64,000 bases of DNA from an uncultured Candidatus Saccharibacteria bacterium. Lineage in GTDB: Bacteria > Patescibacteriota > Minisyncoccia > Phycocordibacterales > JACOZG01. Positions 1 to 64,000 of the stretch are shown here, piece after piece. The position numbers and the translations under genes are program-made. Where the stretch lies: the NCBI GenBank assembly GCA_964460805.1, contig CAYWPU010000001.1, positions 38,624 through 102,623 of the forward strand. The letters run 5' to 3'. How positions within the stretch are numbered: position 1 is the first letter of the stretch; each line of letters opens with the position of its first letter. Under the pieces are notes generated by a model that was not told where the DNA came from, did not search any database, and saw only the letters and a list, made by a program, of their open reading frames with translations.

Positions 1-470
1 AATCAGATCAGCACCAGCGACATATTCCAGACACTTATCCAGATCCCAGCTTACCGGCGGATCGGTAGCTACCGAGCGCACATTAGCAATCTGGTCAGCG
101 AGCTTGACCCGCTTCACGCTTGCGTCTTTCCCCTTCACCCTTTCGGCCTGCAGAGACTTACGTTCCACCAACGGCAGACCTTTGAACTCCGGCGGATCAG
201 TGAGACCATCAACGATCTCGGCTACCCTAGCGCCAAATAGCGTCTTGATCTGGCTTAGAGTTACCGAGGTGTCCTCAACCGTGTCGTGTAGCCAGGCCGC
301 GGCAACCTCCTCCACCGAGCCACCAGAGAATGAAACCAGCCCGGCAACCTCCTTGGGGTGGATAATAAAAGGTGAAGCAGCCTTATTCTTCCGGAACTGT
401 CCCTCATGAGCATGATGAGCAAACTTAGAAGCCTTGGCCACTAGTCCATCCAGCGATACATCAGACATAA
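1..470 (-). CDS. RelA/SpoT-family HD-domain (p)ppGpp hydrolase, partial (continues past window start)
   Basis: Minus-strand translation from ATG at 468-470 gives MSDVSLDGLVAKASKFAHHAHEGQFRKNKAASPFIIHPKEVAG...AAWLHDTVEDT...KRVKLADQIANVRS. HDxxED and KLADRLHN-like motifs are typical of the SpoT/Rel HD domain. The listed + ORF 104..409 is on the opposite strand of this. Confidence 0.7.
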
Positions 471-704
471 ATCTCTCCTCAAAGCAAAAGGTTTCTCTTG
501 TTTTCAAAATTTAACGTCCAACACTAGCCCAAAACTAGCTTATATATCTGAGGATGTCAACTACTCTAACATTGTCGTTTTCTAAAAGTATCTTATGTGA
601 ATTTGGTGCGGCGATTACCGCGTCGGTGTTATCTGTTGTCATTGGGGGGATGTTAGAACCGCGTTTGAGCAATTAAATACTACCAGGATTCGTGTTTTTG
701 TCTT

Positions 705-1436
705 TTAAACAAATCTCTTAAACCATTTTACGGTTTCTCGATAAAGCTCCTCCTGCTTTCCTTCTTCAGTGAAATTGTGAGAGGCATCAGAGATTACGAC
801 CATCTCCTTTTCTTGAGAAATGGCTTTAAATATCTTTTTTGCCCCAGTCAAATTACCTTCTTTGGGTATAGTAATGAGCTTAATTGGTTTTTTGAATTCT
901 TCGGCTAACTTAACTGTGTTAATCTTATTTTCTTCTTTAACCATTCCCTCTCCCATAATTGTTACATATCCCTCATCTAAGAGTCTGCCTTGTATAGGTT
1001 TAGAAATTTTCTTTAACTTTGAAAAGCTGGTTCTTGGTAAAACCGAGCCATCCCAAGACGCAAGAGCCTTGATGATATCTGCTTTTGCATGAAGAATTGA
1101 AGGAAAACCATAGCTATGCCCTACCGCAAAAATTATTATTACACCTTTTGATTTTAGAAATTTGAGCACAGTATTAATATCTGTTCCGTGAGTTTTGAGA
1201 GTGCACTCGTGAAGTTTTCGATTCTGCTTTTTCCACGAGTAAAGGTTGAATCGGAAAGATGAAAAACCTTCCTTTTCAAAATATCGAGCAGCATTATAAT
1301 GCATCGCCTCATTCATATTTCCACAAAGACCGTGAACAATGAGGACCAAAGGTTTTTGAACAGAGCCCATTAAGATACCTTCAATTACTTTTCCATCAGA
1401 AGTTTTTATTTTATATTCTTTTTCCATTGTGGGCAT
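705..1436 (-). CDS. alpha/beta hydrolase fold protein (esterase/lipase-like)
   Basis: HGLCGNMNE oxyanion-type region and GHSYGF nucleophile elbow (GxSxG). 243 aa. Confidence 0.7.
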   Translation of the reverse strand: MPTMEKEYKIKTSDGKVIEGILMGSVQKPLVLIVHGLCGNMNEAMHYNAARYFEKEGFSSFRFNLYSWKKQNRKLHECTLKTHGTDINTVLKFLKSKGVIIIFAVGHSYGFPSILHAKADIIKALASWDGSVLPRTSFSKLKKISKPIQGRLLDEGYVTIMGEGMVKEENKINTVKLAEEFKKPIKLITIPKEGNLTGAKKIFKAISQEKEMVVISDASHNFTEEGKQEELYRETVKWFKRFV

Positions 1437-1498
1437 ATTCCAGTTAGAACCAATTATACGACCTAACCATCAATTATTTTTACTAAAATTTATTTTTG

Positions 1499-1571
1499 GG
1501 TGCCTACTGGGAATCGAACCCAGATTGAGAGATCCACAATCTCTAGTGTTAACCGTTACACCATAGGCACC
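1499..1571 (-). tRNA. tRNA-His (GTG)
   Basis: Hand-folded cloverleaf: G-1 plus GTGCCTA acceptor, anticodon loop TTGTGGA, TTCGATT T-loop, C73 discriminator. CCA not encoded. Confidence 0.85.
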
Positions 1572-1619
1572 ATGCGTGCTGACTTCTGTATATCCTGTCT
1601 ATCGGTTTATCTGTACAGT

Positions 1620-2162
1620 TTATTTATAAGAAGGCGGCTGCTCCTTTATACCAGACTTATGGTTGGCTAGTCTAGCAAGAGCATAGAGGAGAGAGGAGAG
1701 CCGGTTCAAGTAAGCCAGCGTGGTAGGCGCGATCTTGGCTTGACCCTCCTCGCTCACCGCCACCACGCGCCGCTCGGCGCGGCGGGCCAGCGTGCGGGCA
1801 TAGTCCAGAGTGGCGGCGAGCGATGTGCCACCGGAGATGAAGAAAGTCTTAATCGGCGGCAGTTCTTGCTCTATGCTGTCTATAATTTGCTCTAGCTCTG
1901 TCACTTTTCCTGGCTGAAGAACCTTATCAGAACCAGCCACTTGCGCTTGAATGATAAACAGCTTCTCCTGCACGCTCAGTAAAATCTTTGCTAAATCTGG
2001 AATAATCTTAGAGCTATTTTCCAGACACTTAGCTACGCCCAAAAACGAATTGATTTCATCTAAGCTGCCCAACGCCTCGGCAATAGCCGAGCTCTTGGAG
2101 ACGCGCTGGTCACAGCCGAAAGTCTTAGTCGTGCCGGTGTCACCCTTGCGCGTGTATAGCAT
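1620..2162 (-). CDS. PduO-type ATP:cob(I)alamin adenosyltransferase
   Basis: MLYTRKGDTGTTKTFGCDQRVSKSSAIAEALGSLDEINSFLG is the characteristic N-terminus of the MMAB/PduO family. Start set at the internal Met because a tRNA begins at 2164. Confidence 0.8.
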   Translation of the reverse strand: MLYTRKGDTGTTKTFGCDQRVSKSSAIAEALGSLDEINSFLGVAKCLENSSKIIPDLAKILLSVQEKLFIIQAQVAGSDKVLQPGKVTELEQIIDSIEQELPPIKTFFISGGTSLAATLDYARTLARRAERRVVAVSEEGQAKIAPTTLAYLNRLSSLLYALARLANHKSGIKEQPPSYK

Positions 2163-2163
2163 G

Positions 2164-2235
2164 TGCTCTCGGCAGGAATCGAACCTGCATCGTGGGTTCC
2201 GCAAACCCATATTCTATCCATTGAACTACGAGAGC
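2164..2235 (-). tRNA. tRNA-Arg (anticodon read as GCG)
   Basis: Acceptor GCTCTCG/CGAGAGC, D-arm GTTC-AATGGATA-GAAT, anticodon stem TGGGT/ACCCA with loop TTGCGGA, T-arm GCAGG-TTCGATT-CCTGC, A73. The GCG anticodon is unusual and rests on my hand fold. Confidence 0.6.
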
Positions 2236-2295
2236 TCGCCAGAGGCGAGTAAACCTCCTCACCACCTTAGCAAAAATAGCGCTAAAACACTAGAA

Positions 2296-2763
2296 CTAGA
2301 AGCCGAAGTAGTCACTGAGCAAGTCGCCCAAGCTCTCCTCTTGCCTCAGCTCCGGCAAGTGCTGTTTGAGATACTCGCGTAAGTGCTCGGCGTTGATCTG
2401 TGGGGCCAGCGGCATCACAATGTGCGGCAACACAGCCCGCTCGCTCTCCACAATCAGCTTGCGCCCCCGCTCGCTCTCCAGCACCCAGAAGGATTTGAGA
2501 TAATCGTAAGGATAGAGGCGATTATGGAAGCGCACACCGCGGTGCGTAACCGCGAACTTGATCAGCTCTGGCTGGCGGCCGCCATAGAGCATGATGGTAA
2601 AGCTCGCGATCAAGATTAAGATCACAACGAGAAAATTAGCGGTGAAGAGTGCGAGCAAGGCGAGCACTCCGGCTACAATAAACACCGCCCAGTACCAATT
2701 TGGCGTCTTGGGATGGAACTCGTACTCCGGCGCTTGCCACTCAATAACTTGCAGTGGAGACAT
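2296..2763 (-). CDS. hypothetical membrane protein (two predicted TM helices near N-terminus)
   Basis: Long ORF with hydrophobic stretch WYWAVFIVAGVLALLALFTANFLVVILILIASFTIM. No recognisable catalytic motif. Confidence 0.45.
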   Translation of the reverse strand: MSPLQVIEWQAPEYEFHPKTPNWYWAVFIVAGVLALLALFTANFLVVILILIASFTIMLYGGRQPELIKFAVTHRGVRFHNRLYPYDYLKSFWVLESERGRKLIVESERAVLPHIVMPLAPQINAEHLREYLKQHLPELRQEESLGDLLSDYFGF

Positions 2764-3045
2764 GTTGTGATAATTATAACAAGAAAAGAAAAAGCCCGCT
2801 TCCCTACCACTGCATAACGAGATGCAATAGCTGAGAAGCGGGCCGAGACGGGAGTGTGCGAGCCGGACTAGAATGCGCCAACCGCCGGCTTGCTACTGGT
2901 ATAGAGCCACAGGAGCCCAACCACCAGCATTACCGAGAACATGCTGTACACAACCACTCGCCTGTCCATATATTTCCTCCCTGAAAACAATGAACTAACC
3001 TCCCCCAACCCCCATTATAGCAAATGGGTAGAGTTTGTCAAGAGG

Positions 3046-3132
3046 CGGATGGGGTGAGATTCGAACTCACGATACCCTTTCGGATATGACGGTTTTCAAG
3101 ACCGTTGCCTTAAACCACTCAGCCACCCATCC
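3046..3132 (-). tRNA. tRNA-Ser (TGA)
   Basis: GGATGGGTGGCTGAGTGGTTTAAGGC start, anticodon stem ACGGT/ACCGT with loop CTTGAAA, long variable arm, GTGAG-TTCGAAT-CTCAC T-arm, G73. Confidence 0.85.
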
Positions 3133-3141
3133 TATTTCTAT

Positions 3142-3396
3142 TTATTCTGTTGACCCAGACTGATCTGGGTTGGCTCCCGTTGCGCCACCTTGGATCCTAG
3201 CGACTAGGAAGAGATAAATCAACGGCAAGATCGCCAGCGAGTTAGCCACCAGGATCGCGATGAACCAAGTCTTCTGCCCGCGCTTGGCGGCGTGCCAGAG
3301 GCCAAAGCCTTTCGCGACCAGGTCAACGAGGATCAGCGGCCCCAGCCACTAGAACTCAAATAATTGCTGGACTGTCTTGGTTGTGAACATTGTCAT
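3142..3396 (-). pseudogene. DUF5652-like small membrane protein ORF interrupted by an in-frame TAG
   Basis: Minus-strand reading gives MTMFTTKTVQQLFEF-TAG-WLGPLILVDLVAKGFGLWHAAKRGQKTWFIAILVANSLAILPLIYLFLVARIQGG... The second part matches the PLxxLxxxLKGxALWxAAKxxxKxWFIxLLVxNxLGILPIIYL pattern I recall for the DUF5652 family. There is no ATG/GTG/TTG start after the TAG (positions 3349-3351). Confidence 0.4.
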
Positions 3397-3425
3397 ATCT
3401 ATCTATGCTAGCATAAACATTAAAT

Positions 3426-3797
3426 ATGCGTTACCTCGGCATTGATTACGGCGCGCGGCGGATCGGCCTGGCTCTCTCGGACGAGTCGGGCAAAATTGCT
3501 TTCCCAGAAGCTGTATTAAGTAATGACAAATACACACTGGGTAAAATAAAAAAGCTGTGTGAAGAGAAAAAAGTGGGGAAAATAATCTTGGGCGAATCGC
3601 TGAACTATAAGCGCGAGGCTAATCTGATCATGGGCGAAATAAAAACTTTTAGAGAAAAACTGGGCGCAGAAATTGGATTAGAAATTATCTTGGAGCCAGA
3701 ATGGCTCACTTCTGCACTCGCCGCGCGCTCGGGCGCAGATAATCTGGACTCAGCGGCCGCTGCATTAATTCTCCAAACTTATTTGGATAGGTTATAA
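3426..3797 (+). CDS. yqgF: putative pre-16S rRNA nuclease / Holliday junction resolvase-like protein YqgF (RuvX)
   Basis: MRYLGIDYGARRIGLALSDESGKIAFP N-terminus is the classic YqgF/RuvX signature. Confidence 0.8.
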   Translation: MRYLGIDYGARRIGLALSDESGKIAFPEAVLSNDKYTLGKIKKLCEEKKVGKIILGESLNYKREANLIMGEIKTFREKLGAEIGLEIILEPEWLTSALAARSGADNLDSAAAALILQTYLDRL

Positions 3798-3806
3798 TAA
3801 ATAGCG

Positions 3807-4877
3807 ATGAGAACATCGCTCTTCAGTCGCCTCTTCCCGCCGCCACATTATCTCGCCATGCCCGCCACTGGCTTAGATCTCTCGGACCGCTCGCTCAAGT
3901 TTGTCACCTTCCGGCACAATCACGGACAGCGACGCTTGCACCAGTTTGGCCAAGTGGAGATCCCCTTAGACGTGGTGCAGTCCGGGCAGATCAAAGACAA
4001 ACCAGCGCTGGTGAAGATCCTGCAGGACTTGAAGGCAAAGTGGCAACTGGAGCACGTGATCATGGCCTTGCCGGAAGAGCATGCTTACATTGTGCGCATG
4101 CCACTTCCACTTGTCCCGCCCAGCGAGCAGCGCGAGAGTATAGAGCTACAGCTGGAAGAACATGTGCCGCTCAAGGCAAGCGAGGCGATCTTTGACTACG
4201 AGCCGGTGGCGGGCAAGAAGAACGCGGCGATTGTTTCTGTCTTCCCCGCCAACCTGGTGCAAGATTATGAAGAAGTTTTACTGGAAGCGGGACTATTGCC
4301 GCTGGCGGGCGAGATTGAAGCGCAAGCAATCGCCCACGCCGTGGTGCCAGCCACCGAGCGGGAAACAGTGCTGGTGGTAGACTTTGGTAAAACCAGAACC
4401 GGTTTCTTTATCGTCCGCGAGCGACAGGTCCTCTTCACCTCCACCACTCGCCAGCTTGGCGGCGACCTCATCACGCTCGCAATCAGTAAAAATTTAAATC
4501 TGCCAACCGAGCAAGCCGAGACACTCAAGCTCAAGCAAGGACTCTTGAGCGGGAACGAACAAGAGCTCTTGGCCGTTGCCCTGGTGCCGGCTCTCTCAGC
4601 ACTCTGTGATGAGATCAAGAAGATAGATAATTACTGGAACAGACATCTTGAAGCGGCTGGCGCTGGCGAGGGCCGGATTGCCCGAGTGATCCTCTGCGGT
4701 GGCGAGGCCACATTGCCTGGCTTAGTTGAGTACCTCAGCAACCGCTTGTCGCTCCCAGTCGCGTTGGCCCAAGTGTGGACCAACGCGCTAGATAGTGAGG
4801 CAAACGTGCCAGAGTTGCCGCACAGGCAATCGCTCCGTTATGCCACCGCCATCGGGCTGGCCCTGCGCTCGCATTAA
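3807..4877 (+). CDS. pilM: type IV pilus assembly protein PilM (actin-like ATPase fold)
   Basis: 356 aa. VVDFGKTRTGFFIV and ILCGGEATLPGLVEYL segments are typical of the PilM/FtsA-like fold. It is followed by PilN and PilO-like genes. Confidence 0.75.
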   Translation: MRTSLFSRLFPPPHYLAMPATGLDLSDRSLKFVTFRHNHGQRRLHQFGQVEIPLDVVQSGQIKDKPALVKILQDLKAKWQLEHVIMALPEEHAYIVRMPLPLVPPSEQRESIELQLEEHVPLKASEAIFDYEPVAGKKNAAIVSVFPANLVQDYEEVLLEAGLLPLAGEIEAQAIAHAVVPATERETVLVVDFGKTRTGFFIVRERQVLFTSTTRQLGGDLITLAISKNLNLPTEQAETLKLKQGLLSGNEQELLAVALVPALSALCDEIKKIDNYWNRHLEAAGAGEGRIARVILCGGEATLPGLVEYLSNRLSLPVALAQVWTNALDSEANVPELPHRQSLRYATAIGLALRSH

Positions 4878-4901
4878 GCTCGCCACATCATCACCAGCAC
4901 C

Positions 4902-5441
4902 ATGATCAATTTATTATCCCCCACACAGAAAGCACTCATCCAGCAGGAGTACCGCGCCCGGCGGCGGATCACCGCTGGCGGTCTCTGCCTAGGGATCCTG
5001 GTGATGTCGCTGGTGCTGGGTGGCCTGCTATCTTCCCACATACAGATCAAACAAGATGAGGCTACTGCTGCCTTGCTCCAGTTGGATAATAAAGACTTAG
5101 AGAACACCAGCCAGACACTCCAGACGGCGGCCAGTGCTGTGGCCATAGCCCGCGCCGGAGCGGACCGCGAATCGCTCTCGGAGCTCTTTACTCTCGTTGC
5201 CGAGGTCACGCCAGAGGCAATACAGATCACCGAGCGGCAGTGGCAAGCACCAAACGGCGAGACGCCAGCCAGTCTCAGCCTAAGTGGAGAAGCGGCAGAT
5301 CGCCAGAGCTTGCTTAATTTTATCGCTCAGTTGGAGAGTCTGGAACGCGCGGCTCAAGTGGAGTCTCCCATTGCCAACCTGATCCAGAGTCGGGACAGCA
5401 AATTTAATATTGAGATCACCCTCAAGCCTTATGAGCAATAA
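4902..5441 (+). CDS. pilN: PilN-like type IV pilus biogenesis protein (single N-terminal TM)
   Basis: Position directly after pilM. N-terminal RRRITAGGLCLGILVMSLVLGGLL TM then a periplasmic domain. Assignment rests on context and architecture. Confidence 0.5.
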   Translation: MINLLSPTQKALIQQEYRARRRITAGGLCLGILVMSLVLGGLLSSHIQIKQDEATAALLQLDNKDLENTSQTLQTAASAVAIARAGADRESLSELFTLVAEVTPEAIQITERQWQAPNGETPASLSLSGEAADRQSLLNFIAQLESLERAAQVESPIANLIQSRDSKFNIEITLKPYEQ

Positions 5442-5934
5442 ACATCACCAGAGATCACGGCTCGCCTGGATCATGCTGGCTCTCAACTGTGCCGCCGCGC
5501 TCTTGCTGGCTGGTCTAATTTGGTACTTGCAGGCAGAAGGTCGCGAACTGAGAGATCTCTACACCAATCTGCGCAACGCCCGCGCTAGCACCAGCGAGCA
5601 ACAACAAGCAGAGGCACTGCTAGAGGAAACTGTCAGCCAGCGCGCCCTACTTGCCCAGTCTATTGTGACAGAAGCCAGCCTGCCAGTATTTATTGAAACA
5701 CTAGAACAAGTCGCCAGCGCGAGCGGTGTGGCGCTAGAGCTCACCCAAGCTACTCCCGGGAGCGAGAGTAATCCAAATATTGTCCTCGCTTTCACCATTG
5801 AGGGCAGTCAGGGTGCAATGAGATACTTTACCCAGCTCCTAGACGCACTGCCGCACCAGATGCAGATCAGGCACGCGCGCTTTGGCATCGAGAACGCGGA
5901 TTATTATATAGAACTACTTGGCCATGGAATTTAA
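5410..5934 (+). CDS. pilO: PilO-like type IV pilus biogenesis protein
   Basis: Third gene of the pilM-N-O arrangement. N-terminal TM LAWIMLALNCAAALLLAGLIWYL followed by a coiled-coil. Confidence 0.45.
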   Translation: MRSPSSLMSNKHHQRSRLAWIMLALNCAAALLLAGLIWYLQAEGRELRDLYTNLRNARASTSEQQQAEALLEETVSQRALLAQSIVTEASLPVFIETLEQVASASGVALELTQATPGSESNPNIVLAFTIEGSQGAMRYFTQLLDALPHQMQIRHARFGIENADYYIELLGHGI

Positions 5935-6229
5935 ACTCGCAAAAATTAACTGGCGCTTTTGGCAAAACAATCAGAGGGAACTGGTCTCGCCGGAGCGCGA
6001 CTGGCGCTTGATGTGCGCACTTGCCGCGCTGGCGATTATTGCTATCTTTGTTCTCTACTTTTGGGCCGGACGGGTGGTAGATAATATGGAAGATAATCTA
6101 AATCTAGAGGCTCAGGACACTGGTAATCCTGTAAAATTATTTACGCGCGAGGAAATTGCTAAGCATGCTGAAGGCCTGCAACTCAAACAAGCAAAGTTTG
6201 AGCGGCTAATAGGCGGCGAGAGCAACTAG
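5918..6229 (+). CDS. hypothetical small membrane protein, last gene of pilMNO cluster
   Basis: 103 aa, one TM (LMCALAALAIIAIFVLYFWAG). It overlaps the pilO end, suggesting translational coupling. Confidence 0.4.
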   Translation: MAMEFKLAKINWRFWQNNQRELVSPERDWRLMCALAALAIIAIFVLYFWAGRVVDNMEDNLNLEAQDTGNPVKLFTREEIAKHAEGLQLKQAKFERLIGGESN

Positions 6230-6232
6230 TTG

Positions 6233-6304
6233 TCCTCCCGGAGGGAATCGAACCCCCATAGCCGGCTTAGAAGTCCGGAGTTCTATCCATTGAACTACGG
6301 GAGG
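6233..6304 (-). tRNA. tRNA-Arg (TCT)
   Basis: Acceptor CCTCCCG/CGGGAGG, D-arm GTTC-AATGGATA-GAAC, anticodon loop CTTCTAA, T-arm GGGGG-TTCGATT-CCCTC, A73. Confidence 0.8.
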
Positions 6305-6306
6305 AG

Positions 6307-6380
6307 GGTGGGCGGTAAGGGATTTGAACCCCTGACCTTCGCTGTGTAAAAGCGCTGCTCTACCACTGAGCTAACCGCCC
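6307..6380 (-). tRNA. tRNA-Val (TAC)
   Basis: GGGCGGTTAGCTCAGTGGTAGAGC start, anticodon loop TTTACAC, T-arm AGGGG-TTCAAAT-CCCTT, acceptor ACCGCCC, A73. Confidence 0.8.
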
Positions 6381-6485
6381 AAATTTATTTAACTATTCCA
6401 GAATAAGCGAGAAAGGAGAAATTTACAAACTTACCAGCCTATAGCAAGCGGGAGACGGGTCTCATTCACCAATCTCATAGACAAG

Positions 6486-7925
6486 TTAGATTTTCTGCAA
6501 ACCACCAATGAAGCGACAAGAGTTTCTGCTTTCTGCGTCTTGGACCTTGTTACACAACGAGTAATCGTTTGTCGCCCCAGCAAGAATCTGATAACAATTA
6601 TCCCTTGTATCAGAGTGGGCAACCAGAGCACAAAGGCCAACGTTGTATGGCTCTTCGGTAGCTATAAATGAGTAACATGTATCGCGGGTATCGTCGCCAA
6701 TAATCTTGGCACACAGAAGGGGATCCTTCTTGGCTTCCCCCACTGCGCTATAACAGGAGTCCACCGACAAGACATCAGCGGGGTCAATCTTCTGACATAT
6801 GGTGGCATCTCTACTAGCCTCGGCTACATCCTTGTAGCAACCCGCGGTCAGCTTGGTAAGCCGACCATTAACCCGATACTCCACAATTGAGTGGCAGTGG
6901 GATAGATCCCCGCTAGCCACTGCGGCGCTGGTATAACAGAAGTTAGCTCTTGGAGTAGCGATCTGTTCGCAAATTTCTACATCTCCTGTTCGTTGGACAA
7001 TAAAACCCAAACAACTATCTAGTTTGTTCTGGTCAAAACTGTAAATCTGGCACATGGATGGATCTCTCAAAGCTGCCGCTGTAGCCAAGTAACAACGTTC
7101 GCGCATATTGGATGCCGATAACTGATTACACACTTGAGAATTTTTGGCCGAAAAAGCAACTCTGTCTACACAAATATATCCCTTGGTATCTCCAAAGCCT
7201 TGGCAGAGAGAGATATCAGTGCTGGAAATAGCAACCCGGGAGAAACACTCCGCCTTAACGTCGTTATAATCTGCAACCTGCTCACAGAACTGACTAGACG
7301 GTATCTCTGGCAAAAATCCCAGTAAACATTCCTGCGTCTGACGAACATCAAGGTTATACTCTTTTTTCGTACAGTCAGCGACAGACATAGGAGAAACCGA
7401 GCGAACAGATTTAACATGAAATAGAGACGAGACGTTGAGAAACACCACAACCAAGAGCAACACGAAAACGATGATCCGACTCTTGAAGTAACTAGGAACT
7501 TCTGTAGGCGAAGTCAAGGTGGTGGATGAAAAAGGGACTGAGCTATGGAATAGTCCAATCGTTTTCTTTCTTAAACCTAACCAAATAACTTCCAAAAAGG
7601 CAACGGAAAGAAAACCAATACCGTAGGTGGGCACAGTATTTCTGGAAAGTAAGCTGGAGACCCCGGACAGGAACATGAGTAAAAAAATTAAGGAGATGAT
7701 TCGAGCCCAATTCTTAAAGAACCAGAGTCCGATATTAACGATTACTCCCAGAACAACCATCAAGATCATTCCTCCCATAAACAACAAAATATCTTTTCCC
7801 GCTTGAGCAGCACCAGGACTCATAAAGAAGATTGGCGACAATAGTAGTGGTAACACAAAATAAGTCGCCATAATAACCAGATTCACCGATACAAAGAGCC
7901 TGGTAATTAACCTGTCGAGATTCAT
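6486..7925 (-). CDS. polytopic membrane protein with C-terminal cysteine-rich tandem-repeat domain
   Basis: About 5 N-terminal TM helices. The C-terminal ~280 aa consists of about 12 degenerate ~24-aa units, each with two Cys (e.g. DTRDTCYSFIATEEPYNVGLCALVAHS / DTRDNCYQILAGATNDYSLCNKVQDAES). Confidence 0.6.
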   Translation of the reverse strand: MNLDRLITRLFVSVNLVIMATYFVLPLLLSPIFFMSPGAAQAGKDILLFMGGMILMVVLGVIVNIGLWFFKNWARIISLIFLLMFLSGVSSLLSRNTVPTYGIGFLSVAFLEVIWLGLRKKTIGLFHSSVPFSSTTLTSPTEVPSYFKSRIIVFVLLLVVVFLNVSSLFHVKSVRSVSPMSVADCTKKEYNLDVRQTQECLLGFLPEIPSSQFCEQVADYNDVKAECFSRVAISSTDISLCQGFGDTKGYICVDRVAFSAKNSQVCNQLSASNMRERCYLATAAALRDPSMCQIYSFDQNKLDSCLGFIVQRTGDVEICEQIATPRANFCYTSAAVASGDLSHCHSIVEYRVNGRLTKLTAGCYKDVAEASRDATICQKIDPADVLSVDSCYSAVGEAKKDPLLCAKIIGDDTRDTCYSFIATEEPYNVGLCALVAHSDTRDNCYQILAGATNDYSLCNKVQDAESRNSCRFIGGLQKI

Positions 7926-7962
7926 TGGTAAAGTATAACATAATAAACTAATATGATGACTG

Positions 7963-8625
7963 ATGAGATTTAATATGCTCTACGAGGACGGCGATGTGCT
8001 GGCACTAGATAAACCCAGTGGCGTGATAGTCACTGATTTATTAGCCGAGGTGCTGGAGAAATATCCCAGCGCCCTGCTCGCCCACCGCCTAGATAGAGAC
8101 ACTACCGGCGTGCTAGTCATCGCCAAGCATGAACGCGCTCACAAGTATCTCAAGCGGCAGTTCCAAGAGCGGAAGGTGAAAAAGTTGTACCAGGCGATCT
8201 TGGTGGGTACGCTCTTGCCAGAGGGCGGCCGGCCCACCGGGACGATCAACGTGCCGATTGGCCGACACCCCAGCGATGCGCGGCGGCGCGCCACGGGTAA
8301 AAAAGCAGAAGAGCCCAGGCGCGAGGCGGTAACGCATTACCGGATCATTAAGAATTACCCAAACTTCACGCATGTGGAAGCGCGGCCAGAAACAGGCCGC
8401 ACCCACCAGCTCCGTGTCCACTTCAAGCAACTCGGCTACCCCATTGCCCACGACACACTCTACGCGCCTTTCACCACCCGGCCGCCAGTGATCAAGCGCC
8501 AGGCTCTGCACGCCCACAAGCTGGCGCTCAAGCTGCCGAGTGGCGTGGAACAAGAATTCACCGCGCCAATCCCGGCTGACTTCCAGCAAGCGCTTGGTGC
8601 CCTTGATACTTTAGCCAGCTCGTGA
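7963..8625 (+). CDS. RluA-family pseudouridine synthase
   Basis: LALDKPSGV and HRLDRDTTGVLVIAKH catalytic Asp motif. No N-terminal S4 domain, so probably starts at internal MLYEDGD. Confidence 0.8.
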   Translation: MRFNMLYEDGDVLALDKPSGVIVTDLLAEVLEKYPSALLAHRLDRDTTGVLVIAKHERAHKYLKRQFQERKVKKLYQAILVGTLLPEGGRPTGTINVPIGRHPSDARRRATGKKAEEPRREAVTHYRIIKNYPNFTHVEARPETGRTHQLRVHFKQLGYPIAHDTLYAPFTTRPPVIKRQALHAHKLALKLPSGVEQEFTAPIPADFQQALGALDTLASS

Positions 8626-9089
8626 TAGATTATGCGGGCTTAAACAATATGATTAAAACCTCTCCCGTAGACATGGACAAGCGCGCCAAGCTGGACCTCC
8701 GAGCTGGGTACACTGTGCGCGTGTGGCAAAAGATCCAAGAAAAGGGCAAAACCCGCCTGCAAGCCTTTGAGGGTCTGGTGATCGCGCGCAAGCATGGCAC
8801 CGAGGCCGGGGCGACCTTCACTGTGCGGCGAATGTCCGGCACCATGGGCGTGGAGAAGATCTTCCCGCTCTACTCGCCTAATATTGATAAAATAGAGATC
8901 ATCAAGAAGTCCCGCGTCCGCCGCGCCAAGCTCTATTATGTGCGCGATAAGGCTGCCAAAGAGATCCGCCGCCAGATGCGCAACCTGATCTCACTCAAAG
9001 AAGAGAAAGAGGCCAGCGCTGAAGTAGCTGACGAGGCAAAAGATGAGAATAAAGAGAGCGGAAAAGAAACGGCTGAAGCGACAGTCTAG
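8622..9089 (+). CDS. rplS: 50S ribosomal protein L19 with acidic/lysine-rich C-terminal extension
   Basis: YTVRVWQKIQEKGKTRLQAFEGLVIARKHGTEAGATFTVRRMSGTMGVEKIFPLYSPNIDKIEIIKKSRVRRAKLYY matches the L19 core. True start may be MIKT at 8649. Confidence 0.85.
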   Translation: MIDYAGLNNMIKTSPVDMDKRAKLDLRAGYTVRVWQKIQEKGKTRLQAFEGLVIARKHGTEAGATFTVRRMSGTMGVEKIFPLYSPNIDKIEIIKKSRVRRAKLYYVRDKAAKEIRRQMRNLISLKEEKEASAEVADEAKDENKESGKETAEATV

Positions 9090-9108
9090 TTTGCTATAAT
9101 AAGAACCT

Positions 9109-9192
9109 GCGCGGGTGGCGAAATTGGCAGACGCACTACCTTGAGGTGGTAGCGCCCGCAAGGGCATGGAGGTTCAAATCCTCTCCCGCGCA
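9109..9192 (+). tRNA. tRNA-Leu (GAG)
   Basis: Acceptor GCGCGGG/CCCGCGC, anticodon stem CTACC/GGTAG with loop TTGAGGT, long variable arm, GGAGG-TTCAAAT-CCTCT T-arm, A73. Confidence 0.85.
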
Positions 9193-9225
9193 CATGGTAA
9201 CTAAAACCGCCCTCTCGGGGCGGTT

Positions 9226-9468
9226 TTAGTTAGCTTTCTTAATCAGCTTCGCCAGTCGCGCTTTCTTCCTCGCCGCGTTATTCTTCTTGATGATCCCCCG
9301 CTTGGCGGCTTTGTCTATGGCCTGGTAAGCGGCTGGGAGGAGTTGCGCAGACGGCGCTTTAAGGAAATCCTTGGTAGCCTCGCGCATCGCCTTTTGCCGG
9401 CGAGCGTTATAGACCCGCTTGCGGGCCGAGCTCCGGATCGCCTTCTTGGCTGATTTGATAATTGCCAT
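9226..9468 (-). CDS. rpsT: 30S ribosomal protein S20
   Basis: MAIIKSAKKAIRSSARKRVYNARRQKAMREATK is typical of S20. Confidence 0.85.
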   Translation of the reverse strand: MAIIKSAKKAIRSSARKRVYNARRQKAMREATKDFLKAPSAQLLPAAYQAIDKAAKRGIIKKNNAARKKARLAKLIKKAN

Positions 9469-9554
9469 ATTTACTTGATTTACTGTAAGTAGCGATAGTA
9501 TAAACGAATTAGAGAAAAAGGCAAGATTTTGCTATAGTTCTAGGTAAATTAGCC

Positions 9555-10124
9555 ATGATCGGCCAACTAACAGGTATAGTTGCGAGACGGGATCAGAAAT
9601 CAGTTATTTTAGACGTGAGCGGCGTGGGCTACAAGCTCTGGGTCTCGCTAGAGACGCTCAAGGGTATCAAAGCTGATGACAAACTCACGCTCCAGACTTA
9701 TCTCGCCGTGCGCGAGAATGCGCTAGATCTCTACGGCTTTGCTAATGCGCGTGAGCTACAGTTCTTTGAGCTGTTATTGTCTGTGTCTGGAATCGGACCC
9801 AAGAGTGCGCTGGCGATACTTTCGCTCGCGCCGCCGGAGGTGCTAGAGAAAGCGATTGTCTCTGGCGACTCGGCTTACCTGACAAAAGTCTCCGGCGTGG
9901 GCAAGAAGAGCGCGGAGAAAATTGTCCTGGAACTGAAAGATAAACTTGGCGCGCTGGAAGGCTACGGCAATGGCGAACTGCAAACAGAAGCAGAAGCGGT
10001 GGAAGCACTCCAGGCGCTGGGCTATAGCCTGGCAGAAGCGCGCCAAGCGTTGAAAAATCTCCCGGCAGATATCACAGACACTGGCGAGAGAGTGAAACAC
10101 GCGTTAAAGTATCTTGGAAAATAA
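9555..10124 (+). CDS. ruvA: Holliday junction branch migration protein RuvA
   Basis: MIGQLTGIVARRDQKSVILDVSGVGYKLWVS N-terminus, HhH region and C-terminal domain III. Confidence 0.9.
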   Translation: MIGQLTGIVARRDQKSVILDVSGVGYKLWVSLETLKGIKADDKLTLQTYLAVRENALDLYGFANARELQFFELLLSVSGIGPKSALAILSLAPPEVLEKAIVSGDSAYLTKVSGVGKKSAEKIVLELKDKLGALEGYGNGELQTEAEAVEALQALGYSLAEARQALKNLPADITDTGERVKHALKYLGK

Positions 10125-11361
10125 AATGGACAAGTTAAAGAAAATTTACCACTTCCTACTCGCGCTAATCGGTGTGCTAATTTATCGTTTCCCGTCCCGG
10201 AAAATTAAAGTGGTTGGCATTACGGGCACAAAAGGAAAAACTAGCACAGTAGAAATCTTAAGCACTATCTTAGAAGAAGCGGGATACCACACGGCCATTT
10301 CTTCAACACTGCGCTTTAAAATTGGGAACGAGAGTAAAAATAATTTACTGAAGATGACAATGCCGGGACGATTTTTCATCCAGCAATTTCTCCACCGCGC
10401 GGTGAGTGCTGGCTGTACTCACGCGGTGATTGAGATGACCAGCGAGGGAGTGAAGCAGTTCCGGCATAAATTTATTGACCTAGACGCGCTTGTTGTCACC
10501 AATATCGCGCCAGAACACATAGAATCACACGGCTCTTATGAGAATTATGTGGCGGCGAAACTAGAAATCGCCAAGCAACTCGGTAAGTCTCAAAAAACAG
10601 AAAAAATACTGATAGTGAACGGCGACGACAAAGAACATGAGAAATTTATTGCCGCGGCGGAGGGGGTAGAACACAAAAAATACAAGCTGGCTGATGTTGC
10701 GCCTTACAGCGCCAGTGATCGCGGTTCTGAACTAACACTAGAGGGCGCGCGGATCAGTTCTCGCTTGCCCGGGCTCTTTAATCTCAATAATCTGCTCGCC
10801 GCTATCACTCTGGCTAGGCACTGGGGCATGAATGCTGAGATAATCCGCGACGCGCTTGCCAACTTCTCCGGCATCCGCGGCCGGATGGAACCAGTGGGCC
10901 TGCAAGAGTTTGATGTAATCGTGGATTATGCCCACACAGCCGACTCACTCCAAGCTGTTTACGAGACACTCAAACACAAGAGGAAGATCTGCGTCCTGGG
11001 CGGCACGGGCGGCGGCCGCGACCACTGGAAGCGGCCACTGATGGGTCAGATCACTGATCAGTACTGCCAGCAAATATTCCTCACCGATGAAGATCCGTAT
11101 GATGAGGATCCAGAAAAGATCGTGCGAGAAGTGGCAACCGGCATCAAATCTGGTAATTATAAAATAATTATGGACAGGCGCCTGGCGATCAGGGAAGCGA
11201 TTAAGTCGGCTAAGAAAGATGACGTGGTAATCATCACCGGCAAGGGCACTGATCCTTATATCATGAAAGCGAAAGGTGAGAAAATACCCTGGAGCGATGC
11301 GGCAGTGGCCCATGAAGAGCTGGAAAGACTAAAAGCAACGCGCGATGCCGGAACTGCCTGA
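10114..11361 (+). CDS. murE: Mur ligase family protein, MurE-like (UDP-MurNAc-tripeptide synthetase), N-terminally compact
   Basis: P-loop VVGITGTKGKTST, DYAHTADSL motif, C-terminal Mur ligase domain. Only about 415 aa, so the usual N-terminal domain is reduced. Confidence 0.7.
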   Translation: MENKMDKLKKIYHFLLALIGVLIYRFPSRKIKVVGITGTKGKTSTVEILSTILEEAGYHTAISSTLRFKIGNESKNNLLKMTMPGRFFIQQFLHRAVSAGCTHAVIEMTSEGVKQFRHKFIDLDALVVTNIAPEHIESHGSYENYVAAKLEIAKQLGKSQKTEKILIVNGDDKEHEKFIAAAEGVEHKKYKLADVAPYSASDRGSELTLEGARISSRLPGLFNLNNLLAAITLARHWGMNAEIIRDALANFSGIRGRMEPVGLQEFDVIVDYAHTADSLQAVYETLKHKRKICVLGGTGGGRDHWKRPLMGQITDQYCQQIFLTDEDPYDEDPEKIVREVATGIKSGNYKIIMDRRLAIREAIKSAKKDDVVIITGKGTDPYIMKAKGEKIPWSDAAVAHEELERLKATRDAGTA

Positions 11362-12157
11362 AGTAGAGACGCTCAAGCGCGAGCTGGCGCTGATTGCAGG
11401 TAAAAAGTTTAAAACTGCCAGCGTTTTCTCTGCTCAACTCAAAAACCGGAAAATCATCAGCGTAGAGAGGCGCGCCAAAATTTTAATTATTAACTTAGAT
11501 TCTGAGCAAAAACTGCTGGTGCACCTCAAGATGACGGGCCAGCTAATTTACCAGCCAAAAATTGGCAAATTAATAATTGGCGGGCACCCGGAGCAGAATC
11601 CCTTCAAGTACACCCGCGCGACTTTCACTTTTACCGACAACTCAAAATTATACTTCAATGACTTGCGCAAATTTGGCTGGCTCAAATTACTCAAACCGAT
11701 TCACGCTGGCAAAATCTTAGATAAACATGGCGTTGAGCCGTTATCTAAACTATTTACGTTCAAAAATTTCCAAGATTTATTGCAAAGATATCCAAACCGG
11801 AAAATAAAACAATTTCTCTTAGATCAAAGTTTAATTGCCGGCCTGGGGAATATCTATGTGGACGAGGCTTGCTTCTTGGCCAGAATCCTGCCAACCAGAC
11901 TGGTAAAAAGTCTAACCAAATTAGAGCAGAAAAATCTGCACGGGAGTATTATCAAAGTTCTCAAACTTTCTATTTCTAAAAAGGGTACTTCGGCAAAAAA
12001 TTATGTGCGGAGCGACGGCACCAAAGGTGGCTTTGTCCCCTATCTCAATGTCTATGGCCGCAAAGGTGAACTGTGTAAGCGGTGTAAAAAGTCTAAAATC
12101 ACAAAAACAAAACTAAACGGCAGAGGAACGCATTTTTGTGAGAATTGTCAGAAATAA
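11345..12157 (+). CDS. mutM: formamidopyrimidine-DNA glycosylase (Fpg/MutM)
   Basis: MPELPEVETLKRELA N-terminus with catalytic Pro2/Glu3, and C-terminal zinc finger CKRC...CENC. Confidence 0.85.
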   Translation: MPELPEVETLKRELALIAGKKFKTASVFSAQLKNRKIISVERRAKILIINLDSEQKLLVHLKMTGQLIYQPKIGKLIIGGHPEQNPFKYTRATFTFTDNSKLYFNDLRKFGWLKLLKPIHAGKILDKHGVEPLSKLFTFKNFQDLLQRYPNRKIKQFLLDQSLIAGLGNIYVDEACFLARILPTRLVKSLTKLEQKNLHGSIIKVLKLSISKKGTSAKNYVRSDGTKGGFVPYLNVYGRKGELCKRCKKSKITKTKLNGRGTHFCENCQK

Positions 12158-12159
12158 AC

Positions 12160-12660
12160 TTACAAATCAAGTAGCCGGAAAATCGCAATACCCGCCGCCA
12201 CGCTCACGTTGAGCGACTCCTTCTCTCCTCTCATCGGGATTTCTATTATTTTGTCGCAAATTTGCAAGATTTCTGGTGTGATTCCTTCCACTTCGTTGCC
12301 CAAAATTAACGCTAAATTCTCATCCTTATTTTCTCGCGCAAATTGTTTATAATCCACACTGTTTTTGTCCTGCTCTAATGCAATTATTTTAAATTTTTCT
12401 CGTTTTAATCTATTTATTATTTCAGACAAACTTTCTACTTCCCCGCCTTTGGCGAGGCGGGTCTGCCACTTCACTATTTTCTCTGCGCCCAGTGCAGTTT
12501 TAGCAATCTCTTTATTCTCACGCTCAAAATTATCTCGCGGCGCAGGTGTGTAACCAGTGAGAAATATCTTTTTAACTCCAGCACATTCTGCCGTACGGAA
12601 AATAGAACCAACGTTGTGGCTACTCCGGATATTATGTAGAATTAGTGTGATGTTGAGCAT
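12160..12660 (-). CDS. SpoU/TrmH-family RNA 2'-O-methyltransferase
   Basis: LILHNIRSSHNVGSIFRTAECAGV and SLNVSVAAGIAIFRL motifs of SPOUT methyltransferases. Confidence 0.8.
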   Translation of the reverse strand: MLNITLILHNIRSSHNVGSIFRTAECAGVKKIFLTGYTPAPRDNFERENKEIAKTALGAEKIVKWQTRLAKGGEVESLSEIINRLKREKFKIIALEQDKNSVDYKQFARENKDENLALILGNEVEGITPEILQICDKIIEIPMRGEKESLNVSVAAGIAIFRLLDL

Positions 12661-12964
12661 ATTCCCCGGTCTCTTGCCTTATGGCCCCGCCCTAGCGCCG
12701 CTGATACTCCGCCTAGCGCTGGGCGGCGTGCTGGCCTACTCCGGCTACCGTTCGCCCCGGCCAGCTGTCCGTTATAGCCTAGTCGTCATCGGCGCGGGAT
12801 TGATCGCTGGCTTCCTCGTCCAGCCGCTAGCTCTGCTGGTTCTGCTTCTCTCAGCCTACAGACTCTACCACAAAACGAGCGGTCAGTGGTTACTGCTCGG
12901 CGCCAGCGCGCTGGCGCTCCTCTTCCTTGGCCCGGGAATCCTCGCCATTGATTTACCGCTATAA
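12650..12964 (+). CDS. hypothetical membrane protein (DoxX-like topology)
   Basis: ORF 12557..12964 overlaps trmH, so I placed the start at ATG 12650 (MLSIFPGLLPYGPALAPLILRLALGGVLAYSGY). Three predicted TM helices. Confidence 0.4.
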   Translation: MLSIFPGLLPYGPALAPLILRLALGGVLAYSGYRSPRPAVRYSLVVIGAGLIAGFLVQPLALLVLLLSAYRLYHKTSGQWLLLGASALALLFLGPGILAIDLPL

Positions 12965-12984
12965 AGTGCTAGAGTTTCACAGTC

Positions 12985-13057
12985 GCCCCGTTAGCTCAGT
13001 TGGTAGAGCAGTTGCCTTTTAAGCAAACGGTCGCAGGTTCAATTCCTGCACGGGGCA
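12985..13057 (+). tRNA. tRNA-Lys (TTT)
   Basis: GCCCCGTTAGCTCAGTTGGTAGAGC start, anticodon loop CTTTTAA, T-arm GCAGG-TTCAATT-CCTGC, A73. Confidence 0.85.
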
Positions 13058-13063
13058 CAAACG

Positions 13064-13630
13064 CTAGACTGTCAGCAAGAGACGCTCTAGCTCTAGATTA
13101 AAATCTCTTCCCTCTTCCCGCTTGGTGTCGTGCCAGAGGCGGACTAACTTAGCAGAGAGAGATGCCAGCTCCGGGCGAGTATAGCGCCGCGAGCCGGACT
13201 GTAAGAGTGTCTTGACCTTCCACACCAGCGCACGCCAGTAGATCTCCTCCCCGCTCACACCCGCCAGGAGCGCTTGCTGATAGCCCAGCCAGAGCTGGGC
13301 CCGATCTCGCGCGGCGAGAGCGTCAGCCAGCGCGAACAAGTTAAAGCCAGCGCGCTTGGCTAGCAATTCTGGCTTAAAGCGCAAGACCTTGGTCGCGCTC
13401 GCTTTAATCTTCTCTAGCGCTATTTCTCCTAACTCAGCAATATCATCCAGCACAATCAAACTCTGCTCGCCAAATAAATCCGCTCCGCTCTCCAATAATT
13501 CTGCCAGCTTCTCCTGCTCTGCCGCAAAATTATCGTTATCAAATTTATACACCGCACCGCCCGGATTCTTGTCTCTGAACTGCGCAACCGCTTTTGCCAA
13601 TTTCTCTCGGTTGTTAAATAAATACAGCAT
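13064..13630 (-). CDS. DNA polymerase III delta subunit-like protein (HolA-like, strongly shortened)
   Basis: MLYLFNNRE... start and helical C-terminal region resemble delta-subunit domains. 188 aa is far shorter than canonical HolA, so this is tentative. Confidence 0.35.
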   Translation of the reverse strand: MLYLFNNREKLAKAVAQFRDKNPGGAVYKFDNDNFAAEQEKLAELLESGADLFGEQSLIVLDDIAELGEIALEKIKASATKVLRFKPELLAKRAGFNLFALADALAARDRAQLWLGYQQALLAGVSGEEIYWRALVWKVKTLLQSGSRRYTRPELASLSAKLVRLWHDTKREEGRDFNLELERLLLTV

Positions 13631-13647
13631 ATCCAGATTTTTTGTTT

Positions 13648-14424
13648 TTATATTTCTAACTTAATCCCCACCGGACAATGATCAGAACCAAGCACTTGAT
13701 CTAAAATAAAAGCATCTGTTACTTTATTTTTCAAAATCTCGCTCACAAAGAAGTAATCTATCCGCCAGCCGATATTGCGCTCTCGCGCAAAAGTCCGATA
13801 GCTCCACCAGCTATACTGCACTTTATTTTTATTTATCAGTCTAAACGTATCCACAAAGCCGTTCTTAATCAACTTATCCGCCCAGGCGCGCTCCTCCCGA
13901 GTAAAGCCAGAATTACCCTCATTATCCTTCGGCCTCGCCAAGTCTAGCTCCTCGCGCGCCACGTTAAAGTCGCCGGTGAGAATAACTGGCTTTTTCTTCT
14001 CTAATTTTTTCACAAATTTAAGATAAGCGTCATTAAATTTTAATTTATAATCCAGTCTAGATAATTCGTGATTGGCGTTAGGGAAATAAGCGTTCACAAA
14101 ATAAAATTTTTCAAACTCCATCGTCTGCACGCGACCCTCGCAGTCAAATTCTGCGACTCCCATGCCATTTTGCACACTCGGTGGCTCAAGCTTAGCGAGG
14201 AAAGCCGTGCCGCTATAACCCGCTCTCTCCGCCGGATGCCAGTATTCCTCATACCCAACAAAATCAAATTCTTCTTTTTCCCTCGCCGCGTTGCTGATCT
14301 TGATCTCTTGCAGAGCCAGCACGTCTGGCCTGTGTTCTTGCAGAAAATCAACAAAACCATTCTTCACCGCCGCGCGGATGCCGTTGACGTTCCAGCTCAT
14401 GAGCGTGAGGGTCTGCTTAGCCAT
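13648..14424 (-). CDS. xth: exodeoxyribonuclease III (Xth, AP endonuclease)
   Basis: LMSWNVNGIRA, LQEIK, final SDHCPVGIKLEI motifs. Start chosen at MAKQ; MSWNVNG at 14400 is an alternative. Confidence 0.85.
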   Translation of the reverse strand: MAKQTLTLMSWNVNGIRAAVKNGFVDFLQEHRPDVLALQEIKISNAAREKEEFDFVGYEEYWHPAERAGYSGTAFLAKLEPPSVQNGMGVAEFDCEGRVQTMEFEKFYFVNAYFPNANHELSRLDYKLKFNDAYLKFVKKLEKKKPVILTGDFNVAREELDLARPKDNEGNSGFTREERAWADKLIKNGFVDTFRLINKNKVQYSWWSYRTFARERNIGWRIDYFFVSEILKNKVTDAFILDQVLGSDHCPVGIKLEI

Positions 14425-14510
14425 TTGCGGCCAGTTTAACATTTTTTAAGCCAGAAAAAAGCTCCCGCGTGACACCACGCAGGAGCTTGGGATGTTACAG
14501 ACAAAGATTC

Positions 14511-14984
14511 TCAAGAAACAGCAGTGGAGAGTCGGTTGTCAATATAATTTACGAGGTAATCGACAGTAAAGCAATCCGCCAAACGGTGTAGAACTGGATC
14601 TCGTCGGAAAACCGACAAATCCAGTCTGGGCATCGCATCTTGGATCTTCACCAATCCCCGGGGTGTAAATCTACCTTCTTGGCAAAATTCCGGAACATAC
14701 ACCACCTGCTCCCAAAAAACTTTGTCGGGGAAAAGCTCACCGGCTGGGATAGTAACTGAAAAACTTTTCTCCAGTCTAAAGACAATATCCAAAAAATCAA
14801 TAGACTCGGCACCCAGGTCTGTGATGAGGGTAGAATCTAATTTAACCTCGCTCGCGTCCACCCCCAAAACCTCCCTCAGTACATGTCGGATTTTTTCAAA
14901 AACTTCAATCCTGTCCAAAGCGCACCTCTCTTTCTCAATGAACGCGCCACCTATATATCTATCACAGCCCCTCCAGTTTTGCAA
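14511..14984 (-). CDS. acyl-carrier-protein-like (PP-binding) domain protein with C-terminal extension
   Basis: IRHVLREVLGVDASEVKLDSTLITDLGAESIDFLDIVFRLEKSF resembles the ACP helix II region with a Ser in a DSL-like context. About 60 extra C-terminal residues. Confidence 0.4.
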   Translation of the reverse strand: MQNWRGCDRYIGGAFIEKERCALDRIEVFEKIRHVLREVLGVDASEVKLDSTLITDLGAESIDFLDIVFRLEKSFSVTIPAGELFPDKVFWEQVVYVPEFCQEGRFTPRGLVKIQDAMPRLDLSVFRRDPVLHRLADCFTVDYLVNYIDNRLSTAVS

Positions 14985-15573
14985 AATCCTCTCTCAGCGT
15001 ATCTAATAGCCCGCGGTTATAGATTGCCGCGGCAGGATGATAGAGCGGCAGGATTTGCACTTTGCCGTAACTCGTCTCTGCTTCAAATAATTGCCCGTGT
15101 ATCTGACTAATACTGCGCAAAACATCAGCCAAACCGAACTTCATCATAATATATTGCATAGAGAAGCGACCGAGAGTAGCAATCACTTTTGGCTGGATAA
15201 TTTCAATTTGCCTGTCTAAAAATGGCCCATAAGCCGCAATCTCCTCCGGCAAGGGGTCGCGATTCTGAGGCGGGCGGTCTTTCACGATATTTGTAACGTA
15301 AACAGAGGCGCGGGTAATATTTACAGATGCTAACAGCTCGTCCAGCAATTTGCCGGAAGCGCCGCAGAACGGCCGACCGGTTGCCGCTTCATTCTTGCCC
15401 GGCGCCTCGCCCACGAACATTATCTTTGCCTCATGGCTCCCCTCGCCAATCACCGGCAAATTTTTATTTACAGTTCTAAAGGCGTAAAGCGGCGAGCTAG
15501 TGAGCGCGAGTACTTCGTCTTTGATCTGTTTGAGCGCCAGAGTGCGCTCGGTGAGAGATAAGCTAATTGCCAT
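14962..15573 (-). CDS. uracil-DNA glycosylase, family 4
   Basis: IMFVGEAPGKNEAATGRPFCGASGKLLDELL is the family-4 UDG signature. Confidence 0.8.
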   Translation of the reverse strand: MAISLSLTERTLALKQIKDEVLALTSSPLYAFRTVNKNLPVIGEGSHEAKIMFVGEAPGKNEAATGRPFCGASGKLLDELLASVNITRASVYVTNIVKDRPPQNRDPLPEEIAAYGPFLDRQIEIIQPKVIATLGRFSMQYIMMKFGLADVLRSISQIHGQLFEAETSYGKVQILPLYHPAAAIYNRGLLDTLREDFAKLEGL

Positions 15574-16039
15574 TGCCGCCTGCCTTATCGCCAGCCAGGA
15601 ACTGCTCCAAGGACCAGAAGACGGTGAAGATGAGGAGCGTGAGCACAGCCACCAAAAGCGCGAGAGTATAGAAGCCGTAACCCACGGCCATGCCTAGGCC
15701 AGCGGCCACCCAGAGGCCAGCCGCCGTGGTGAGACCACTAACCTTCTGATCTTTGAAAATAATAAGACCAGTACCGAGGAAGCCGATACCCACAATCACC
15801 TGAGAAGCCACGCGGAGCGGATCAAAAGTGCGAATCCCCAGCGCCAAGTACTGCCGCGACACCAAGTCGGCGATGACGATGAAGAGCGCCGAGCCTAGGC
15901 TGACCAAGGCATAAGTGCGCATGCCAGCCGTCTTGCCCGCCAGCGAGCGCTCTATCCCCAGCGCGCCGCCCAGCACGAGCGCAAAGACGAGCTTGAGCAC
16001 GATCTCCCAGTTTGCAGTTACTAGTTCAATCTCTGGCAT
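15563..16039 (-). CDS. MgtC/SapB-family membrane protein
   Basis: LGIERSLAGKTAGMRTYALVSLGSALF is characteristic of the MgtC family. Confidence 0.75.
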   Translation of the reverse strand: MPEIELVTANWEIVLKLVFALVLGGALGIERSLAGKTAGMRTYALVSLGSALFIVIADLVSRQYLALGIRTFDPLRVASQVIVGIGFLGTGLIIFKDQKVSGLTTAAGLWVAAGLGMAVGYGFYTLALLVAVLTLLIFTVFWSLEQFLAGDKAGGNGN

Positions 16040-16054
16040 AGATATTTGCCCTGA

Positions 16055-16819
16055 TTATACCAAGCCCGCTTCCACCTCGCCAGCCTGGGCGCGATATAAG
16101 CAATAATCGCAACCCTCGCTCGCCTCTGGCAAGTGCTTGCTCACTAGGCAAGCTTTAATTTGTAAAATAGCCGGCTCTATCCAATCTGTTTTGCCCGTGT
16201 AAGGGATCAGTTTAACATCAAATTCTAGCTTGCCATCAAAGGCTTCCGCATCGCGCTTGCCGTTCACATACACAAAGTAGCCAGTATCAGAAACTTTAAA
16301 ATCGTTCTTTCTTAGCAAATACTGATAGAACTCCATCTGGCGCTTATAACCACCTTGCCACTCAGCGTCTAGATTAACCTCATCATCTTTGCTCGTCGCC
16401 TTGTAATCCACCACGATCAATTCGTCGTCTTTATTTTGCCAGACATCATCCACACCACCAGTTAGTAATAAATTAGTCTGCTCATGCAAGTACTGCACGC
16501 CCGCGCGCAGTGAGTCGCGCCACTTATCCATCTCCGGATGATTGAACGGCACAGCCTCCAAGCCATAAGCGCGCATAAGCGGATGCGCTGTCTGCTCTGT
16601 TCTGTGCACGTCAAACTCCTTCTTGAGCAAGTGGTCCACAGCAGAATTGAGATTGAAAGGGAAGCCCGGCGGGCGGTCCACGCCCAGTCTCCGGTCTAAA
16701 TAAAAACATCTGGGACATTCTAAGAATCTATCCACCTTGCTCCGGCTGAGTTTGAAGGGTTCGCCAGATGCCGGATCAAAAATATTCCGCGTCCGCTTGC
16801 CTTTGTAATATTGGGACAT
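16055..16819 (-). CDS. PD-(D/E)XK nuclease superfamily protein, Cas4/RecB-like with 4-Cys cluster
   Basis: N-terminal CPRC, motif II D in GGVDDV, motif III in IVVDYKATS (D/E-x-K), C-terminal CDYC. No CRISPR array nearby. Confidence 0.55.
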   Translation of the reverse strand: MSQYYKGKRTRNIFDPASGEPFKLSRSKVDRFLECPRCFYLDRRLGVDRPPGFPFNLNSAVDHLLKKEFDVHRTEQTAHPLMRAYGLEAVPFNHPEMDKWRDSLRAGVQYLHEQTNLLLTGGVDDVWQNKDDELIVVDYKATSKDDEVNLDAEWQGGYKRQMEFYQYLLRKNDFKVSDTGYFVYVNGKRDAEAFDGKLEFDVKLIPYTGKTDWIEPAILQIKACLVSKHLPEASEGCDYCLYRAQAGEVEAGLV

Positions 16820-16861
16820 GTTGGGAGTTTAGCATGAAAAATTTTGAAGGCTAAATCGGCC

Positions 16862-19231
16862 CTATCTTGCCTCCGCCCAATTTGGTCCTGATTGGGCCGT
16901 AACAACAAGTGGCAAGTTGAAACCTCTGATATTTTCCATTTTCTCTTTGATTTTTGGCAAAATCTCACTCGCTTTCTCCGTTTTTATTTCATAGATCAAC
17001 TCATCATGAACTTGGAGCAAGAGGTGCGCACTCTCTTGCCAGCTATTCTCTGCCAGCAATTTATTTACTTCTATCATTGCGATCTTCACGATATCCGCCG
17101 CAGTGCCTTGCAGGGGCGCGTTCATGGCCATGCGCTCGTTCATGGCGCGGATAAACGGGATACGCGAGCGGAGGCCGGGGAAATAGCGCCGGCGGCCATA
17201 GAGTGTCTGGGTATAGCCAAGCTTGGCCGCTTGCAGTTTAACATCATCAAAGTATTGCCTGATCTGAGGGAAAGCGAGGAAATAATCATCGTAGAACTTC
17301 TGCGCCTCGGCTCTAGTGGTATTTAAGTTGGCTCTCAGGGCTGTCACGCCCATGCCGTAGATGATGCCAAAGTTGATCACTTTTGCTCGCCGCCTCATCT
17401 CTTTCGTCACTTCTTCCGGTTTAACGCCAAAAACACGCACCGCCACACTGGTGTGCACATCCTCGCCAGCGTTGAAAATTCTAATTAGCTCTCCATCCCC
17501 AGATAAGAGCGCCAGCACACGCATCTCAATCTGAGAGTAGTCCAGCGCGCACCAGGTGTGGCCGGGCGAGGCGAGGAAGGCGCGCCGGATCGCCGCGCCG
17601 TGCGTCTCACTAGCCGGGATATTCTGCAGATTGGGGTCAGAGGAGCTCATCCGGCCCGTGGCCGCGCCCGTCTGGTTGAGGTGGGAGTGGAGGCGGCTTT
17701 CCCTATCGGCCAGCGCGGGCAGATTATCCACGTAAGTAGAGAGCAACTTTTGCAATTCGCGATACTTAAGAATGTGCGCTATGACCGGATGCGCGTCTTG
17801 TAATTTTAATAATTCAGATTCTTTGGTACTCCGCGCGCCGGCGGCGGTCTTTTTACCAGTCTTGAGATGTAATTTATCAAACAAGATTTCGCCAAGCTGT
17901 TTAGGCGAGTTGAGATTAAACTGCTCCCCCGCCAGTTCATAGATTTTATTTTCTAAACTACTTAATTCTGCATGATATTTCTCTGATAACTCAGCTAGAT
18001 ATTTTTTATCCAGCAAGATCCCCCGCTCCTGCGCGCGGGCAAGGATTGGAATAAGCGGCAGCTCTATCTCGCGATAAATTTTTTCCAGATTATTATGCTT
18101 GATCTCAGCTAGCACTTTCTCTTCACCACCCAGATTCTCTAGATCAGTCGCGGTTGGCGCAGTTAGTTCCGAGTTAACCAGCCACACGGCAATTTTCAAT
18201 TCCGGCGATAATTCTGGTTTTGCTGCCTCAGCCTCTACTTCAGTCTCAATTTCTTCTCTTTTCGTCTTTGTTTTTTGCTCTGCTTTGCTAGACTTTTCAC
18301 TCAGCACCGCTCGCAGTCTGGCGCCCAGCGTGCGGAATTCTAACTTGGCAAATAACTTATCTACTGTTTCTAGATTTAAATTCTCGCGCCACTGATTCTT
18401 TCCCAACACAAACTCAATCCCCGCGTCTCGTCTAATAGTTGCGAGCGTTTTAGAAAATAGCGCTTCTTCTTCGCCTTCTGCGAGTAATTTAATCATCCGG
18501 TCTGTCAGTCCCGCTTGCTTTAATTTTTCCTGACCTGTTTTGGCTTTTAGAATTTTATAGATATTCTCTACTGTGCCGAAGTTGCTGACCAAAATAGTAG
18601 CCGTCTTCTCGCCGATGCCATCAATGCCAATGATATTATCGCTCGGGTCGCCGCGCAGGCCTTTCCAATCCGGCAAGAGTGCGGGCTTAAAGCCAAAGCG
18701 CTCCAGCACCTTTTGCTCGTTATATAAAATAGTATCGTTGATCCCCTTCTTGAGCGTATAAACTACCACTTTCTCATCGTCAACTAACTGCAGCGTGTCC
18801 ATGTCGCCAGAAGCGATGATGACTTGAATATTTGTCGTTTTTTTATTTTTATCTCGCGTTACTTGTTCCACAATAGTGCCGATGATATCGTCAGCCTCAA
18901 AGCCAGCCAGATCATAGATGGGTATACCAAAAGCAGAAAACAAGTTGCGTGAGCTCTCTAGTTGCGCCACTAACGCCTCGTCTGTTTTAGCTCGGCCAGC
19001 TTTATAGTTCTCGTAAATTTCTTTTCTAAAAGTCGCCTCGGCGCGATCGTAGCAAGCGACTAAGTAATCTGGCTTTAGGTCAGCAATGATCTTGATCAGC
19101 ATCGCCGCTAAGCCGTAGAGCGCGCCCGTGGGCTCACCCGCGCTGTTCTGGAAGTCAGGCAGGGCGTGATACGCGCGGTGGATAACAGCGTGCGCGTCAA
19201 GCAAAACTAATTTCTCGGCTTTCTTCATCAA
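16862..19231 (-). CDS. polA: DNA polymerase I (5'-3' exonuclease + polymerase domains)
   Basis: N-terminal LVLLDAHAVIHRAYHAL 5'-nuclease region. C-terminal motif A (DYSQIEMR), RRRAKVINFGIIYG motif B, and QVHDEL motif C. Confidence 0.9.
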   Translation of the reverse strand: MMKKAEKLVLLDAHAVIHRAYHALPDFQNSAGEPTGALYGLAAMLIKIIADLKPDYLVACYDRAEATFRKEIYENYKAGRAKTDEALVAQLESSRNLFSAFGIPIYDLAGFEADDIIGTIVEQVTRDKNKKTTNIQVIIASGDMDTLQLVDDEKVVVYTLKKGINDTILYNEQKVLERFGFKPALLPDWKGLRGDPSDNIIGIDGIGEKTATILVSNFGTVENIYKILKAKTGQEKLKQAGLTDRMIKLLAEGEEEALFSKTLATIRRDAGIEFVLGKNQWRENLNLETVDKLFAKLEFRTLGARLRAVLSEKSSKAEQKTKTKREEIETEVEAEAAKPELSPELKIAVWLVNSELTAPTATDLENLGGEEKVLAEIKHNNLEKIYREIELPLIPILARAQERGILLDKKYLAELSEKYHAELSSLENKIYELAGEQFNLNSPKQLGEILFDKLHLKTGKKTAAGARSTKESELLKLQDAHPVIAHILKYRELQKLLSTYVDNLPALADRESRLHSHLNQTGAATGRMSSSDPNLQNIPASETHGAAIRRAFLASPGHTWCALDYSQIEMRVLALLSGDGELIRIFNAGEDVHTSVAVRVFGVKPEEVTKEMRRRAKVINFGIIYGMGVTALRANLNTTRAEAQKFYDDYFLAFPQIRQYFDDVKLQAAKLGYTQTLYGRRRYFPGLRSRIPFIRAMNERMAMNAPLQGTAADIVKIAMIEVNKLLAENSWQESAHLLLQVHDELIYEIKTEKASEILPKIKEKMENIRGFNLPLVVTAQSGPNWAEAR

Positions 19232-19634
19232 TAAATTTAAAATTTATTTGCTTTAAATCTGGCAGAACCTCCCGCACGCGCTCTACCCACTCTATAATTA
19301 TCAAATTATTTTTGTCCTGCAATAAATCAGCTAAATCTAACTTTAATAATTCCTCGCCGTTCTCTAATCTATAAGCATCAATGTGCACCAGTTTGGCAAA
19401 TTTCTGCCCGGACAATCTATACACCTTCTCCAGCACAAACGTGGGACTGGTAATATTTTCCCCCACGCCCAGTTCTCGCGCAACGGCCTGAGTGAACGCC
19501 GTTTTGCCGCTCCCGAGCTCACCGCTCAGGCCAAGCACAGTGGCTCGCTCTCTCTCCGGCACAAGGCCAGCCAAATAATCCCGCGCCAATTGCTTGGTCT
19601 CGTCTAAGCTCTTGCTGATCACCGCCTCCGGCAT
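19197..19634 (-). CDS. tsaE: tRNA threonylcarbamoyladenosine biosynthesis protein TsaE
   Basis: LSGELGSGKTAFTQAVARELGV P-loop typical of YjeE/TsaE. Overlaps the polA start. Confidence 0.8.
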   Translation of the reverse strand: MPEAVISKSLDETKQLARDYLAGLVPERERATVLGLSGELGSGKTAFTQAVARELGVGENITSPTFVLEKVYRLSGQKFAKLVHIDAYRLENGEELLKLDLADLLQDKNNLIIIEWVERVREVLPDLKQINFKFIDEESREISFA

Positions 19635-19681
19635 AAGCCGATTCTAGCACCCGCCTGCGCCAAAGGCTACGGCTGGGCAAA

Positions 19682-19721
19682 TAAAAAAGGCTCCGGCTTG
19701 CTTGCGCAAACCAGAGCCTGT
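19682..19721 (-). terminator. putative rho-independent terminator (minus strand)
   Basis: AGGCTC...GAGCCT stem with a T-run on the minus strand, downstream of the secreted-protein gene ending at 19751. Confidence 0.4.
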
Positions 19722-19750
19722 GTTGCCTCCGGGCCGGGAGACGCCAGCAA

Positions 19751-20362
19751 TTAGTCGTCGTAAGACTCGTAGTTGCCGTAGTCGTCAAACTCAATCTCAA
19801 ACTTTTCCCGCTTCTCCACGACCTCTTCCTTCCCCTCCTCGTTCTTGCGAGTGATCGTCCAGGTGGCTATATACTCCACCTCTTCAATCACTCTTGCTCC
19901 CTTGGTGGTCTGGAAGTCCTGCTTGTATATCGTAACCACCAGGTTCCCCGCGTCCTTATCCAATTTCTTAGACAAGGCACGGAACTTCTCCTCACCCAGC
20001 TGGAGCAGAGACTCTTCGTCCCAGTCCACCACCCGCACGGGCGGTTCCACTCGGATCACCGGCTGGCTGTAGACCACCGGAGGCGAGTAGATCACTGGCG
20101 CAGAGCGATAGCTGTAGCCACCGCTCCACCAGCCGCCACTCCGATAGCTACTCCGGTAAGAGTAACTACTGCGGTAGTAGGAGCGCCCAAAGTCCCGGCT
20201 GTAACGTGGCGGGCCAACTCGGTACCGCGGCGCCGGACGACAATATCGCCCACCCGCCTCGGCTTTTTCTGCCGAGCAAAACCCAAAACCGAGAACCAAC
20301 ATCACGCAAACCATCAGATTTTTCATCTCATTCTCCTTTTCTGTCGTTCTTTCGGGTTTCAA
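19751..20362 (-). CDS. secreted protein with Ser/Tyr/Arg-rich low-complexity region
   Basis: Signal peptide MKNLMVCVMLVLGFGFCSA, then RYSRDFGRSYYRSSYSYRSSYRSGGWWSGGYSYRS, then a structured acidic C-terminal domain. Confidence 0.5.
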   Translation of the reverse strand: MKPERTTEKENEMKNLMVCVMLVLGFGFCSAEKAEAGGRYCRPAPRYRVGPPRYSRDFGRSYYRSSYSYRSSYRSGGWWSGGYSYRSAPVIYSPPVVYSQPVIRVEPPVRVVDWDEESLLQLGEEKFRALSKKLDKDAGNLVVTIYKQDFQTTKGARVIEEVEYIATWTITRKNEEGKEEVVEKREKFEIEFDDYGNYESYDD

Positions 20363-20383
20363 TCCAGTTGCGACCAGCGCACG

Positions 20384-20629
20384 CTAGTCGTCGTAGTTGA
20401 TCGGCGAATAGTTGCACCCGCCGATGGATGGCAAGTAGCCACCCCAACCACCCCGTCCACCGCCACCGCAGTAGCAATCGGAATACGAATACGATTCAAC
20501 GTACTCGTACCAATCCGAGCCACCCCAGTAGCTCCCACCCCACTGGGCCATTGCCAGTGCGGGTGTGAAGAGAGACAGGCAGAGCACAAACATCAGACAC
20601 CACTTGATTTTCAACGAACGATTTTTCAT
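20384..20629 (-). CDS. small secreted Gly/Tyr/Trp-rich protein
   Basis: Signal peptide MKNRSLKIKWCLMFVLCLSLFTPALAMA then GGSYWGGSDWYEYVESYSYSDCYCGGGGRGGWGGY. 21 nt upstream of the previous gene. Confidence 0.45.
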   Translation of the reverse strand: MKNRSLKIKWCLMFVLCLSLFTPALAMAQWGGSYWGGSDWYEYVESYSYSDCYCGGGGRGGWGGYLPSIGGCNYSPINYDD

Positions 20630-20796
20630 GGCTTATTTCTCCTATTCTGCCCTGAGGGCGGAAAAGCCACTTTTGACCTAACTAACCCTAGTATAGCAAA
20701 TTGCGGTTTTCTTGTCAAGGGGGTAAAAATGGCCCAAAATAAAGCTAAGTTATGCGTTGTTTTGGGGCAAGAAAAAAGCTAGAGTTAGGGTAAGTC

Positions 20797-22491
20797 ATGC
20801 TCACGTTCAACGATACCAGAGATAAGCGCGTGGACGAACTGCATAGTCAGGAGGCGGAGAGCCTTGCTCAGATGCTCTCCAGCAAATACGACCTCCCCTA
20901 CATTGATCTCTCTAAATTCCCCATCAACACAGACGCGCTGAAGGTCCTACCAGAGGAGGAAGCGCGGCGGGCTAATCTTGCGGCTTTTAAGATCAATGGG
21001 AAAAATTTATTTCTCGTTACTATGTCTCCGGCAAAAGAGGAGACCAAAGCGGCCCTGCAAGACCTGCGGGAGAAGAATTACCAGCTCCACGTCTACCTCG
21101 GCTCGGAGGCTAGTCTCACCCGCGCTTGGGAGCGCTACCCGGAGATCTCGCGCTCGCGGCGGACGGAGGCCGGCGTGATTGATATCAGCGACGAGGCAAT
21201 TGCCGAGTTTGCCAAGCAGATCAGCGATGTAGACAGCTTGAACAAAGCCTTTAGCACCGAGGGCGTGGCGGCGCTCTCCTCCGGCGGTGTCTCTAATCTC
21301 TTGGAGGTGCTACTCGCCGGCGCGATTGTGACCGACGCCTCAGACATCCACATTGAGCCGGAGACTGAGCGCGTGCGCTTGCGCTTCCGCCTAGATGGCG
21401 TGCTACACGATGTGAGCTTCCTAGAGCCTCGCCTCTACCGCCACATGATCTCGCGGATCAAATTACTCTCGGGATTAAAATTAAATGTGCAGAAGTCAGC
21501 CCAAGACGGGCGGCTCAGTATCAGACTGGAAGATAACGATATTGAGATCAGAACGTCTATCCTGCCAGGTGCCTACGGAGAATCTGTCGTCTTGCGTATC
21601 TTGAATCCTAAAGCGATTGCGGTCACTTTTGAAACATTAGGTATAGAGCCAGCGCTCTTTGAGATCGTGAAGAAGCAGATCACCAAGCCAAACGGCGCGA
21701 TCTTCCTCACCGGCCCCACTGGCTCGGGTAAAACAACCACGCTTTACTCTTTTCTCCGCTATATCTCCACTGGCGAGAACAAGACGATCACGATAGAAGA
21801 TCCAATAGAGTATCACTTGAAAGGGATCAGCCAGACGCAGGTTAACCCAGATAAAAATTACACTTTTCTCACCGGCCTCAGATCAGCTCTGCGCCAAGAT
21901 CCAGATATCATCATGGTCGGCGAGATCCGAGATAAAGAAACGGCAAAAATTGCGATCAACGCCTCGCTCACCGGCCACCTGGTCTTCTCTACTCTGCACA
22001 CCAATAACGCCGCCGGCACGATCCCGCGATTGATAGACTTAGACGTGAATCCGAAAATTATTGATTCGGCGCTTAACTTAGCAATGGCGCAGAGATTGCT
22101 CAGGAATCTTTGTCGCGCTTGCAAGCAAGAGAGCACACCCACAGCAGAAGAGCAGAAGTTGATAGACGGCGTGGTGGCGTCTATCAAGGAGAAGCGGCCA
22201 GATCTCGCTCCCACGCAGACGAGCAAGATCTGGCGGGCGGCAGAGTCCGGCTGTGCGGCCTGCAACCACACGGGTTACAAGGGTCGGCAGGGTATCTTTG
22301 AGGCTGTGCTGATAGACGAGCTGGTGGCACCGCTACTGCTCAGTAACCCGAGCGAGCGGGAAATAAAAATCGCCGCCAAAGGGCAGCGCATACTGGATAT
22401 GCGGCAAGATGGTATGCTAAAGGTGCTCGCCGGCGAGACAGCACTGGAGGAACTGGCCCGCGTGGTGGATATAAACGAGGAGATTATCTAG
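20797..22491 (+). CDS. pilB: type IV pilus assembly ATPase PilB (GspE family)
   Basis: Walker A GPTGSGKTTT, Asp box and His box regions, tetracysteine CRAC...CAAC motif. 564 aa. Confidence 0.85.
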   Translation: MLTFNDTRDKRVDELHSQEAESLAQMLSSKYDLPYIDLSKFPINTDALKVLPEEEARRANLAAFKINGKNLFLVTMSPAKEETKAALQDLREKNYQLHVYLGSEASLTRAWERYPEISRSRRTEAGVIDISDEAIAEFAKQISDVDSLNKAFSTEGVAALSSGGVSNLLEVLLAGAIVTDASDIHIEPETERVRLRFRLDGVLHDVSFLEPRLYRHMISRIKLLSGLKLNVQKSAQDGRLSIRLEDNDIEIRTSILPGAYGESVVLRILNPKAIAVTFETLGIEPALFEIVKKQITKPNGAIFLTGPTGSGKTTTLYSFLRYISTGENKTITIEDPIEYHLKGISQTQVNPDKNYTFLTGLRSALRQDPDIIMVGEIRDKETAKIAINASLTGHLVFSTLHTNNAAGTIPRLIDLDVNPKIIDSALNLAMAQRLLRNLCRACKQESTPTAEEQKLIDGVVASIKEKRPDLAPTQTSKIWRAAESGCAACNHTGYKGRQGIFEAVLIDELVAPLLLSNPSEREIKIAAKGQRILDMRQDGMLKVLAGETALEELARVVDINEEII

Positions 22492-22509
22492 ATCCCTGAC
22501 AATCGAGAA

Positions 22510-22662
22510 CATAAACCTCTAAGCAAGCCTCCAACGCAAGCGCTGGAGTGAGGTAAGGCCGCAAGGATAGAGCAAGCAAGGTGACCAAAGTCGCCAAACT
22601 GTCTCGTCCTCTTGGCCAAACCCGTTTAAACCCGGAAGAGCTTAGTTGCTTAGAGGTTTATG
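22510..22662. repeat. intergenic element closed by a perfect 17-bp inverted repeat (candidate structured RNA or MITE-like element)
   Basis: CATAAACCTCTAAGCAA at 22510-22526 and its exact reverse complement TTGCTTAGAGGTTTATG at 22646-22662 enclose 119 nt. The interior is rich in GCAA/GNRA-type hairpins (CTCCA-ACGCAAGCGC-TGGAG, CC-GCAA-GG). Confidence 0.4.
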
Positions 22663-22718
22663 GTCTGGATTAATGCTAATATAAAGATCTTGGGGCATGC
22701 TAGCATATAACGTTATAA

Positions 22719-23729
22719 ATGTCAAGAGGTAAAGAAACGAGCGGCGGAGACTGGTTCCTGGATAGCGCCCTGCGCCCAAGCGCTTGGGGAGACTATATTG
22801 GCCAGAAAAATATCAAAGAAAACTTGCAAATCCTCCTGCAAGCGGCTAAGGACCGCGCCCAAGCGCCGGAACATCTCCTCTTCTACGGACCTCCGGGGCT
22901 GGGTAAGACGACTCTCGCCCACCTGATCGCCAGAGAGATCGGCGCACAACTCAAGATCACCTCCGGTCCGGCCATTGAGCGCGTGGGCGATCTCGCTTCC
23001 ATCCTCACCAATCTCTCAGCTGGCGATATGCTCTTTATTGATGAAGTGCATCGGCTAAACAAAATGATTGAAGAAGTGCTCTACCCGGCCATGGAGAGCG
23101 GCAAGCTTAATATTGTGATCGGCAAGGGCCCGGGCGCGCGAGTTATCCAACTGGACCTGCCACCCTTCACTCTAGTGGCCGCCACCACGCGACCGGCGCT
23201 CCTCTCGGCGCCGCTCCGCTCGCGCTTCTCCGGCGGCACCTTCCGGCTCGAGTTCTACTCTGATGCCGAGATCGGACAGATCATCCAGCGCTCGGCCCAG
23301 ATCCTGGGCGTGGAGCTAGACCAAGAAGCGGCGCTGGAGATCGCACGGCGGAGCCGCTTTACCCCCCGGATGGCCAACCAGTTCCTCAAGCGTTGCCGAG
23401 ACCTGGCGCAACTCCGGAATCAGATTATTAATAAAACCGTGGCGCGCGAGGCCCTCACGCTAATGGGTATTGATGAGCTTGGTCTCAATGAGAGCGACCG
23501 CAAGATCCTCTCGACGCTTATTGAGAAGTTCAACGGCGGTCCAGTTGGTCTGGGCACGCTGGCCACGGCCACTCATGAGGAAGAAGCGACAATTGAGGAG
23601 GTCCACGAGCCTTATCTAATCCAGCTTGGAATGCTGGAGCGCACAGCGCGCGGCCGCGTGGCTACCAAGCGCGCTTACGAACATCTGGGCTATGATTATC
23701 CGGCGGATAAACAGGGTAAATTGATCTAA
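22719..23729 (+). CDS. ruvB: Holliday junction DNA helicase RuvB
   Basis: Walker A GPPGLGKTT, Walker B MLFIDEVHRL, sensor regions. 336 aa. Confidence 0.9.
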   Translation: MSRGKETSGGDWFLDSALRPSAWGDYIGQKNIKENLQILLQAAKDRAQAPEHLLFYGPPGLGKTTLAHLIAREIGAQLKITSGPAIERVGDLASILTNLSAGDMLFIDEVHRLNKMIEEVLYPAMESGKLNIVIGKGPGARVIQLDLPPFTLVAATTRPALLSAPLRSRFSGGTFRLEFYSDAEIGQIIQRSAQILGVELDQEAALEIARRSRFTPRMANQFLKRCRDLAQLRNQIINKTVAREALTLMGIDELGLNESDRKILSTLIEKFNGGPVGLGTLATATHEEEATIEEVHEPYLIQLGMLERTARGRVATKRAYEHLGYDYPADKQGKLI

Positions 23730-23738
23730 ATCTAAAAC

Positions 23739-24215
23739 ATGAAGATATTGGGCATTGATCCCGGCTACGATCGCCTCGGCGTGGCAGTACTGGAATCTGG
23801 AACAAAGCAACCAGAATTAATCTATTCTGATTGCTTAACCAGCAGCAAAAAAACAGAATTTGCTAAGAGATTATCTGAACTGGGTGCAAAACTAGAAAAA
23901 ATTATTGCAGCACATCAACCAGAACAACTCGCGCTGGAGACACTCTTCTTTGCCAAGAACCGCAAAACAGCGATGCTGGTAAGCGAGACGCGCGGCATGA
24001 TTTTATATCTAGCCGGGAAAAATAATTTACCGGTGGTGGAGGTCTCGCCCGGGAGCGTCAAGCTCGCGATCACCGGCTATGGTCAGGCTAGCAAAGAGCA
24101 AATCAGCGCCATGCTCCCGCGGCTGCTAAAGATCCAAAAAGTGATTAAACACGATGATGAATACGACGCGATTGCTGTGGCCCTAACAGCTTTATCCACA
24201 GTTAAGCTAAAATAG
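23739..24215 (+). CDS. ruvC: crossover junction endodeoxyribonuclease RuvC
   Basis: MKILGIDPGYDRLGVAVLE N-terminus with catalytic Asp. Confidence 0.9.
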   Translation: MKILGIDPGYDRLGVAVLESGTKQPELIYSDCLTSSKKTEFAKRLSELGAKLEKIIAAHQPEQLALETLFFAKNRKTAMLVSETRGMILYLAGKNNLPVVEVSPGSVKLAITGYGQASKEQISAMLPRLLKIQKVIKHDDEYDAIAVALTALSTVKLK

Positions 24216-24282
24216 TATTGCCAAGCTCGGGCACAGGTGCTAAAAATGAGGCGTTATTAGCAGATTTAATATAATCTAAACT

Positions 24283-24396
24283 ATGGACGAGATGGAGAAG
24301 GATCCAATGCTCGATGGCGAAATGGATGAGGAGACCGAGATGCCAGATGAACTAGGAGAGGGCGACGACGAGAGCATGGACGAGGACGATATGTAG
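24283..24396 (+). CDS. possible 37-aa highly acidic mini-protein
   Basis: MDEMEKDPMLDGEMDEETEMPDELGEGDDESMDEDDM. TATAAT at 24270-24275 lies upstream and a strong terminator follows. Too short for the ORF track; coding status unproven. Confidence 0.25.
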   Translation: MDEMEKDPMLDGEMDEETEMPDELGEGDDESMDEDDM

Positions 24397-24403
24397 TTCC
24401 TAA

Positions 24404-24440
24404 AACTAAAACTCCCTGCCTAGGCGGGGAGTTTTAGTTT
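24404..24440. terminator. bidirectional rho-independent terminator between convergent genes
   Basis: AAACTAAAACTCCC / GGGAGTTTTAGTTT ~14-bp stem around a TGCCTAGGC loop, with A/T runs on both sides. Sits between the acidic mini-ORF (+) and tyrS (-). Confidence 0.7.
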
Positions 24441-24443
24441 GTC

Positions 24444-25604
24444 TTAATTTTGAATTTTGATCTGGATAAAGCGCTTTTTGCCGATCTTCAATTTTAGCTC
24501 TTGCTCTAGAGTGGCATCCGGATCGCTGAGCTCACCCTCCGGCCAGAGATGAACGGCTTTCTCATCCACCAGCCGTCGCCAGGCTGATTTAGATTCCACC
24601 GCACTAGCTCGCAATAATACTTCTGCTAATTTCTCTCCTTTTTTGCCAGTAATATTTTCCCACTGTTCTGGCTCTTCACCTTTCTGGAAAGTTTTGATAA
24701 ATCCCTGCTCGGCTTGCTCGGCTGCTGAGGTACCGTGATAGAGCGAGACAATCTCCCGCGCCAATCTCATCTTCGCATCTCTAGGGTGCCCAGCCAGTAT
24801 CTCCTCAATCTCCCCGCTCGCCACGCGCGTGCAGAGCTCAAAGCCAAGCGGCAGGAGCGCATCAGACCAACTCATCACCTTGCCATACATCTCGCTCGGA
24901 TTATCAGCTAACGTGATCATGTTGCCTTCAGTCTTGCTCATCTTGGCTTCACCCGGCGCGGCTAATAGTTTAGTCGCCAGCACAAACTTCTCTTTACTTC
25001 TCACACTCTTCATCAAGTCTCGCCCTACGAGCATATTGAAAGTCTGATCATTCCCGCCGATCTCCGCGTCCACGTCCAGCGCCACGCTGTCATAGCCCTG
25101 CATCACTGGATAGAGCAACTCGTGCAGGAACAATTCCTTGCCCTCATCTAAACGCTTCTGGAACATCTCGCGCTTCAAGAGCTGGGGAACAGTTAGATTA
25201 GACGCGAGTTCTAATACTTCAGCAAAATTTAATTTACTTAACCACTCGCTATTGTACTTCACTTCAGTCTTCTTCTCGTCCAGGATCTTCCAAGCCTGCC
25301 CGAGATAATTCCGGCAATTCTCTCTCACCTGCTCAGCAGACAGTTTAACACGCGTGGCCGTCTTATCTGTGGGATCGCCGATCATGGCCGTAAAGTCGCC
25401 GATCAACAAAATCACTTCGTGATCCAAGTCTTGCAACTCGCGCAGTTTCATCATTGGCACAGCATGGCCAAGGTGGAGATCCGGCCCAGTGGGGTCAATG
25501 CCAAAATAAATTTTCAGTTTTTTGCCGCTCTCCAGAGCTTTTTTAAAACTCTCGGTGTTGGGGTAAATATTAGAAACAGCGCGCGTGAGCAATTCTGGAT
25601 TCAT
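24444..25604 (-). CDS. tyrS: tyrosine--tRNA ligase with C-terminal S4 domain
   Basis: Class I HIGH-like DLHLGHAVP and KMSKT (KMSKTEGN) motifs. Confidence 0.9.
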   Translation of the reverse strand: MNPELLTRAVSNIYPNTESFKKALESGKKLKIYFGIDPTGPDLHLGHAVPMMKLRELQDLDHEVILLIGDFTAMIGDPTDKTATRVKLSAEQVRENCRNYLGQAWKILDEKKTEVKYNSEWLSKLNFAEVLELASNLTVPQLLKREMFQKRLDEGKELFLHELLYPVMQGYDSVALDVDAEIGGNDQTFNMLVGRDLMKSVRSKEKFVLATKLLAAPGEAKMSKTEGNMITLADNPSEMYGKVMSWSDALLPLGFELCTRVASGEIEEILAGHPRDAKMRLAREIVSLYHGTSAAEQAEQGFIKTFQKGEEPEQWENITGKKGEKLAEVLLRASAVESKSAWRRLVDEKAVHLWPEGELSDPDATLEQELKLKIGKKRFIQIKIQN

Positions 25605-25709
25605 TGGTTTAATCTTAACACAAAAACCCGCCCATTTTCATCTCTATTGCAAAAAATGGCTTAAAATATAGCCTTTCTAGCAAGGAAGACCAGAATCCCG
25701 CCAAACCCC

Positions 25710-25738
25710 TTGACAAACAGACCCAGTGGGTATATAAT
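25710..25738 (+). promoter_or_regulatory. near-consensus sigma70-type promoter
   Basis: TTGACA (25710-25715), a 17-nt spacer, TATAAT (25733-25738). About 70 nt upstream of the 25808 ORF, which has AAGGAG 8 nt before its ATG. Confidence 0.6.
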
Positions 25739-25807
25739 GGTTAATAGTAGGTTCAGAGTGTTCTGGAACCTTGAAAACTGGAAAACCCTTCTTCACAAGG
25801 AGAAAAA

Positions 25808-26230
25808 ATGTCCCCGCTAGTTCCGTTCATTGTGGCTATCATCACGCTCATCGGGGGTTGTATCTTCCTGACCTTCAGATTTGGTAGCACCAAACAAGCA
25901 AGTTGGGATCGGGTAATGGGTTTAGTGCTTGTGGCAGTGGCGGCGTTCTTGTTTACTCTGTGTGGGTACTTTATCGGCACAGGCAAACCGGCAAACCCGG
26001 CAAATTGTCTGGAAAACGGCACCATCTACAAGGTGGTCCAGAGTTTTCCCATGAGGAATGGAGTATGGGGGCTGGCACTGAGTGACCAGGAAGACGCAAT
26101 CAGGGTATGTAGCTGGGGAGGCGTGCCTCCTTCTGCCGGTCTCGTCAAAGCCGTAAATATTGGCCAGGTGTTCAGAAGGGAGTATGAACTGAGACCATAC
26201 CCATCCCCGCCCACCCCAAAGACAGACTGA
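25808..26230 (+). CDS. hypothetical small membrane protein (two TM helices)
   Basis: Consensus promoter, AAGGAG RBS, and a terminator downstream. TM segments VPFIVAIITLIGGCIFLTF and LVLVAVAAFLFTLCGYFIG. Preferred over the overlapping minus ORF 25753..26025. Confidence 0.5.
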   Translation: MSPLVPFIVAIITLIGGCIFLTFRFGSTKQASWDRVMGLVLVAVAAFLFTLCGYFIGTGKPANPANCLENGTIYKVVQSFPMRNGVWGLALSDQEDAIRVCSWGGVPPSAGLVKAVNIGQVFRREYELRPYPSPPTPKTD

Positions 26231-26260
26231 GGAAAAGAGTGGGGGGCGTTTCCTCATCAA

Positions 26261-26301
26261 GCCTCGCGTGTTCGTCAGATGACGGCATGCGAGGCTTTTT
26301 T
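26261..26301 (+). terminator. rho-independent terminator
   Basis: GCCTCGC ... GCGAGGC stem followed by TTTTTTATTT. Confidence 0.7.
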
Positions 26302-26344
26302 ATTTGTAGATATTTATTTTCTAAAATCTCTAAACTCTGTTATA

Positions 26345-28783
26345 ATGCAAGCTATTCGTGAGTTAATCCTCAAAATTGTGCTGGTCGGCGTGATCCTCGG
26401 TCTGCTGGCGGGCGGCGGACTCTTGCTCTGGGTCAGCACGCTGGAGATGCCCTCGTTTGACTCGTTTAGTGAACGAGTCGTTGCTAAATCTACCAAAATT
26501 TACGACCGCACTGGCGAGATCTTACTCTATGATGTGTATAAAGATGTGAAGCGGCAGATTGTGCCCTTTGAGAATATTTCTAAAAATATCAAGAACGCCA
26601 CGCTAGCGATAGAAGATAACGAGTTCTACCAGCATGCGGGAGTGAAGCCTTTCTCTATCCTCCGCGCTTTCCTCGTCAATCTCAGCGCGGGCGAGAACTT
26701 GCAAGGCGGCTCAACTATCACCCAACAATTGGTGAAGAAGGCGCTCCTGACTGACGAAAAGCTCTGGACTCGGAAGATCAAAGAACTGATCTTGTCGCTG
26801 AAATTAGAAAAGCAACTAAACAAAGACGAGATCCTGAACCACTATCTCAACGAGATGCCCTACGGCGGCAGTATCTACGGCGTAGAGGAGGCCTCGCAAG
26901 CTTATTTTGGCCAGTCAGCGGCTGAGCTGGGAGTAGCCGAGTCGGCTTACTTGGCTGCGATGCTGAAAGCGCCAAGTTATTATTCCCCTTTTGGCAAAAA
27001 CAAAGATAAATTAGACGAGCGCAAGAATGTGGTGATCAACCGCATGGCCGAGCTTGGCTTTATCACTCCGGAAGAAGCGGCACAAGAGAAGACGAGGAAA
27101 ATTGAATTCTTACCTAAAGCCGAACGCGGAATCAAAGCTCCCCACTTTGTGCTCTGGATCCGGGAATATCTGGAAGAGGAGTATGGCGAGGAGGCACTCC
27201 ACGCGCGCGGCTTGAGAGTGACCACTACGCTGGACTGGCCGATGCAGGAGATTGCCGAGCGTGTGGTGGGAGAGTACGGTGCCAGCAACAAAGAGCAATT
27301 CAACGCCAATAATGCGGCCCTCACGGCCATTGACCCCAAAACGGGGCAAATCCTCACAATGGTGGGCTCCAAAGATTACTTTAACGCTGAGGACGACGGC
27401 AACTTTAATATCGCACTCGCTCACCGCCAACCTGGATCATCCTTCAAGCCTTTTGCTTATGCTGAGGCGTTCAATAAAGGCTTCACGCCAGAAACAATGC
27501 TCTTTGATCTGGAAACACAATTTGATACCAGCTGCGCGCGTGGTGGTAATTGCTATAAGCCAAGTAATTATGACGACAAATTCCGCGGGCCCATGAGCTT
27601 GCGCGAGGCGCTGGCGCAGTCTATCAATATCCCTGCAATTAAAGTTCTCTACCTAGCCGGTCTCCGCGACACTCTCAACTTAGCCAAGAACATGGGCATC
27701 ACCAGCCTAGGTAACGCTAACCAATACGGCCTCACGCTGGTGCTGGGTGGCGGCGAAGTCTCGCTATTAGATATGACCAGCGCTTATAGCGTCTTTGCCA
27801 ATGATGGTATCCGCAATCCTTACACTAATATCTTAAAAATTGAGGATGACAAGGGTAATGTGTTAGAAGAATATGCTCCGCGCCCAAATAGAGTACTACC
27901 AGAAAATACTGCCCGACTGGTCTCCAACATTCTCTCTGATAATGCGGCGCGCATCCCCAGTTTCGCCCCCGGCGGGCCACTGGAGTTCCGTACCCAGGCG
28001 GTGGCCGTTAAAACTGGTACAACTAACGACTACAAAGACGCCTGGATCCTGGGATATACTCCCAACTTGGCAGCTGGTGCTTGGGCCGGCAATAGCAACA
28101 ACACACCGATGGAGAAAAAAGTGGCCGGCCTGATCGTCGCACCACTCTGGCGCGCCTTTATGGACGAGGCACTTAAACTGGTACCCAAGGAGGACTTCCC
28201 CGCGCCAGAACCAACTAACCCAGAACTCTTGCCGGTTCTACGTGGTTATTGGCAGGGCGGACGAGGCTACTTTATAGATAAAATCTCCGGCAAACTCGCA
28301 ACGGAATACACGCCGCCGGAACTGCGCGAGGAAAAAGTGCTGACCCAGGTCCACTCAATTCTCTACTGGCTAGATCGCCGTGATGATGCGCAGTTCCCAC
28401 TTTGGGAAGAACCAATCCGGCGTTGGGTGGCAACACAGAACATTAGAGAAGACCGGGACAGCGATATCCCCACAGAAGAAGATGATATCCATGGTCCAGA
28501 AAAATTACCAAGACTAAGAGTCTTGAGCCCGGATGACAAACTCAAATATAATCCAGAACAGCCTATCAGCTTCCGGTTTAGCTACCAGGGTGTTTACCCC
28601 TTAGCTTCTCTGGAATTCTTCTTTAACGAGCAATATCTCGGCTCTAGTGATCAAGAACCTTTTGCCTTCTCCTTTCGCCCCAGCGACTATAATCCAGCCC
28701 AAACGCGCAACGAGTTGCGAGTGGTGGCCAAAGATAATGTCGGCAACCGGAACACAGTACTGGTAACAATTAATCTAGAGTAA
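26345..28783 (+). CDS. class A penicillin-binding protein (PBP1A; glycosyltransferase GT51 + transpeptidase)
   Basis: GT51 motifs (LAIEDNEFYQHAGV, TITQQL), transpeptidase SSFK (SxxK) in QPGSSFKP, KTGTT motif. Start moved to ATG 26345 (MQAIRELILK, TM follows) because 26279 overlaps the upstream terminator. Confidence 0.85.
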   Translation: MQAIRELILKIVLVGVILGLLAGGGLLLWVSTLEMPSFDSFSERVVAKSTKIYDRTGEILLYDVYKDVKRQIVPFENISKNIKNATLAIEDNEFYQHAGVKPFSILRAFLVNLSAGENLQGGSTITQQLVKKALLTDEKLWTRKIKELILSLKLEKQLNKDEILNHYLNEMPYGGSIYGVEEASQAYFGQSAAELGVAESAYLAAMLKAPSYYSPFGKNKDKLDERKNVVINRMAELGFITPEEAAQEKTRKIEFLPKAERGIKAPHFVLWIREYLEEEYGEEALHARGLRVTTTLDWPMQEIAERVVGEYGASNKEQFNANNAALTAIDPKTGQILTMVGSKDYFNAEDDGNFNIALAHRQPGSSFKPFAYAEAFNKGFTPETMLFDLETQFDTSCARGGNCYKPSNYDDKFRGPMSLREALAQSINIPAIKVLYLAGLRDTLNLAKNMGITSLGNANQYGLTLVLGGGEVSLLDMTSAYSVFANDGIRNPYTNILKIEDDKGNVLEEYAPRPNRVLPENTARLVSNILSDNAARIPSFAPGGPLEFRTQAVAVKTGTTNDYKDAWILGYTPNLAAGAWAGNSNNTPMEKKVAGLIVAPLWRAFMDEALKLVPKEDFPAPEPTNPELLPVLRGYWQGGRGYFIDKISGKLATEYTPPELREEKVLTQVHSILYWLDRRDDAQFPLWEEPIRRWVATQNIREDRDSDIPTEEDDIHGPEKLPRLRVLSPDDKLKYNPEQPISFRFSYQGVYPLASLEFFFNEQYLGSSDQEPFAFSFRPSDYNPAQTRNELRVVAKDNVGNRNTVLVTINLE

Positions 28784-28788
28784 ACAAG

Positions 28789-29046
28789 CTAAGACAGGCG
28801 CCGCGGGCGCGGTTCGCCCAAGCGCTTGGTAATCTGCTCGGTAACGCGCTCGCGGTTAATAAAAAGCAGATTTTTCACCAGTGGCGAAACTTGGATATAA
28901 ATCTGCCCCCTCTTCACTTCTATCTGGTCTAGATTTAACTCTAGATCTAATTCTTCACTCAAGACTTGCTTGGTCGCCTCTTTCACCCTCGCGTCTGGCG
29001 GCAATAATTGCGTAAAACGAGCAAGAAATAAGTTTACACGTTCCAC
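28789..29046 (-). CDS. small conserved protein downstream of dnaN (DUF721-like)
   Basis: 85 aa. Position after dnaN and the IEVKRGQIYIQVSPLVKNLLFINRERV region resemble DUF721-type proteins. Tentative. Confidence 0.35.
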   Translation of the reverse strand: MERVNLFLARFTQLLPPDARVKEATKQVLSEELDLELNLDQIEVKRGQIYIQVSPLVKNLLFINRERVTEQITKRLGEPRPRRLS

Positions 29047-29061
29047 ACTTTAGATCTTAGA

Positions 29062-30168
29062 CTAGCGATTAAGCGGCATGATGAGATAACGGAAAGTGTC
29101 GTCCCGCAAGCCGGTGAGCAAGATCGGCTTGGTCCGGCCGTTGAATTGTAATTGGACTTGATCATCAGCCAGCGCCTGCAGGCCATCTAGGAGATAGCGG
29201 AGGTTAAAGCTTACTGTTAACTCCTCACCCGATATTTCCGCCGGCAGGAGGCTGGTATTCTCCCCCACCTCGCCGTTTTGGCTTGTTAGCTCTAGAGTCC
29301 CGTCTTCCGGCCTAACTTTAAGTGTCACATGATTCAGTCTATCAGTAAAAATCTGCGATAATCTCAGGCTATTTAAGAGCACCTCTCTATCTAGAGTCAC
29401 TTGAGTAAGAGACTTCGCCGGCATAATTTGCCGGTAATCGGGGAAGATACCATCAACCAAACGAGAGGTAACGGTTAATTGATCGCTCTTGATCGTGAGC
29501 TGGTTGCGGTTATGGTGCCAGCTCATGTCTCCGGATTGCGCTTCAAGCAACCGCATTATTTCTGCCACATTCCTGATCGGCAAAATTAACCTGACTTCTT
29601 CGCCCGTTTCCACAGGATTAACTGCGAGACGCTTTTCTGCTAAACGGAAAGAGTCTGTGGCGACTAAATACATGTTACTTTCACTCGTGTGGAGATAGAT
29701 ACTGGCGATCTCCGGCTTAATATCAGTGAGTGCGGCGGCGTAAGAGGTAGCGCGAGCGGCGGAAATAAATTCGCCAGCTGCCAGACTAAACTCCCCCACC
29801 TGATCCAACTCAGGTAGAGAGGGAAACTCTTCTCCAGACTGAACTTTCACTACTGTTGAACTATTAGCCGTAGCCACCATCAAGTTAGCCCCTTCTGTGG
29901 CCAAAGTTATCTTATCAACGCCGCTGATAGTCGCGAGGAAATTGTGTAAAACCGCTCCCGGGACCAATATCTCGCCAGGCGCGCTCACCTTAGCCGGCAA
30001 ACGCCACTCGCAACCAAGATCAAGATTAGTAGATCTGATCACCAGTGAGTGCTCGCTGGCCGAGAGTAAAATCTGACCCAAGATCGGCAAAGATAAATTT
30101 TTACCAGTCACCCGTTCAGCCAGGCCGATAGCTTGCTTAAGTCTTTCCCTCTGACATTCCAGTTTCAT
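29062..30168 (-). CDS. dnaN: DNA polymerase III beta sliding clamp
   Basis: MKLECQRERLKQAIGLAERVTGKNLSLPILGQILL N-terminus, three-domain length (368 aa), directly downstream of dnaA. Confidence 0.9.
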   Translation of the reverse strand: MKLECQRERLKQAIGLAERVTGKNLSLPILGQILLSASEHSLVIRSTNLDLGCEWRLPAKVSAPGEILVPGAVLHNFLATISGVDKITLATEGANLMVATANSSTVVKVQSGEEFPSLPELDQVGEFSLAAGEFISAARATSYAAALTDIKPEIASIYLHTSESNMYLVATDSFRLAEKRLAVNPVETGEEVRLILPIRNVAEIMRLLEAQSGDMSWHHNRNQLTIKSDQLTVTSRLVDGIFPDYRQIMPAKSLTQVTLDREVLLNSLRLSQIFTDRLNHVTLKVRPEDGTLELTSQNGEVGENTSLLPAEISGEELTVSFNLRYLLDGLQALADDQVQLQFNGRTKPILLTGLRDDTFRYLIMPLNR

Positions 30169-30343
30169 AGCTATTAATTAATTATATTTAATCTAAATTT
30201 ATTATTACTATTAGTGCTGTGAATTAGTCTTGTCTTTATTTCTAGCCCTATTTTGTTATTTAACATTGTGGATTATTTTTGGTAAGTTTTTTAATTCCAA
30301 ATTTATGCTCAAGTTATCCCGTGTTATCCATAGTTTATCCCTG
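30169..30343. promoter_or_regulatory. AT-rich dnaA-dnaN intergenic region with DnaA-box-like 9-mers (oriC candidate)
   Basis: TGTGGATTA at 30267-30275 is the reverse complement of TAATCCACA. TTATCCATA at 30324-30332, TTATCCCGT at 30314-30322, TTATCCCTG at 30335-30343. Strongly AT-rich from 30170 to 30300. Confidence 0.5.
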
Positions 30344-31681
30344 ATATATCAAGTTCCTGATCTGCTCTATCTCTTGCTGTAGTGGTTGATTGATGAGGAT
30401 GTCTTTTTTAATCTTCTCGTAAGCGTGGATTACTGTGGTGTGATCCCTCCCGCCCAACTTCTGGCCAATATACGGGTAAGAAGTGTTAAAGTCTTCGCGC
30501 AACAAGTACATGATCACTTGCCGGGGCTTAACCACTTCTTTCTTTCTCGTTTTCTCGTATAAGTTTTTCTCGTTAATGTTATAGAAATTAGCCACAGCTT
30601 CCGCCACATCTTTCACTGAGACCATCTTCTTGGGCTTAATATTATTTTTGATCAGTGTTTTGATCTCGTTCAAGTTTAAGTGTCGGTTCTTGAGCTGGCT
30701 CTGGCAGACTACAGTATTCAAGCACCCCTCTAGTTCTCTGATATTATCTTGGATAACTTCAGCGATATATTCCAGCACCTCATTGGCTAGCAATAACTGA
30801 TGTTGCTTGATCTTGTTCTTGAGGATGGCCAGGCGAGATTCGTAGTCCGGTTTGATCACATCCACAATCATGCCGCCCTCAAAGCGGGAACGCAGGCGCT
30901 CTTCCAGGCCGGTGATATATTTTGGCGATTTATCAGACGAGAAGATGATCTGCCGGTTGCTCTCGTGGAGATGATTGAAGAGATGGAACAGCTCTTCTTG
31001 CGTCTTCTCTTTATTAGAGAAAAACTGGACGTCATCCATAATCAACACGTCGTATTTGCGGTATTTCTCTTTAAACGCATTAATTCTATTCTGTTGCATT
31101 GAGTTCACGTAATCCATCGTGAACTGCTCAGAAGTGACGTAATAGACTTTCTTATTCGGATGCGTTTTCTTCACATAATTACCCAGGGCTTGGATCAAGT
31201 GTGTTTTGCCAAGGCCGGTACTGCCGTAGATAAAGAGCGGATTATAGATCTGGCCCAGCTTCTGCGACGAGGCCCGGACGGCTGCGTGGGCTAGCTCATT
31301 AAATGGCCCAACGGTGAAAGTCTCAAAGATATATTTAGGATTGAGATTATCTTCTCGGTTAGTGTACATCTCCAAGTTCATCTGGGGACTGGCCGGCATT
31401 GGAGCGATCGCCGCGGGCTGCTCTACCGTCTCGCCCTTGGTAATGGTGTACTCTATTGCCCTTACCTCCGGCACCAAGTGGCGGAGCGACTTGAGGATAG
31501 ACTTATGATACTTTTTATACAGCCAGTCTTTAACAAAAGCGTTGGGTACGCCCAGGTAGATAACGCCATCGCTATCCTTAATAATCCGCGTACTGCGGAA
31601 CCAGGTGCCAAAATTGGCCTTAGATACTTCCAGTTCAATCTCCACCAACGCGTTTTCCCAGAGCGTTTTGTGGTCTAGCAT
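30335..31681 (-). CDS. dnaA: chromosomal replication initiator protein DnaA
   Basis: Walker A GSTGLGKTHL, AAA+ motifs, C-terminal DNA-binding domain (HTTVIHAYEKI). Confidence 0.9.
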   Translation of the reverse strand: MLDHKTLWENALVEIELEVSKANFGTWFRSTRIIKDSDGVIYLGVPNAFVKDWLYKKYHKSILKSLRHLVPEVRAIEYTITKGETVEQPAAIAPMPASPQMNLEMYTNREDNLNPKYIFETFTVGPFNELAHAAVRASSQKLGQIYNPLFIYGSTGLGKTHLIQALGNYVKKTHPNKKVYYVTSEQFTMDYVNSMQQNRINAFKEKYRKYDVLIMDDVQFFSNKEKTQEELFHLFNHLHESNRQIIFSSDKSPKYITGLEERLRSRFEGGMIVDVIKPDYESRLAILKNKIKQHQLLLANEVLEYIAEVIQDNIRELEGCLNTVVCQSQLKNRHLNLNEIKTLIKNNIKPKKMVSVKDVAEAVANFYNINEKNLYEKTRKKEVVKPRQVIMYLLREDFNTSYPYIGQKLGGRDHTTVIHAYEKIKKDILINQPLQQEIEQIRNLIYQG

Positions 31682-31740
31682 GACAGGAATTATATGCTCT
31701 TGCTCTCAACTATCCAACTAGCGCAATCTGTTAATAATCA

Positions 31741-31760
31741 GTGGATTAATGTGGATAAAC
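31741..31760. promoter_or_regulatory. DnaA boxes upstream of dnaA / in rpmH promoter region
   Basis: TGTGGATAA at 31750-31758 is the reverse complement of the perfect consensus TTATCCACA. The adjacent GTGGATTAA at 31741-31749 is a 1-mismatch copy. Confidence 0.55.
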
Positions 31761-31776
31761 ATGCTAGACTCTTGCC

Positions 31777-31911
31777 ATGTCACGAACATACCAACCCAAA
31801 AAGCGCAAACGCAAGACTACTCACGGCTTCCTTGTCCGCAGTGCCTCCAAGGCTGGCAAGCGGGTGATCAAACGCCGCCGGCAGAAGGGTCGCAAGCGCC
31901 TCGCCGTTTAG
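31777..31911 (+). CDS. rpmH: 50S ribosomal protein L34 (not in ORF track because <60 aa)
   Basis: My translation of 31777-31911: [44 protein letters not shown]. Followed by rnpA as in the conserved rpmH-rnpA-yidC arrangement. Confidence 0.85.
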
Positions 31912-31915
31912 CCAG

Positions 31916-32248
31916 ATGCTCCCCCGCGTTAACCGCCTGAGCCGGGCCGAGATTGATGAGATTGTCAGGCGCGGCCGGAGGGCTGGCCGGAGGCCGCTCG
32001 GCTTGCGTTATCTGCTGGTGCCGGGCCCAGCGCGCTTTGCCATAGTAGTGCCAGCTAAAGAGATTAGGCAATCTGTGGCCCGCCATCGTCTCAAGCGCCG
32101 GATCCGTGCCCTAATCCGCGAGCAAGCAGGGCAGTTTAAGCCCAGCCGGAGCTGTCACGCTGTGATCTTTGCTGGTAGCCCAGCCTCTCAGCTCCCTTTC
32201 CCCGATCTGCGCGAGCAATTAACTCAATTATTTAAACAAATCCAATGA
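31916..32248 (+). CDS. rnpA: ribonuclease P protein component
   Basis: MLPRVNRLSRAEIDEIVRRGRR, basic, 110 aa. Sits between rpmH and yidC. Confidence 0.8.
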   Translation: MLPRVNRLSRAEIDEIVRRGRRAGRRPLGLRYLLVPGPARFAIVVPAKEIRQSVARHRLKRRIRALIREQAGQFKPSRSCHAVIFAGSPASQLPFPDLREQLTQLFKQIQ

Positions 32249-32976
32249 TTTCCAGCGCTTTCCGCCACATCTTCTTCCTCCCTCTCTATAATGCCCTCGT
32301 CTGGCTCAGCACAGTGTTGCCTGGGGCCGATATTGGCTTGGCGATCATTATCCTCACTCTGGCTGTCCGCTTTATCCTCTTCCCGCTCCAGCATCGCATG
32401 AGCAAGACCCAGAGGGCGCTCAAGTTGCTTGAGCCCAAGCTGGCTGAGCTTAAGGCTAAATATGCTGATGACAAGAGCGAGCAGGCCAAGAAGCTGATGG
32501 AGCTCTACCGCGAGCATGGGGTCAATCCTTTTGCCGGCTTTGTGCTCCTCCTCATCCAGTTGCCCATTCTCTTAGCTTTGTACTGGGTCTTCCGTGATAG
32601 CTTTGTGATCCAAACCGACTGGCTCTACTCGTTTATCACTCCCCCGGCCGCCTTGGGTACCCACTTCCTCGGCTGGCTGGATATCACCACCAAGAGCTGG
32701 CCTCTAGCCCTGATAGTGGGTATTACCCAGTTCATCCAGATGAAGCTGGTGATGCCTCCCAGCGCCCCTATTGCCCCCGATGCGCCCAAGTCCCTCTCTG
32801 CCGATCTCCAGCGCAGTATGAGCCTGCAGATGCGTTACTTTATGCCTCTGATGGTTACTTTCATTGCCTTTGGCTTGCCAGCTGCTATCCCCCTCTACTG
32901 GATAACCAGCAATATCTTTGCCATTGGCCACGAGCTCTTAGTTAACAGAAAAGCGCGGGACTTAGCTAGTGATTAG
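32245..32976 (+). CDS. yidC: membrane protein insertase YidC (short Oxa1-type form)
   Basis: LAIIILTLAVRFILFPL first TM with conserved Arg, KLAELKAKYADDKSEQAKKLMELYREHGVNPFAG amphipathic region. 243 aa. Confidence 0.85.
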   Translation: MISSAFRHIFFLPLYNALVWLSTVLPGADIGLAIIILTLAVRFILFPLQHRMSKTQRALKLLEPKLAELKAKYADDKSEQAKKLMELYREHGVNPFAGFVLLLIQLPILLALYWVFRDSFVIQTDWLYSFITPPAALGTHFLGWLDITTKSWPLALIVGITQFIQMKLVMPPSAPIAPDAPKSLSADLQRSMSLQMRYFMPLMVTFIAFGLPAAIPLYWITSNIFAIGHELLVNRKARDLASD

Positions 32977-33004
32977 TATTTTTTAAATTTAGAGAAAGAA
33001 AAAA

Positions 33005-33030
33005 GCGCATCCAATGGATGCGCTTTTTTG
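33005..33030. terminator. bidirectional rho-independent terminator
   Basis: GCGCATCC-AAT-GGATGCGC hairpin with an A-run before and a T-run after. Between yidC (+) and the 33032..33400 gene (-). Confidence 0.75.
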
Positions 33031-33031
33031 C

Positions 33032-33400
33032 TTAGACTGATGTTTCGCACAGCTCTATCTTTCCAGTGCCATGTCTGACGTTGTAAATACCCCTGATTGC
33101 CAGATCCCCCTGCGCTGTGGGCCAGTAACCGATGAAGTTCCAATCCTCGTCCTCTGCGCCACTGACGGGTGAACAATGCACGCGCGACAACGCATTGATT
33201 CTTACACGGCCCATGCACTTAATGTGACTTTCTGGGCTACTGACTTGGAAAAATACACCCGAACGATTGGTGGCGTGACCCTCAAACAAAGCAACCGCCA
33301 ATTCCCATTTTGATGGTCCAGCAACAATATCTAGCTTTAACATGATTTGTCTCTCCAAGATAGAATCTCTTGGCCTCCAACCTGCTACGCTGCAAGTCAA
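33032..33400 (-). CDS. hypothetical protein, last gene of the T4SS-like gene string
   Basis: ORF likely starting at MLKLDIVAGPSKWELAV. No recognisable motif. Confidence 0.4.
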   Translation of the reverse strand: MTCSVAGWRPRDSILERQIMLKLDIVAGPSKWELAVALFEGHATNRSGVFFQVSSPESHIKCMGRVRINALSRVHCSPVSGAEDEDWNFIGYWPTAQGDLAIRGIYNVRHGTGKIELCETSV

Positions 33401-33544
33401 AGATCAATTGTTAACTAATTTAAGTATAGCAAATTACAGTCTGCTTGTCAAGGGTTTCTACAATACAACACAATTGTCAATCTTGACTTGCCAGAATAGC
33501 CTTATTTCTAGCCACTATTAGAACATATTTATCTAGAAACTTGC

Positions 33545-34822
33545 CTAGAAGCTGCCACTGATGTCCAACGCCCAGAGTCTCTGGTCGTAGCGGTTATTGA
33601 TGTAGAGGGTCTTTTCCTCAGGGTCTAGCAGGAGCTTGTCGGCATCTAAGTTGATGTCTAGATTGCTGGTGGTGGGGCTAAAGATGATCTCATTCTGGTC
33701 GGTTACAGTATCTATTTTCCAGATATTATCGTTCAGTCTCACTTCTCCTCGGTACCAATCGTCCGGATAGCGGTAGCCGCTTGGCAGTCCGGCTGGCACC
33801 GCGCAATAGGCCGTCAGGCCCGCTCTGGACCACACGCACTTCTCCGTCCAAGTTCTCATGTTTAACCGGCTAAAGAACTTTTTGCTCCTGTCGTAGATGC
33901 CAAAGACCAGACCCTGCTCTCCCAGGCCGCTGTAGAGTACCCGATTGAGGTCGGGATTAACCAGAGTGCTTAAGCCGGGCACGCCAGTGATGACAGGTTC
34001 CAGCTCTTTGGACCTCAAGTCCCACAAGTAGAGCGAGCCATTGGCTAGTTCGGAACTGCGGCTCTGTAGGGCGATCACAGTAGGACTGACCCAGCTGGCT
34101 TGCCACTCTTGGTAAGGTGAGCGGAAGAGGGTTTGTTTGTTGCTACCATCAAGCTGGGCGAGATAAGCAACTGATTGATTGCCGCTCGGCTCTAGCCAGA
34201 AGACTTGGCTATGGTCTGGCGATACGGCCAGAGAGAGGATCTCCGCTGGCCAGGCTCGGGTGGCTAGGGTTGGCAAGTCAGACTCCGGCAGGCTGAGGAA
34301 GTCGTCTCCGGCTAAAGTGGGGCGGATATCCAGGCTGACGGCGATGGTCTGGAGACGGCCCTCGCGCAGGTGGCTGATGATCAGCTCGGTGCTGGTGCCG
34401 CTCTGGCCCGCGGCCAGGCTATAGACTTTTGGGATAGTAGTATTGGAGATGCGCTCGGCGGCGGCTCCTGGCTGGAGGCGGTAGAGATGGCCGGTAATCT
34501 TCTCGGCATAGATGAGAGCGCTGGAGGTGGCTTGGCCCACCAGTGCCAAGCCACCAATTGGCCGGGCTGAGACGCGGTAGAAGCGGCCGGTTGCATCGCT
34601 CACTGTTCCCTCTTCAGCCAACGGACTACTAGAGGCGGTATTGCTGGTAAAAATATCTCCGCCCGGCAGGAGCTCGCCACTCGGGAAGAGCTCGTTGCTC
34701 ACCACCGCTTGATCGCTTGGCACTTCTTCTTGCCCGCGCCACTTGGCCCATGCCAGCGCAATCATGATTATGATGATCAGCGCGCTGCCGGTGAGAATAA
34801 GAGTTTTAGTCTTTTTAGACAT
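33545..34822 (-). CDS. secreted/membrane-anchored protein of T4SS-like operon (N-terminal TM, large extracytoplasmic domain)
   Basis: MSKKTKTLILTGSALIIIIMIALAWA anchor. 425 aa with repeated hydrophobic/W-containing segments compatible with a beta-rich fold. Confidence 0.5.
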   Translation of the reverse strand: MSKKTKTLILTGSALIIIIMIALAWAKWRGQEEVPSDQAVVSNELFPSGELLPGGDIFTSNTASSSPLAEEGTVSDATGRFYRVSARPIGGLALVGQATSSALIYAEKITGHLYRLQPGAAAERISNTTIPKVYSLAAGQSGTSTELIISHLREGRLQTIAVSLDIRPTLAGDDFLSLPESDLPTLATRAWPAEILSLAVSPDHSQVFWLEPSGNQSVAYLAQLDGSNKQTLFRSPYQEWQASWVSPTVIALQSRSSELANGSLYLWDLRSKELEPVITGVPGLSTLVNPDLNRVLYSGLGEQGLVFGIYDRSKKFFSRLNMRTWTEKCVWSRAGLTAYCAVPAGLPSGYRYPDDWYRGEVRLNDNIWKIDTVTDQNEIIFSPTTSNLDINLDADKLLLDPEEKTLYINNRYDQRLWALDISGSF

Positions 34823-34828
34823 TTGTTT

Positions 34829-35203
34829 TTATTGACCCAGATTGCCCAGTGTACCCAGGGTGTTCACAATATCTGGGTTAATCTCGTTTAAGATTACCCA
34901 GGCGACCAGTGCGAGCAATAGACCCCAGAGCGCGCTCTTGATGCGCTCGGTGCCCTCACTCTTGCCGCCCGGCTTCATGCTCAGCACATGCTGCAGTCCG
35001 CCCCAAGTAACCATCACCACCGCCAGAGTGATTGCCACGCCCAGGAAGATGGGAAAGGCCACCTGCACATATTCACCAATAGAGCTGATCTCTGATCCGG
35101 CAGAGCCGGTGCCAGTATTGAGGGGCGCCAGGAGGTTAACTTGGTTCTGGGCCAGAGCCTTTTCTGTAAAAAAATTAAGTAGATTACTTAGCATGTTTTT
35201 CAA
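34829..35203 (-). CDS. VirB2/TrbC-like T4SS pilin candidate
   Basis: 124 aa. N-terminal leader, then two hydrophobic segments (VQVAFPIFLGVAITLAVVMVTWGGL and IKSALWGLLLALVAWVILNEI) separated by a short charged loop, the classic VirB2/TrbC architecture. By topology only. Confidence 0.45.
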   Translation of the reverse strand: MKNMLSNLLNFFTEKALAQNQVNLLAPLNTGTGSAGSEISSIGEYVQVAFPIFLGVAITLAVVMVTWGGLQHVLSMKPGGKSEGTERIKSALWGLLLALVAWVILNEINPDIVNTLGTLGNLGQ

Positions 35204-35931
35204 AAATTAAAGACGCCTGTGTTTCCAAAGTTGATCCGGAACTCGCGCTTGGCTGTCTGGAAGAGATTATTTAAGCTCTCTGTGGTGAGCTTGATGATAC
35301 TCTCACCGCTAATGCCACTGGGCGCGGCAAAGGTAATGAGGCGGTTATCTACTGGCGAGGGCACCACCTTCTGATCGTTCAGCGTCCAACGGTAATCAAT
35401 TTTGCCAGTCTGGACATCTACATTATTAAAGAAATAGGGCTCAGCCGCTAGGTTGATCTCTGGTTGAGTGAGCGTGAGACTGGTGCCCAGAGCGCGGTGG
35501 TAATTGATCCCCAGCAGTGGATCGTCCTCGTAGATGCTGATTACTGGATTGACCACTAGTATCTCCACCAGGCGGTTTGCTGATCCTGTTTTGCCGGGCG
35601 CGGTCACCAGCACTTGGACTTGATGCCTCTCCCTCGCTTGGCCAGCAGTGAAGCTGAGAGTACTCTGGCCAAGGCCCGAGGACTTGGGTACTGCTTGGCC
35701 GTCTCTCTGCCAGCGGTACTCAAGTTGCTCTGGACTCACACCCGGCCAGGCGGCTAGTGCCACCACGCGCACAGTGCTCTGGGGAGTGGCTTGGCTATGA
35801 CCCAAGTAGAAGGCTGGTTTGTACGTGCTAGCGCTCCAGAGCAGATCTACACTGGGAGCGCTCTGAGCCTGGGCGCCGGGCGCGGTGAGTATTAATGTAA
35901 AAAGAGTGAGGAGAGTGGTAAAAAATTTCAT
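35200..35931 (-). CDS. secreted protein of T4SS-like operon
   Basis: Signal peptide MKFFTTLLTLFTLILTAPGAQA. 243 aa, no recognisable motif. Confidence 0.45.
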   Translation of the reverse strand: MKFFTTLLTLFTLILTAPGAQAQSAPSVDLLWSASTYKPAFYLGHSQATPQSTVRVVALAAWPGVSPEQLEYRWQRDGQAVPKSSGLGQSTLSFTAGQARERHQVQVLVTAPGKTGSANRLVEILVVNPVISIYEDDPLLGINYHRALGTSLTLTQPEINLAAEPYFFNNVDVQTGKIDYRWTLNDQKVVPSPVDNRLITFAAPSGISGESIIKLTTESLNNLFQTAKREFRINFGNTGVFNF

Positions 35932-36251
35932 TTTACTAGAGGCAACTTAATACCCAGCTTGTCTTCTGATTTTACCATACCGATGATAACGATTACACCC
36001 ACAGTGACTGACGGTAAGACGCTGAGTATAGGAATGATTTCTACAAGAGCGCTCACGCCGGCTGTGGCCAGGCGCTTGATGGTAAAGGGACTCACTCCCA
36101 ATAGCAGTAACCAAATACCAATCACAATCCATCCCATTGCCCCCGCGCCGGGTATCAACAGACTTAAGAGATCAAAAAACAGAGCCACCACGGGCATGAA
36201 GATGATAGTGGCTAGGCCGATACGGTTTCTCTTTGGTTGTTCTTCACTCAT
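35928..36251 (-). CDS. small polytopic membrane protein of T4SS-like operon
   Basis: 107 aa, 2-3 TM. Overlaps both neighbours by 4-8 nt, suggesting translational coupling. Confidence 0.45.
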   Translation of the reverse strand: MSEEQPKRNRIGLATIIFMPVVALFFDLLSLLIPGAGAMGWIVIGIWLLLLGVSPFTIKRLATAGVSALVEIIPILSVLPSVTVGVIVIIGMVKSEDKLGIKLPLVK

Positions 36252-38073
36252 CTAGAGTTTCTTTGTCGCGCTTGGCTTGCTTGATCGCTAAGATTTGCGA
36301 GGGATCAGAGGTGATGATCTGATCTTCGGTATAAGAGGCGATAATCTTAATAGCCACGTGTTTGAGGCCGGCAAAGAAGATACCCTCGCCCACCCCAGAC
36401 TCTAGCAGGAGATATTTCTCGCCATCGGTGAGCTGGAAGGTTTGCTGGATCAGGTCAATGGCGGCAGGCGACTGCTTTAATAATAACTGGATAGAAGAGT
36501 TAGTGATAATTGGTGTGCCGTATTCTGACTTTAAGAAGTCGCCCACGTCTTGGGTGATAGTAGCCACGCCGAGATAATACTTTCTCCCGCGCTTCACAAG
36601 AGAGAACAAGAACGAGGCTGTATCTTTGCTCTTCATCATCCACCAGGCCTCGTCTATTACCAGCAGGCGCTTCTTCAAGTTGCGCCGGATGGCGTTCCAG
36701 ATATTGTGCATCACGATGTACATCGCCACGGGTTTGAGCTCGTCTTCCATATCGCGGACCGAGAAGACCACAAACTTTTTATTGATATCTACGTTAGTTG
36801 GCTTATTGATAAAACCAGCCCAAGTGCCGCGGGTGTACTTGAGCAATCTCTGTGCTAGCGCTTCCCCGCCGTCCATCCCTACCAGCACTAGTTCTAGATC
36901 AGAGAGGAGTGGCGCCGGTTTATTGGTGAAGTCAGAATCAGCTGTAATATCTTTAAGCGCATAGGTCTCAGTGATTGCGTTGTCCATGATCGCGTCTTCC
37001 TCCGGCGTTAAGCCGCCAAGCATCAGTCTAAACAAGCCAACGAGATTGATGATATTAGAGCGCAAGACGTCAGCCGGTGATTCATCTTCTCTCGGGAATG
37101 GCAGATCAAACGGATTAATGTGGTGCTCGGAGGTGAGTGAGATATTGAAGTAGCGTCCGCCTACGGCCTCTGACAAGAACTCATATTCTCGTTCCGGGTC
37201 TATAACTAAAACATCCGTATCAAACATCAAACTGCGCAGGATTTCTAATTTAGTCGCGTAACTCTTACCAGAACCAGATTTGGCAAAAGTGACAGAGTTA
37301 TAGTTCTCTAAGCTAAAGCGATCAAACAAGATCAGCGAAGAATTATGCCTATTTATTCCATACAAAATTCCCTTATTAGAAGTGAGGTCAAACGAGACGA
37401 ACGGGAAGAGTGAGGAAAGTGGCGAGGAGTTGAGTTTATAATTGATGCCGAGTTGGTCGTCGGCTGTGGGGATCACGCTGCGGAAGCCCTCAGCCTGCTG
37501 GAAGAGGGCTGGCTTGAGATAAACCAACTTAGCGTCCAAGATGCCCTTCACTTCTGTTTCGGTTTTGTTTAACTCATCTTCCGTGTCGCCATAGATGGTG
37601 ATATAGACGCCGACATCAAAGATCTTCTCTCGCGCTTGTTGCAGGCTGTCTCGGAGTGTTTCAATATCAGAATAAGCAGTGTCTAGCACTGGATCGCGGA
37701 CTAAGCCGCGGCTCTCTTTAATACTGATCTGACTCTGCACCTCTGCCACCTTTTTCTCCAATTGCCGGAGGGCGATGGAGGTGTCTATGGGGTGGATGAG
37801 GATAGAAATGTCAAAGACTTTGTCTAGGTTGATGAGCGGCGAGAACCAGTCACCTGATAAGAATCTGGGATAAGAGATTACGTAGAAAGTGCGCGCGACT
37901 TTATCGCCCAGGTTGAGCAGTCTGGGTGTGACGCGGAGTGCCGATGGCGCGAGGATATCGCGCAGGCTCAGGACGCCCATCTGGTAGATATCTTGCGGGA
38001 AGACAGGCGCAACCACTGGTGCTGTTTCTCCCCTTTTCTTCTCTCCCTCTTTAGTTTTACCTAAGCCGAACAT
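36244..38073 (-). CDS. VirB4/TrsE/TraE-family type IV secretion ATPase
   Basis: Walker A FAKSGSGKSYATK and Walker B LLVIDEAWWMM (the VIDEAW motif typical of VirB4/TraC) followed by ATITQD. N-terminal region resembles VirB4 N-domain. 609 aa, compact like Gram-positive VirB4 homologues. Confidence 0.8.
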   Translation of the reverse strand: MFGLGKTKEGEKKRGETAPVVAPVFPQDIYQMGVLSLRDILAPSALRVTPRLLNLGDKVARTFYVISYPRFLSGDWFSPLINLDKVFDISILIHPIDTSIALRQLEKKVAEVQSQISIKESRGLVRDPVLDTAYSDIETLRDSLQQAREKIFDVGVYITIYGDTEDELNKTETEVKGILDAKLVYLKPALFQQAEGFRSVIPTADDQLGINYKLNSSPLSSLFPFVSFDLTSNKGILYGINRHNSSLILFDRFSLENYNSVTFAKSGSGKSYATKLEILRSLMFDTDVLVIDPEREYEFLSEAVGGRYFNISLTSEHHINPFDLPFPREDESPADVLRSNIINLVGLFRLMLGGLTPEEDAIMDNAITETYALKDITADSDFTNKPAPLLSDLELVLVGMDGGEALAQRLLKYTRGTWAGFINKPTNVDINKKFVVFSVRDMEDELKPVAMYIVMHNIWNAIRRNLKKRLLVIDEAWWMMKSKDTASFLFSLVKRGRKYYLGVATITQDVGDFLKSEYGTPIITNSSIQLLLKQSPAAIDLIQQTFQLTDGEKYLLLESGVGEGIFFAGLKHVAIKIIASYTEDQIITSDPSQILAIKQAKRDKETLDE

Positions 38074-38088
38074 GTTTTTAATTTATTT

Positions 38089-38739
38089 CTAATTTAAACT
38101 CGGAATATCGTTCTCGCCCGGGTTAAAAATTTTAAAGTATAACTCCACCAATTCTTCAGTCCCCAACTGTGCCACGCGCAAGCCGATGCGAGAGAAGCCT
38201 TGCTCCACCACTGCCGCGCGCTGCTCTAGCTGAGTGCGGTGTTCTTCAAATTCAGCAGATAGATCGCGTTTGGCGCTCTGGCTACCCAGGCCGGGCAGTT
38301 TAGAGAGCAGTCCGCCCTTGCCCTGTCCGAGTTGGACGGGAGGGCTATACGGGATCACAGCAAAGAAGCTCTTGGCCATGATATCAGTTGATTCTGTGAA
38401 CTTCCTGATGAAGTCAATATATTCTCTGGTCTGAATTTTAAGCAAATCATTAGTTTGGGCGACTAGGCGCTCTTCCAGAGTGTTGAGATACGGCCTGATG
38501 TCTAGTCTCCGTGACTGCACAAAGAGCTGGATGTGGAAGTCTAGCGAGTTTAGGAAGTTCTGGAACTGGAGCAAAATCGCCGTCTGCTCGTCTTCGCCCT
38601 TGAGCGCAAAGTTGACGGACGAGATCATTAGCACCATCCGCAGGGCGCCGTTCTTGAGCACCGCCACACCATCGCGGATCTCCTTGATGGGGAGGAAGTC
38701 TTGCGAGGCTTGGCCATTTGTCTGTGTCGCTGTCGCCAT
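38089..38739 (-). CDS. hypothetical T4SS-associated cytoplasmic protein
   Basis: 216 aa, no TM. Sits between the PrgI/VirB3-like gene and the VirB4-like gene. LPIKEIRDGVAVLKNGALRMVLMISSVNFALKGEDEQ is reminiscent of conjugation-ATPase N-terminal regions, unverified. Confidence 0.45.
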   Translation of the reverse strand: MATATQTNGQASQDFLPIKEIRDGVAVLKNGALRMVLMISSVNFALKGEDEQTAILLQFQNFLNSLDFHIQLFVQSRRLDIRPYLNTLEERLVAQTNDLLKIQTREYIDFIRKFTESTDIMAKSFFAVIPYSPPVQLGQGKGGLLSKLPGLGSQSAKRDLSAEFEEHRTQLEQRAAVVEQGFSRIGLRVAQLGTEELVELYFKIFNPGENDIPSLN

Positions 38740-38758
38740 CCGCTTAATTGTAACAGAC

Positions 38759-39196
38759 TTATTTGATTTTTTCTCGGATATCCAAGCTCCAAGAGAGATC
38801 TTTTAGTTTGCTCTTCGAGAGTTTGGGCACTGTCAGCGCGCGTGGTTGATCAGCTGGTCTTGTTGCTGTTTGTCCACTATTTGTGCCAGTCCCTGTGCCA
38901 TTTGGATTTGCACCAGAGCGCTTCCAGATATAGAGCTTGTGGGTGGTGGCGTAACGGAAGGCCGCTTCTAGTATCAGGATAAACGAGCGGTTATTCACTT
39001 TATAGAACGCTAGCGCCAGGGCGAGTCCGAGTACGGGGATAATCAAGAGGACAGCCAGCCAGCGGTAAGGCAGGTAGACCCAGAACATGAAGCACGCTCC
39101 CGCCCCACCCACCACGTAGATAAACTGCTTAAAGGTGAGCGGACCAAATATTTTGTCTTCTATTTCAATAAATTGCGGGACTTGGAAGTTGAGCAT
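38759..39196 (-). CDS. PrgI/TcpE/VirB3-like small membrane protein
   Basis: QVPQFIEIEDKIFGPLTFKQFIYVVGGAGACFMFWVYLP followed by a second TM. Matches the PrgI-family pattern (PKDL...DKI.GPLT.RQ..YL) and the VirB3-before-VirB4 order. Confidence 0.55.
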   Translation of the reverse strand: MLNFQVPQFIEIEDKIFGPLTFKQFIYVVGGAGACFMFWVYLPYRWLAVLLIIPVLGLALALAFYKVNNRSFILILEAAFRYATTHKLYIWKRSGANPNGTGTGTNSGQTATRPADQPRALTVPKLSKSKLKDLSWSLDIREKIK

Positions 39197-39201
39197 AATT
39201 T

Positions 39202-39741
39202 TTATTCCAGCCTTTCCCGATAAGGATCCACGTGTGCTGGACGCTCCAGCTCGGCTGGCGTATCCGGCGTACCCATGATCCCCTCTTCTACCGGCTTAAG
39301 GTTCACCGGTTCTGATAATTTCCGTTCCATCACGTTTAGACTTGGCTCTGATGTTTTACCTGTCACAGTAGTAGGACTGTTCATTTCCCTCAGCAAGTCC
39401 TCCGGCGCGGGCGTATTCTGCCGTTCCTCCAGTTGCTTGAGCGATTCCCTGATCTTCATAAAGATTTCTTTGTTCACTTCCATCGCAATCTGCTCCGCCT
39501 CTGCCGCGCTAATACCCAACCGCTCTTGGATATTGGCGGTGAATTTAATAGATGGTTCTAGTCCAAGGATCACATAATCAATCTCGTCTACCAGGCCACC
39601 AACCTGGTCAATATGTAATTGATGAGCGCTACCAATACGCCTGATTACGGCGATAGTTTCGTCCGCGTACATAATTTTCCGGAGCAACTCTGGCGCCTCA
39701 TCGTATTTTTTATCTAGTATTTCTTGAGTGTAATTAGACAT
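39202..39741 (-). CDS. hypothetical soluble protein of T4SS-like operon
   Basis: 179 aa, acidic, no TM, no motif recognised. Confidence 0.4.
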   Translation of the reverse strand: MSNYTQEILDKKYDEAPELLRKIMYADETIAVIRRIGSAHQLHIDQVGGLVDEIDYVILGLEPSIKFTANIQERLGISAAEAEQIAMEVNKEIFMKIRESLKQLEERQNTPAPEDLLREMNSPTTVTGKTSEPSLNVMERKLSEPVNLKPVEEGIMGTPDTPAELERPAHVDPYRERLE

Positions 39742-39743
39742 AA

Positions 39744-42176
39744 TTAATTTCTTCCTTCGTGGTAGTTAATGTTGGCGTTTATGTTTTGAGGGTTAGTGTT
39801 GTTGCTTCTTGGTGATGGCCATTCGTAGCTTCTGTTTGACCCCGTTCCTGAGGGTGTCACGCTGGCCACTGTTGTGGTTTGAGTTGTTGTCGCTCCTACC
39901 GGACTTGCGGTAGCCGCTCCCGCCGCACGTCTCCTGATCTCTTGTAATCGATTGCGCTTGTTTATTTCCCCGGAATTCCGGAGTTGTTCCAGTCTTCCGG
40001 TTCCTAAGTTGCTTGCGATCGTCTGCAGGATGTTTTTGTAATCAGCGTCCTTGTCGTCCAGGTCGTTTACTAGTTTGGCAATTAGGGCCGTTGGTGTTTG
40101 CGCTAATGTTGTGCCCACAGCAGCGCTCTCTCCTCCAAGATTCGAGCGCAGTGTGTCTTCCAACTGACTCATCTTTTGTTCTCTCTGCGCTCTGATCGCT
40201 TCTTTCGTGGCATCGTCTATGTCGTTATCTTTTTCAATCGCCTTGACCTGATTTTCTGAGAAGAGGTGTGCCAGAGTCTTCAGTGTCGTGGCGTCTAACT
40301 TAACCACGTTTTTATCCTTCATCTTCTTGATGGCTTTCTCGGCCTCTGTTTCTTCCTGAGATCCCGGAGTCAGTTTATTGCCGTTGATCTGATTGGCGAT
40401 CTTCTGAGCGGTAGCTTTGGTCTTTTGTTTTTCGTTGTCTTCTTTTTCTTCCTGTGTTTTCTTTTTATCTTTCACCTCGCCCAGTATTTCTACACCAGTA
40501 ATACTAGATACGGCCTTATTAAACGCCTCGTCTGGCTTCTTAAAGGTATCAGCGATTTTCCCTTTAATATTGCCGCCGCTGGATGTAATAACAGATGCTG
40601 CCTTTGTAGCTCCGGCGGCGGCACCCACAAATGGGCTGGTTGCTACCTTCCGTAATCCAACGCCCACATCTCGCACACCCCTCCAGCCACCGCTTTGTAC
40701 CCCCTTGTACACCTCTTTAAATCCTCCGTACGCCGACTTAGCGGTTCCCCCCACTAAACCACCAGTAGCACCCCCAATGGTTTTGAGTGCGAATCGATTA
40801 ATGCCTCCTGCCGCCTTCGTCGCCATCGCCGCTCCCGCTACGCCCAGTTCTTTAGCCACCATCAGCGAGCCAAGCATGAGGCCGTTGGCGATGAGGTAAG
40901 CGAGTAATAGGTTGAAAAACTTATCATTACCCGTATTGATATTACTATTCACCACCTGGGTCACCTTAATGCTCATAAAGATGAAGAGCATGAAGGCGGG
41001 TGCAAATATTAGTTGATTTGAGAGTGCATCTTTCCATTTATTGCTGATCTTGTCTAATGCTTTTGCTCCCACCGCAAAGGCGAGGAAAGCTACGGGAGAG
41101 GCCGCGAGCACAAAGACGAGTATCAATGCTCTGATAAGGAAGAGGATTGCTCCGGCCATGAAGACGGTAGTAGCAATAATAATCAAGATGATCTGCCCCA
41201 CCAGAGAGGCGGCCTGGCTCTTGAGGCGGTTGATATTGGCGTCTGCAGAAGTGAGTGGCATGCGGTCCCTCAGTTGAGCGGCTATCCCCTTGTTCACTGC
41301 GCTATCACTATTTGTGGGGTCTATGGGGCCGGACATCAGCGCTTTCACAATATCTGGACGACCTCCTTCGCCTGCCGCTTGGCCACTTTGTGTTTGACCC
41401 GCTTTGATATACAAACCATTTGCCACCACGTTGCTGGCGTCTATCATTATGCTAGTGAAGAAGAAGCTGAAGTTGACCAGGAGAGCGGCGATTATGACGT
41501 TCTTAAGCAGGTTTTTGCCCTTGACCCCATTAAGCTGGAGTATGGTGCCGATGGCAATGTAGAGCAAAGTGAAGATGAAGGTGAGATTCACCAAGTCGCG
41601 GAAGACTCGCCACGCCTCTCGTAAGCCAACACCCACCTTGTCTCTAAAGTTGCGGACCGAGAAGTCAATACTCAGATCCAGCAGGTAATTAGCCGCTTCC
41701 AAGAGCCATTTCACCACCCAGTGGAAGGCCGTGAGTACACCCACAGCGAACTTCCAGCCGTAACACTCAATATCTAAATATCCGCAAGAGACTGGGCCTT
41801 TCTGGTTCTCCAGTATTTGTCTGTACTCATTATCCGATAGTACACCCTGGTCACCGTGGTTGAGAGTTTGGTTTCCGGTGTCTTGGACTGGCGTACCGCC
41901 GGGTCTGGCAGCTAGCGCCCGATTAATTAGGTTGATGTCTGCTTGGATACTGTTTTGTGTGTCTCCACCGGAGTAGTTGCCACTGTCTCGGTATGCTTGG
42001 AGTTGCCTAACGGCACTCTGTAAGTCTTCTGTGCTAATGCTCCAGCCAGATCCTACAGGATTATTCAGTGCTTCAATCCTGTTCTCATACTGCACGCCGT
42101 TAATTGTAATCGCCCACGCTTGTCCGGCGCTGAGGAGCAGGAGGAGTATTACTAAGATGTGAGCCAGGCGCTTCAT
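39744..42176 (-). CDS. VirB6/TrbL-like polytopic membrane protein with N-terminal secreted domain and long C-terminal hydrophilic extension
   Basis: Signal peptide MKRLAHILVILLLLLSAGQAWA. At least 6 TM helices in the central ~350 aa (e.g. LVGQIILIIIATTVFMAGAILFLIRALILVFVLAASPVAFLAF). C-terminal ~330 aa is lysine/glutamate-rich with coiled-coil character. 810 aa. Confidence 0.55.
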   Translation of the reverse strand: MKRLAHILVILLLLLSAGQAWAITINGVQYENRIEALNNPVGSGWSISTEDLQSAVRQLQAYRDSGNYSGGDTQNSIQADINLINRALAARPGGTPVQDTGNQTLNHGDQGVLSDNEYRQILENQKGPVSCGYLDIECYGWKFAVGVLTAFHWVVKWLLEAANYLLDLSIDFSVRNFRDKVGVGLREAWRVFRDLVNLTFIFTLLYIAIGTILQLNGVKGKNLLKNVIIAALLVNFSFFFTSIMIDASNVVANGLYIKAGQTQSGQAAGEGGRPDIVKALMSGPIDPTNSDSAVNKGIAAQLRDRMPLTSADANINRLKSQAASLVGQIILIIIATTVFMAGAILFLIRALILVFVLAASPVAFLAFAVGAKALDKISNKWKDALSNQLIFAPAFMLFIFMSIKVTQVVNSNINTGNDKFFNLLLAYLIANGLMLGSLMVAKELGVAGAAMATKAAGGINRFALKTIGGATGGLVGGTAKSAYGGFKEVYKGVQSGGWRGVRDVGVGLRKVATSPFVGAAAGATKAASVITSSGGNIKGKIADTFKKPDEAFNKAVSSITGVEILGEVKDKKKTQEEKEDNEKQKTKATAQKIANQINGNKLTPGSQEETEAEKAIKKMKDKNVVKLDATTLKTLAHLFSENQVKAIEKDNDIDDATKEAIRAQREQKMSQLEDTLRSNLGGESAAVGTTLAQTPTALIAKLVNDLDDKDADYKNILQTIASNLGTGRLEQLRNSGEINKRNRLQEIRRRAAGAATASPVGATTTQTTTVASVTPSGTGSNRSYEWPSPRSNNTNPQNINANINYHEGRN

Positions 42177-42201
42177 TTAGTAAATATAGTGATATTTTAC
42201 T

Positions 42202-45200
42202 CTAGTTCTGGTTGAGGACAGCGTTGATAATGGCCACGATGATGGCTTGCAGGAGCTCGTTAAACTGACCGGTCTGTAGGGCGCTGGCACCAGGTGTATT
42301 GCTGAGTGCGTTGCGCACCGTGTCTTGGAAGCGCAAACTCCCGCCGTTGCTAAAGTCGGAACGGTAGAAGCCGCCGCTATTGAAGCCGCTGGTTAGCTGA
42401 TTCTCAAACTGGTTGATAGACATGCTGGCTTGGTTAAACAAGTTGCCTACCCCAGTTTCCAGTCCATCAGCCAGACCATTTTCAAAAATTCCTCCAATTG
42501 TCAGGGGCGCATTATTATAGCCATAGAGACTATTGCCGCTGAGCCAGTTATTGCCGTACTGGAAGAGCTGTTCCAGGTACTGATCCTCGCCATAGCCATC
42601 GGTGCTGAGGGCGGCATTAATCGCCAAGGTGCTATAGGCTGTGTCTTTAGCCCTCGCCAGGTCGCCTGGTTCCGTTACCACCCACCAGCCATCACAGATC
42701 TGGTGGCCTTGATAAGTAACTAGTCGTCCTTTACACTCACGTTTGGAGTTGCGGCCGTAGACAGCAAATTCTTTTTCCTCCTGTGCTTGGCGGGCGGCGC
42801 TGGCTCTAGTGGCAGAGTCCCAGATTAATATCTGTGCCTCCAGTGGCAGATCATCGATATAGTTGCCACTATCGCCTCCAGTACCAACGGTGCCATTCGC
42901 AGCCCTGACCAGCTCTTGTTGTATCCTGGTTGTGTTAACGCCGGTAACATTTTGCAAGTGATAGGCCGTGAGCAGGTATCCTTCTCGAGCGGCATCTGCT
43001 AAGTTTTGTTGCAGGTTAGTAGTTACTCCCTGTTCCTCCCCCGTACGGCTGGTGGCTCCAGTTTGGCGGCTGGCGATGCCGTATTCTGCCGCTTTATTGG
43101 TCAGTGTTTGCAGACTATTGCCACGAGCGGTGGGGTTGAGGTGCATCAGCACTCGCTGTGTTGCCCGCGCGGCCCGGGCGTTTTTCTTATTCTGCATGCA
43201 GTCGCGGAAGATTCGGTCTAACTCTATTTGTTGCTGTTTCAGCGCTTCTGTATTCTGTTTATTGTTTGTGGTGCCAAGGCCCTGCAGTTTGGCGTAGCCC
43301 TTTGAGGCTATCTTGGCTTGCGCTTTGCCCGTGTTGGCCACAGTACCGGCAATGCTTGTCCTCGCTGGTATATCCTCCACCCACCAAGCCTCTAGATCTG
43401 ACCCCGGGACCACTCCCAATAGGTGACTGAGAGTGAGCTCTACTACTTGCTCCGCTACCGGGGACAAGAGACCTCCCACATAAGGGATGCCATCTACAAT
43501 GCTGCCAATTCCGCCAGAAATACCACTGACCAGGGCGCCTTGCAAGTCGCCGGCAATCTGGTTGCCTAGATTGCCCAGTCCAGCACCCAGAGTCCCTGTC
43601 TTGCCGGCGGCATTATTGGCGATATTATCGGCTCCGGCACTCACCGATCCAGCAGCATCGGCACCGATGCTATCTGCTGGAGCGATCGGGCCTGGGTACT
43701 CACCCACTGCAATATCGCCCGAACTCACAAATGCATCGTAGCTAGGCAGTGCTGGTGGTCCGGCTACGCCAGGGGCTAGGTCACTGACCTGTCCAGAATT
43801 TAAACCACTCAATGTGCCGCTACTCAGTGGCACGTCGTAGCCGTGACTATTTAACGCAGCCATATAGTTGGCACCGGCCGGACTCAGGTCGGCCGCCAGT
43901 CTAATCGTTTCAATACTCGGCATGCCGCCGCCGTAGCCGATGGTTGCTAGGTTTGTGATCGCCCTGTCGTAGCCAGAGAAGCCCACGCCGGATACCAGCG
44001 CCGTGGCAATGGGTTGGGATAGTTCGTTGGCTAGGGGTTTAAAGTCAAAACCGGCCGCAGCTAGGATGTCATTCCCAGCCCAGTCGTTAAAATTGAAGCC
44101 GCTTCCTCCAGTGCCAGTATTGCTGGCAATTTGATTAAAGTTTAGTCCGTTTAATTGACCCAGGACTCCTCCATTGCCTCCTGGAGCGCCACCCATCACC
44201 ATCTGCATGATCACCGGCAGCATCTGGTCTACCAAGCGATCTATGCCACCGCTCTTACTCACGCCGCGCGCGGCCTCGTTGGCGATGCCATTACCTACTT
44301 GCGAGACCAGCCCAGTTAGGAGTAGCTCCAACTGTTGTTGGAGCAGTTGCATTGACTGCTGGATCTGTTGGGTCATTGTCTGGGCTAAGCTTTGTCCAAC
44401 TTGTTGGAAGGTTGTTGGTTCTCCAGAGAGGGCTCCCTCTAGATGTTGTTGTAGCACCTGCTGGACGACCGGGATAATATTAGCCGGATTAAACTGCTCC
44501 ATTAATTGACTGCCGGGCCCAAAGCTGGCCAGGAGATGCTGTTGGAACATCGCGTCGTTCTGGAGTATGGGAGAGTGCCACTCCGTCTCTGGCAGGCGGT
44601 TGCCGTTCTCGTCCGTTGTCGTCCAGAGCAGCTTCTGGATTTCCAAGTCCATATTATTACGGAGGTTGCCTTGGAGGCCGTTTCTTAGTCCACCGGGCAG
44701 GTCTTGGCGGATGATCTGAGGTAGGATCTGGGCGATTACCTGCCGGAAGTCGTCTGCGCTAGGCTGTCCGCCGGTGCGCCCACTAGAGCGCATGTGCCGA
44801 TCCAGCGCCGAGGGCAACTGGTTCCTGAGGCCGCGCTCTATCACCTGTGGCAACACTTGGCCGATCTGCCGCTGGACCAGGCCCTCCAGGTTGCGGCTGA
44901 CCACTCGGTTGATAGCTTCAGAGAGATTCCGCTGTATCCCACGGCTTATCACATTCTGCAGGCTGGAGGCCAATCCGGCGCCAGCCACTTGTTCTTTACA
45001 CTCGCGCGTGTCTTGGTCAATCTCCTGCCACTCTCGCTGGAGGGCGTCAGCTGTCTGTGCGCTAAAGGCATCAACTCCAAGAGAAGTCTCGTTGGCAAAA
45101 GGTTCTTGAGTCGTATCTATCACTTGCGCCAGCACGAGGTGAGGCAAGAGCAAGCTCAAGGTGAGCAGGCTGGCGGTGATTTTTTTATAATATTCTTGCT

Positions 45201-45207
45201 GTCTCAT
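42202..45207 (-). CDS. giant secreted low-complexity protein (1001 aa; Gly/Gln/Asn/Leu-rich)
   Basis: Signal peptide MRQQEYYKKITASLLTLSLLLPHLVLAQ. Internal degenerate repeats of the form LRNxLP / LPQ[VI]I[ER] (RNLEGLVQRQIGQVLPQVIERGLRNQLP; VIAQILPQIIRQDLPGGLRNGLQGNLRN). Long G/N/S/A-rich tracts, almost no Cys. Overlaps its upstream neighbour by 4 nt. Confidence 0.6.
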   Translation of the reverse strand: MRQQEYYKKITASLLTLSLLLPHLVLAQVIDTTQEPFANETSLGVDAFSAQTADALQREWQEIDQDTRECKEQVAGAGLASSLQNVISRGIQRNLSEAINRVVSRNLEGLVQRQIGQVLPQVIERGLRNQLPSALDRHMRSSGRTGGQPSADDFRQVIAQILPQIIRQDLPGGLRNGLQGNLRNNMDLEIQKLLWTTTDENGNRLPETEWHSPILQNDAMFQQHLLASFGPGSQLMEQFNPANIIPVVQQVLQQHLEGALSGEPTTFQQVGQSLAQTMTQQIQQSMQLLQQQLELLLTGLVSQVGNGIANEAARGVSKSGGIDRLVDQMLPVIMQMVMGGAPGGNGGVLGQLNGLNFNQIASNTGTGGSGFNFNDWAGNDILAAAGFDFKPLANELSQPIATALVSGVGFSGYDRAITNLATIGYGGGMPSIETIRLAADLSPAGANYMAALNSHGYDVPLSSGTLSGLNSGQVSDLAPGVAGPPALPSYDAFVSSGDIAVGEYPGPIAPADSIGADAAGSVSAGADNIANNAAGKTGTLGAGLGNLGNQIAGDLQGALVSGISGGIGSIVDGIPYVGGLLSPVAEQVVELTLSHLLGVVPGSDLEAWWVEDIPARTSIAGTVANTGKAQAKIASKGYAKLQGLGTTNNKQNTEALKQQQIELDRIFRDCMQNKKNARAARATQRVLMHLNPTARGNSLQTLTNKAAEYGIASRQTGATSRTGEEQGVTTNLQQNLADAAREGYLLTAYHLQNVTGVNTTRIQQELVRAANGTVGTGGDSGNYIDDLPLEAQILIWDSATRASAARQAQEEKEFAVYGRNSKRECKGRLVTYQGHQICDGWWVVTEPGDLARAKDTAYSTLAINAALSTDGYGEDQYLEQLFQYGNNWLSGNSLYGYNNAPLTIGGIFENGLADGLETGVGNLFNQASMSINQFENQLTSGFNSGGFYRSDFSNGGSLRFQDTVRNALSNTPGASALQTGQFNELLQAIIVAIINAVLNQN

Positions 45208-45902
45208 GGTTTTGCCAGATATCTATCCAGCGCGCTGATGGCTAGTAGTAGTCTGTAATATTGGTCTTGATACAGCTCAGCACTCTCGCTGGCCAATAAT
45301 GGTTCCGTGTTCGCCTGACTCATATTATAGATTACTTGATCCAAGCTAGCCATGCTGTTTAAGAGTTGTAGGTGGAAAAAGGTAGCTGAGGCAGGCGTGG
45401 GTGTGGCCACGAGGGCGTCTATTGTTGTCTGGATGTGTTGGTGAGACTGGCGTAGCTTGTCTAATTCCGCTGTTTTGCCTGTTTGGAAATAATTAAGCAT
45501 TGCCGTCCGCTCGTCTCCTGTCAGGCCAGCACTGTATTTGGTTAGGATCGTTTGTATGGCTTTGCTGTATGAGGCTTTTGTTACGCTTCCATCTCCGCTC
45601 GTAACCTTGATATCACCATAGGTGTAAGTGGTTTTACGTAGTTGTGTGTGAGCTAGTGTTTGTAGTGGTGCTCCCGATTTATTTTCAATTGCCTGTGTGG
45701 CTATCGCTAACGTGGTGGTGGAGACGGCGGCAATGGCGCGTTCGGCATCTTGTTGCGCCAGACGCTCGGCTTCCACCGCCTCTTGCCGCACTCGTTCGGC
45801 CTCTTGCTCTCTCTGCTCCAGCGCGCGGTTGCCCAGCCACCAGAGAACCGCGCTGCTGAGGATCAGCAACGGAATTAGGATCAATAAAATCTTCCGGATC
45901 AC
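45204..45902 (-). CDS. membrane-anchored coiled-coil protein, first gene of T4SS-like operon
   Basis: N-terminal TM ILLILIPLLILSSAVLWWL, then EQREQEAERVRQEAVEAERLAQQDAERA coiled-coil. 232 aa. Bitopic architecture is compatible with a VirB8/VirB10-type scaffold, unproven. Confidence 0.45.
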   Translation of the reverse strand: MIRKILLILIPLLILSSAVLWWLGNRALEQREQEAERVRQEAVEAERLAQQDAERAIAAVSTTTLAIATQAIENKSGAPLQTLAHTQLRKTTYTYGDIKVTSGDGSVTKASYSKAIQTILTKYSAGLTGDERTAMLNYFQTGKTAELDKLRQSHQHIQTTIDALVATPTPASATFFHLQLLNSMASLDQVIYNMSQANTEPLLASESAELYQDQYYRLLLAISALDRYLAKP

Positions 45903-45909
45903 GCTTTAA

Positions 45910-46338
45910 TTATAAAGCCTTATCGCCTATTTCCCAACCGAGTTTTGCACTTTTGCCGGCGTTCAGTTCCAGTACGTATCTAATTGGCTCTGCTGGTGAG
46001 AAAGTTCGCGGATAAGTTTCTGGCGCAATATTTTTTTCTATGCCAATGATCTTAAAGTTCTCGTCCAGCCAGACTATATCTATAGGGAAGCGCATCTCTT
46101 TCATCCAGAACTGAGGCACCACATCTTCTTGGTAAACAAATAACATCCCGGCGTCTTCATCTAAGCTCTCACGATAAGATAGCCCCAGCTCTTGCTCGGC
46201 TGGCGTTACAGCATATTCTAGTTTTAATTTGCTCAGTTCGGGCAAGTTTCTATCCTGCTTTACGGCAGACCAAGCTGCTACTGCCACCAGCGCCACACTG
46301 AGAGCGATTAAAACTATTTGCTTGCTAGGCATAGCCAA
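45910..46338 (-). CDS. DUF192-family protein (COG1430-like)
   Basis: MLFVYQEDVVPQFWMKEMRFPIDIVWLDENFKIIGIEKNIAPE matches the DUF192 signature. N-terminal signal/TM. Confidence 0.65.
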   Translation of the reverse strand: MAMPSKQIVLIALSVALVAVAAWSAVKQDRNLPELSKLKLEYAVTPAEQELGLSYRESLDEDAGMLFVYQEDVVPQFWMKEMRFPIDIVWLDENFKIIGIEKNIAPETYPRTFSPAEPIRYVLELNAGKSAKLGWEIGDKAL

Positions 46339-47084
46339 TTTTCTAAACTTAAATCTTCGGCCCTGTTTTTCTCACTCACACCACACTGGGCAAATTTTGC
46401 CGGAGCAATATCAGCTAGATTATTCCGCAACATTTTGCGTTTGCTGCTAAAGCCGTTTTTCACCACTTCAAAAAAATCTTTCTCGCTCACTGAGCTATTT
46501 TTGAAATTATTTTTATTAATATTTTCTATCAGCAAGATTGCTGAGTCTACTTTTGGCGCTGGTGAAAAATATTTCGCTGGCACTTTTTTAATATATTTTG
46601 GTGCGCCATAAGCTTTAACAGAAATAGAGAGAATACTTTCTTTACCATCTCGCGCCACGATTCTCTTTGCCACTTCATCTTGCAACATCAGCACCATCAA
46701 TCTTGGCTGGCTGGTTGTTTCTAAAAATTTTCGCAGAACCTGACCGGTGATGTAATACGGAATATTCGCGACCAGTTTATATTTTTCCGGCAGAGCAATT
46801 TCTGTTGTTAAAATATCACCGTGTAACAATTTTAATTTCCCTGACGCTGTCTCGCCAGAGAATGTGTTTTCCAGAACGGGAATCGCGCGATCGTCTTTCT
46901 CAACCGCGATCACTTGCGCGCCAGTCTCTAGCAGGAATTTGGTTAAGTAGCCTTTGCCGGGGCCAATCTCCAGCACAGTGTCACTCGCGCTCAGGCTCGC
47001 TACGCGGACAATTTCCCGCGCAATCGTTTCGGACTTCAGCCAATTCTGACCGAGAGATTTTTTCGCTTTCATCTTGCTCAGCAT
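46314..47084 (-). CDS. rsmA: 16S rRNA (adenine1518/1519-N6)-dimethyltransferase RsmA/KsgA
   Basis: KSLGQNWLKSETIAREIV, SAM-binding LEIGPGKGYLT, ANIPYYIT motif. Confidence 0.85.
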   Translation of the reverse strand: MLSKMKAKKSLGQNWLKSETIAREIVRVASLSASDTVLEIGPGKGYLTKFLLETGAQVIAVEKDDRAIPVLENTFSGETASGKLKLLHGDILTTEIALPEKYKLVANIPYYITGQVLRKFLETTSQPRLMVLMLQDEVAKRIVARDGKESILSISVKAYGAPKYIKKVPAKYFSPAPKVDSAILLIENINKNNFKNSSVSEKDFFEVVKNGFSSKRKMLRNNLADIAPAKFAQCGVSEKNRAEDLSLENWLCLASK

Positions 47085-47132
47085 AGCAAAACGGAGCCAG
47101 AATAACAGCGTTTCACAAGGTTTGGGAAACAG

Positions 47133-49073
47133 TCAGAACTCCACAAAGCTCACCGGATCGTTCTCGGCTTCAATTAGTTCAGGCGCGATATCGCCGATAA
47201 ACTCGCTCGGCAGGGTGGGCTGGCGCGAACCATAAATAGTCCGGATTTGCGCATACGAGAGTCGCAATTTTTCTTTTGCTCTAGTGAGTGCTACATAGAA
47301 TAATCTCCGCTCTTCTTCTGTGTCGCGCGTTTCATCATTATCGTGTCTTTGATGTGGAAATAAATTTTGTTCCAGTCCAACGATGAAGACGTGACGGAAC
47401 TCCAGGCCCTTTGCCGCGTGCACTGTCATCAATCTCACGCCTTCTCGCTTTTTATCTTTCTCGTCCAGGCTATCCTGATCGCTCGCGAGCGCGGCATCGT
47501 CCAGTAACTTCTCAATCCCCTCGCCTGGCGCCAGTTCATCATACTTCAGCGCCAGCGTTGCCAGTTCTTTCGCATTTTCTAATCTCTCTGCATCATCTGG
47601 TCCGCCCTCGCGCCACATCTTGGCCAAGCCAGTTTGCTCTACCACGGTTCTGATTAAGTCAGAAGGCTTTTGCATCTCTGCACTGGCTTTGATACTCGCC
47701 AGAATCTTTCTGAACTCAGTAATCTTTGTGAGAGTTTTGGCTGGTAGCAGGTCTTCCTGACCGGAGAAGACTTTAGCAAGCGTAGCTTTGCCCAAGCCGC
47801 GTGGCGGTAGGTTGATCACTCGCTTCGCGCTCACGATGTCATCTGGATTTAACGCGGCGCGCAAGTAAGCCAGCACGTCTTTGATCTCTTGCCGCTCAAA
47901 GAATTTAGTACCCAGAACTTGGTACGGCACATCCTCGCGCAAGAAGGCTTCTTCTAAAACACGAGACTGAAAGTTGGCGCGGTAGAGCACAGCAATCTCG
48001 CCCGCTGGCACTCCGGAGCCGATTAATTTTCTGCAAGTGTCTGCCACCAATTGCGCTTCTTCTTTTTCATCCAAACCAATCAGCAAGCCAATCCGTTCGC
48101 CCTCGTGATTATTGGTAAATAAATTTTTCTCATGTCGTTCCGTATTTTTCTTGATCACAGCATTGGCGGCTTCCAGAATAGTTTTAGTAGAGCGGTAATT
48201 TTCTTCTAGCAAAACCACTTTTGCATCCGGATAATCTTGCTCAAATCTGAGTAAGTTTCTAAAGTCCGCTCCCCGCCAAGAATAAATAGACTGGTCCACA
48301 TCTCCCACCACACAGATATTTCTCTTTTCGCCAGCTAGCAATTTCGCCAATCTATATTGAATAGCGTTAGTGTCTTGATATTCATCAATGTGGATGTACT
48401 GCCAGCGCGTTTGATAGCTCTTCAATACTTCCTGATTCTGCTCCAGCAACTGCACGGTTTCTAACAATAGATCATCAAAGTCTAGCGCTTTCTGCTCGCG
48501 CAATTTCGCTTCATATCGCCGCCACACGTTCAAGACCGTGTCGTTAAAGTAGCTAGTCTGAGATTGCTCAGCAAAGTCTTGCAGATTCACGCCGTTGCCT
48601 TTTGAGCGGGAAATTGCGCCCAAGATTCTTCTTGGTTCTACAGTTTTTGGCTCGAAGCCCAGTTCGGTTAAGATAGTTTTTATTTCTCGCAATGAGTCGT
48701 CTTTATCAAAGATGGTGAAGTGGCGGTTCAAGCCAATCGCCTGGGCATTCTCGCGCAAGATGTGCACGCCCAGCGCGTGGAAAGTGCTCACGAACGGCTG
48801 GTGACTATAGGCTGTTTGGGAGTAGCTCTGGGCTAAGAGCGCCTGGACCCGCTCGCGCATCTCTTTGGCCGCTTTGTTGGTAAAAGTGATGGCCAAGATT
48901 GCCTCCGGAGCCACGCCGCTCTGGATCAGCGCCAGGATCCGGCAGGAGATGGTCTTGGTTTTGCCCGCTCCGGCTCCAGCTACTACCAGCAAGGGGCCGG
49001 TGACGTGCTCTACGGCCTCGCGCTGGCCTTTATTTAGTCCGGCTAAGTGCTCCATATCAGGGCAGTTTAGCAT
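47133..49073 (-). CDS. pcrA: ATP-dependent DNA helicase PcrA/UvrD family
   Basis: LNKGQREAVEHVTGPLLVVAGAGAGKTKTI (motif I), DEYQDTN (motif II), helicase motifs III-VI downstream. 646 aa. Confidence 0.9.
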   Translation of the reverse strand: MLNCPDMEHLAGLNKGQREAVEHVTGPLLVVAGAGAGKTKTISCRILALIQSGVAPEAILAITFTNKAAKEMRERVQALLAQSYSQTAYSHQPFVSTFHALGVHILRENAQAIGLNRHFTIFDKDDSLREIKTILTELGFEPKTVEPRRILGAISRSKGNGVNLQDFAEQSQTSYFNDTVLNVWRRYEAKLREQKALDFDDLLLETVQLLEQNQEVLKSYQTRWQYIHIDEYQDTNAIQYRLAKLLAGEKRNICVVGDVDQSIYSWRGADFRNLLRFEQDYPDAKVVLLEENYRSTKTILEAANAVIKKNTERHEKNLFTNNHEGERIGLLIGLDEKEEAQLVADTCRKLIGSGVPAGEIAVLYRANFQSRVLEEAFLREDVPYQVLGTKFFERQEIKDVLAYLRAALNPDDIVSAKRVINLPPRGLGKATLAKVFSGQEDLLPAKTLTKITEFRKILASIKASAEMQKPSDLIRTVVEQTGLAKMWREGGPDDAERLENAKELATLALKYDELAPGEGIEKLLDDAALASDQDSLDEKDKKREGVRLMTVHAAKGLEFRHVFIVGLEQNLFPHQRHDNDETRDTEEERRLFYVALTRAKEKLRLSYAQIRTIYGSRQPTLPSEFIGDIAPELIEAENDPVSFVEF

Positions 49074-49279
49074 ATCTGAGTTTATCCACAGTCAAGGCTG
49101 GCGGGATTGAAACCAGCCTCTATTTATGCTAAGCTTAACCCCAAGCCCGCCTATCAGAAAACGGCTTAAAATATAGATATTTCCCGCCTGGCGCTTATTT
49201 TTTGGCTTAGAATAGACTTATTTTACCTGGTGCCCACAATCCACGGCTAACTCCCAAGCTTTCTCTCTGGAAGCTTATT

Positions 49280-50227
49280 TTGCTTGGTTCAGCTCTGGTC
49301 GCTATCCCAGCGCTCTTGATTAACCGCCACTCGGCTCTGGCTGGTTCTCTGGGGTCTAATTCCCAGAACATTGGCCTTTCCAGCTCAGCCCCGCTCATTT
49401 TAGCTCTCTCTGGCTCGGATACCGGCGGCGGCGATATCACCATCAGCCGGGATGCGCTCTTGCCAGAGAGCGGCGTGCTCGGCACCTCGGCAGATATTGT
49501 AGAGATACCCCAGAGCGACCAGATCAGCCTCTACGTGGTCCGCGCGGGCGATACGCTCTCGGGCATCGCTGAGATGTACGACGTCTCGGTCAATACCATT
49601 GTGTGGGCTAACGATCTGGCTCGCGGTGCGGCGCTTAGGGAGGGACAGGAGCTCACTATCTTGCCAATCAACGGCTTGCGGCATACGGTGCAGAAGGGTG
49701 AGACACTCGCGAGCATTGCTAAGAAGTTTGGCGGGGACGAGAAGGAGATACTGCAATTTAACGATCTTGGTGCTGAGACTAGACTAGCTGTGGGTCAGGT
49801 GATTATGATCCCTGGCGGTGAGTTGCCGGTGACTAAGACTCCCAGCAAGACGCCGGTCAAGGGCGCGAGCGGTCCCACCTATGCTGGTTACTATATCCGG
49901 CCGATCAATGGTGGAGTGAAGACGCAAGGCTTGCACGGCTATAACGCCGTGGACTTGGCCAGCCGCGTGGGTACACCGGTGCTGGCATCCGCCGCTGGCC
50001 GTGTGATCGTGAGCCGCCAGGGTGGCTGGAACGGTGGTTACGGCAACTACGTGGTAATAGAGCACGGCAACGGCACGCAGACGCTCTATGCTCACCTCAA
50101 CGACACTATTGTGAGCACGGGTACGCGCGTGGAGCAGGGCGAGGTCATTGGCCACTTGGGCAATACCGGCCGCTCTACCGGCCCACACCTCCACTTTGAG
50201 ATCCGTGGTGCCAAGAATCCGTTTTAG
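49280..50227 (+). CDS. LysM-domain M23 family peptidoglycan endopeptidase
   Basis: Two LysM repeats (YVVRAGDTLSGIAEMYDVSVNTIVWAN; HTVQKGETLASIAKKFGGDEKEILQFN). M23 motifs HGYNAVDLA and GHLGNTGRSTGPHLHFEIR. Apparent TTG start at 49280. Confidence 0.8.
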   Translation: MLGSALVAIPALLINRHSALAGSLGSNSQNIGLSSSAPLILALSGSDTGGGDITISRDALLPESGVLGTSADIVEIPQSDQISLYVVRAGDTLSGIAEMYDVSVNTIVWANDLARGAALREGQELTILPINGLRHTVQKGETLASIAKKFGGDEKEILQFNDLGAETRLAVGQVIMIPGGELPVTKTPSKTPVKGASGPTYAGYYIRPINGGVKTQGLHGYNAVDLASRVGTPVLASAAGRVIVSRQGGWNGGYGNYVVIEHGNGTQTLYAHLNDTIVSTGTRVEQGEVIGHLGNTGRSTGPHLHFEIRGAKNPF

Positions 50228-50233
50228 TTTTTC

Positions 50234-50731
50234 TTACCTCGCGATTTTATAAACGTACCGCTTTCTGCCGTCAGCAAAATTTTCCTCACTGATCAGAGAC
50301 AACGCTGGTGGATTGCTAAAAACTTTTATTCCAGAGCCAATTTTTTCTGGGAGAATGTTTAAGATTACTTGGTCCACGAGATTTTTTTCTAAAAAAGCCT
50401 GGTTAAGATTTGGACCACTTGAGAGCAATATATTTTGTCCGAGAGCCATTGCCTCTTCTGGGGAGTTAACCACGAGATATTTCTCATTCGCCTTAAAACC
50501 CGCATCTCTCGTTACGATTACGCGCTTGATATTGAGAGTCTCAAAATCTCTGAGCAGATTTTCCGGATATTTTTGTATTGCTTCGTAAGTTTTGCGGCCC
50601 ATGATTACCGCATCATTCTCTTTGCAGAGATCAATAAAATCGGTCCACAAATCGTCAGGGATAAAGTCTTCGTCGCCATCTTCGCGCGCGATGAAACCAT
50701 CTTGAGAGATCACATTATAGAGTGTGAGCAT
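50234..50731 (-). CDS. dihydrofolate reductase-like / RibD C-terminal domain family protein
   Basis: MLTLYNVISQDGFIAREDGDEDFIP...AVIMGRKTYEAI is typical of the bacterial RibD_C/DHFR-like reductase family. Confidence 0.7.
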   Translation of the reverse strand: MLTLYNVISQDGFIAREDGDEDFIPDDLWTDFIDLCKENDAVIMGRKTYEAIQKYPENLLRDFETLNIKRVIVTRDAGFKANEKYLVVNSPEEAMALGQNILLSSGPNLNQAFLEKNLVDQVILNILPEKIGSGIKVFSNPPALSLISEENFADGRKRYVYKIAR

Positions 50732-50736
50732 AAATT

Positions 50737-52293
50737 TTATTTTTGTTTCGGTCTATATTGCAACGCCTCCAATAAGTGTTTCTCGTTCACGTTTGCATCT
50801 CCAGCTAGATCAGCAATTGTCCTGGCTAGTTTGATGACTCGGTGATAAGCGCGTGCGGAGAGGTCTAGTCTCTTTGCTGACTCATTTAATAATCTAGTAG
50901 CCGGATCAGATAACGGCGCAAAAGTCTTGAGCTCGCGGACACCCATCTCGCTGTTCAGTTTTAATTTGCTACCCGCTTGGGCAAAGCGTGCTTGCTGTTG
51001 CTCCCTAGCCCTCTTCACTCTCGCTCTGACTGTGCTGGAGCTCTCTTCTGGTTTGCTCTCGTCGCTCAGTTTGGCGTGGTCTACTTGCCCGACTTCTAAC
51101 CACAAGTCAATCCGGTCGGCAATTGGGCCCGAGATCTTGCGCTGGTAATGAGTTACAGCCAGTTGCGAGCAGATGCAGGATTTGTTTTTCAGACCTCTGT
51201 TGCCGCAGGGGCAAGGATTCATCGCGGCGATCAAGATAAAGTGCGCGGGGAAGCTCATGCTCCCGCGTGCGCGGGAAATGTGGATGATCCGGTCTTCCAA
51301 TGGTTGCCTAAGCGCTTCTAATACGCGCTTTTCAAATTCTGGGAATTCGTCTAGGAAGAGAACGCCCCGGTGCGCCAGAGTGATCTCCCCCGGCCGCGGG
51401 TAATTGCCGCCGCCCACGAGAGACACGTAGCTAGAAGTGTGATGCGGTGCGCGGAAGGGCGGATGCGTGAGTAGAGTCTCGCCCAGCAGGCCGGCCGCCG
51501 AGTGGATACTGGTAGTCTCTAGAATTTCCTCAAAGTCTAGCGAGGGCAAGATGCTGGCAAAAGCTTTGGCCAGCATCGTCTTGCCAGTTCCCGGCGGGCC
51601 CGACATGGCTAGGTTGTGGCCGCCAGCCGCGGCGATCTCCAGTCCCCGCTTGGCCGTGGGCTGGCCCTTGATCTCGGCGAGATCGTTGAGATAATCCGGC
51701 TCGGTGTATCTAAGTTTAGTGGGTGTGCGCGCCGTGAGCTTGGCTGGTGTTGGGTTATTGTCTCTATCTATTTTAGTCTCTGGCGAGAGATGGACCACCA
51801 GCTCTCGCAAATTATTAACAGGGTAAATCTGCAGATCGTGCACCAGAGCCGCTTCTAACGCATTGCCAGCCGGCAGGTATAATTCTTTAAAACCCTTTTT
51901 AGCCGCTTGGCGAGCCATGCCCAGCGCGCCTTTGATCCGTCTCAGTGTCCCGTCTAGGCCAAGCTCACCCAAGAAGATTTTATCTCTAGCGTCAAATTTT
52001 ATTTCTCCACTGGCCTGCAGGTAAGCCAGTGCGATTGCGAGATCAAAGATCGGCCCCTCTTTCTTAATGTCTGCCGGCGCGAGGGAAACAATCACTTTTT
52101 TATTACTCTTCTGGGGTGAAGCAAAACCGGAGTTCTTGATCGCGGCGCTTAACCTATCCCGCGCCTCTTCCACTGCTTTATCTGGCAGGCCAACTATTGT
52201 GAACGAGTGCAGGCCTCGCGCGATGTCCACCTCCACATCAATAATCTCTGGCTTAAGACCAACCAGTTGGGCCGAGTGGACTTTGCCAAGCAT
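50737..52293 (-). CDS. comM: YifB/ComM-family Mg-chelatase-like AAA+ ATPase
   Basis: N-terminal Lon-like domain (LVGLKPEIIDVEVDIARGLHSFTIVGLPDKAVEEARDRL), Walker A GPPGTGKTMLAKA, Walker B VLFLDEFPEF, C-terminal zinc-ribbon-like Cys cluster. Confidence 0.85.
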   Translation of the reverse strand: MLGKVHSAQLVGLKPEIIDVEVDIARGLHSFTIVGLPDKAVEEARDRLSAAIKNSGFASPQKSNKKVIVSLAPADIKKEGPIFDLAIALAYLQASGEIKFDARDKIFLGELGLDGTLRRIKGALGMARQAAKKGFKELYLPAGNALEAALVHDLQIYPVNNLRELVVHLSPETKIDRDNNPTPAKLTARTPTKLRYTEPDYLNDLAEIKGQPTAKRGLEIAAAGGHNLAMSGPPGTGKTMLAKAFASILPSLDFEEILETTSIHSAAGLLGETLLTHPPFRAPHHTSSYVSLVGGGNYPRPGEITLAHRGVLFLDEFPEFEKRVLEALRQPLEDRIIHISRARGSMSFPAHFILIAAMNPCPCGNRGLKNKSCICSQLAVTHYQRKISGPIADRIDLWLEVGQVDHAKLSDESKPEESSSTVRARVKRAREQQQARFAQAGSKLKLNSEMGVRELKTFAPLSDPATRLLNESAKRLDLSARAYHRVIKLARTIADLAGDANVNEKHLLEALQYRPKQK

Positions 52294-52300
52294 GAGGGCT

Positions 52301-52675
52301 CTAGTTTAGATCAGCTTCTTGCTCAACGTGCGCTTTACAAGTCCGGGCGGCGGGGTTGGCTTCCAGTCTCTCCGCTTCAATCTCTTCACCGCTAATCTCA
52401 CAAGTGCCGTAAGTGCCTGCTTGGATCCTGGCCAGCGCGGCTTGGACCTGCTTAAGGCGTTTCTCCAGTCCCAGTTCCACGTCTTCACGTTCGTCCATTT
52501 CTTCTAATTCGCTGGCGATATCATCGCGGGTCTGGGCCTCTTCACGGTCTGTCAATGGCGTTGGTTCCCAGTCGCCAGGCTGATTTGGATTAGGTCGACC
52601 CACGGTCTTGAGCTGATTTTCCAGCCCGGCTTTTTCTCGCTCTAGTTTATCTTGCCAGTGCTTGGTGTCTATCAT
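52301..52675 (-). CDS. DksA/TraR-family C4 zinc-finger protein
   Basis: Coiled-coil N-terminus plus CEISGEEIEAERLEANPAARTC zinc finger (CxxC-N17-C, fourth ligand likely upstream). Confidence 0.65.
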   Translation of the reverse strand: MIDTKHWQDKLEREKAGLENQLKTVGRPNPNQPGDWEPTPLTDREEAQTRDDIASELEEMDEREDVELGLEKRLKQVQAALARIQAGTYGTCEISGEEIEAERLEANPAARTCKAHVEQEADLN

Positions 52676-52697
52676 GCACTAAACTTTAGCAGATATG

Positions 52698-53894
52698 TTA
52701 AGCCTCTTCAATCAAACGCTTGTAGACCTCTACAAACGCGCTCTCGTTCCTGGCGATTAAAATAGTCTGTTCATTAAGGAAGCTGTAGAGCAAGACAGTT
52801 TCACCAGCTTCGTTTTTAGCTTCTCGGACATCTTTATTCCTGATGATCCGGTCACTCCAGCTTACGCGGTTATCGTTAGGTGTGTGCAATAAAGTAGAGA
52901 GGTCGCCGACCATGTAGCGTTCCCAGTCAAAGGTCGCCGACCAGGCCTGGTCAAAGAAGCTGGTCTGTAGGATCAAGAATCTGGAACGCGACTCCCCGCT
53001 ATCATAGAGGCCAAAGAGGAAATTGTCTCGGAGATGGCGAGTGAGGTTATCAGGGATGCTGAGGCTCAGCGCCTGGCGGAAGGAGGCAAAGCTTAGCTCT
53101 ACGCCGCTCCGGGTTAGATAGATCTCTATTATGCCGGTGTCGCCGCCAGGCGATGGGGTCTCATTTCTCGTCAGCGCTGCCGCCTCCACTGCCTCATAGG
53201 TCTCGCTGAGGGTGCGGAAATTGTCTAGCTCTAGCCCTAGTCTGGAGTCCGCGCGCAGAATCGGGTTGCTTGGCGTGGTAATCGGCGTCTCAGCGCTTTC
53301 TGTACTAGTCTCTTGACCATACCACCACCAGGCTCCCAGACCGCCGGCGATCAGAACTACGCTCACAATAGCGGCAATTATCATCTTGCGGCCACCGCTC
53401 TCGGCTACTATGACGGGCGACTGGCTAGCTGGCCCTCGGCCCTGCATTGCGGCAATCTTGGAGAGTGAGAGTCCTTGTTCCCGCACCGCTTTGGCCATAT
53501 CTGTTTTAATAGTGCGGAAGGAGCTCAGCTTCAAGTCGCTTTGTTTAAGCTGGTTGGTGGTTGCATCCGCCTTGGCAATCCTCGCCTTTTGCTCAGCAGC
53601 GGCGGTGAGGGTGGCTGTCTCAGCGGCGGCTCGCTCGGCTGCTGCCCGCGCAATTGCCGCCGCTTTGCTTGCCTCATTTGCCGCTCGCTCCTCCACCTTC
53701 CTCTTAGTCTGCTCGGCATCGGCTTTAGCCTTTAGTTCCTCCAGCTCGCGTCGGTCCTTGTGCTTCTCTCCCTCCATCGCAAGCATCGCCTCGCGTCGCC
53801 GCTTCTCAGCGCTGGCCTCTTGTTGCGCCAACTTCTCCCCGCCCAGAGCGGCTTGGGCCTCCCGCAAACGGTCCGGTGTATTATTTTCAGGCAT
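52698..53894 (-). CDS. hypothetical membrane-anchored protein with N-terminal Ala/Glu/Lys-rich coiled-coil
   Basis: 398 aa. Long AEQ/AAK-rich helix, one TM (IIAAIVSVVLIAGGLGAWWWY), then an extracytoplasmic domain. Confidence 0.45.
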   Translation of the reverse strand: MPENNTPDRLREAQAALGGEKLAQQEASAEKRRREAMLAMEGEKHKDRRELEELKAKADAEQTKRKVEERAANEASKAAAIARAAAERAAAETATLTAAAEQKARIAKADATTNQLKQSDLKLSSFRTIKTDMAKAVREQGLSLSKIAAMQGRGPASQSPVIVAESGGRKMIIAAIVSVVLIAGGLGAWWWYGQETSTESAETPITTPSNPILRADSRLGLELDNFRTLSETYEAVEAAALTRNETPSPGGDTGIIEIYLTRSGVELSFASFRQALSLSIPDNLTRHLRDNFLFGLYDSGESRSRFLILQTSFFDQAWSATFDWERYMVGDLSTLLHTPNDNRVSWSDRIIRNKDVREAKNEAGETVLLYSFLNEQTILIARNESAFVEVYKRLIEEA

Positions 53895-54480
53895 TTTCTG
53901 TGTTTTGATTATTAGCGCTCAGGCCGGCTAGCTCCAGCTTCAGTTGTTCCAGTTGCTTACCAACCTTCTCCTCTTCATCTAGGATAGCACGGTAACGAGT
54001 AGTGTTCTCTTGGATTGTTGATTCTATTTTAGCGAGCTTTTCTTCCTCATTCCACTTCTTCTGCTCTATTTCCTTGCGCTTATCTTGCACGACCCAACGT
54101 TTTTTCTCCACCACTTGCTTATCTGCCGCCAAGCCAGTTTTCCCCTCCTCTATCTCCAGCGCGATCTCCTCTGTCTCCACCTTTTTCTCTTCATCTAATA
54201 GTGGATTCAATACAGTTCGGACAGTTCGCCGCTGGTTATCCAGCTCAATCCAGCTTAGTTCCAGTTTTTCCTTCTCTTTTGCCGTTTCTGCCAGACGCTT
54301 AGTGATCTCGGCAATTTCCGTTTGCAAAGTTTTAGTCCTAGATTCGCGTTCGCGCTTCTCTGTCCACTCGGCACCAGCTAGCGCCGCTTGTGCCTCGCTA
54401 CGCTTGTCTCGCGTTTCTGTTTTTACCTCAGTCTCAGGAGTAACTTGAGCTGATTTATTTTGCCGATCGGGATTATCCAT
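53887..54480 (-). CDS. hypothetical charged coiled-coil protein
   Basis: 197 aa, K/E-rich heptad-like sequence. Overlaps the downstream gene by 8 nt. Confidence 0.4.
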   Translation of the reverse strand: MDNPDRQNKSAQVTPETEVKTETRDKRSEAQAALAGAEWTEKRERESRTKTLQTEIAEITKRLAETAKEKEKLELSWIELDNQRRTVRTVLNPLLDEEKKVETEEIALEIEEGKTGLAADKQVVEKKRWVVQDKRKEIEQKKWNEEEKLAKIESTIQENTTRYRAILDEEEKVGKQLEQLKLELAGLSANNQNTENA

Positions 54481-54525
54481 CCCGTCTAGTATAACAAATT
54501 TTACAGAATTAAATTAACCGGCAAC

Positions 54526-55152
54526 CTAAGCAGTAGCGGTAGTCGTCTTTTCTGTCCCAGTGCTAGTCACTGGCGCTCTTCCGCGGCGAGTAGAGTGTCG
54601 GCGGTTGGGACTAAGCAAATATTTCCGTGGATCAGCACCCAGGTCAATAAAGTCGTCGGCAATCTCTTTCAGTCTCCCGCTCGTGCTCTTGCCAAATGAC
54701 ATCACCTCCACTTGGTTGCCGCTATGATTCTTTAAATATTCCACCAGAGGCACAAAGTCGCCATCGCCGGTAGCTAAGACTACGGCGTCTAGTCTAGGTG
54801 CCATTTTCACTGCATCCACAGCTAGACCCACATCCCAGTCCGCCTTCTTGGCTCCGCCGGCAAAGATCTGCAAATCTTTAGTCTTGATCTCAATGCCCAT
54901 TTTACTCATCGCTTCAAAAAAGTTCTTCTCTTCTCCAGACTCTGTGGTGACCACGTAAGCCACTGCTCTCACCAGATTTCTATCTGCTACGGCTTCTTTG
55001 ATTATTGCACCAAAGTTGACGCGCGCGCCGTAGAGATTCTTTGCACAATGATACAAATTCTGGGTGTCAATAAAAACGCCCACCCGCTGGCCTTTATGTT
55101 TAATAATGCTCATATTTAATTTTTTAGCTCGGTTCTTGTTAACTTCTATCAA
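54526..55152 (-). CDS. NYN-domain (LabA-like PIN-related) protein
   Basis: GVFIDTQNLYH, VVLATGDGDFVPLVEYL and EVMSFG motifs are characteristic of the NYN/LabA family. Confidence 0.7.
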   Translation of the reverse strand: MIEVNKNRAKKLNMSIIKHKGQRVGVFIDTQNLYHCAKNLYGARVNFGAIIKEAVADRNLVRAVAYVVTTESGEEKNFFEAMSKMGIEIKTKDLQIFAGGAKKADWDVGLAVDAVKMAPRLDAVVLATGDGDFVPLVEYLKNHSGNQVEVMSFGKSTSGRLKEIADDFIDLGADPRKYLLSPNRRHSTRRGRAPVTSTGTEKTTTATA

Positions 55153-55188
55153 ATTCTCCCCTATCTTACTGCTTGGCGGGGCACAGCG

Positions 55189-55419
55189 CTAGCGCGCGAG
55201 CTTCTGCTTCGCCAGGTACTTCTCGTGTGTGCGCCGCTTGGCCACCATCTTGAGCAAGCCTCGCCGTGAGTGCTCATCCTTCTGATTCTTCTTTAAATGC
55301 TTAGTCAGTTCTGCGATTTTCTCATTTAAAAGGGCCACTTGCACGGCGCTAGAGCCCGTGTCTTTCTCGTGGACGCGGTTTTTCTTAATCAAATCGGCTT
55401 TTTTCTTACTTTTCAGCAT
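55189..55419 (-). CDS. rpsO: 30S ribosomal protein S15
   Basis: [44 protein letters not shown] matches the S15 consensus. Confidence 0.85.
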
Positions 55420-55507
55420 ATATCCTAGCTTAGCACAAGTCGCTTAAAAAAGCAAGCCCCGGCGCTAATTGCCGGGGCCCTGGGTTCTTGCTCGGGTGGG
55501 AGCTCTG

Positions 55508-55693
55508 CTAGCAGTTCAGTTGCTCCTCACGGTGGCAATTGTAGCAGACTTTGGTCCAATTCGCTCGCCCGTTATGGGAGACTAAAATGGTTTTAGGACT
55601 GCCGCAATGGACACAGCGTCGGCCACTCGTCAGCCAGCAGATCAGCCAACCAAGCAAAAGCAGAATGAGAATGAGTACTAATTTAATGATCAC
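55508..55693 (-). CDS. small TM + zinc-ribbon protein
   Basis: MIIKLVLILILLLLGWLICWL TM followed by CVHC...CYNC four-Cys ribbon. 61 aa. Confidence 0.35.
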   Translation of the reverse strand: MIIKLVLILILLLLGWLICWLTSGRRCVHCGSPKTILVSHNGRANWTKVCYNCHREEQLNC

Positions 55694-55794
55694 GCCACTC
55701 CTCCTCTCTTTTCAAGAACGCAGACTAACAAAAGAGCACTGAGCAGAATTTAACACAAGATTTTGGTTGAGGCAAAAAATGCTAGAATCTAATC

Positions 55795-56673
55795 ATGTCG
55801 CAAAATGTAGCCACGCTCCAGCGCGAGTTTCTGGAATATCTGGAAATAGAGAAAGGCCGGAGTCTAAAAACAGTGGCTAATTATGAGCGCTATTTGAGTC
55901 ACTTTTTCCAGACTAGCGAGATTGGCAAAGTGAGCGAGATTACTGATGAAGTTGTCCGGAGCTGGCGCTTGGTACTCAATCGTCGTGGGCAAAAGAAGAA
56001 CACCCAGAACTATCATCTCATCGCTCTCCGTGCGTTCTTAAAATATCTCGCTTGGCGGAACATAGACTCGCTGGCTGCTAACCGGATAGAGCTGGCCAAG
56101 ACCGGCGCGCGCGAGCTGGACTTGATCAGCGTCAACGAACTGGCCAGATTGCTGGAAGCGCCAAAAGGCAAAACCGAGAGAGAACTGCGCGATAAAGCAA
56201 TTTTAGAACTATTTTTCTCTACCGGCTTGCGCGTCTCTGAACTATGCAATTTAGACCGCGATAGCTTTGATCTCAAACAAGATGAGTTCACTGTGCGAGG
56301 TAAGGGCGATAAGGTTCGTCTCGTCTTCCTCTCCCCCACTGCGCGAGAGGCTCTAAAAAATTATTTAGCCAAGCGCCAGGATCTCACCGGCGAGGCGCTC
56401 TTTACCAACGAGAAGGGTGGCCGTCTCACGCCACGCAGTGTGGAACGGTTGATCAAACATTATGCGATTAAAGCCGGTATTTCTAAAAAAGTAACGCCTC
56501 ACGTGATCCGCCACAGCTTTGCCACTGATCTCTTGCAAAACGGCGCTGATATCCGCGCGGTGCAAGTTCTCCTCGGCCACGCCAATATCGCCACCACGCA
56601 GATCTATACTCACGTTACCGATAAACATTTGCGCGAGGTACACAGGAAGTTCCATGGCAGAGAGCGGAAGTGA
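55795..56673 (+). CDS. tyrosine recombinase XerC/XerD family
   Basis: N-terminal core-binding domain (LEYLEIEKGRSLKTVANYERYL). Catalytic RHSFATDLL / HxxR / LLGHANIATTQIYTHV with the tyrosine nucleophile. Confidence 0.85.
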   Translation: MSQNVATLQREFLEYLEIEKGRSLKTVANYERYLSHFFQTSEIGKVSEITDEVVRSWRLVLNRRGQKKNTQNYHLIALRAFLKYLAWRNIDSLAANRIELAKTGARELDLISVNELARLLEAPKGKTERELRDKAILELFFSTGLRVSELCNLDRDSFDLKQDEFTVRGKGDKVRLVFLSPTAREALKNYLAKRQDLTGEALFTNEKGGRLTPRSVERLIKHYAIKAGISKKVTPHVIRHSFATDLLQNGADIRAVQVLLGHANIATTQIYTHVTDKHLREVHRKFHGRERK

Positions 56674-56767
56674 GGGTTGACAAACTGGCCCTATTCGCTA
56701 TCTTGTAGACAAGATCCGAGAATGGCTCGGATTGAAGTTCTTTGTCACTTGTTAAGAGGAAAAAGCA

Positions 56768-57223
56768 ATGTACCGCAACAAAGTCGTGGTCGCTTTTCTA
56801 ATTGTTTGTGCTCTTGTCGCCGCTGGTATAGCCTGCTGGCCTTCGGGCGCTCACGCGGATCCGGGACTTGATAGTCCTGACCAGGCTTTCCTCGAGCGCG
56901 GCCGGATTAAGGATACACTGGTGGAATTATCCAGATCATCCTCGGCCATCACCTTTTCATTGGTCGCGGACGTGCCTAGCCCACGACCAAGAGATCGGTG
57001 GGTGATAAGGATAGAAGCACCGGAAGCGGCTAAGTCGCCGCCCGCTCCTCTAGACTTTGCCGTTGCACTGGGTCGTCTTTCGGAGGTTTATAAAATCGAG
57101 AGCGCGGTGCCCATTGTTGAGACTTTTGGGCTCTGGCGCGGGCGGCGGAAGATAAGAGAAAGAGTCATCGAATCTCACACGACCACTACAGAGATGTTGG
57201 TGGTCGTCGAGTATCCACGTTAG
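56768..57223 (+). CDS. hypothetical secreted protein
   Basis: Signal peptide MYRNKVVVAFLIVCALVAAGIACWPSGAHA. 151 aa. Confidence 0.4.
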   Translation: MYRNKVVVAFLIVCALVAAGIACWPSGAHADPGLDSPDQAFLERGRIKDTLVELSRSSSAITFSLVADVPSPRPRDRWVIRIEAPEAAKSPPAPLDFAVALGRLSEVYKIESAVPIVETFGLWRGRRKIRERVIESHTTTTEMLVVVEYPR

Positions 57224-57260
57224 TTTTAGTTTGCGCTAGAAGTGGTGATTGAGAATCCAC

Positions 57261-57300
57261 AACCCCCTCCTTCCACAGCAAGGCAGGGGGTTATTTTTTT
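57261..57300 (+). terminator. rho-independent terminator
   Basis: AACCCCCT...AGGGGGTT 8-bp stem followed by ATTTTTTT. Confidence 0.65.
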
Positions 57301-57551
57301 GCCCAAGAATAAAATCTTAAGTTATCCCCAGTTATCCACTTTTTTCTCTTGCGCCGTCTTTTAGGCTATGAGACACTATAGGACAGATACGATTTGGTCT
57401 TTAAGACGAGGATCCTAATCTTCACAGACTTATAGCAGTTTGCATTTGGCTATAATTCATATTTTTTCTCCACCAGTGGAGATTCGCGATATAGTCGGCC
57501 GCCACACTCGTTGTTGGCGGTTTTTTTCTTGCCCTGAGCTTGTCGAAAGGG

Positions 57552-59075
57552 TTACTTAACGTGATGCTTCCTCTTGATCTCCTCCAGCGCCTCCCCTTCT
57601 AGTTCTTCTATCTTCTCTTTTCCCTTTTCCCCCAGCTTCTTCAGTTCAGCTTCGTCTAGTTCGGCTAGTTCTATTGCTCGTGTAGCGAGATACTCAGCAG
57701 TGTTTAGCTCCGGCTTCTCTAGCACCTCTTCCAGCAAAGCATGGAGAATAAAGCCGATTTTTGGCCCTGGAGTGATGCCTGTTTCACGAATAACGCTATT
57801 CCCGTCTATTTTCAGCATGCTTACAGAAGTAGGCTGTCTCAGCGCCTCGTCTATCATGGCCTGGAACTTGCGCAATCTATAGGGATTCTCTTTAGGCCGG
57901 CCCATGCCGATCCGGTCGCACCAGCGCACTTTTAGCAAGTCTTCTATGTTTTCCCTGCCTACTCTAGTGATGATCCGCCGGACGGCTGATAATGTGATCT
58001 GCTCGCTATCACTGAAGAACATGTGATTCCGCACCAGAGTAACCACCTTCTCGCTTGTTTCACGTGAAAATTTGAGTCTGGATAGGATATTTTTAGCCAT
58101 TTTGGCGCCTACTATCTCGTGATTGTAAAACGTGAAACCGTCTTTTTTAGCACTAGGCTCGGCTGTGCGCGGCTTGGCAATATCGTGGAACAAGCAGGCT
58201 AGTCTCACTTCTAGGCTATAATTCTTATCTGCGGCGTGTTGCAACACTCTCAGCGTGTGCTCCCACACATCGTAGATATGCTCTCCACCCTGTTTCACGT
58301 GCAACCCCTCCTCTAGTTCTGGTAACAAATAACTAATAATTCCCAGTTTGTGGCAAAGAACCAGACCGATCATCGGATTGGCTGACATAATGATCCGGCA
58401 GAACTCTTCCCGCACGCGCTCTACGGCTATTTCTTTAATTAAATGACTATTTTTAGCCATACTTTCAGCCGTTTCACTGCTCAGCGTGAAGTCTAGCTCT
58501 ACCGCCAGCCTGATTCCCCGCAAGATTCTTAGCGCATCTTCGTTAAATCGCGCGTCTGGATCCCCCACCGCGCGGATCAGCTTGTCTTTTATGTCTTTTT
58601 TGCCGTCAAAAAGGTCAATAATCTGATAGCCAGCCTCTGTTCTGTCTTTTAGACTCAAGTCCAGCGCCAGAGCGTTTACCGTGAAGTCTCGCCTATTCAG
58701 ATCATCTTCCACCTTCTCGCTAAACTTCACCTCATCCGGATGGCGTCTGTCAGAGTAAGCACTCTCTAGTCTAAATGGCGTAATTTCTATATTTTTTAAG
58801 CTATTTTCACTTGTTTCCTCATTTACCACTGTTACTGTGCCGAATTTGTTCTCGTAAAACGTCTTTAAACCCGTAATATTGGCAAAAACAGCCTCTATTT
58901 GCTCCGGTTTGGCGTTGGTGGCTATGTCCCAGTCTCGCGGCTCCCTATTGAGCAATAAATCGCGCACACAGCCACCTACGAGATAAGCTGAAAAGCCGGC
59001 TTGCGTGAGAGCGCTGGTTACACGGGAAACTTCCGGAGGGATCTTGAATTGTTGGAGCTCTAGAGACAGAGACAT
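57552..59075 (-). CDS. cca: CCA tRNA nucleotidyltransferase (polymerase beta head + HD domain)
   Basis: LVGGCVRDLLLNREPRDWDIATNAKPEQ head motif, HD domain (HDIAK), C-terminal extension. Start placed at MSLSLELQQ (59075) because a tRNA occupies 59095-59165. Confidence 0.85.
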   Translation of the reverse strand: MSLSLELQQFKIPPEVSRVTSALTQAGFSAYLVGGCVRDLLLNREPRDWDIATNAKPEQIEAVFANITGLKTFYENKFGTVTVVNEETSENSLKNIEITPFRLESAYSDRRHPDEVKFSEKVEDDLNRRDFTVNALALDLSLKDRTEAGYQIIDLFDGKKDIKDKLIRAVGDPDARFNEDALRILRGIRLAVELDFTLSSETAESMAKNSHLIKEIAVERVREEFCRIIMSANPMIGLVLCHKLGIISYLLPELEEGLHVKQGGEHIYDVWEHTLRVLQHAADKNYSLEVRLACLFHDIAKPRTAEPSAKKDGFTFYNHEIVGAKMAKNILSRLKFSRETSEKVVTLVRNHMFFSDSEQITLSAVRRIITRVGRENIEDLLKVRWCDRIGMGRPKENPYRLRKFQAMIDEALRQPTSVSMLKIDGNSVIRETGITPGPKIGFILHALLEEVLEKPELNTAEYLATRAIELAELDEAELKKLGEKGKEKIEELEGEALEEIKRKHHVK

Positions 59076-59094
59076 AAGAGGGAAACTTAATCTG

Positions 59095-59165
59095 TGCGGG
59101 TAGGGAGAATCGAACTCCCGCCTCGTCCTTGGCAAGGACGTGTTTTACCACTAAACTACACCCGC
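59095..59165 (-). tRNA. tRNA-Gly (GCC)
   Basis: GCGGGTGTAGTTTAGTGGTAAAAC start, anticodon stem CGTCC/GGACG with loop TTGCCAA, T-arm GGGAG-TTCGATT-CTCCC, A73. Confidence 0.85.
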
Positions 59166-59204
59166 AACTGTTCCATGTTATCATAAAATGTTGGAGTTTC
59201 AAGA

Positions 59205-59277
59205 GCTCTCGTGGTGAAATGGATATCACAACGGTCTTCGGAACCGTCGTTGGGGGTTCGAGTCCCTCCGAGAGCAC
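59205..59277 (+). tRNA. tRNA-Arg (TCG)
   Basis: Acceptor GCTCTCG/CGAGAGC (same as the Arg-GCG tRNA), D-arm GTGA-AATGGATA-TCAC, anticodon stem ACGGT/ACCGT with loop CTTCGGA, T-arm GGGGG-TTCGAGT-CCCTC, A73. Confidence 0.8.
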
Positions 59278-59352
59278 TGGTGGTTAGTCCCAGGCTGGTA
59301 AGTCTTTAAAGTCTCAGAAGACTAGCTAATTAGAGCCATAAAATAGCCAACT

Positions 59353-59817
59353 GTGGATAACTTTGGGGACAATGTGCATAAAGGACAGGGACATAAGAGC
59401 CAAATGGCTGATAATAAGGCTAAAATAGGCAAAATTGGCGAAGATCTAGCCTGTGTGTTTCTGGTGAAACATGGTTACACGATAATTAGCCGGAATTATT
59501 GGAAAAAGTGGGGTGAAATAGATATCGTGGCTAAGAATAAAGCTGGTTTGCGATTTGTGGAAGTGAAAACGGTTACTCGCTCTGGTGTTACACGTGAAAT
59601 TCTAGGGCAAAATAAGGGTGATTACGAGCCGGAAGATAATATGCATCCCTGGAAGCGGCAGAGGCTGAGGAGGGTGATAGAAACTTATTTGCTAGAGCAG
59701 GAAGAGAAAGGCGAGATAGGCGAAGATACTGAGTGGCAAGTAGACGCGATCTCTGTTTATATAGATCAAGAGGGGAGGGAACTTAAGATAGACTGGCTGG
59801 AGGATATTGTCTTATAG
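59353..59817 (+). CDS. YraN-family (UPF0102) putative endonuclease
   Basis: IGKIGEDLACVFLVKHGYTIISRNYW...GEIDIVAKNKAGLRFVEVKTVTR matches the YraN pattern. Likely true start is MADNKAKIG at 59401. Confidence 0.6.
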   Translation: MDNFGDNVHKGQGHKSQMADNKAKIGKIGEDLACVFLVKHGYTIISRNYWKKWGEIDIVAKNKAGLRFVEVKTVTRSGVTREILGQNKGDYEPEDNMHPWKRQRLRRVIETYLLEQEEKGEIGEDTEWQVDAISVYIDQEGRELKIDWLEDIVL

Positions 59818-59821
59818 AAAA

Positions 59822-59850
59822 ATCCCCGACACAAAGTCGGGGATTTGGGT
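59822..59850. terminator. bidirectional terminator hairpin
   Basis: ATCCCCGAC-ACAAA-GTCGGGGAT with an A-run before and a T-rich tract after. Between convergent genes. Confidence 0.55.
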
Positions 59851-59875
59851 TAGTTTTTCCATTGGTGCGCGCAAG

Positions 59876-60346
59876 TTATTGCGTCGGTATGGAACCTAGG
59901 AAGCTGGGATCAGTCTCAGACTGTCGGAAAGTCTTCATGCTCATGGCAAAGCAAACTTCCGCGATCATGGCGGCGACCATGTGATCATTATGCCAATCTA
60001 AGCCGCTGACTCCAACTGCAATGCCGCCATAGCGATAGACTCCGCCTGGCCAGCCCACATCGCCCTCCTCCAACAAGTGGGGGAGATTGCGGAGATGGAG
60101 AGTGTCCATCTGGTGCTTGCGTGCCAGGCGCGCTTTGCGATGCGCAAATTTGATGTACTTGTCAGCTTTCTCGTTGCTGAGGTCGCCCCAGGTGGCATGG
60201 AATTCTGTCTTCTCGTTTGGGATGACGCTGATCGCCAATGTCCTGCACGAGAGCAACATACCAGCTCCTCCATCTGATGGGAAAAAGAGAGGCTTGATGC
60301 TCTGTAGGGCACCTCGTATCACGTCTGCTGTTAAAAGTGCACTCAT
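59876..60346 (-). CDS. GlcG/HbpS-like (DUF336) domain protein, tentative
   Basis: GGIAVGVSGLDWHNDHMVAAMIAE resembles the GxIGVSGG...D..CA core of DUF336 proteins. Weak. Confidence 0.4.
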   Translation of the reverse strand: MSALLTADVIRGALQSIKPLFFPSDGGAGMLLSCRTLAISVIPNEKTEFHATWGDLSNEKADKYIKFAHRKARLARKHQMDTLHLRNLPHLLEEGDVGWPGGVYRYGGIAVGVSGLDWHNDHMVAAMIAEVCFAMSMKTFRQSETDPSFLGSIPTQ

Positions 60347-60425
60347 CTTCTCTGCTCCTGGGCCTATGGCCGGTTTGGGTTTGTGAAGAACTAAAAAGGA
60401 AACAACTAGCTAAAGAACTAGCAAG

Positions 60426-60848
60426 TTAGGCTCGTTTTGTCAAGCTCCAGAACTTGCCAGCTTGGAAATTGATGATGATCAGCAGAGCCAGAATCAGGAT
60501 GATGTGGTCGTCTATGAGGAAAGCGTGGGAATTGGGATGAGGGAAGGGGAGTGCTAGATAGTACAGAGCCATTAAAGTGATGCCAAGCCAGGAACTGAGA
60601 CGGGTCCAGAGGCCGGTGATGAGTGAGAGGCCGAGAAGAATTAGACCCCAAGCATTGAGGAGATTAACAATTGGTAGGATGCCGGGCGCGAGGAGTGCTT
60701 GGTAGAAGCTAGTGAAGTTAACAGCGTTGCTGATATAACCAGCTGCGCTCCAGCTTGGGTCAATCACTTTGGTAAATCCAGCGTAGAAGAAAAAGAAGCC
60801 CAAGCTGACTCGCAACAGGAACAGCGAGATTTTTTGTGGCTTTGTCAT
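60426..60848 (-). CDS. DoxX-family membrane protein
   Basis: ISLFLLRVSLGFFFFYAGFTKV N-terminus, four TM helices, 140 aa. Confidence 0.7.
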   Translation of the reverse strand: MTKPQKISLFLLRVSLGFFFFYAGFTKVIDPSWSAAGYISNAVNFTSFYQALLAPGILPIVNLLNAWGLILLGLSLITGLWTRLSSWLGITLMALYYLALPFPHPNSHAFLIDDHIILILALLIIINFQAGKFWSLTKRA

Positions 60849-60898
60849 CTTTGATTGTATTCTAGCACCAAAACAGGGCAGATACTGGGGACATCTTG

Positions 60899-60970
60899 TC
60901 GGAGCGCCGGGATTCGAACCCGGAGTCTTACGAACCCGAATCGTAAATGTTGCCGTTACACCACGCTCCG
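60899..60970 (-). tRNA. tRNA-Pro (CGG)
   Basis: Acceptor CGGAGCG/CGCTCCG, anticodon stem TACGA/TCGTA with loop TTCGGGT, T-arm CCGGG-TTCGAAT-CCCGG, A73. Confidence 0.8.
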
Positions 60971-60997
60971 CTTTCGCTTCAACTTATTAAAAGCGAG

Positions 60998-61068
60998 TGG
61001 ACCTAGCGAGAATCGAACTCGCGCCTCGGCAATGCGAATGCCGCGTCGTACCACTAGACTATAGGCCC
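60998..61068 (-). tRNA. tRNA-Ala (CGC)
   Basis: Acceptor GGGCCTA/TAGGTCC containing the G3:U70 Ala identity pair, anticodon stem CGGCA/TGCCG with loop TTCGCAT, T-arm GCGAG-TTCGATT-CTCGC, A73. Confidence 0.8.
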
Positions 61069-61120
61069 TATCTTGCGGCTACTCTAGCAGAAAGGGGCGG
61101 ATTTTGCTACGCTGGGGAAT

Positions 61121-61615
61121 ATGAATAAGCAAACTTTGGTAATCATTATTATTGCTCTGGTGATCTTGCTGGCCGGCTGGCTCTTGTTCTCTGGCCAGCC
61201 GGCCAGCGCGCCTGAGCAGATAGAGGATACGGTAGCACTAGAAGACCAGACTGATAGCTCAGCGCTTAGCGATGCAACAACGGGAGAGGGGAGTCGGGTG
61301 ATTTCTATTCCAGCTCCGGTGGCGCCGGTGATTACTTATATTGATACCGGCTACACGCCCAATGTGCTACGCGTGGCGCGGGGGACGACCGTCACCTTCC
61401 AGAACGGTCACACGGTGGGCATGTGGACTGCCTCTGACGCTCACCCCACGCACGGCAATTATCCGGCTACTGGCGGCTGTATCTCTAGCACTTTTGACTC
61501 TTGCCGCGCTGTGCCAGCTGGCGAGTCTTGGAGCTTCACTTTTGATCTCCCCGGCACTTGGACTTATCACAACCACGTCCGCTCCAGCGATCACGGGACG
61601 ATTATTGTGGAGTAA
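61121..61615 (+). CDS. cupredoxin-like (plastocyanin/EfeO-type) domain lipoprotein or membrane-anchored protein
   Basis: N-terminal TM, then VARGTTVTFQNGHTVGMWTASDAHP...GTWTYHNHVRSSDHGTIIV with His/Cys positions reminiscent of a type-1 copper site. Tentative. Confidence 0.5.
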   Translation: MNKQTLVIIIIALVILLAGWLLFSGQPASAPEQIEDTVALEDQTDSSALSDATTGEGSRVISIPAPVAPVITYIDTGYTPNVLRVARGTTVTFQNGHTVGMWTASDAHPTHGNYPATGGCISSTFDSCRAVPAGESWSFTFDLPGTWTYHNHVRSSDHGTIIVE

Positions 61616-61629
61616 CTTTATTTTTCCGG

Positions 61630-61703
61630 TGGGCAATACAGGAGTCGAACCTGTGACCTTACGAATGTGAATCGTACGCTCTAACCAGCTGAGCTAATTG
61701 CCC
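61630..61703 (-). tRNA. tRNA-Val (CAC)
   Basis: GGGCAATTAGCTCAGCTGGTTAGAGC start, anticodon stem TACGA/TCGTA with loop TTCACAT, T-arm ACAGG-TTCGACT-CCTGT, A73. Confidence 0.8.
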
Positions 61704-61723
61704 TCTATTTTCTCCTCGTCTTG

Positions 61724-61796
61724 TCGGAGTGCCGGGATTCGAACCCGGAGTCGCCCGCTCCCAAAGCGGGAATGTTAGCCGTTACACCACACTCCG
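61724..61796 (-). tRNA. tRNA-Pro (TGG)
   Basis: Acceptor CGGAGTG/CACTCCG, anticodon stem CCCGC/GCGGG with loop TTTGGGA, T-arm CCGGG-TTCGAAT-CCCGG, A73. Confidence 0.8.
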
Positions 61797-61847
61797 GTGT
61801 GCCCTCGCATCCTAGCATTTTTTCAGTATAATGTCATTTGCGACAAC

Positions 61848-61919
61848 GCGGGATGTAGTATAGTGGTAATATATGCCCATGGGGTGGGTAAGCCCCGAGT
61901 TCGATTCTCGGCATCCCGA
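61848..61919 (+). tRNA. tRNA-Pro (GGG)
   Basis: Acceptor CGGGATG/CATCCCG, anticodon stem TGCCC/GGGTA with loop ATGGGGT, T-arm CCGAG-TTCGATT-CTCGG, A73. Position 32 = A is slightly unusual. Confidence 0.7.
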
Positions 61920-61942
61920 CTAGTTTTTAATTTAAATTAATT

Positions 61943-62368
61943 ATGCCTATTGTCTTTGCTCTCACCATTATCGCCGCCGCCATCTGCGGCTTTGCCATCG
62001 CTTATTATATCTGGAAGCACAAGCAGACTGGTGATAAATTAGTCTGTCCGCTAGACTTTGACTGCGAGGCGGTGGTAACCAGCAAGTATGCCAGCACCTT
62101 CGGCTTCCAGAACGAGGTCTTGGGCATGATCTACTATGCCGGCATCGGTCTGGTGTATCTCGTCTTCATTTTCTATCCGCAATTCCTGCTCGTCTCCTGG
62201 CTCTCGTGGCTGCTCCTGCTCGCGAGCTTCGGCTCTTTTGCTTTCTCTAGCTACCTGCTCTATGTGCAGTTTGTGAAATTAAAAGAGTGGTGCACTTGGT
62301 GCATCTTCTCTTCGCTCTGTTCTACTTTTATCTTCCTTTCTGCACTGGGTATCGTGTTTGTCAGTTAA
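61943..62368 (+). CDS. vitamin K epoxide reductase (VKOR)-family thiol oxidoreductase
   Basis: Four TM helices, loop cysteines CPLDFDC, and active-site CTWC in the last helix. 141 aa. Confidence 0.75.
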   Translation: MPIVFALTIIAAAICGFAIAYYIWKHKQTGDKLVCPLDFDCEAVVTSKYASTFGFQNEVLGMIYYAGIGLVYLVFIFYPQFLLVSWLSWLLLLASFGSFAFSSYLLYVQFVKLKEWCTWCIFSSLCSTFIFLSALGIVFVS

Positions 62369-63489
62369 ATATAGATCCGCTTCATGAGGGGATTGAGTCT
62401 GGTAACAATCTCGTAACTGGATGTACCAGATAAATCAGCCAGTTCTTCTGCTGTGATCTTCTCGCCCAAGAGGGTAACTTCATCGCCTGTTTTCACGTCT
62501 TTGATACTTGAAACATCTAGGATCAGCATATCCATAGAGACTCTGCCCAAAACTTTAGCTTTCTCGCCATTGATCACCACGTGGCCAATGCTGGAGAGCG
62601 CGCGCGGGTAGCCGTGCCAATAGCCCACCGGCGCGATGGCGATCTGGCCGTCTCTCTCCAGTTTTTCTGTAAAGTCATAGCCGAGCTTGCTGCCTGCGGG
62701 GAGAGCTTTCACTTCGCTCACCACCGTTTTCCAAGTTAGAGCCGGCTCTAAGTTTAATTTTTCGGCAAAGCCTGCTTGCACTTCTCTGGAGGGATACAGA
62801 CCATACATGCCAATGCCGATCCTGACTAAATCTAATTGCGATTGCGGGAAGACAATAGTGCCAGAAGTAGCCGCGGCGTGGCGGATGGGGGAGTAGCCGG
62901 CTTGTTTCATTGTTTCAGCCGCTTTGAGAAAAATATCTAACTGCGCGAGCGTCTCGCTAGGGAAAGCGGGATTCTTTGCCGCGGCAAAGTGGGTATAGAT
63001 GCCCTCAAGATTTTCGGTTTTTATTTTGTCTCTTTGCAGTCTATCCAGCACTTGCGCAACCTGCTCGGGTAGGAAGCCCTGCCGATGCATCCCGGAATCT
63101 ATTTTGATGTGAAATTTAAGATTAGGATATTTTTTTAATAAGCCAAGATTCTCAAAATTAGAAATCGTCAAGCTGAGATTATGTTTCTCTGCCTCAGCAA
63201 ATTTCTCCGGCAGAGTATAGCCGAGCACGAGAACGGGAATTTTAATTCCCGTCTCTCTCAGCGCCTCACCCTCCACAATAGAGTCTACGCCCAACCAATC
63301 AGCGCCTAATTCTTCCTGCAGTTTTGCAAACTGGTAAATATCGTGGCCATATGCGTTGCTCTTGGCTATAGCCATCAGTTTGGCTCCTGGTTTTAATAGA
63401 CTTCTAAAAACCCGATGATTATGCGCCAGCTTAGCGCGATCTATCTCCAGCCAAGTGCGGAGGCCGGTTGTGCTTTTTTCTGGTTTCAT
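62365..63489 (-). CDS. alr: alanine racemase
   Basis: PLP-lysine motif AIAKSNAYGHD, C-terminal domain with the catalytic Tyr region. 374 aa. Confidence 0.9.
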   Translation of the reverse strand: MKPEKSTTGLRTWLEIDRAKLAHNHRVFRSLLKPGAKLMAIAKSNAYGHDIYQFAKLQEELGADWLGVDSIVEGEALRETGIKIPVLVLGYTLPEKFAEAEKHNLSLTISNFENLGLLKKYPNLKFHIKIDSGMHRQGFLPEQVAQVLDRLQRDKIKTENLEGIYTHFAAAKNPAFPSETLAQLDIFLKAAETMKQAGYSPIRHAAATSGTIVFPQSQLDLVRIGIGMYGLYPSREVQAGFAEKLNLEPALTWKTVVSEVKALPAGSKLGYDFTEKLERDGQIAIAPVGYWHGYPRALSSIGHVVINGEKAKVLGRVSMDMLILDVSSIKDVKTGDEVTLLGEKITAEELADLSGTSSYEIVTRLNPLMKRIYI

Positions 63490-63553
63490 AACTCAGGATT
63501 ACTCTAGCAGTAAAAGTTGTAGATGTGAAACAGGTGCAGAATAACAAAACATA

Positions 63554-63586
63554 GAAAAAGCCCCGCGGTGTGCAACACCGCGGGGC
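63554..63586 (-). terminator. rho-independent terminator (minus strand)
   Basis: GCCCCGCGGTG-TGCAA-CACCGCGGGGC 11-bp stem preceded on the plus strand by GAAAAA (a T-run on the minus strand). Directly downstream of the gene ending at 63599. Confidence 0.6.
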
Positions 63587-63598
63587 TGGAATATCTGG

Positions 63599-64000
63599 CT
63601 ATCTGGAACTCTCTACATTCACCCTGCGCCTCCGGTAAGTGGCGAGCAGTAGGGCTAGCAACATGATAGTTGCCGGCTCGGGTGTCAGGCTCGCCCTCAG
63701 GCCGTCGGTGGTGACGCCATCCCCGGGGTAGATTACCCGCTTGATGGGGACGCTGGAGTGCCAGCCGTGCCACTCCAGCAGGCCATCGGCCACGGGTGCG
63801 CGGCTGTAGGTAAAAGACTCTGAGCTGATCAGCATGCCAGCAGTGTCAAAAAACTGGACATCTACGCTCGCCGGGTTGGCACTAGAGCTGGTGTATGCTC
63901 CCCAGTAAGAGCCAAACTTGGCCACCGGGATGCTGAACACGATAACCGCTACGCTGTTGGAGCCGCTAATCGCCATGGCATTGGTGCCATCAGCCACTTG
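63599..64000 (-). CDS. secreted protein with PEP-CTERM-like sorting signal, partial (N-terminus beyond window end)
   Basis: C-terminus ...LTPEPATIMLLALLLATYRRRRVNVESSR is a PEP motif, hydrophobic helix, Arg cluster. Upstream part ends ...VQFFDTAGMLISSESFTY. Confidence 0.5.
   Translation of the reverse strand, partial: QVADGTNAMAISGSNSVAVIVFSIPVAKFGSYWGAYTSSSANPASVDVQFFDTAGMLISSESFTYSRAPVADGLLEWHGWHSSVPIKRVIYPGDGVTTDGLRASLTPEPATIMLLALLLATYRRRRVNVESSR

Follow-up and report, generated by a model that had tools for sequence, protein, structure and literature searches.

The 810-aa protein encoded at 39744..42176 on the minus strand is, with a probability of roughly 85%, the VirB6-class subunit of a chromosomal, origin-proximal T4SS characteristic of Patescibacteria (CPR). 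The ORF listing of the 64-kb window, the whole stretch of 64,000 nucleotides that was analysed, revealed a single ATG-to-stop frame of 810 aa plus the stop codon at this location. A word-indexed search retrieved 82 homologues of the protein, while an exhaustive profile search matched its VirB6-like core to approximately 25,600 representative clusters, which together indicate that the ORF is a real gene and bear out the 810-aa protein of the original prediction. An identical protein (P0001) is present on independent metagenome contigs, and the closest homologues were all Parcubacteria/Paceibacteria metagenome proteins. Promoter and terminator scans gave signals at chance level only. The protein could be divided into the following parts.

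39744..42176, minus strand: complete ORF, extended VirB6-like subunit (ORF listing)
42111..42176, minus strand: Sec-type signal peptide (MKR, hydrophobic run, AWA), residues 1–22 (sequence reading, hydropathy)
41751..42110, minus strand: variable hydrophilic N-domain, residues 23–142, with Cys131/Cys138 at its end (conservation, composition, AlphaFold)
41532..41750, minus strand: two N-proximal hydrophobic helices, residues 143–215, candidate membrane anchors (family hydropathy, AlphaFold)
40848..41531, minus strand: five further hydrophobic helices and a loop, residues 216–443, TrbL/VirB6 homology region
40542..40847, minus strand: Gly/Ala-rich, net basic segment after the last helix, residues 444–545 (composition windows, pLDDT)
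39909..40541, minus strand: mixed-charge helical part of the tail, residues 546–756 (composition, AlphaFold)
39747..39908, minus strand: Ser/Thr/Asn/Pro/Gln-rich disordered C-terminus, residues 757–810 (composition, pLDDT)

The 810-aa query itself gave no direct Pfam or NCBIfam match. A PDB comparison of the full-length family profile was dominated by weak matches to coiled coils, all brought in by the tail, and the alignment was therefore trimmed to the core (profile A2). Among 177,635 PDB sequences, the sole match of the A2 profile was TrwI, the VirB6 of R388 (E=1.2e-6). For R349, P361, and W381, whose conservation in the family is complete or reaches at least 90%, the aligned TrwI residues in this match were K, P, and W. 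In Agrobacterium VirB6, this Trp is functionally essential. Pfam TrbL matches could be detected in 14 of the 45 aligned homologues, and the scores of P0045 (33.5 bits), P0067 (36.8 bits), P0076 (29.3 bits), and P0133 (42.5 bits) stood above the gathering score of 25.9. Homologues above this score were matched by the query at E values between 2.6e-24 and 2.5e-7; P0133, which also exceeds the score, matches the core profile at 2.1e-90. Precomputed PF19590 (TrbL_3) and PF04610 matches were also borne by homologues; the profile match that places the protein in VirB6/TrbL (PF04610; PF19590) is thus obtained via the family and not via the query alone. The predicted core fold resembled the solved VirB6-class structures DotA and TrwI, with a Foldseek match that was by itself not significant. 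Overall, both the sequence and the fold of the hydrophobic core demonstrated homology to TrwI/VirB6 and DotA.

The lack of a direct Pfam or NCBIfam match for the query would also fit a polytopic transporter or permease of unrelated origin that carries a charged tail and resembles VirB6 in composition only. This identity was rejected as extremely improbable, as TrwI alone was retrieved by the PDB profile search, homologues passed the curated TrbL threshold, the motif residues lined up with TrwI, and the T4SS neighbourhood of the gene is conserved. No transporter family appeared at any threshold used in the Pfam, NCBIfam, and PDB profile searches. The VirB6/TrbL-like core that had been proposed was therefore retained, on four independent lines: the profile match to the PDB, the TrbL-passing homologues, the fold match to DotA/TrwI, and the gene neighbourhood.

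The gene neighbourhood consisted of the following genes.

42202..45207, minus strand: 1001-aa secreted protein, family unknown, immediately upstream of the VirB6-like gene (no family match)
39202..39741, minus strand: 179-aa acidic soluble protein, family unknown, between the VirB6-like gene and prgI
38759..39196, minus strand: 145-aa membrane protein, PrgI/VirB3-like (Pfam PrgI, above the curated cutoff at E=4.3e-9)
38089..38739, minus strand: TrsD/TraC-like protein, 216 aa (NCBIfam TrsD, E=1.7e-5; precomputed PF26593 TraC-like)
36244..38073, minus strand: VirB4-type ATPase, 609 aa (NCBIfam conju_CD1110, E=2.1e-105, above the cutoff)
34829..35203, minus strand: VirB2-like T4SS pilin, 124 aa (Pfam T4SS_pilin PF18895, E=7e-7, above the cutoff)

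The genes for PrgI, the TrsD-like protein, the CD1110-type VirB4, and the T4SS pilin form one minus-strand string, in which PrgI and VirB4 are the second and fourth genes downstream of the VirB6-like gene on the same strand. The 609-aa ATPase also matched Pfam P-loop_TraG and AAA_10, and the 216-aa protein matched the N-terminal parts of VirB4 models. The linkage of the VirB6-like gene to virB4 and virB3 was kept in distant loci. Comparison of the 1001-aa and 179-aa neighbours revealed no family match, and phmmer against the PDB returned nothing useful. The positions of both are nevertheless conserved in the Vogelbacteria loci L006 and L007, where they are held by a gene of 1065–1070 aa and a gene of 154 aa, respectively, and the 1001-aa secreted protein is a conserved partner gene.

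One side of the cluster is flanked by dnaA, dnaN, rnpA, and yidC and the other side by ksgA and uvrD. The dnaA gene lies at 30335–31681 with rnpA and yidC beside it, and dnaA and dnaN are approximately 8–10 kb away. A tyrosine recombinase gene occurs at 55795–56673. Neither a relaxase nor a coupling protein (T4CP) could be found among the larger ORFs of the 64-kb window, and no VirB8/9/10 homologues were recognised in the cluster. The string from uvrD/ksgA to yidC/rnpA was syntenic in the Vogelbacteria loci, in which the VirB6-like protein is only 28% identical; the same flanks at such low identity indicate vertical inheritance of the cluster.

Alternatively, the cluster could be part of a mobile conjugative element (ICE), in which case the protein would serve as VirB6 in DNA transfer and not in a host-interaction T4SS. 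The proximity of the VirB4 to the CD1110 conjugation family, a gene order like that of pCF10, and the recombinase gene speak in its favour. However, the larger ORFs yielded no relaxase or coupling protein, the flanks are shared with the Vogelbacteria loci, and the recombinase lies 13 kb away and has a size typical for XerC/D. ICE membership was accordingly rejected as highly unlikely, on the relaxase and coupling protein result and the conserved chromosomal flanks.

The assignment to the Patescibacterial T4SS agrees with the published description of this system, reported between 2023 and 2025 (Quinonero-Coronel et al. 2025, PMC12102498). Both share a clustered gene set of VirB4, TrsD, PrgI/VirB3, VirB6, and a VirB2-like pilin, a chromosomal setting near dnaA/rnpA/ksgA, and no relaxase found. 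As a difference from the VirB6 homologues of that study, the 810-aa protein scores too low for a direct assignment by Pfam or NCBIfam, and the available text of the paper gives no domain layout for those homologues. The paper cites Wang et al. 2023 for essentiality in Southlakia epibionticum ML1, and epibiotic growth is described as dependent on the system in the only species tested (cited in PMC12102498 and PMC12857230).

The N-terminal residues 1–22, MKRLAHILVILLLLLSAGQAWA, are followed by IT and display the n-h-c layout of a signal peptide when read from the sequence. A hydrophobic peak could be observed at residues 7–25 and A-W-A at positions -3 to -1, in agreement with the cleavable signal peptide of the original prediction; the cleavage itself we infer from this layout. 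A hydrophobic N-terminus was also present in 186 of 203 family members. The residues that follow (23–142, approximately 120 aa) are hydrophilic, weakly conserved, and net acidic ahead of the first helix, and they probably form an extracytoplasmic N-domain, close to the 130 aa or so that had been proposed. The length of this domain ranged from 37 to 223 aa among the 45 aligned homologues, with a family median of 79 aa. AlphaFold predicted short helices within it (pLDDT 50–83), and the domain is closed by the C131/C138 pair, whose Cys columns are kept in approximately 28–30 of the 45 homologues.

Hydropathy analysis of the core revealed seven hydrophobic helices at residues 143–165, 195–215, 226–246, 325–347, 351–371, 386–408, and 421–443, a pattern conserved across the 45 homologues and in line with the at least six transmembrane helices claimed previously. 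The third of these (226–246) bears the invariant N235-F236-S237, and a hydrophilic loop of 78 aa (247–324) separates the third from the fourth. Most of residues 140–445 were predicted by AlphaFold with pLDDT values of approximately 90 or higher, including the helices 136–175 and 177–212. Predicted core helices were 36–49 residues long each, much longer than one bilayer crossing. By analogy, the helices within residues 143–215 are candidates for the true membrane anchors and may be equivalent to alpha1/alpha2 of TrwI and TMI/TMII of DotA.

The remaining 367 aa (residues 444–810) form a hydrophilic tail of three zones. The first, residues 444–545, is Gly/Ala-rich and basic, with pLDDT values below 50 for residues 462–541; across the family, the first 40 aa after the core contain a mean of 4.4 K+R versus 0.6 D+E. 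The second zone (approximately 546–756) is helical and of mixed charge, with low conservation beyond the closest relatives and AlphaFold helices at 569–598, 655–693, and 713–756 (pLDDT 60–89). The third, residues 757–810, is Ser/Thr/Asn/Pro/Gln-rich and disordered (pLDDT below 50). The whole tail consisted of 10% K, 6% E, 10% G, and 13% A and contained no Cys. At these K and E contents it is only moderately Lys/Glu-rich, and of the Lys/Glu-rich tail of approximately 330 aa suggested before, the long hydrophilic tail was recovered but the length and the degree of enrichment were not. The KK..E.KE repeats attributed to it could not be found, as the motif occurs exactly once (residue 572) and self-BLAST detected no internal repeats. 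Similarly, a coiled-coil character did not emerge from a crude heptad a/d test on residues 541–760, in which 16% of shuffles scored as high and the signal was not significant, although long helices are predicted there. No tail domains were found in relatives with very long tails (920–1382 aa).

Tails of at least 150 aa were present in 96% of the 203 family members examined, and an N-terminal extension, a core, and a long hydrophilic tail are the family norm. Contrary to what had been thought, the architecture is therefore not unusual, since essentially every family member examined has the same layout, which also fits the published category of extended VirB6 proteins (PMC12857230). Such proteins are defined by hydrophobic helices together with at least one large hydrophilic domain in a central or C-proximal position (Alvarez-Martinez & Christie 2009, cited in PMC12857230). 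The 120-aa N-domain, the 78-aa central loop, and the 367-aa C-terminal tail conform to this definition, and the likeness to extended VirB6 proteins drawn earlier was upheld by the layout. As extensions of this kind, the tail and the variable N-domain are hydrophilic and specific to the lineage.

Comparison with known VirB6-class proteins demonstrated both shared and divergent traits. TrwI (R388; PDB 7O3V, 8RT9) shares with the 810-aa protein a basic residue, a Pro, and a Trp aligned across the hairpin region and the arrangement of two N-proximal helices ahead of the other hydrophobic ones (PMC9259494). In contrast, TrwI is 342 aa long with no signal peptide domain, 120-aa N-domain, or long tail, and its machine is a diderm one that also comprises VirB5, 7, 8, 9, and 10, none of which could be recognised in the present cluster. 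DotA of the Legionella Dot/Icm system (PDB 9NGY) has the same blueprint of a signal peptide, two transmembrane helices, and five hydrophobic helices, and likewise an added hydrophilic domain (PMC12501162). The extra domain of DotA is a large insertion between hydrophobic helices, whereas the main additions of the 810-aa protein are N- and C-terminal and its central loop has only 78 aa, and no sequence-level match to DotA was seen.

TcpH (pCW3), Orf15 (Tn916), and the Rickettsiales extended VirB6 proteins are of similar size (700–900 aa) and also combine a polytopic VirB6-like part with large, poorly structured hydrophilic regions (PMC12857230). PrgH (pCF10, MPF_FATA) is encoded in the same VirB6-VirB3-VirB4 order (prgH-prgI-prgJ) and, like the present cluster, is accompanied by a VirB2-like pilin, but at 266 aa it has neither N-domain nor tail. 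Single-sequence templates limited the power of hhalign comparisons between the core profile and these proteins: the match to PrgH was marginal (E=7.6e-4, probability 25%) and fell on the same C-terminal helices that match TrwI, that to Orf15 was also marginal (E=1e-3, probability 21%, 55 columns), and no significant relationship to the MPF_FA protein TcpH was obtained (E=0.049, probability 1%). The VirB4 that accompanies the 810-aa protein is of the CD1110/FATA-like type, unlike that of the MPF_FA elements of TcpH and Orf15. Taken with the weak TcpH and Orf15 matches, this suggests that the hydrophilic extension may have arisen independently of the MPF_FA extended VirB6 proteins.

The location of the tail was assessed from the helix pattern and charge distribution, and a cytoplasmic and an extracytoplasmic tail appeared about equally likely. 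Seven hydrophobic helices, an N-terminus outside, and the basic segment after the helices predict a cytoplasmic tail. In such a topology, whose chances we place just short of even, all seven helices would be membrane-spanning, from an external N-terminus to a cytoplasmic C-terminus, and the tail would serve as an arm for docking to VirB4/TrsD or to the acidic 179-aa neighbour; substrate recruitment in place of the missing coupling protein would be a further potential role. The odd number of helices after an exported N-domain, the K+R excess past the last helix compared with the net acidic segment before the first, the Cys-free tail, and the lack of a coupling protein among the larger ORFs of the window are consistent with this placement. 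A positive-inside count likewise gave a preference for the cytoplasm, short of a decision. Reporter fusions by Jakubowski et al. in 2004 reportedly located the C-terminus of Agrobacterium VirB6 in the cytoplasm, which was counted for this placement. Against it stand the length of the predicted core helices, far beyond a bilayer crossing, and the short loops placed outside, which still bear K/R, including the invariant R349. Moreover, the solved R388 and Dot/Icm machines keep only two N-proximal helices in the membrane (PMC9259494, PMC12501162), and the remaining hydrophobic helices of their VirB6-class subunits form an extracytoplasmic pentamer (PMC9259494, PMC12857230, PMC12501162).

If only two helices are in the membrane, as in these solved homologues, the tail would be outside. 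Anchoring by residues 143–165 and 195–215 alone, as in TrwI and DotA, with the tail and the remainder of the core exposed, is a tentative alternative somewhat below even odds, in which the tail would form part of a stalk through the wall or of a tether for host contact where VirB8/9/10 are lacking. The very long core helices predicted by AlphaFold, the absence of recognised VirB8/9/10 homologues from the cluster, and the Ser/Thr/Pro/Asn-rich end, which is like surface linkers by resemblance only, point in this direction. The positive-inside pattern opposes it, and a charged tail of 367 aa would need to pass through the membrane once the hydrophobic helices are in place. In addition, no wall-binding or adhesin domain was found in the tail or in the much longer tails of relatives, and the heptad signal for a rigid coiled-coil stalk was not significant.

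On the model of R388, Dot/Icm, and PrgH-PrgF, the 810-aa protein would be exported via its signal peptide and anchored in the membrane by the two N-proximal helices. It may then assemble into an oligomer, probably a pentamer, whose five further hydrophobic helices would build a platform or protochannel at the centre, above the motor of VirB4, VirB3, and TrsD. At this platform, the pilin would be recruited and polymerised into a conduit contacting the host cell, in keeping with the described role of VirB6 as the pilus platform (PMC9259494).

The Patescibacterial T4SS matters because it is essential in the only species tested, and VirB6 is regarded as the platform at the centre of such machines. 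The 810-aa protein is a clean, typical example of a very large family and introduces no new principle; it allows sub-threshold hypothetical proteins beside virB4 in Paceibacteria to be assigned to VirB6 with confidence, and it indicates that the extended VirB6 layout is the rule in the Patescibacterial lineage and not an oddity. Reviews assign no known role to the hydrophilic extensions of extended VirB6 proteins. An idea we regard as rather unlikely is that the near-universal C-terminal tail may take over the job of other subunits, spanning the envelope or contacting the host in a machine without VirB8/9/10 if exposed, or acting as a substrate-recruiting arm in a machine without a coupling protein if cytoplasmic, perhaps with the conserved acidic 179-aa neighbour as its partner. 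If true, the tail would be a lineage-specific solution bearing on the exchange of material between CPR epibionts and their hosts.

The gene encoding the VirB6-like protein consisted of a single ORF of 810 amino acids (AA) on the minus strand, running from an ATG at 42176 to a stop codon at 39744–39746. A word-indexed search revealed 82 homologues, which mark the gene as real, and an identical protein with the same neighbours was present on independent metagenome contigs. Among the 82, the homologues with a named source all came from Parcubacteria/Paceibacteria-type CPR (Nomurabacteria, Vogelbacteria, Moranbacteria, and Paceibacterota). The N-terminus, MKRLAHILVILLLLLSAGQAWA followed by IT, displayed the charged segment, hydrophobic segment, and A-x-A motif of a Sec signal peptide when read from the sequence and its hydropathy, in agreement with the signal peptide originally proposed. 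Residues 23–142 were hydrophilic and net acidic, ending in a cysteine pair (C131/C138) kept in approximately two-thirds of 45 aligned homologues. Seven hydrophobic helices followed (143–165, 195–215, 226–246, 325–347, 351–371, 386–408, and 421–443 AA), with a 78-AA hydrophilic loop between helices 3 and 4. An AlphaFold2 run using a 45-sequence alignment gave pLDDT values mostly of about 90 or above for residues 140–445; the core helices were 36–49 residues each, except for a short one (360–369), when the kinked 220–260 helix was counted as one.

The protein itself received no direct match in Pfam or NCBIfam; nevertheless, four independent lines (Pfam via the homologues, PDB profile, fold, and gene context) identify the core as VirB6/TrbL, as had been predicted. 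Pfam TrbL was matched individually by 14 of 45 homologues, the homologues P0045, P0067, P0076, and P0133 scored above its curated threshold, and several carried precomputed TrbL_3 or TrbL assignments. When a profile of the alignment trimmed to the hydrophobic core was compared against 177,635 distinct PDB sequences, the sole match was TrwI, the VirB6 of R388 (E = 1.2e-6). The near-invariant R349, P361, and W381 of the family aligned with K, P, and W of TrwI. Homology of the core to VirB6 was shown in both sequence and fold, and placement in an unrelated transporter family was looked for in Pfam, NCBIfam, and the PDB profile search and not found. The protein is a previously unannotated VirB6 that joins a known, very large family, and it belongs to an already published system.

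Gene neighbours of the VirB6-like protein, in transcription order
Before the 1001-AA gene, minus strand: 232-AA protein, first of the neighbour string
42202–45207, minus strand: 1001-AA secreted protein, directly upstream of the VirB6-like gene with a 25-nt gap
39202–39741, minus strand: acidic protein of 179 AA lacking hydrophobic segments, after the VirB6-like gene and before prgI
After the 179-AA gene, minus strand: PrgI/VirB3 (Pfam, E = 4.3e-9)
38089–38739, minus strand: TrsD/TraC-like protein, 216 AA, matching TrsD and N-terminal parts of VirB4 models
36244–38073, minus strand: VirB4, 609 AA (NCBIfam CD1110 family, E = 2e-105)
35928–36251, minus strand: small, very hydrophobic 107-AA membrane protein, its first 8 nt shared with the end of virB4
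35200–35931, minus strand: 243-AA secreted protein with a signal-like N-terminus, after the 107-AA gene
Between the 243-AA and 425-AA genes, minus strand: VirB2-like T4SS pilin (PF18895)
33545–34822, minus strand: 425-AA secreted protein with a signal-like N-terminus, last of the string

The partnership with VirB3, VirB4, TrsD, and pilin genes was conserved, and the VirB6-VirB3-VirB4 order is that of prgH-prgI-prgJ in pCF10. The 609-AA VirB4 aligned only from approximately model position 185 onwards, and together with the 216-AA gene it looks like a split VirB4 corresponding to the TrsD and VirB4 pair, which has been described as typical of Patescibacteria. The 179-AA protein had no family match and is possibly a cytoplasmic accessory factor; the likewise unmatched 107-AA protein could be a second VirB2/PrgF-like or a VirB3-like component. 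The 1001-AA protein, the largest of the cluster, began with a signal-like segment and ended in a hydrophobic helix, with Gln-rich helices and a Gly-rich middle in between; it had no match in Pfam, NCBIfam, or PDB. In two Vogelbacteria loci, L006 and L007, its position was occupied by a 1065–1070-AA gene and that of the 179-AA gene by a 154-AA gene. The 425-AA and 243-AA proteins had no family matches either; the corresponding Vogelbacteria stretch included a Hedgehog-N-terminal-like (PF01085) protein, a domain not seen here. Plus-strand ORFs of 100–160 AA at 39275–39577, 40417–40899, and 41274–41624 overlapped minus-strand genes and look like shadow ORFs rather than genes themselves.

On one side the cluster was bordered by yidC, rnpA, dnaA, and dnaN, while DUF192, ksgA, and uvrD lay at its opposite edge. 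As dnaN, dnaA, rnpA, and yidC (29062–32976) lie directly beside it, the cluster adjoins the probable replication origin, a location reported for many Patescibacteria. An integrative conjugative element was considered and rejected, since the same uvrD/ksgA-to-yidC/rnpA string occurred in Vogelbacteria loci where the VirB6-like protein was only 28% identical; the cluster is therefore an ancient, vertically inherited chromosomal locus. Neither a relaxase nor a coupling protein turned up in the ORFs of the window that were scanned. The remaining genes of the window were housekeeping (PolA, PBP, RuvB, Fpg, Mur ligase, alanine racemase, CCA-adding enzyme, PilB, and PilM). This arrangement is the one published for Patescibacteria (PMC12102498), a study that gives a set of VirB4, TrsD, PrgI/VirB3, VirB6, and VirB2-like pilins, places it often near dnaA/rnpA/ksgA, especially in Paceibacteria, reports relaxases as nearly absent, and counts 480 VirB6 homologues, of which 304 lie close to virB4. 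In Southlakia epibionticum, T4SS genes including virB6 are essential for epibiotic growth (cited in PMC12102498 and PMC12857230). Approximately 3 kb past the cluster, a LysM-LysM-Peptidase_M23 protein (49280–50227, plus strand) may be the VirB1-like enzyme that remodels the wall for the T4SS; the published survey notes VirB1 homologues carrying M23/LysM domains (PMC12102498). The window also held type IV pilus genes on the plus strand, namely a PilB-type ATPase (T2SSE) carrying an MshEN domain (20797–22491) and PilM (3807–4877); besides the T4SS, the type IV pilus is the second surface machine that has been linked to CPR epibiosis.

In R388, VirB6 is a pentamer with only alpha1 and alpha2 in the membrane, while its remaining hydrophobic helices form the stalk base proposed to recruit and assemble VirB2 pilin (PMC9259494). 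DotA, the VirB6-class protein of Dot/Icm, combines a signal peptide with two TM helices and five hydrophobic ones, carries a hydrophilic domain as an insertion, and assembles into a pentameric protochannel (PMC12501162); for pCF10, a PrgH pentamer topped by the PrgF pilus was modelled with mutagenesis support (bioRxiv 10.64898/2025.12.18.695078). The present protein has the count of DotA, a signal peptide with two N-proximal and five further hydrophobic helices, and its predicted helix lengths are easier to reconcile with a protruding bundle than with a flat seven-TM protein. Because of these solved relatives, the same helix count, and the long helices, it would be best explained, by analogy, as an oligomer above the VirB4/PrgI/TrsD motor, serving as the platform or protochannel where the neighbouring pilin polymerises. 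For the C-terminal tail, two locations are about equally probable. Classical topology reasoning would place it in the cytoplasm, given the exported N-terminus, the seven hydrophobic helices, and an average of 4.4 K+R vs 0.6 D+E across the family in the 40 AA past the last helix. Following the TrwI/DotA blueprint, it would lie outside the membrane, since only two helices stay in the membrane there (PMC9259494, PMC12501162). No domain fusion deciding the side could be found in long-tailed relatives.

The 367-AA tail could be divided into a Gly/Ala-rich basic zone (444–545), a mixed-charge helical zone (approximately 546–756), and a Ser/Thr/Asn/Pro-rich end (757–810). The original description of the tail was borne out only in part. 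Neither the KK..E.KE repeats nor the coiled-coil character held up: the motif occurred once, self-BLAST revealed no internal repeats, and 16% of shuffles equalled the crude a/d heptad score. Tail conservation was low beyond the closest relatives.

The architecture was not unusual, contrary to the original prediction. Searched exhaustively, the core profile matched 25,614 representative clusters at a cutoff of E ≤ 1e-3; tightening the cutoff to E ≤ 1e-30 left 12,829. Among 203 family members examined, the median length was 703 AA, the median N-extension 79 AA, and the median C-tail 272 AA; 96% had tails of at least 150 AA and 186 of 203 a hydrophobic N-terminus. The median charged fraction of tails was 34%, and 4 of 201 contained a hydrophobic 19-mer. 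The present protein, whose N-extension spans 139 AA and whose tail measures approximately 340–365 AA depending on the core end chosen, is long-sided within the family, yet typical. The 'extended VirB6' is already defined by at least five hydrophobic helices and central or C-proximal hydrophilic domains, with 700–900-AA forms carrying unstructured regions in Gram-positive MPF_FA systems (PMC12857230). Profile comparisons of the core revealed no specific relationship to TcpH or Orf15, the extended VirB6 proteins of pCW3 and Tn916, so the present extension may have arisen separately. The role of such extensions is stated to be unknown (PMC12857230), and what remains notable is that a near-universal, unexplained tail marks the VirB6 proteins of this lineage.

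What the first reader, a model, noticed from the sequence alone, without database searches (positions are those of the whole stretch)
42202..45207. 1001-aa secreted low-complexity giant protein embedded in the T4SS-like operon
The protein has a signal peptide, then about 1 kb of Gly/Gln/Asn/Ala/Leu-rich sequence with degenerate LRNxLP / LPQ[VI]I[ER] repeats and long G/N/S tracts, and almost no Cys. It is translationally coupled (4-nt overlap) to the upstream coiled-coil gene and lies directly upstream of the VirB6-like gene. The composition suggests an extended, flexible surface fibre, adhesin, pilus-tip or substrate protein. Nothing like it is recognisable by motif.
Basis: seen in the sequence. 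Interest (0 to 1): 0.75.

Follow-up and report, generated by a model that had tools for sequence, protein, structure and literature searches.

The report
Secreted helical partner of CPR T4SS
This is a real, conserved gene for a 1,001-residue exported protein, predicted to be mostly alpha-helical, that always sits next to the channel (VirB6-like) gene of the type IV secretion system in one group of ultra-small Patescibacteria. It has no relative of known function and is probably an outer part of that machine, not a floppy low-complexity fibre.

Summary
The ORF is real: minus strand, 45207..42202, 1001 aa. It has a Sec-type signal peptide and overlaps the upstream gene by 4 nt (ATGA). It lies 25 nt upstream of an 810-aa polytopic gene whose orthologues match Pfam TrbL/VirB6.

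It is rich in Gly, Gln and Asn but is not low-complexity. The longest G/N/S run is 5 residues. There are three LPxxI motif copies and no tandem array. With a 40-sequence alignment, AlphaFold2 gives a mostly ordered all-alpha model (pLDDT 71).

An exhaustive HMM search found 68 relatives. Most are 950-1300 aa and nearly all have a signal peptide. Three Cys are invariant and one is near-invariant, and a hydrophobic Gly-rich motif (G-I-P-Y-V-G-G-L-L) is conserved.

In all eight flanked loci the gene sits in the same place in a Patescibacteria T4SS operon next to dnaA, down to about 15% identity. The order is bitopic protein, this gene, VirB6-like, PrgI, TrsD, VirB4, pilin.

Best reading: an uncharacterised extracytoplasmic core subunit that works with VirB6. 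A stalk, tip or host-contact role like VirB5 is inferred, but VirB5 membership is not supported.

The parts
42202..45207 (-). Target gene: a 1001-aa exported, predicted all-alpha protein. It founds an uncharacterised T4SS-linked family.
   Evidence: ORF and translation. 68 relatives in an exhaustive HMM search. AF2 model with pLDDT 71. Conserved synteny.
45127..45207 (-). Signal peptide, aa 1-27 (MRQQEYYKK - ITASLLTLSLLLPHLVLA | Q).
   Evidence: Kyte-Doolittle peak at 12-30. 85% of 40 family members have a hydrophobic peak here. An 'A-Q' junction recurs across the family.
44173..44979 (-). N-terminal helical module, aa 77-345, with the three LPxxI motif copies. The preceding C70 motif 'RECKEQ' lies at aa 68-73.
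   Evidence: Motif copies at aa 119, 162 and 330. Long helices H77-141, H151-194 and H265-317 with pLDDT 80-90. C70 is near-invariant.
43576..44172 (-). Gly/Asn/Ala/Ser-rich middle region, aa 346-544, with short helices. The motif FNFNDWAGNDILAAAGFD is conserved in the close subfamily.
   Evidence: Alignment A1. Composition by 100-aa windows. AF2 secondary structure.
43372..43575 (-). Conserved, moderately hydrophobic Gly-rich segment, aa 545-612. It holds the invariant G-[IV]-P-Y-V-G-G-L-L-x-P-x-A-E. A '[GI][IV]PVxD' motif follows in the family and is degenerate here (WWVED).
   Evidence: Invariant columns 573-586. Family alignment. Family-mean hydropathy peak at 555-610.
42205..43371 (-). 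Family core, aa 613-1001: a 100-residue helix carrying C670, further helices, a beta-hairpin at 822-846 carrying C825 and C838, and a C-terminal amphipathic helix.
   Evidence: This is the best-conserved part in distant relatives (profile 490-1000). Invariant Cys. AF2 elements. Motifs.
45204..45902 (-). Upstream 232-aa bitopic protein: N-terminal TM, a charged helix, then a roughly 170-aa domain. It is translationally coupled to the target.
   Evidence: Translation. TM segment 5-23. ATGA overlap. The orthologue sits in the same position in all loci. No Pfam or PDB match.
39744..42176 (-). 810-aa VirB6/TrbL-like polytopic membrane protein.
   Evidence: Signal peptide plus about 5 TM segments. 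Three of 8 orthologues hit Pfam TrbL PF04610, best E 6.5e-5. Precomputed TrbL_3 hits.
39202..39741 (-). 179-aa protein of unknown role. A gene of 168-278 aa holds this position in the related loci.
38759..39196 (-). PrgI (VirB3-like) protein.
   Evidence: Pfam PF12666, E 4.3e-9.
38089..38739 (-). TrsD/TraC-like protein, resembling the N-terminal part of VirB4.
   Evidence: NCBIfam TrsD and VirB4 N-terminal hits. Orthologues carry PF26593 TraC-like.
36244..38073 (-). VirB4 ATPase of the CD1110 / MPF_FATA type.
   Evidence: NCBIfam NF045971, 353.7 bits against a cutoff of 325. Pfam P-loop_TraG.
34829..35203 (-). VirB2-like T4SS pilin.
   Evidence: Pfam PF18895, E 7e-7, 29.7 bits against a cutoff of 26.6.
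49280..50227 (+). LysM + M23 peptidase. It is a candidate cell-wall remodelling (VirB1-like role) enzyme and is conserved beside the operon.
   Evidence: Pfam hits. Present in 6 of the 8 flanked related loci; the L002 contig ends before that position.

Best explanation
The gene encodes an uncharacterised, Sec-exported, disulfide-stabilised, mostly alpha-helical structural subunit of the chromosomal MPF_FATA-like type IV secretion system of a Patescibacteria (Parcubacteria/Paceibacteria-type) lineage.

Shown:
- It is a conserved family with a signal peptide, invariant Cys and a conserved hydrophobic Gly-rich segment.
- It is always encoded between a small bitopic membrane protein and the VirB6/TrbL-like channel protein, and usually overlaps both genes.
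- The operon also carries PrgI, TrsD, VirB4 and a VirB2-like pilin.

Inferred:
- After export it assembles outside the membrane on or next to the VirB6-like oligomer.
- There it forms the stalk or cap of the channel or pilus. This is the position VirB5 holds on VirB6 in Gram-negative systems.
- Its long helices span the wall, and the hydrophobic Gly-rich hairpin and large N-terminal module contact the host cell envelope.

It works like a (giant) VirB5-type partner of VirB6 but is not a demonstrable VirB5 family member.
For: (1) Strict synteny. All 8 loci with flanks keep the order bitopic ~230-285 aa, this family, VirB6-like, ~170-280 aa, PrgI, TrsD, VirB4, down to about 15% identity. The partial locus L005 agrees.
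(2) Translational coupling. The window has an ATGA overlap with the upstream gene, and the same 4-nt overlap is kept in 5 related loci. The target overlaps the VirB6-like gene by 1-23 nt in 5 loci.
(3) Export signal in nearly all of the 68 relatives.
(4) Invariant C670, C825 and C838 and near-invariant C70, as expected for extracytoplasmic disulfides.
(5) The AF2 model is ordered and all-alpha, with a 100-residue helix.
(6) Even conservation along the whole length in close relatives, and no length variation between strains. This argues for a machine part, not a variable adhesin.
(7) The system has a VirB2-like pilin and a VirB6/TrbL-like protein. In MPF_T systems the Sec-exported helical VirB5 is encoded next to VirB6 (R388 annotation).
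(8) Literature. Patescibacteria T4SSs lack known adhesins and VirB8/VirB1 are rarely found (PMC12102498). No VirB5-like protein is known in Gram-positive-type T4SSs that build a pilus on VirB6 (bioRxiv 10.64898/2025.12.18.695078).
Against: - No sequence, profile or fold match to any T4SS component: Pfam, NCBIfam, PHROGs and PDB sequences; hhalign against 7 VirB5 sequences gives probability at most 4.4%.
- The protein is 4-5 times larger than VirB5.
- The AF2 model has pTM of only 0.43, so the domain arrangement is unreliable.
- Conserved operon position does not distinguish a structural subunit from a dedicated conserved substrate.
- There are no expression, localisation or interaction data.
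Confidence: 0.5

Rival explanations
1. It is a dedicated secreted substrate or translocon. It is exported by Sec and/or the T4SS and inserts its Gly-rich hydrophobic hairpin into the host membrane to form a pore. Function would resemble T3SS translocators or ejected phage tape-measure proteins.
For: - A conserved, moderately hydrophobic Gly-rich segment of about 50 residues; 25% of members reach Kyte-Doolittle 1.4 or more.
- An all-alpha, long-helix architecture.
- The best hits in the viral structure library are tape-measure proteins, though they are not significant (E 0.06-0.5).
- The system lacks a relaxase and is thought to export proteins or serve the epibiotic lifestyle (PMC12102498, PMC10633639).
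Against: - The hydrophobic segment is below TM strength in most members.
- No PHROG or Pfam tape-measure match.
- A Sec signal peptide is unusual for a substrate that passes through the T4SS from the cytoplasm.
- A strictly fixed operon position with overlapping genes is more typical of machine subunits.
Confidence: 0.2
2. It is a free-standing surface adhesin or fibre, a functional analogue of PrgB/TraO, that mediates attachment to the host and is not part of the channel.
For: - It is exported, large and encoded in the T4SS operon.
- No PrgB-type adhesin has been found in Patescibacteria T4SS loci (PMC12102498).
- The large module at aa 80-610 is absent from short family members, as expected for an add-on interaction module.
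Against: - No LPXTG or other wall-anchor motif.
- No adhesin, Ig or lectin domain.
- Not repetitive.
- Conserved evenly, not hypervariable.
- Predicted to be helical bundles, not a beta-rich stalk.
Confidence: 0.15
3. It is a non-enzymatic wall-spanning scaffold or length ruler for the pilus or channel. It would stand in for the missing VirB8/VirB10-type scaffolds or act like a tape measure.
For: - Very long helices; 100 residues is about 15 nm.
- VirB8 and VirB1 are rarely detectable in Patescibacteria (PMC12102498).
- Weak structural resemblance to tape-measure proteins.
Against: - No homology to VirB8 or VirB10.
- Family length varies from about 400 to 1300 aa, and no data were collected on whether pilus or channel length varies with it.
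- The resemblance is not statistically significant.
Confidence: 0.1
4. It is a spurious, decaying or intrinsically disordered low-complexity ORF without a specific function.
For: Biased composition, and a low-confidence AF2 model when only 6 sequences were used.
Against: - 68 relatives with conserved motifs and invariant Cys.
- Full-length conservation at 32-46% identity.
- Intact copies in all contigs long enough to judge.
- The short hit that was checked is a contig-end fragment.
- pLDDT rises to 71 with 40 sequences.
Confidence: 0.02

Closest known systems
VirB5 / TraC / TrwJ / TrbJ (Pfam PF07996): the pilus-tip and stalk subunit of Gram-negative MPF_T T4SSs.
   Same: - Has a Sec signal peptide.
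- Essentially all-alpha and elongated.
- Encoded next to VirB6/TrbL.
- Belongs to a T4SS that also encodes a VirB2-like pilin.
- The family has a '[GI][IV]PVx[DE]' motif after a hydrophobic segment and before a long helix. This resembles the VirB5 signal peptide plus mature N-terminus 'GIPVFD'.
   Different: - 1001 aa against about 230 aa.
- No Pfam match.
- hhalign probability is at most 4.4% over 53 columns.
- It has four conserved Cys, a roughly 530-aa inserted module and a Gly-rich hydrophobic hairpin.
- The system is of the monoderm (MPF_FATA-like) type.
The Patescibacteria T4SS as described in Saccharimonadia (Southlakia epibionticum SEML1_0006-0019) and surveyed across the phylum (PMC10633639, PMC12102498).
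   Same: - Same kind of chromosomal, origin-proximal, relaxase-less T4SS with PrgI, TrsD, VirB4, VirB6-like and VirB2-like pilins.
- The Southlakia cluster also holds approximately 1000-aa proteins, two of which are essential: SEML1_0007 and SEML1_0011 are essential at every time point, and SEML1_0013 is scored non-essential at the first time point and essential afterwards.
   Different: - The Southlakia large proteins are annotated as VirB6/TrbL-like (0011, 0013) or carry a C-terminal peptidase domain (0007).
- None is described as a soluble exported all-helical protein.
- Gene order differs.
- This family was not described in either paper.
Gram-positive T4SS surface proteins and hydrolases: PrgB/PrgC/TraO adhesins and PrgK/TraG/CwlT VirB1-like hydrolases.
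   Same: They are large, exported and encoded inside MPF_FATA operons.
   Different: - No LPXTG motif.
- No adhesin or Ig domains.
- No lytic transglycosylase, CHAP, NlpC/P60 or M23 domain.
- A separate LysM-M23 peptidase is encoded nearby.
Phage tail tape-measure proteins.
   Same: - About 1000 aa and almost entirely helical, with Gly-rich hydrophobic stretches.
- They are the top-ranked hits in the viral structure library.
   Different: - The hits are not significant (E at least 0.06, TM-score about 0.1).
- No PHROG or Pfam tape-measure match.
- This protein has a Sec signal peptide and conserved Cys, and it lies in a cellular T4SS operon.
IcmX, the Sec-exported partner of polytopic DotA in the Dot/Icm T4BSS protochannel (abstract of PMC12501162, as listed).
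   Same: The logic is the same: an exported soluble partner paired with a large polytopic channel protein at the centre of a T4SS.
   Different: Not tested here. No sequence family match was seen in the Pfam scans.

Membership tests
VirB5/TraC/TrbJ family (PF07996) | Detectable sequence or profile homology to VirB5 proteins. | tested here: not met
   No Pfam hit for the protein or for any of 40 relatives. hhalign of the family against TrwJ gives probability 0.9%. Against an alignment of 7 VirB5 sequences it gives probability 4.4%, P 0.009, over only 53 columns.
VirB5/TraC/TrbJ family (PF07996) | A roughly 220-250 aa three-helix bundle with a small globular appendage. | tested here: not met
VirB5/TraC/TrbJ family (PF07996) | A Sec signal peptide, a gene next to VirB6, and co-occurrence with a VirB2 pilin. 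| tested here: met
   Signal peptide. Adjacency to the VirB6/TrbL-like gene in all loci. Pilin PF18895. R388 reference order.
VirB5/TraC/TrbJ family (PF07996) | Location on the VirB6 pentamer or at the pilus tip. | not testable with these tools
   This needs multimer modelling, cryo-EM/ET or immunolabelling.
Patescibacteria MPF_FATA-like T4SS locus (system membership) | A VirB4 of the monoderm type with TrsD, PrgI/VirB3, VirB6-like and a VirB2-like pilin, chromosomal near dnaA, with no relaxase nearby. | tested here: met
   VirB4 CD1110 family, 353.7 bits. TrsD. PrgI. TrbL/VirB6 in orthologues. Pilin. dnaA, dnaN and yidC lie 2-15 kb away. The context matches PMC12102498. The ORFs examined across 29-59 kb gave no relaxase family hit.
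Gram-positive T4SS adhesins (PrgB/TraO type) | An LPXTG sortase anchor plus adhesin or Ig-like domains. | tested here: not met
   No LPx[TSA]G motif. No adhesin domains. The model is predicted all-alpha.
VirB1-like T4SS cell-wall hydrolases (PrgK/TraG/CwlT) | A lytic transglycosylase, CHAP, NlpC/P60 or M23 catalytic domain. | tested here: not met
   No such domain in the protein or in 40 relatives.
Phage tape-measure proteins | A match to tape-measure protein families, or a significant structural match. | tested here: not met
   PHROGs gives no hit for the target and one weak hit (E 0.006) in 1 of 6 members. BFVD Foldseek E is at least 0.064 with TM-score about 0.1.
Intrinsically disordered / low-complexity repeat protein | Low sequence entropy, tandem repeats, poor conservation, no predicted fold. 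| tested here: not met
   The low-entropy fraction is 19%, within the range of neighbouring genes, and the longest G/N/S run is 5 residues. Self-BLAST finds no internal repeat. Motifs are conserved. pLDDT is 71 with 613 residues at or above 70.

The most novel reading that the evidence does not exclude
The family is the long-sought VirB5-equivalent of monoderm-type T4SSs. In this reading it is a helical cap that sits on the VirB6 pentamer and rides the VirB2-like pilus. In the long forms it is fused to a roughly 530-residue host-interaction module, and its conserved Gly-rich hydrophobic hairpin inserts into the host cell membrane. The tip would then double as a translocon through which these metabolically dependent ultra-small bacteria exchange material with their hosts.
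Probability: 0.15. Interest if true: 0.8.

Novelty: new variant of a known kind. Interest (0 to 1): 0.55.

Why it matters
Patescibacteria make up a large share of bacterial diversity and depend on host cells. In the one genetically tractable species their T4SS is essential for epibiotic growth (PMC10633639). What the machine touches or transports is unknown. No adhesin, tip protein or substrate has been identified (PMC12102498).

A conserved, exported, 1000-residue protein hard-wired to the VirB6-like gene is a concrete candidate for the extracellular, host-facing part of the machine in one major lineage. It gives a defined target for multimer modelling, cryo-ET, proteomics and genetics.

It also bears on a wider question: whether monoderm-type T4SSs, which now appear to build VirB2-like pili on VirB6, have a tip or cap subunit at all.

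Tried and rejected
- Pfam, NCBIfam and PHROGs on the protein and its relatives gave no consistent family. DUF445 hits in 4 of 40 members and single scattered hits were treated as helical or compositional noise.
- A PDB sequence-profile search found only designed helical repeat proteins, E about 1e-3.
- tblastn against 72,556 plasmids found no match.
- AF2 with 6 sequences was unusable (pLDDT 39.5). The rerun with 40 sequences was usable.
- The word-indexed homologue search returned the same 6 proteins even with profiles. Only the exhaustive HMM search reached distant relatives.
- The genome-contig scan found only one locus, which was already held. The scan with the 40-sequence alignment failed for lack of conserved stretches.
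- VirB5 homology by hhalign was not supported.
- The upstream 232-aa family and the VirB6-like family gave no PDB sequence match.
- The promoter and terminator scan of 33.0-50.5 kb was not above shuffled expectation.
- The decaying or split gene idea is rejected.
- The beta-solenoid or fibre idea is rejected: the predicted secondary structure is almost all helix.
Full report
**Observation**

The window holds a 1001-codon ORF at 42202-45207, and it is on the minus strand. It starts with ATG at 45207. That start overlaps the TGA stop of the upstream 232-aa gene by 4 nt (ATGA). The ORF ends 25 nt before the start of an 810-aa gene.

The N-terminus is MRQQEYYKK followed by ITASLLTLSLLLPHLVLA|Q. 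This is a typical Sec/SPase-I signal and the only strongly hydrophobic segment in the protein.

Composition is biased relative to 22 other genes of the window: G 11.7 vs 6.2%, Q 8.6 vs 4.1%, N 7.0 vs 4.6%, K 2.0 vs 6.4%.
- The longest G/N/S run is 5 residues.
- The low-entropy fraction is 19%, within the 0-21% range of neighbouring genes.
- Cys content equals background.
- The 'repeats' are three copies of an LPxxI motif at aa 119, 162 and 330, and self-BLAST finds no internal repeat.

**Organism and locus**

The region is chromosomal, with dnaN, dnaA, yidC, ksgA and pcrA around it.

The operon downstream of the target encodes:
- a PrgI/VirB3-like protein;
- a TrsD-like protein;
- a VirB4 of the CD1110/monoderm type, 353.7 bits against a cutoff of 325;
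- a VirB2-like pilin, PF18895.

Three of eight orthologues of the 810-aa neighbour hit Pfam TrbL/VirB6, best E 6.5e-5.

Homologues come from Patescibacteria MAGs, including a Candidatus Vogelbacteria genome.

The layout matches the published description of the Patescibacteria T4SS. That system is MPF_FATA-like, lies near dnaA with ksgA and rnpA nearby, usually lacks a relaxase and carries VirB2-like pilins. No PrgB-type adhesin has been found in it, and VirB8/VirB1 are rarely detected (PMC12102498). In Southlakia epibionticum the system is essential for epibiotic growth (PMC10633639).

**The family**

The word-indexed search found only six proteins. One is identical. Five share 32-39% identity over 94-98% of the length and are 1012-1037 aa long.

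An exhaustive HMM search of 1.84 billion cluster representatives found 68 relatives (45 with E at or below 1e-10). Most are 950-1300 aa. The C-terminal half is the best conserved part.

In a 40-sequence alignment C670, C825 and C838 are invariant, and C70, G818 and G896 are nearly so. Conserved motifs are:
- 'R..D...C.AE' around C70;
- LP-containing helices;
- a Gly-rich hydrophobic stretch ending in G-[IV]-P-[YF]-V-G-G-L-L-x-P;
- 'G-x-P-V-x-D';
- 'C-T-x-x-K...R-I-Q...E-E-K-E-F-x-x-D-P-x-A-R-K-A-A' around C670;
- 'A-G-Q-G-F...R-E-C...C-x-x-W-x-T-x-T-P-G' around C825 and C838.

Nearly all members have an N-terminal signal-like segment, often ending in A-Q. The family-mean hydropathy has a second, moderate peak at aa 555-610.

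Short members of 400-750 aa go directly from the C70 motif, through a Gly run and '[YF]VPVHE.G.LL', to the C670 motif. Relative to these short forms, aa ~80-610 of the window protein is a large inserted module. C70 and C670 are therefore probably close in space. That closeness is an inference.

**Is the gene intact and constrained?**

- A strain variant is 999/1001 identical with no length change.
- All close relatives on adequate contigs are full length.
- The 333-aa hit P0010 lies on a 1.1-kb contig and is a fragment.
- In the six-sequence alignment of the closest relatives, per-50-aa column agreement with the query (the query itself counted) is 0.27-0.64 along the whole protein. The N-terminal half is not more variable than the core.

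**Synteny**

All eight loci with flanks keep the same order, including members at about 15-22% identity. The order is: PcrA, KsgA, DUF192 (in 7 of the 8), a bitopic protein of about 230-285 aa, this family, a VirB6-like protein of 686-847 aa, a protein of about 170-280 aa, PrgI, TrsD/TraC-like, VirB4. In the loci that reach further the order continues: pilin, YidC, (RnpA), DnaA.

The 4-nt overlap with the upstream gene recurs in five related loci. In five loci the target overlaps the VirB6-like gene by 1-23 nt. The window holds no paralogue.

This pattern fits a core, stoichiometrically co-produced component.

**Structure**

AF2 with six sequences failed (pLDDT 39.5). With 40 sequences it gave pLDDT 71.1 and pTM 0.43, with 613 residues at or above 70.

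The model is almost all alpha-helix. The main helices are H77-141, H151-194, H265-317, a 100-residue helix H617-716, H789-817 and H904-945. There is a single beta-hairpin at 822-846 that carries C825 and C838.

The low-confidence parts are 540-566, 599-649, 775-783 and 892-919.

This contradicts the idea of a disordered fibre or a beta-solenoid.

**Comparison with known proteins**

None of these searches gave a meaningful match:
- Pfam, NCBIfam and PHROGs;
- the PDB sequence profile search, which found only designed helical repeats;
- tblastn against plasmids;
- Foldseek against the PDB, best E 0.94;
- BFVD, where the top hits are phage tape-measure proteins at E 0.06-0.5 and TM-score about 0.1, which is not significant.

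I tested the VirB5 idea directly. hhalign of the family against R388 TrwJ gave probability 0.9%. Against an alignment of seven VirB5 proteins fetched from plasmids it gave probability 4.4% and P 0.009 over 53 columns.

The aligned stretch is suggestive but weak. The family's hydrophobic segment, '[GI][IV]PVxD' and the start of the long helix line up with the VirB5 signal peptide, the mature N-terminus 'GIPVFD' and the first helix. This is a lead and does not establish membership.

**Mechanism**

Shown: this is an exported, conserved, Cys-bearing, predicted all-helical protein, genetically welded to the VirB6-like gene of a pilin-bearing, monoderm-type T4SS.

Inferred: it assembles outside the membrane with the VirB6-like oligomer, and probably with the co-translated 232-aa bitopic protein. 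There it would act as a stalk, cap or host-contact subunit.

This matches a recurring T4SS arrangement in which a polytopic channel protein pairs with a Sec-exported helical partner. Examples are VirB6-VirB5 (adjacent in R388) and DotA-IcmX in the Dot/Icm system (abstract of PMC12501162, as listed).

A recent preprint shows that Gram-positive T4SSs build VirB2-like pili on VirB6, and its authors could not find any VirB5-like tip (bioRxiv 10.64898/2025.12.18.695078). The role is therefore open.

The rival readings cannot be excluded with these tools. They are a secreted translocon or substrate, a free-standing adhesin, and a wall-spanning scaffold or ruler. I rank them lower because of the fixed, overlapping gene arrangement, the even conservation, the sub-TM hydrophobicity of the hairpin, and the lack of anchor or adhesin domains.

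**Novelty and verdict**

The system is known. This component is not described in the two papers that analysed Patescibacteria T4SS loci, and its relatives are annotated only as hypothetical proteins.

I rate it a new variant of a known kind: an unrecognised core or accessory subunit family of the Patescibacteria T4SS.

Interest is moderate at 0.55. The gene is a concrete candidate for the host-facing part of a machine that is essential in these organisms. Its role rests on context and a medium-confidence model only.

Noticed in passing
window 38089-38739 (-) and 36244-38073 (-): VirB4 appears as two genes: a 216-aa TrsD/TraC-like N-terminal piece and a 609-aa ATPase. The same two-gene arrangement is kept in all related loci, so it is the native TrsD + VirB4 layout and not a frameshift.
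   Followed up: partly
window 34829-35203 (-): A 124-aa protein matches Pfam T4SS_pilin (PF18895, E 7e-7). This monoderm-type T4SS therefore carries a VirB2-like pilin. The neighbouring 107-aa gene (35928-36251, -) reads as a very hydrophobic small protein, judged by eye from the translation (the 19-residue Kyte-Doolittle scan was not run on it), with no family match.
   Followed up: partly
window 49280-50227 (+): A LysM + Peptidase_M23 gene lies on the opposite strand next to pcrA. It is conserved beside the T4SS operon in 6 of the 8 flanked related loci (the L002 contig ends before that position). It is a candidate stand-in for the missing VirB1-type wall hydrolase.
   Followed up: partly
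window 45204-45902 (-): The upstream 232-aa gene encodes an N-terminal TM segment, a charged helix (REQEAERVRQEAVEAERLAQQDAERA) and a domain of about 170 aa. This topology is typical of VirB8-like/PrgL-type bitopic T4SS proteins.
   Followed up: partly
window 45909-45937 (-): A promoter-like site (TTGGGA-17-TATAAT, 10/12) has its -10 box ending 7 nt before the GTG start of the 232-aa gene. This would imply a near-leaderless T4SS transcript. Site counts in the region are not above the shuffled expectation.
   Followed up: no
L007 2362-4731 and L010 3353-5638: Some related genomes carry a gene of about 760-790 aa between the LysM-M23 gene and pcrA, with DUF8128 and weak TrwB/VirD4-type hits (a possible coupling protein). 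The window has no gene at that position.
   Followed up: no
window 33545-34822 (-) and 35200-35931 (-): Two more conserved operon members lack any family match: a 425-aa protein with an N-terminal TM anchor and a 243-aa protein with a signal peptide. Both keep their positions in related loci.
   Followed up: no
window 55795-56673 (+); 57552-59135 (-); tRNAs at 59095-61919: There is a XerC/D-type tyrosine recombinase, a CCA-adding enzyme ORF whose listed TTG start overlaps a tRNA (59095-59165, -), and a cluster of 7 tRNA genes. The ORF's true start is probably further downstream.
   Followed up: no
family members P0012-P0021 etc. (alignment A2): Four of 40 family members give Pfam DUF445 hits (best E 1.1e-7). 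The region that matches was not determined, so whether this is real or compositional is unresolved.
   Followed up: no
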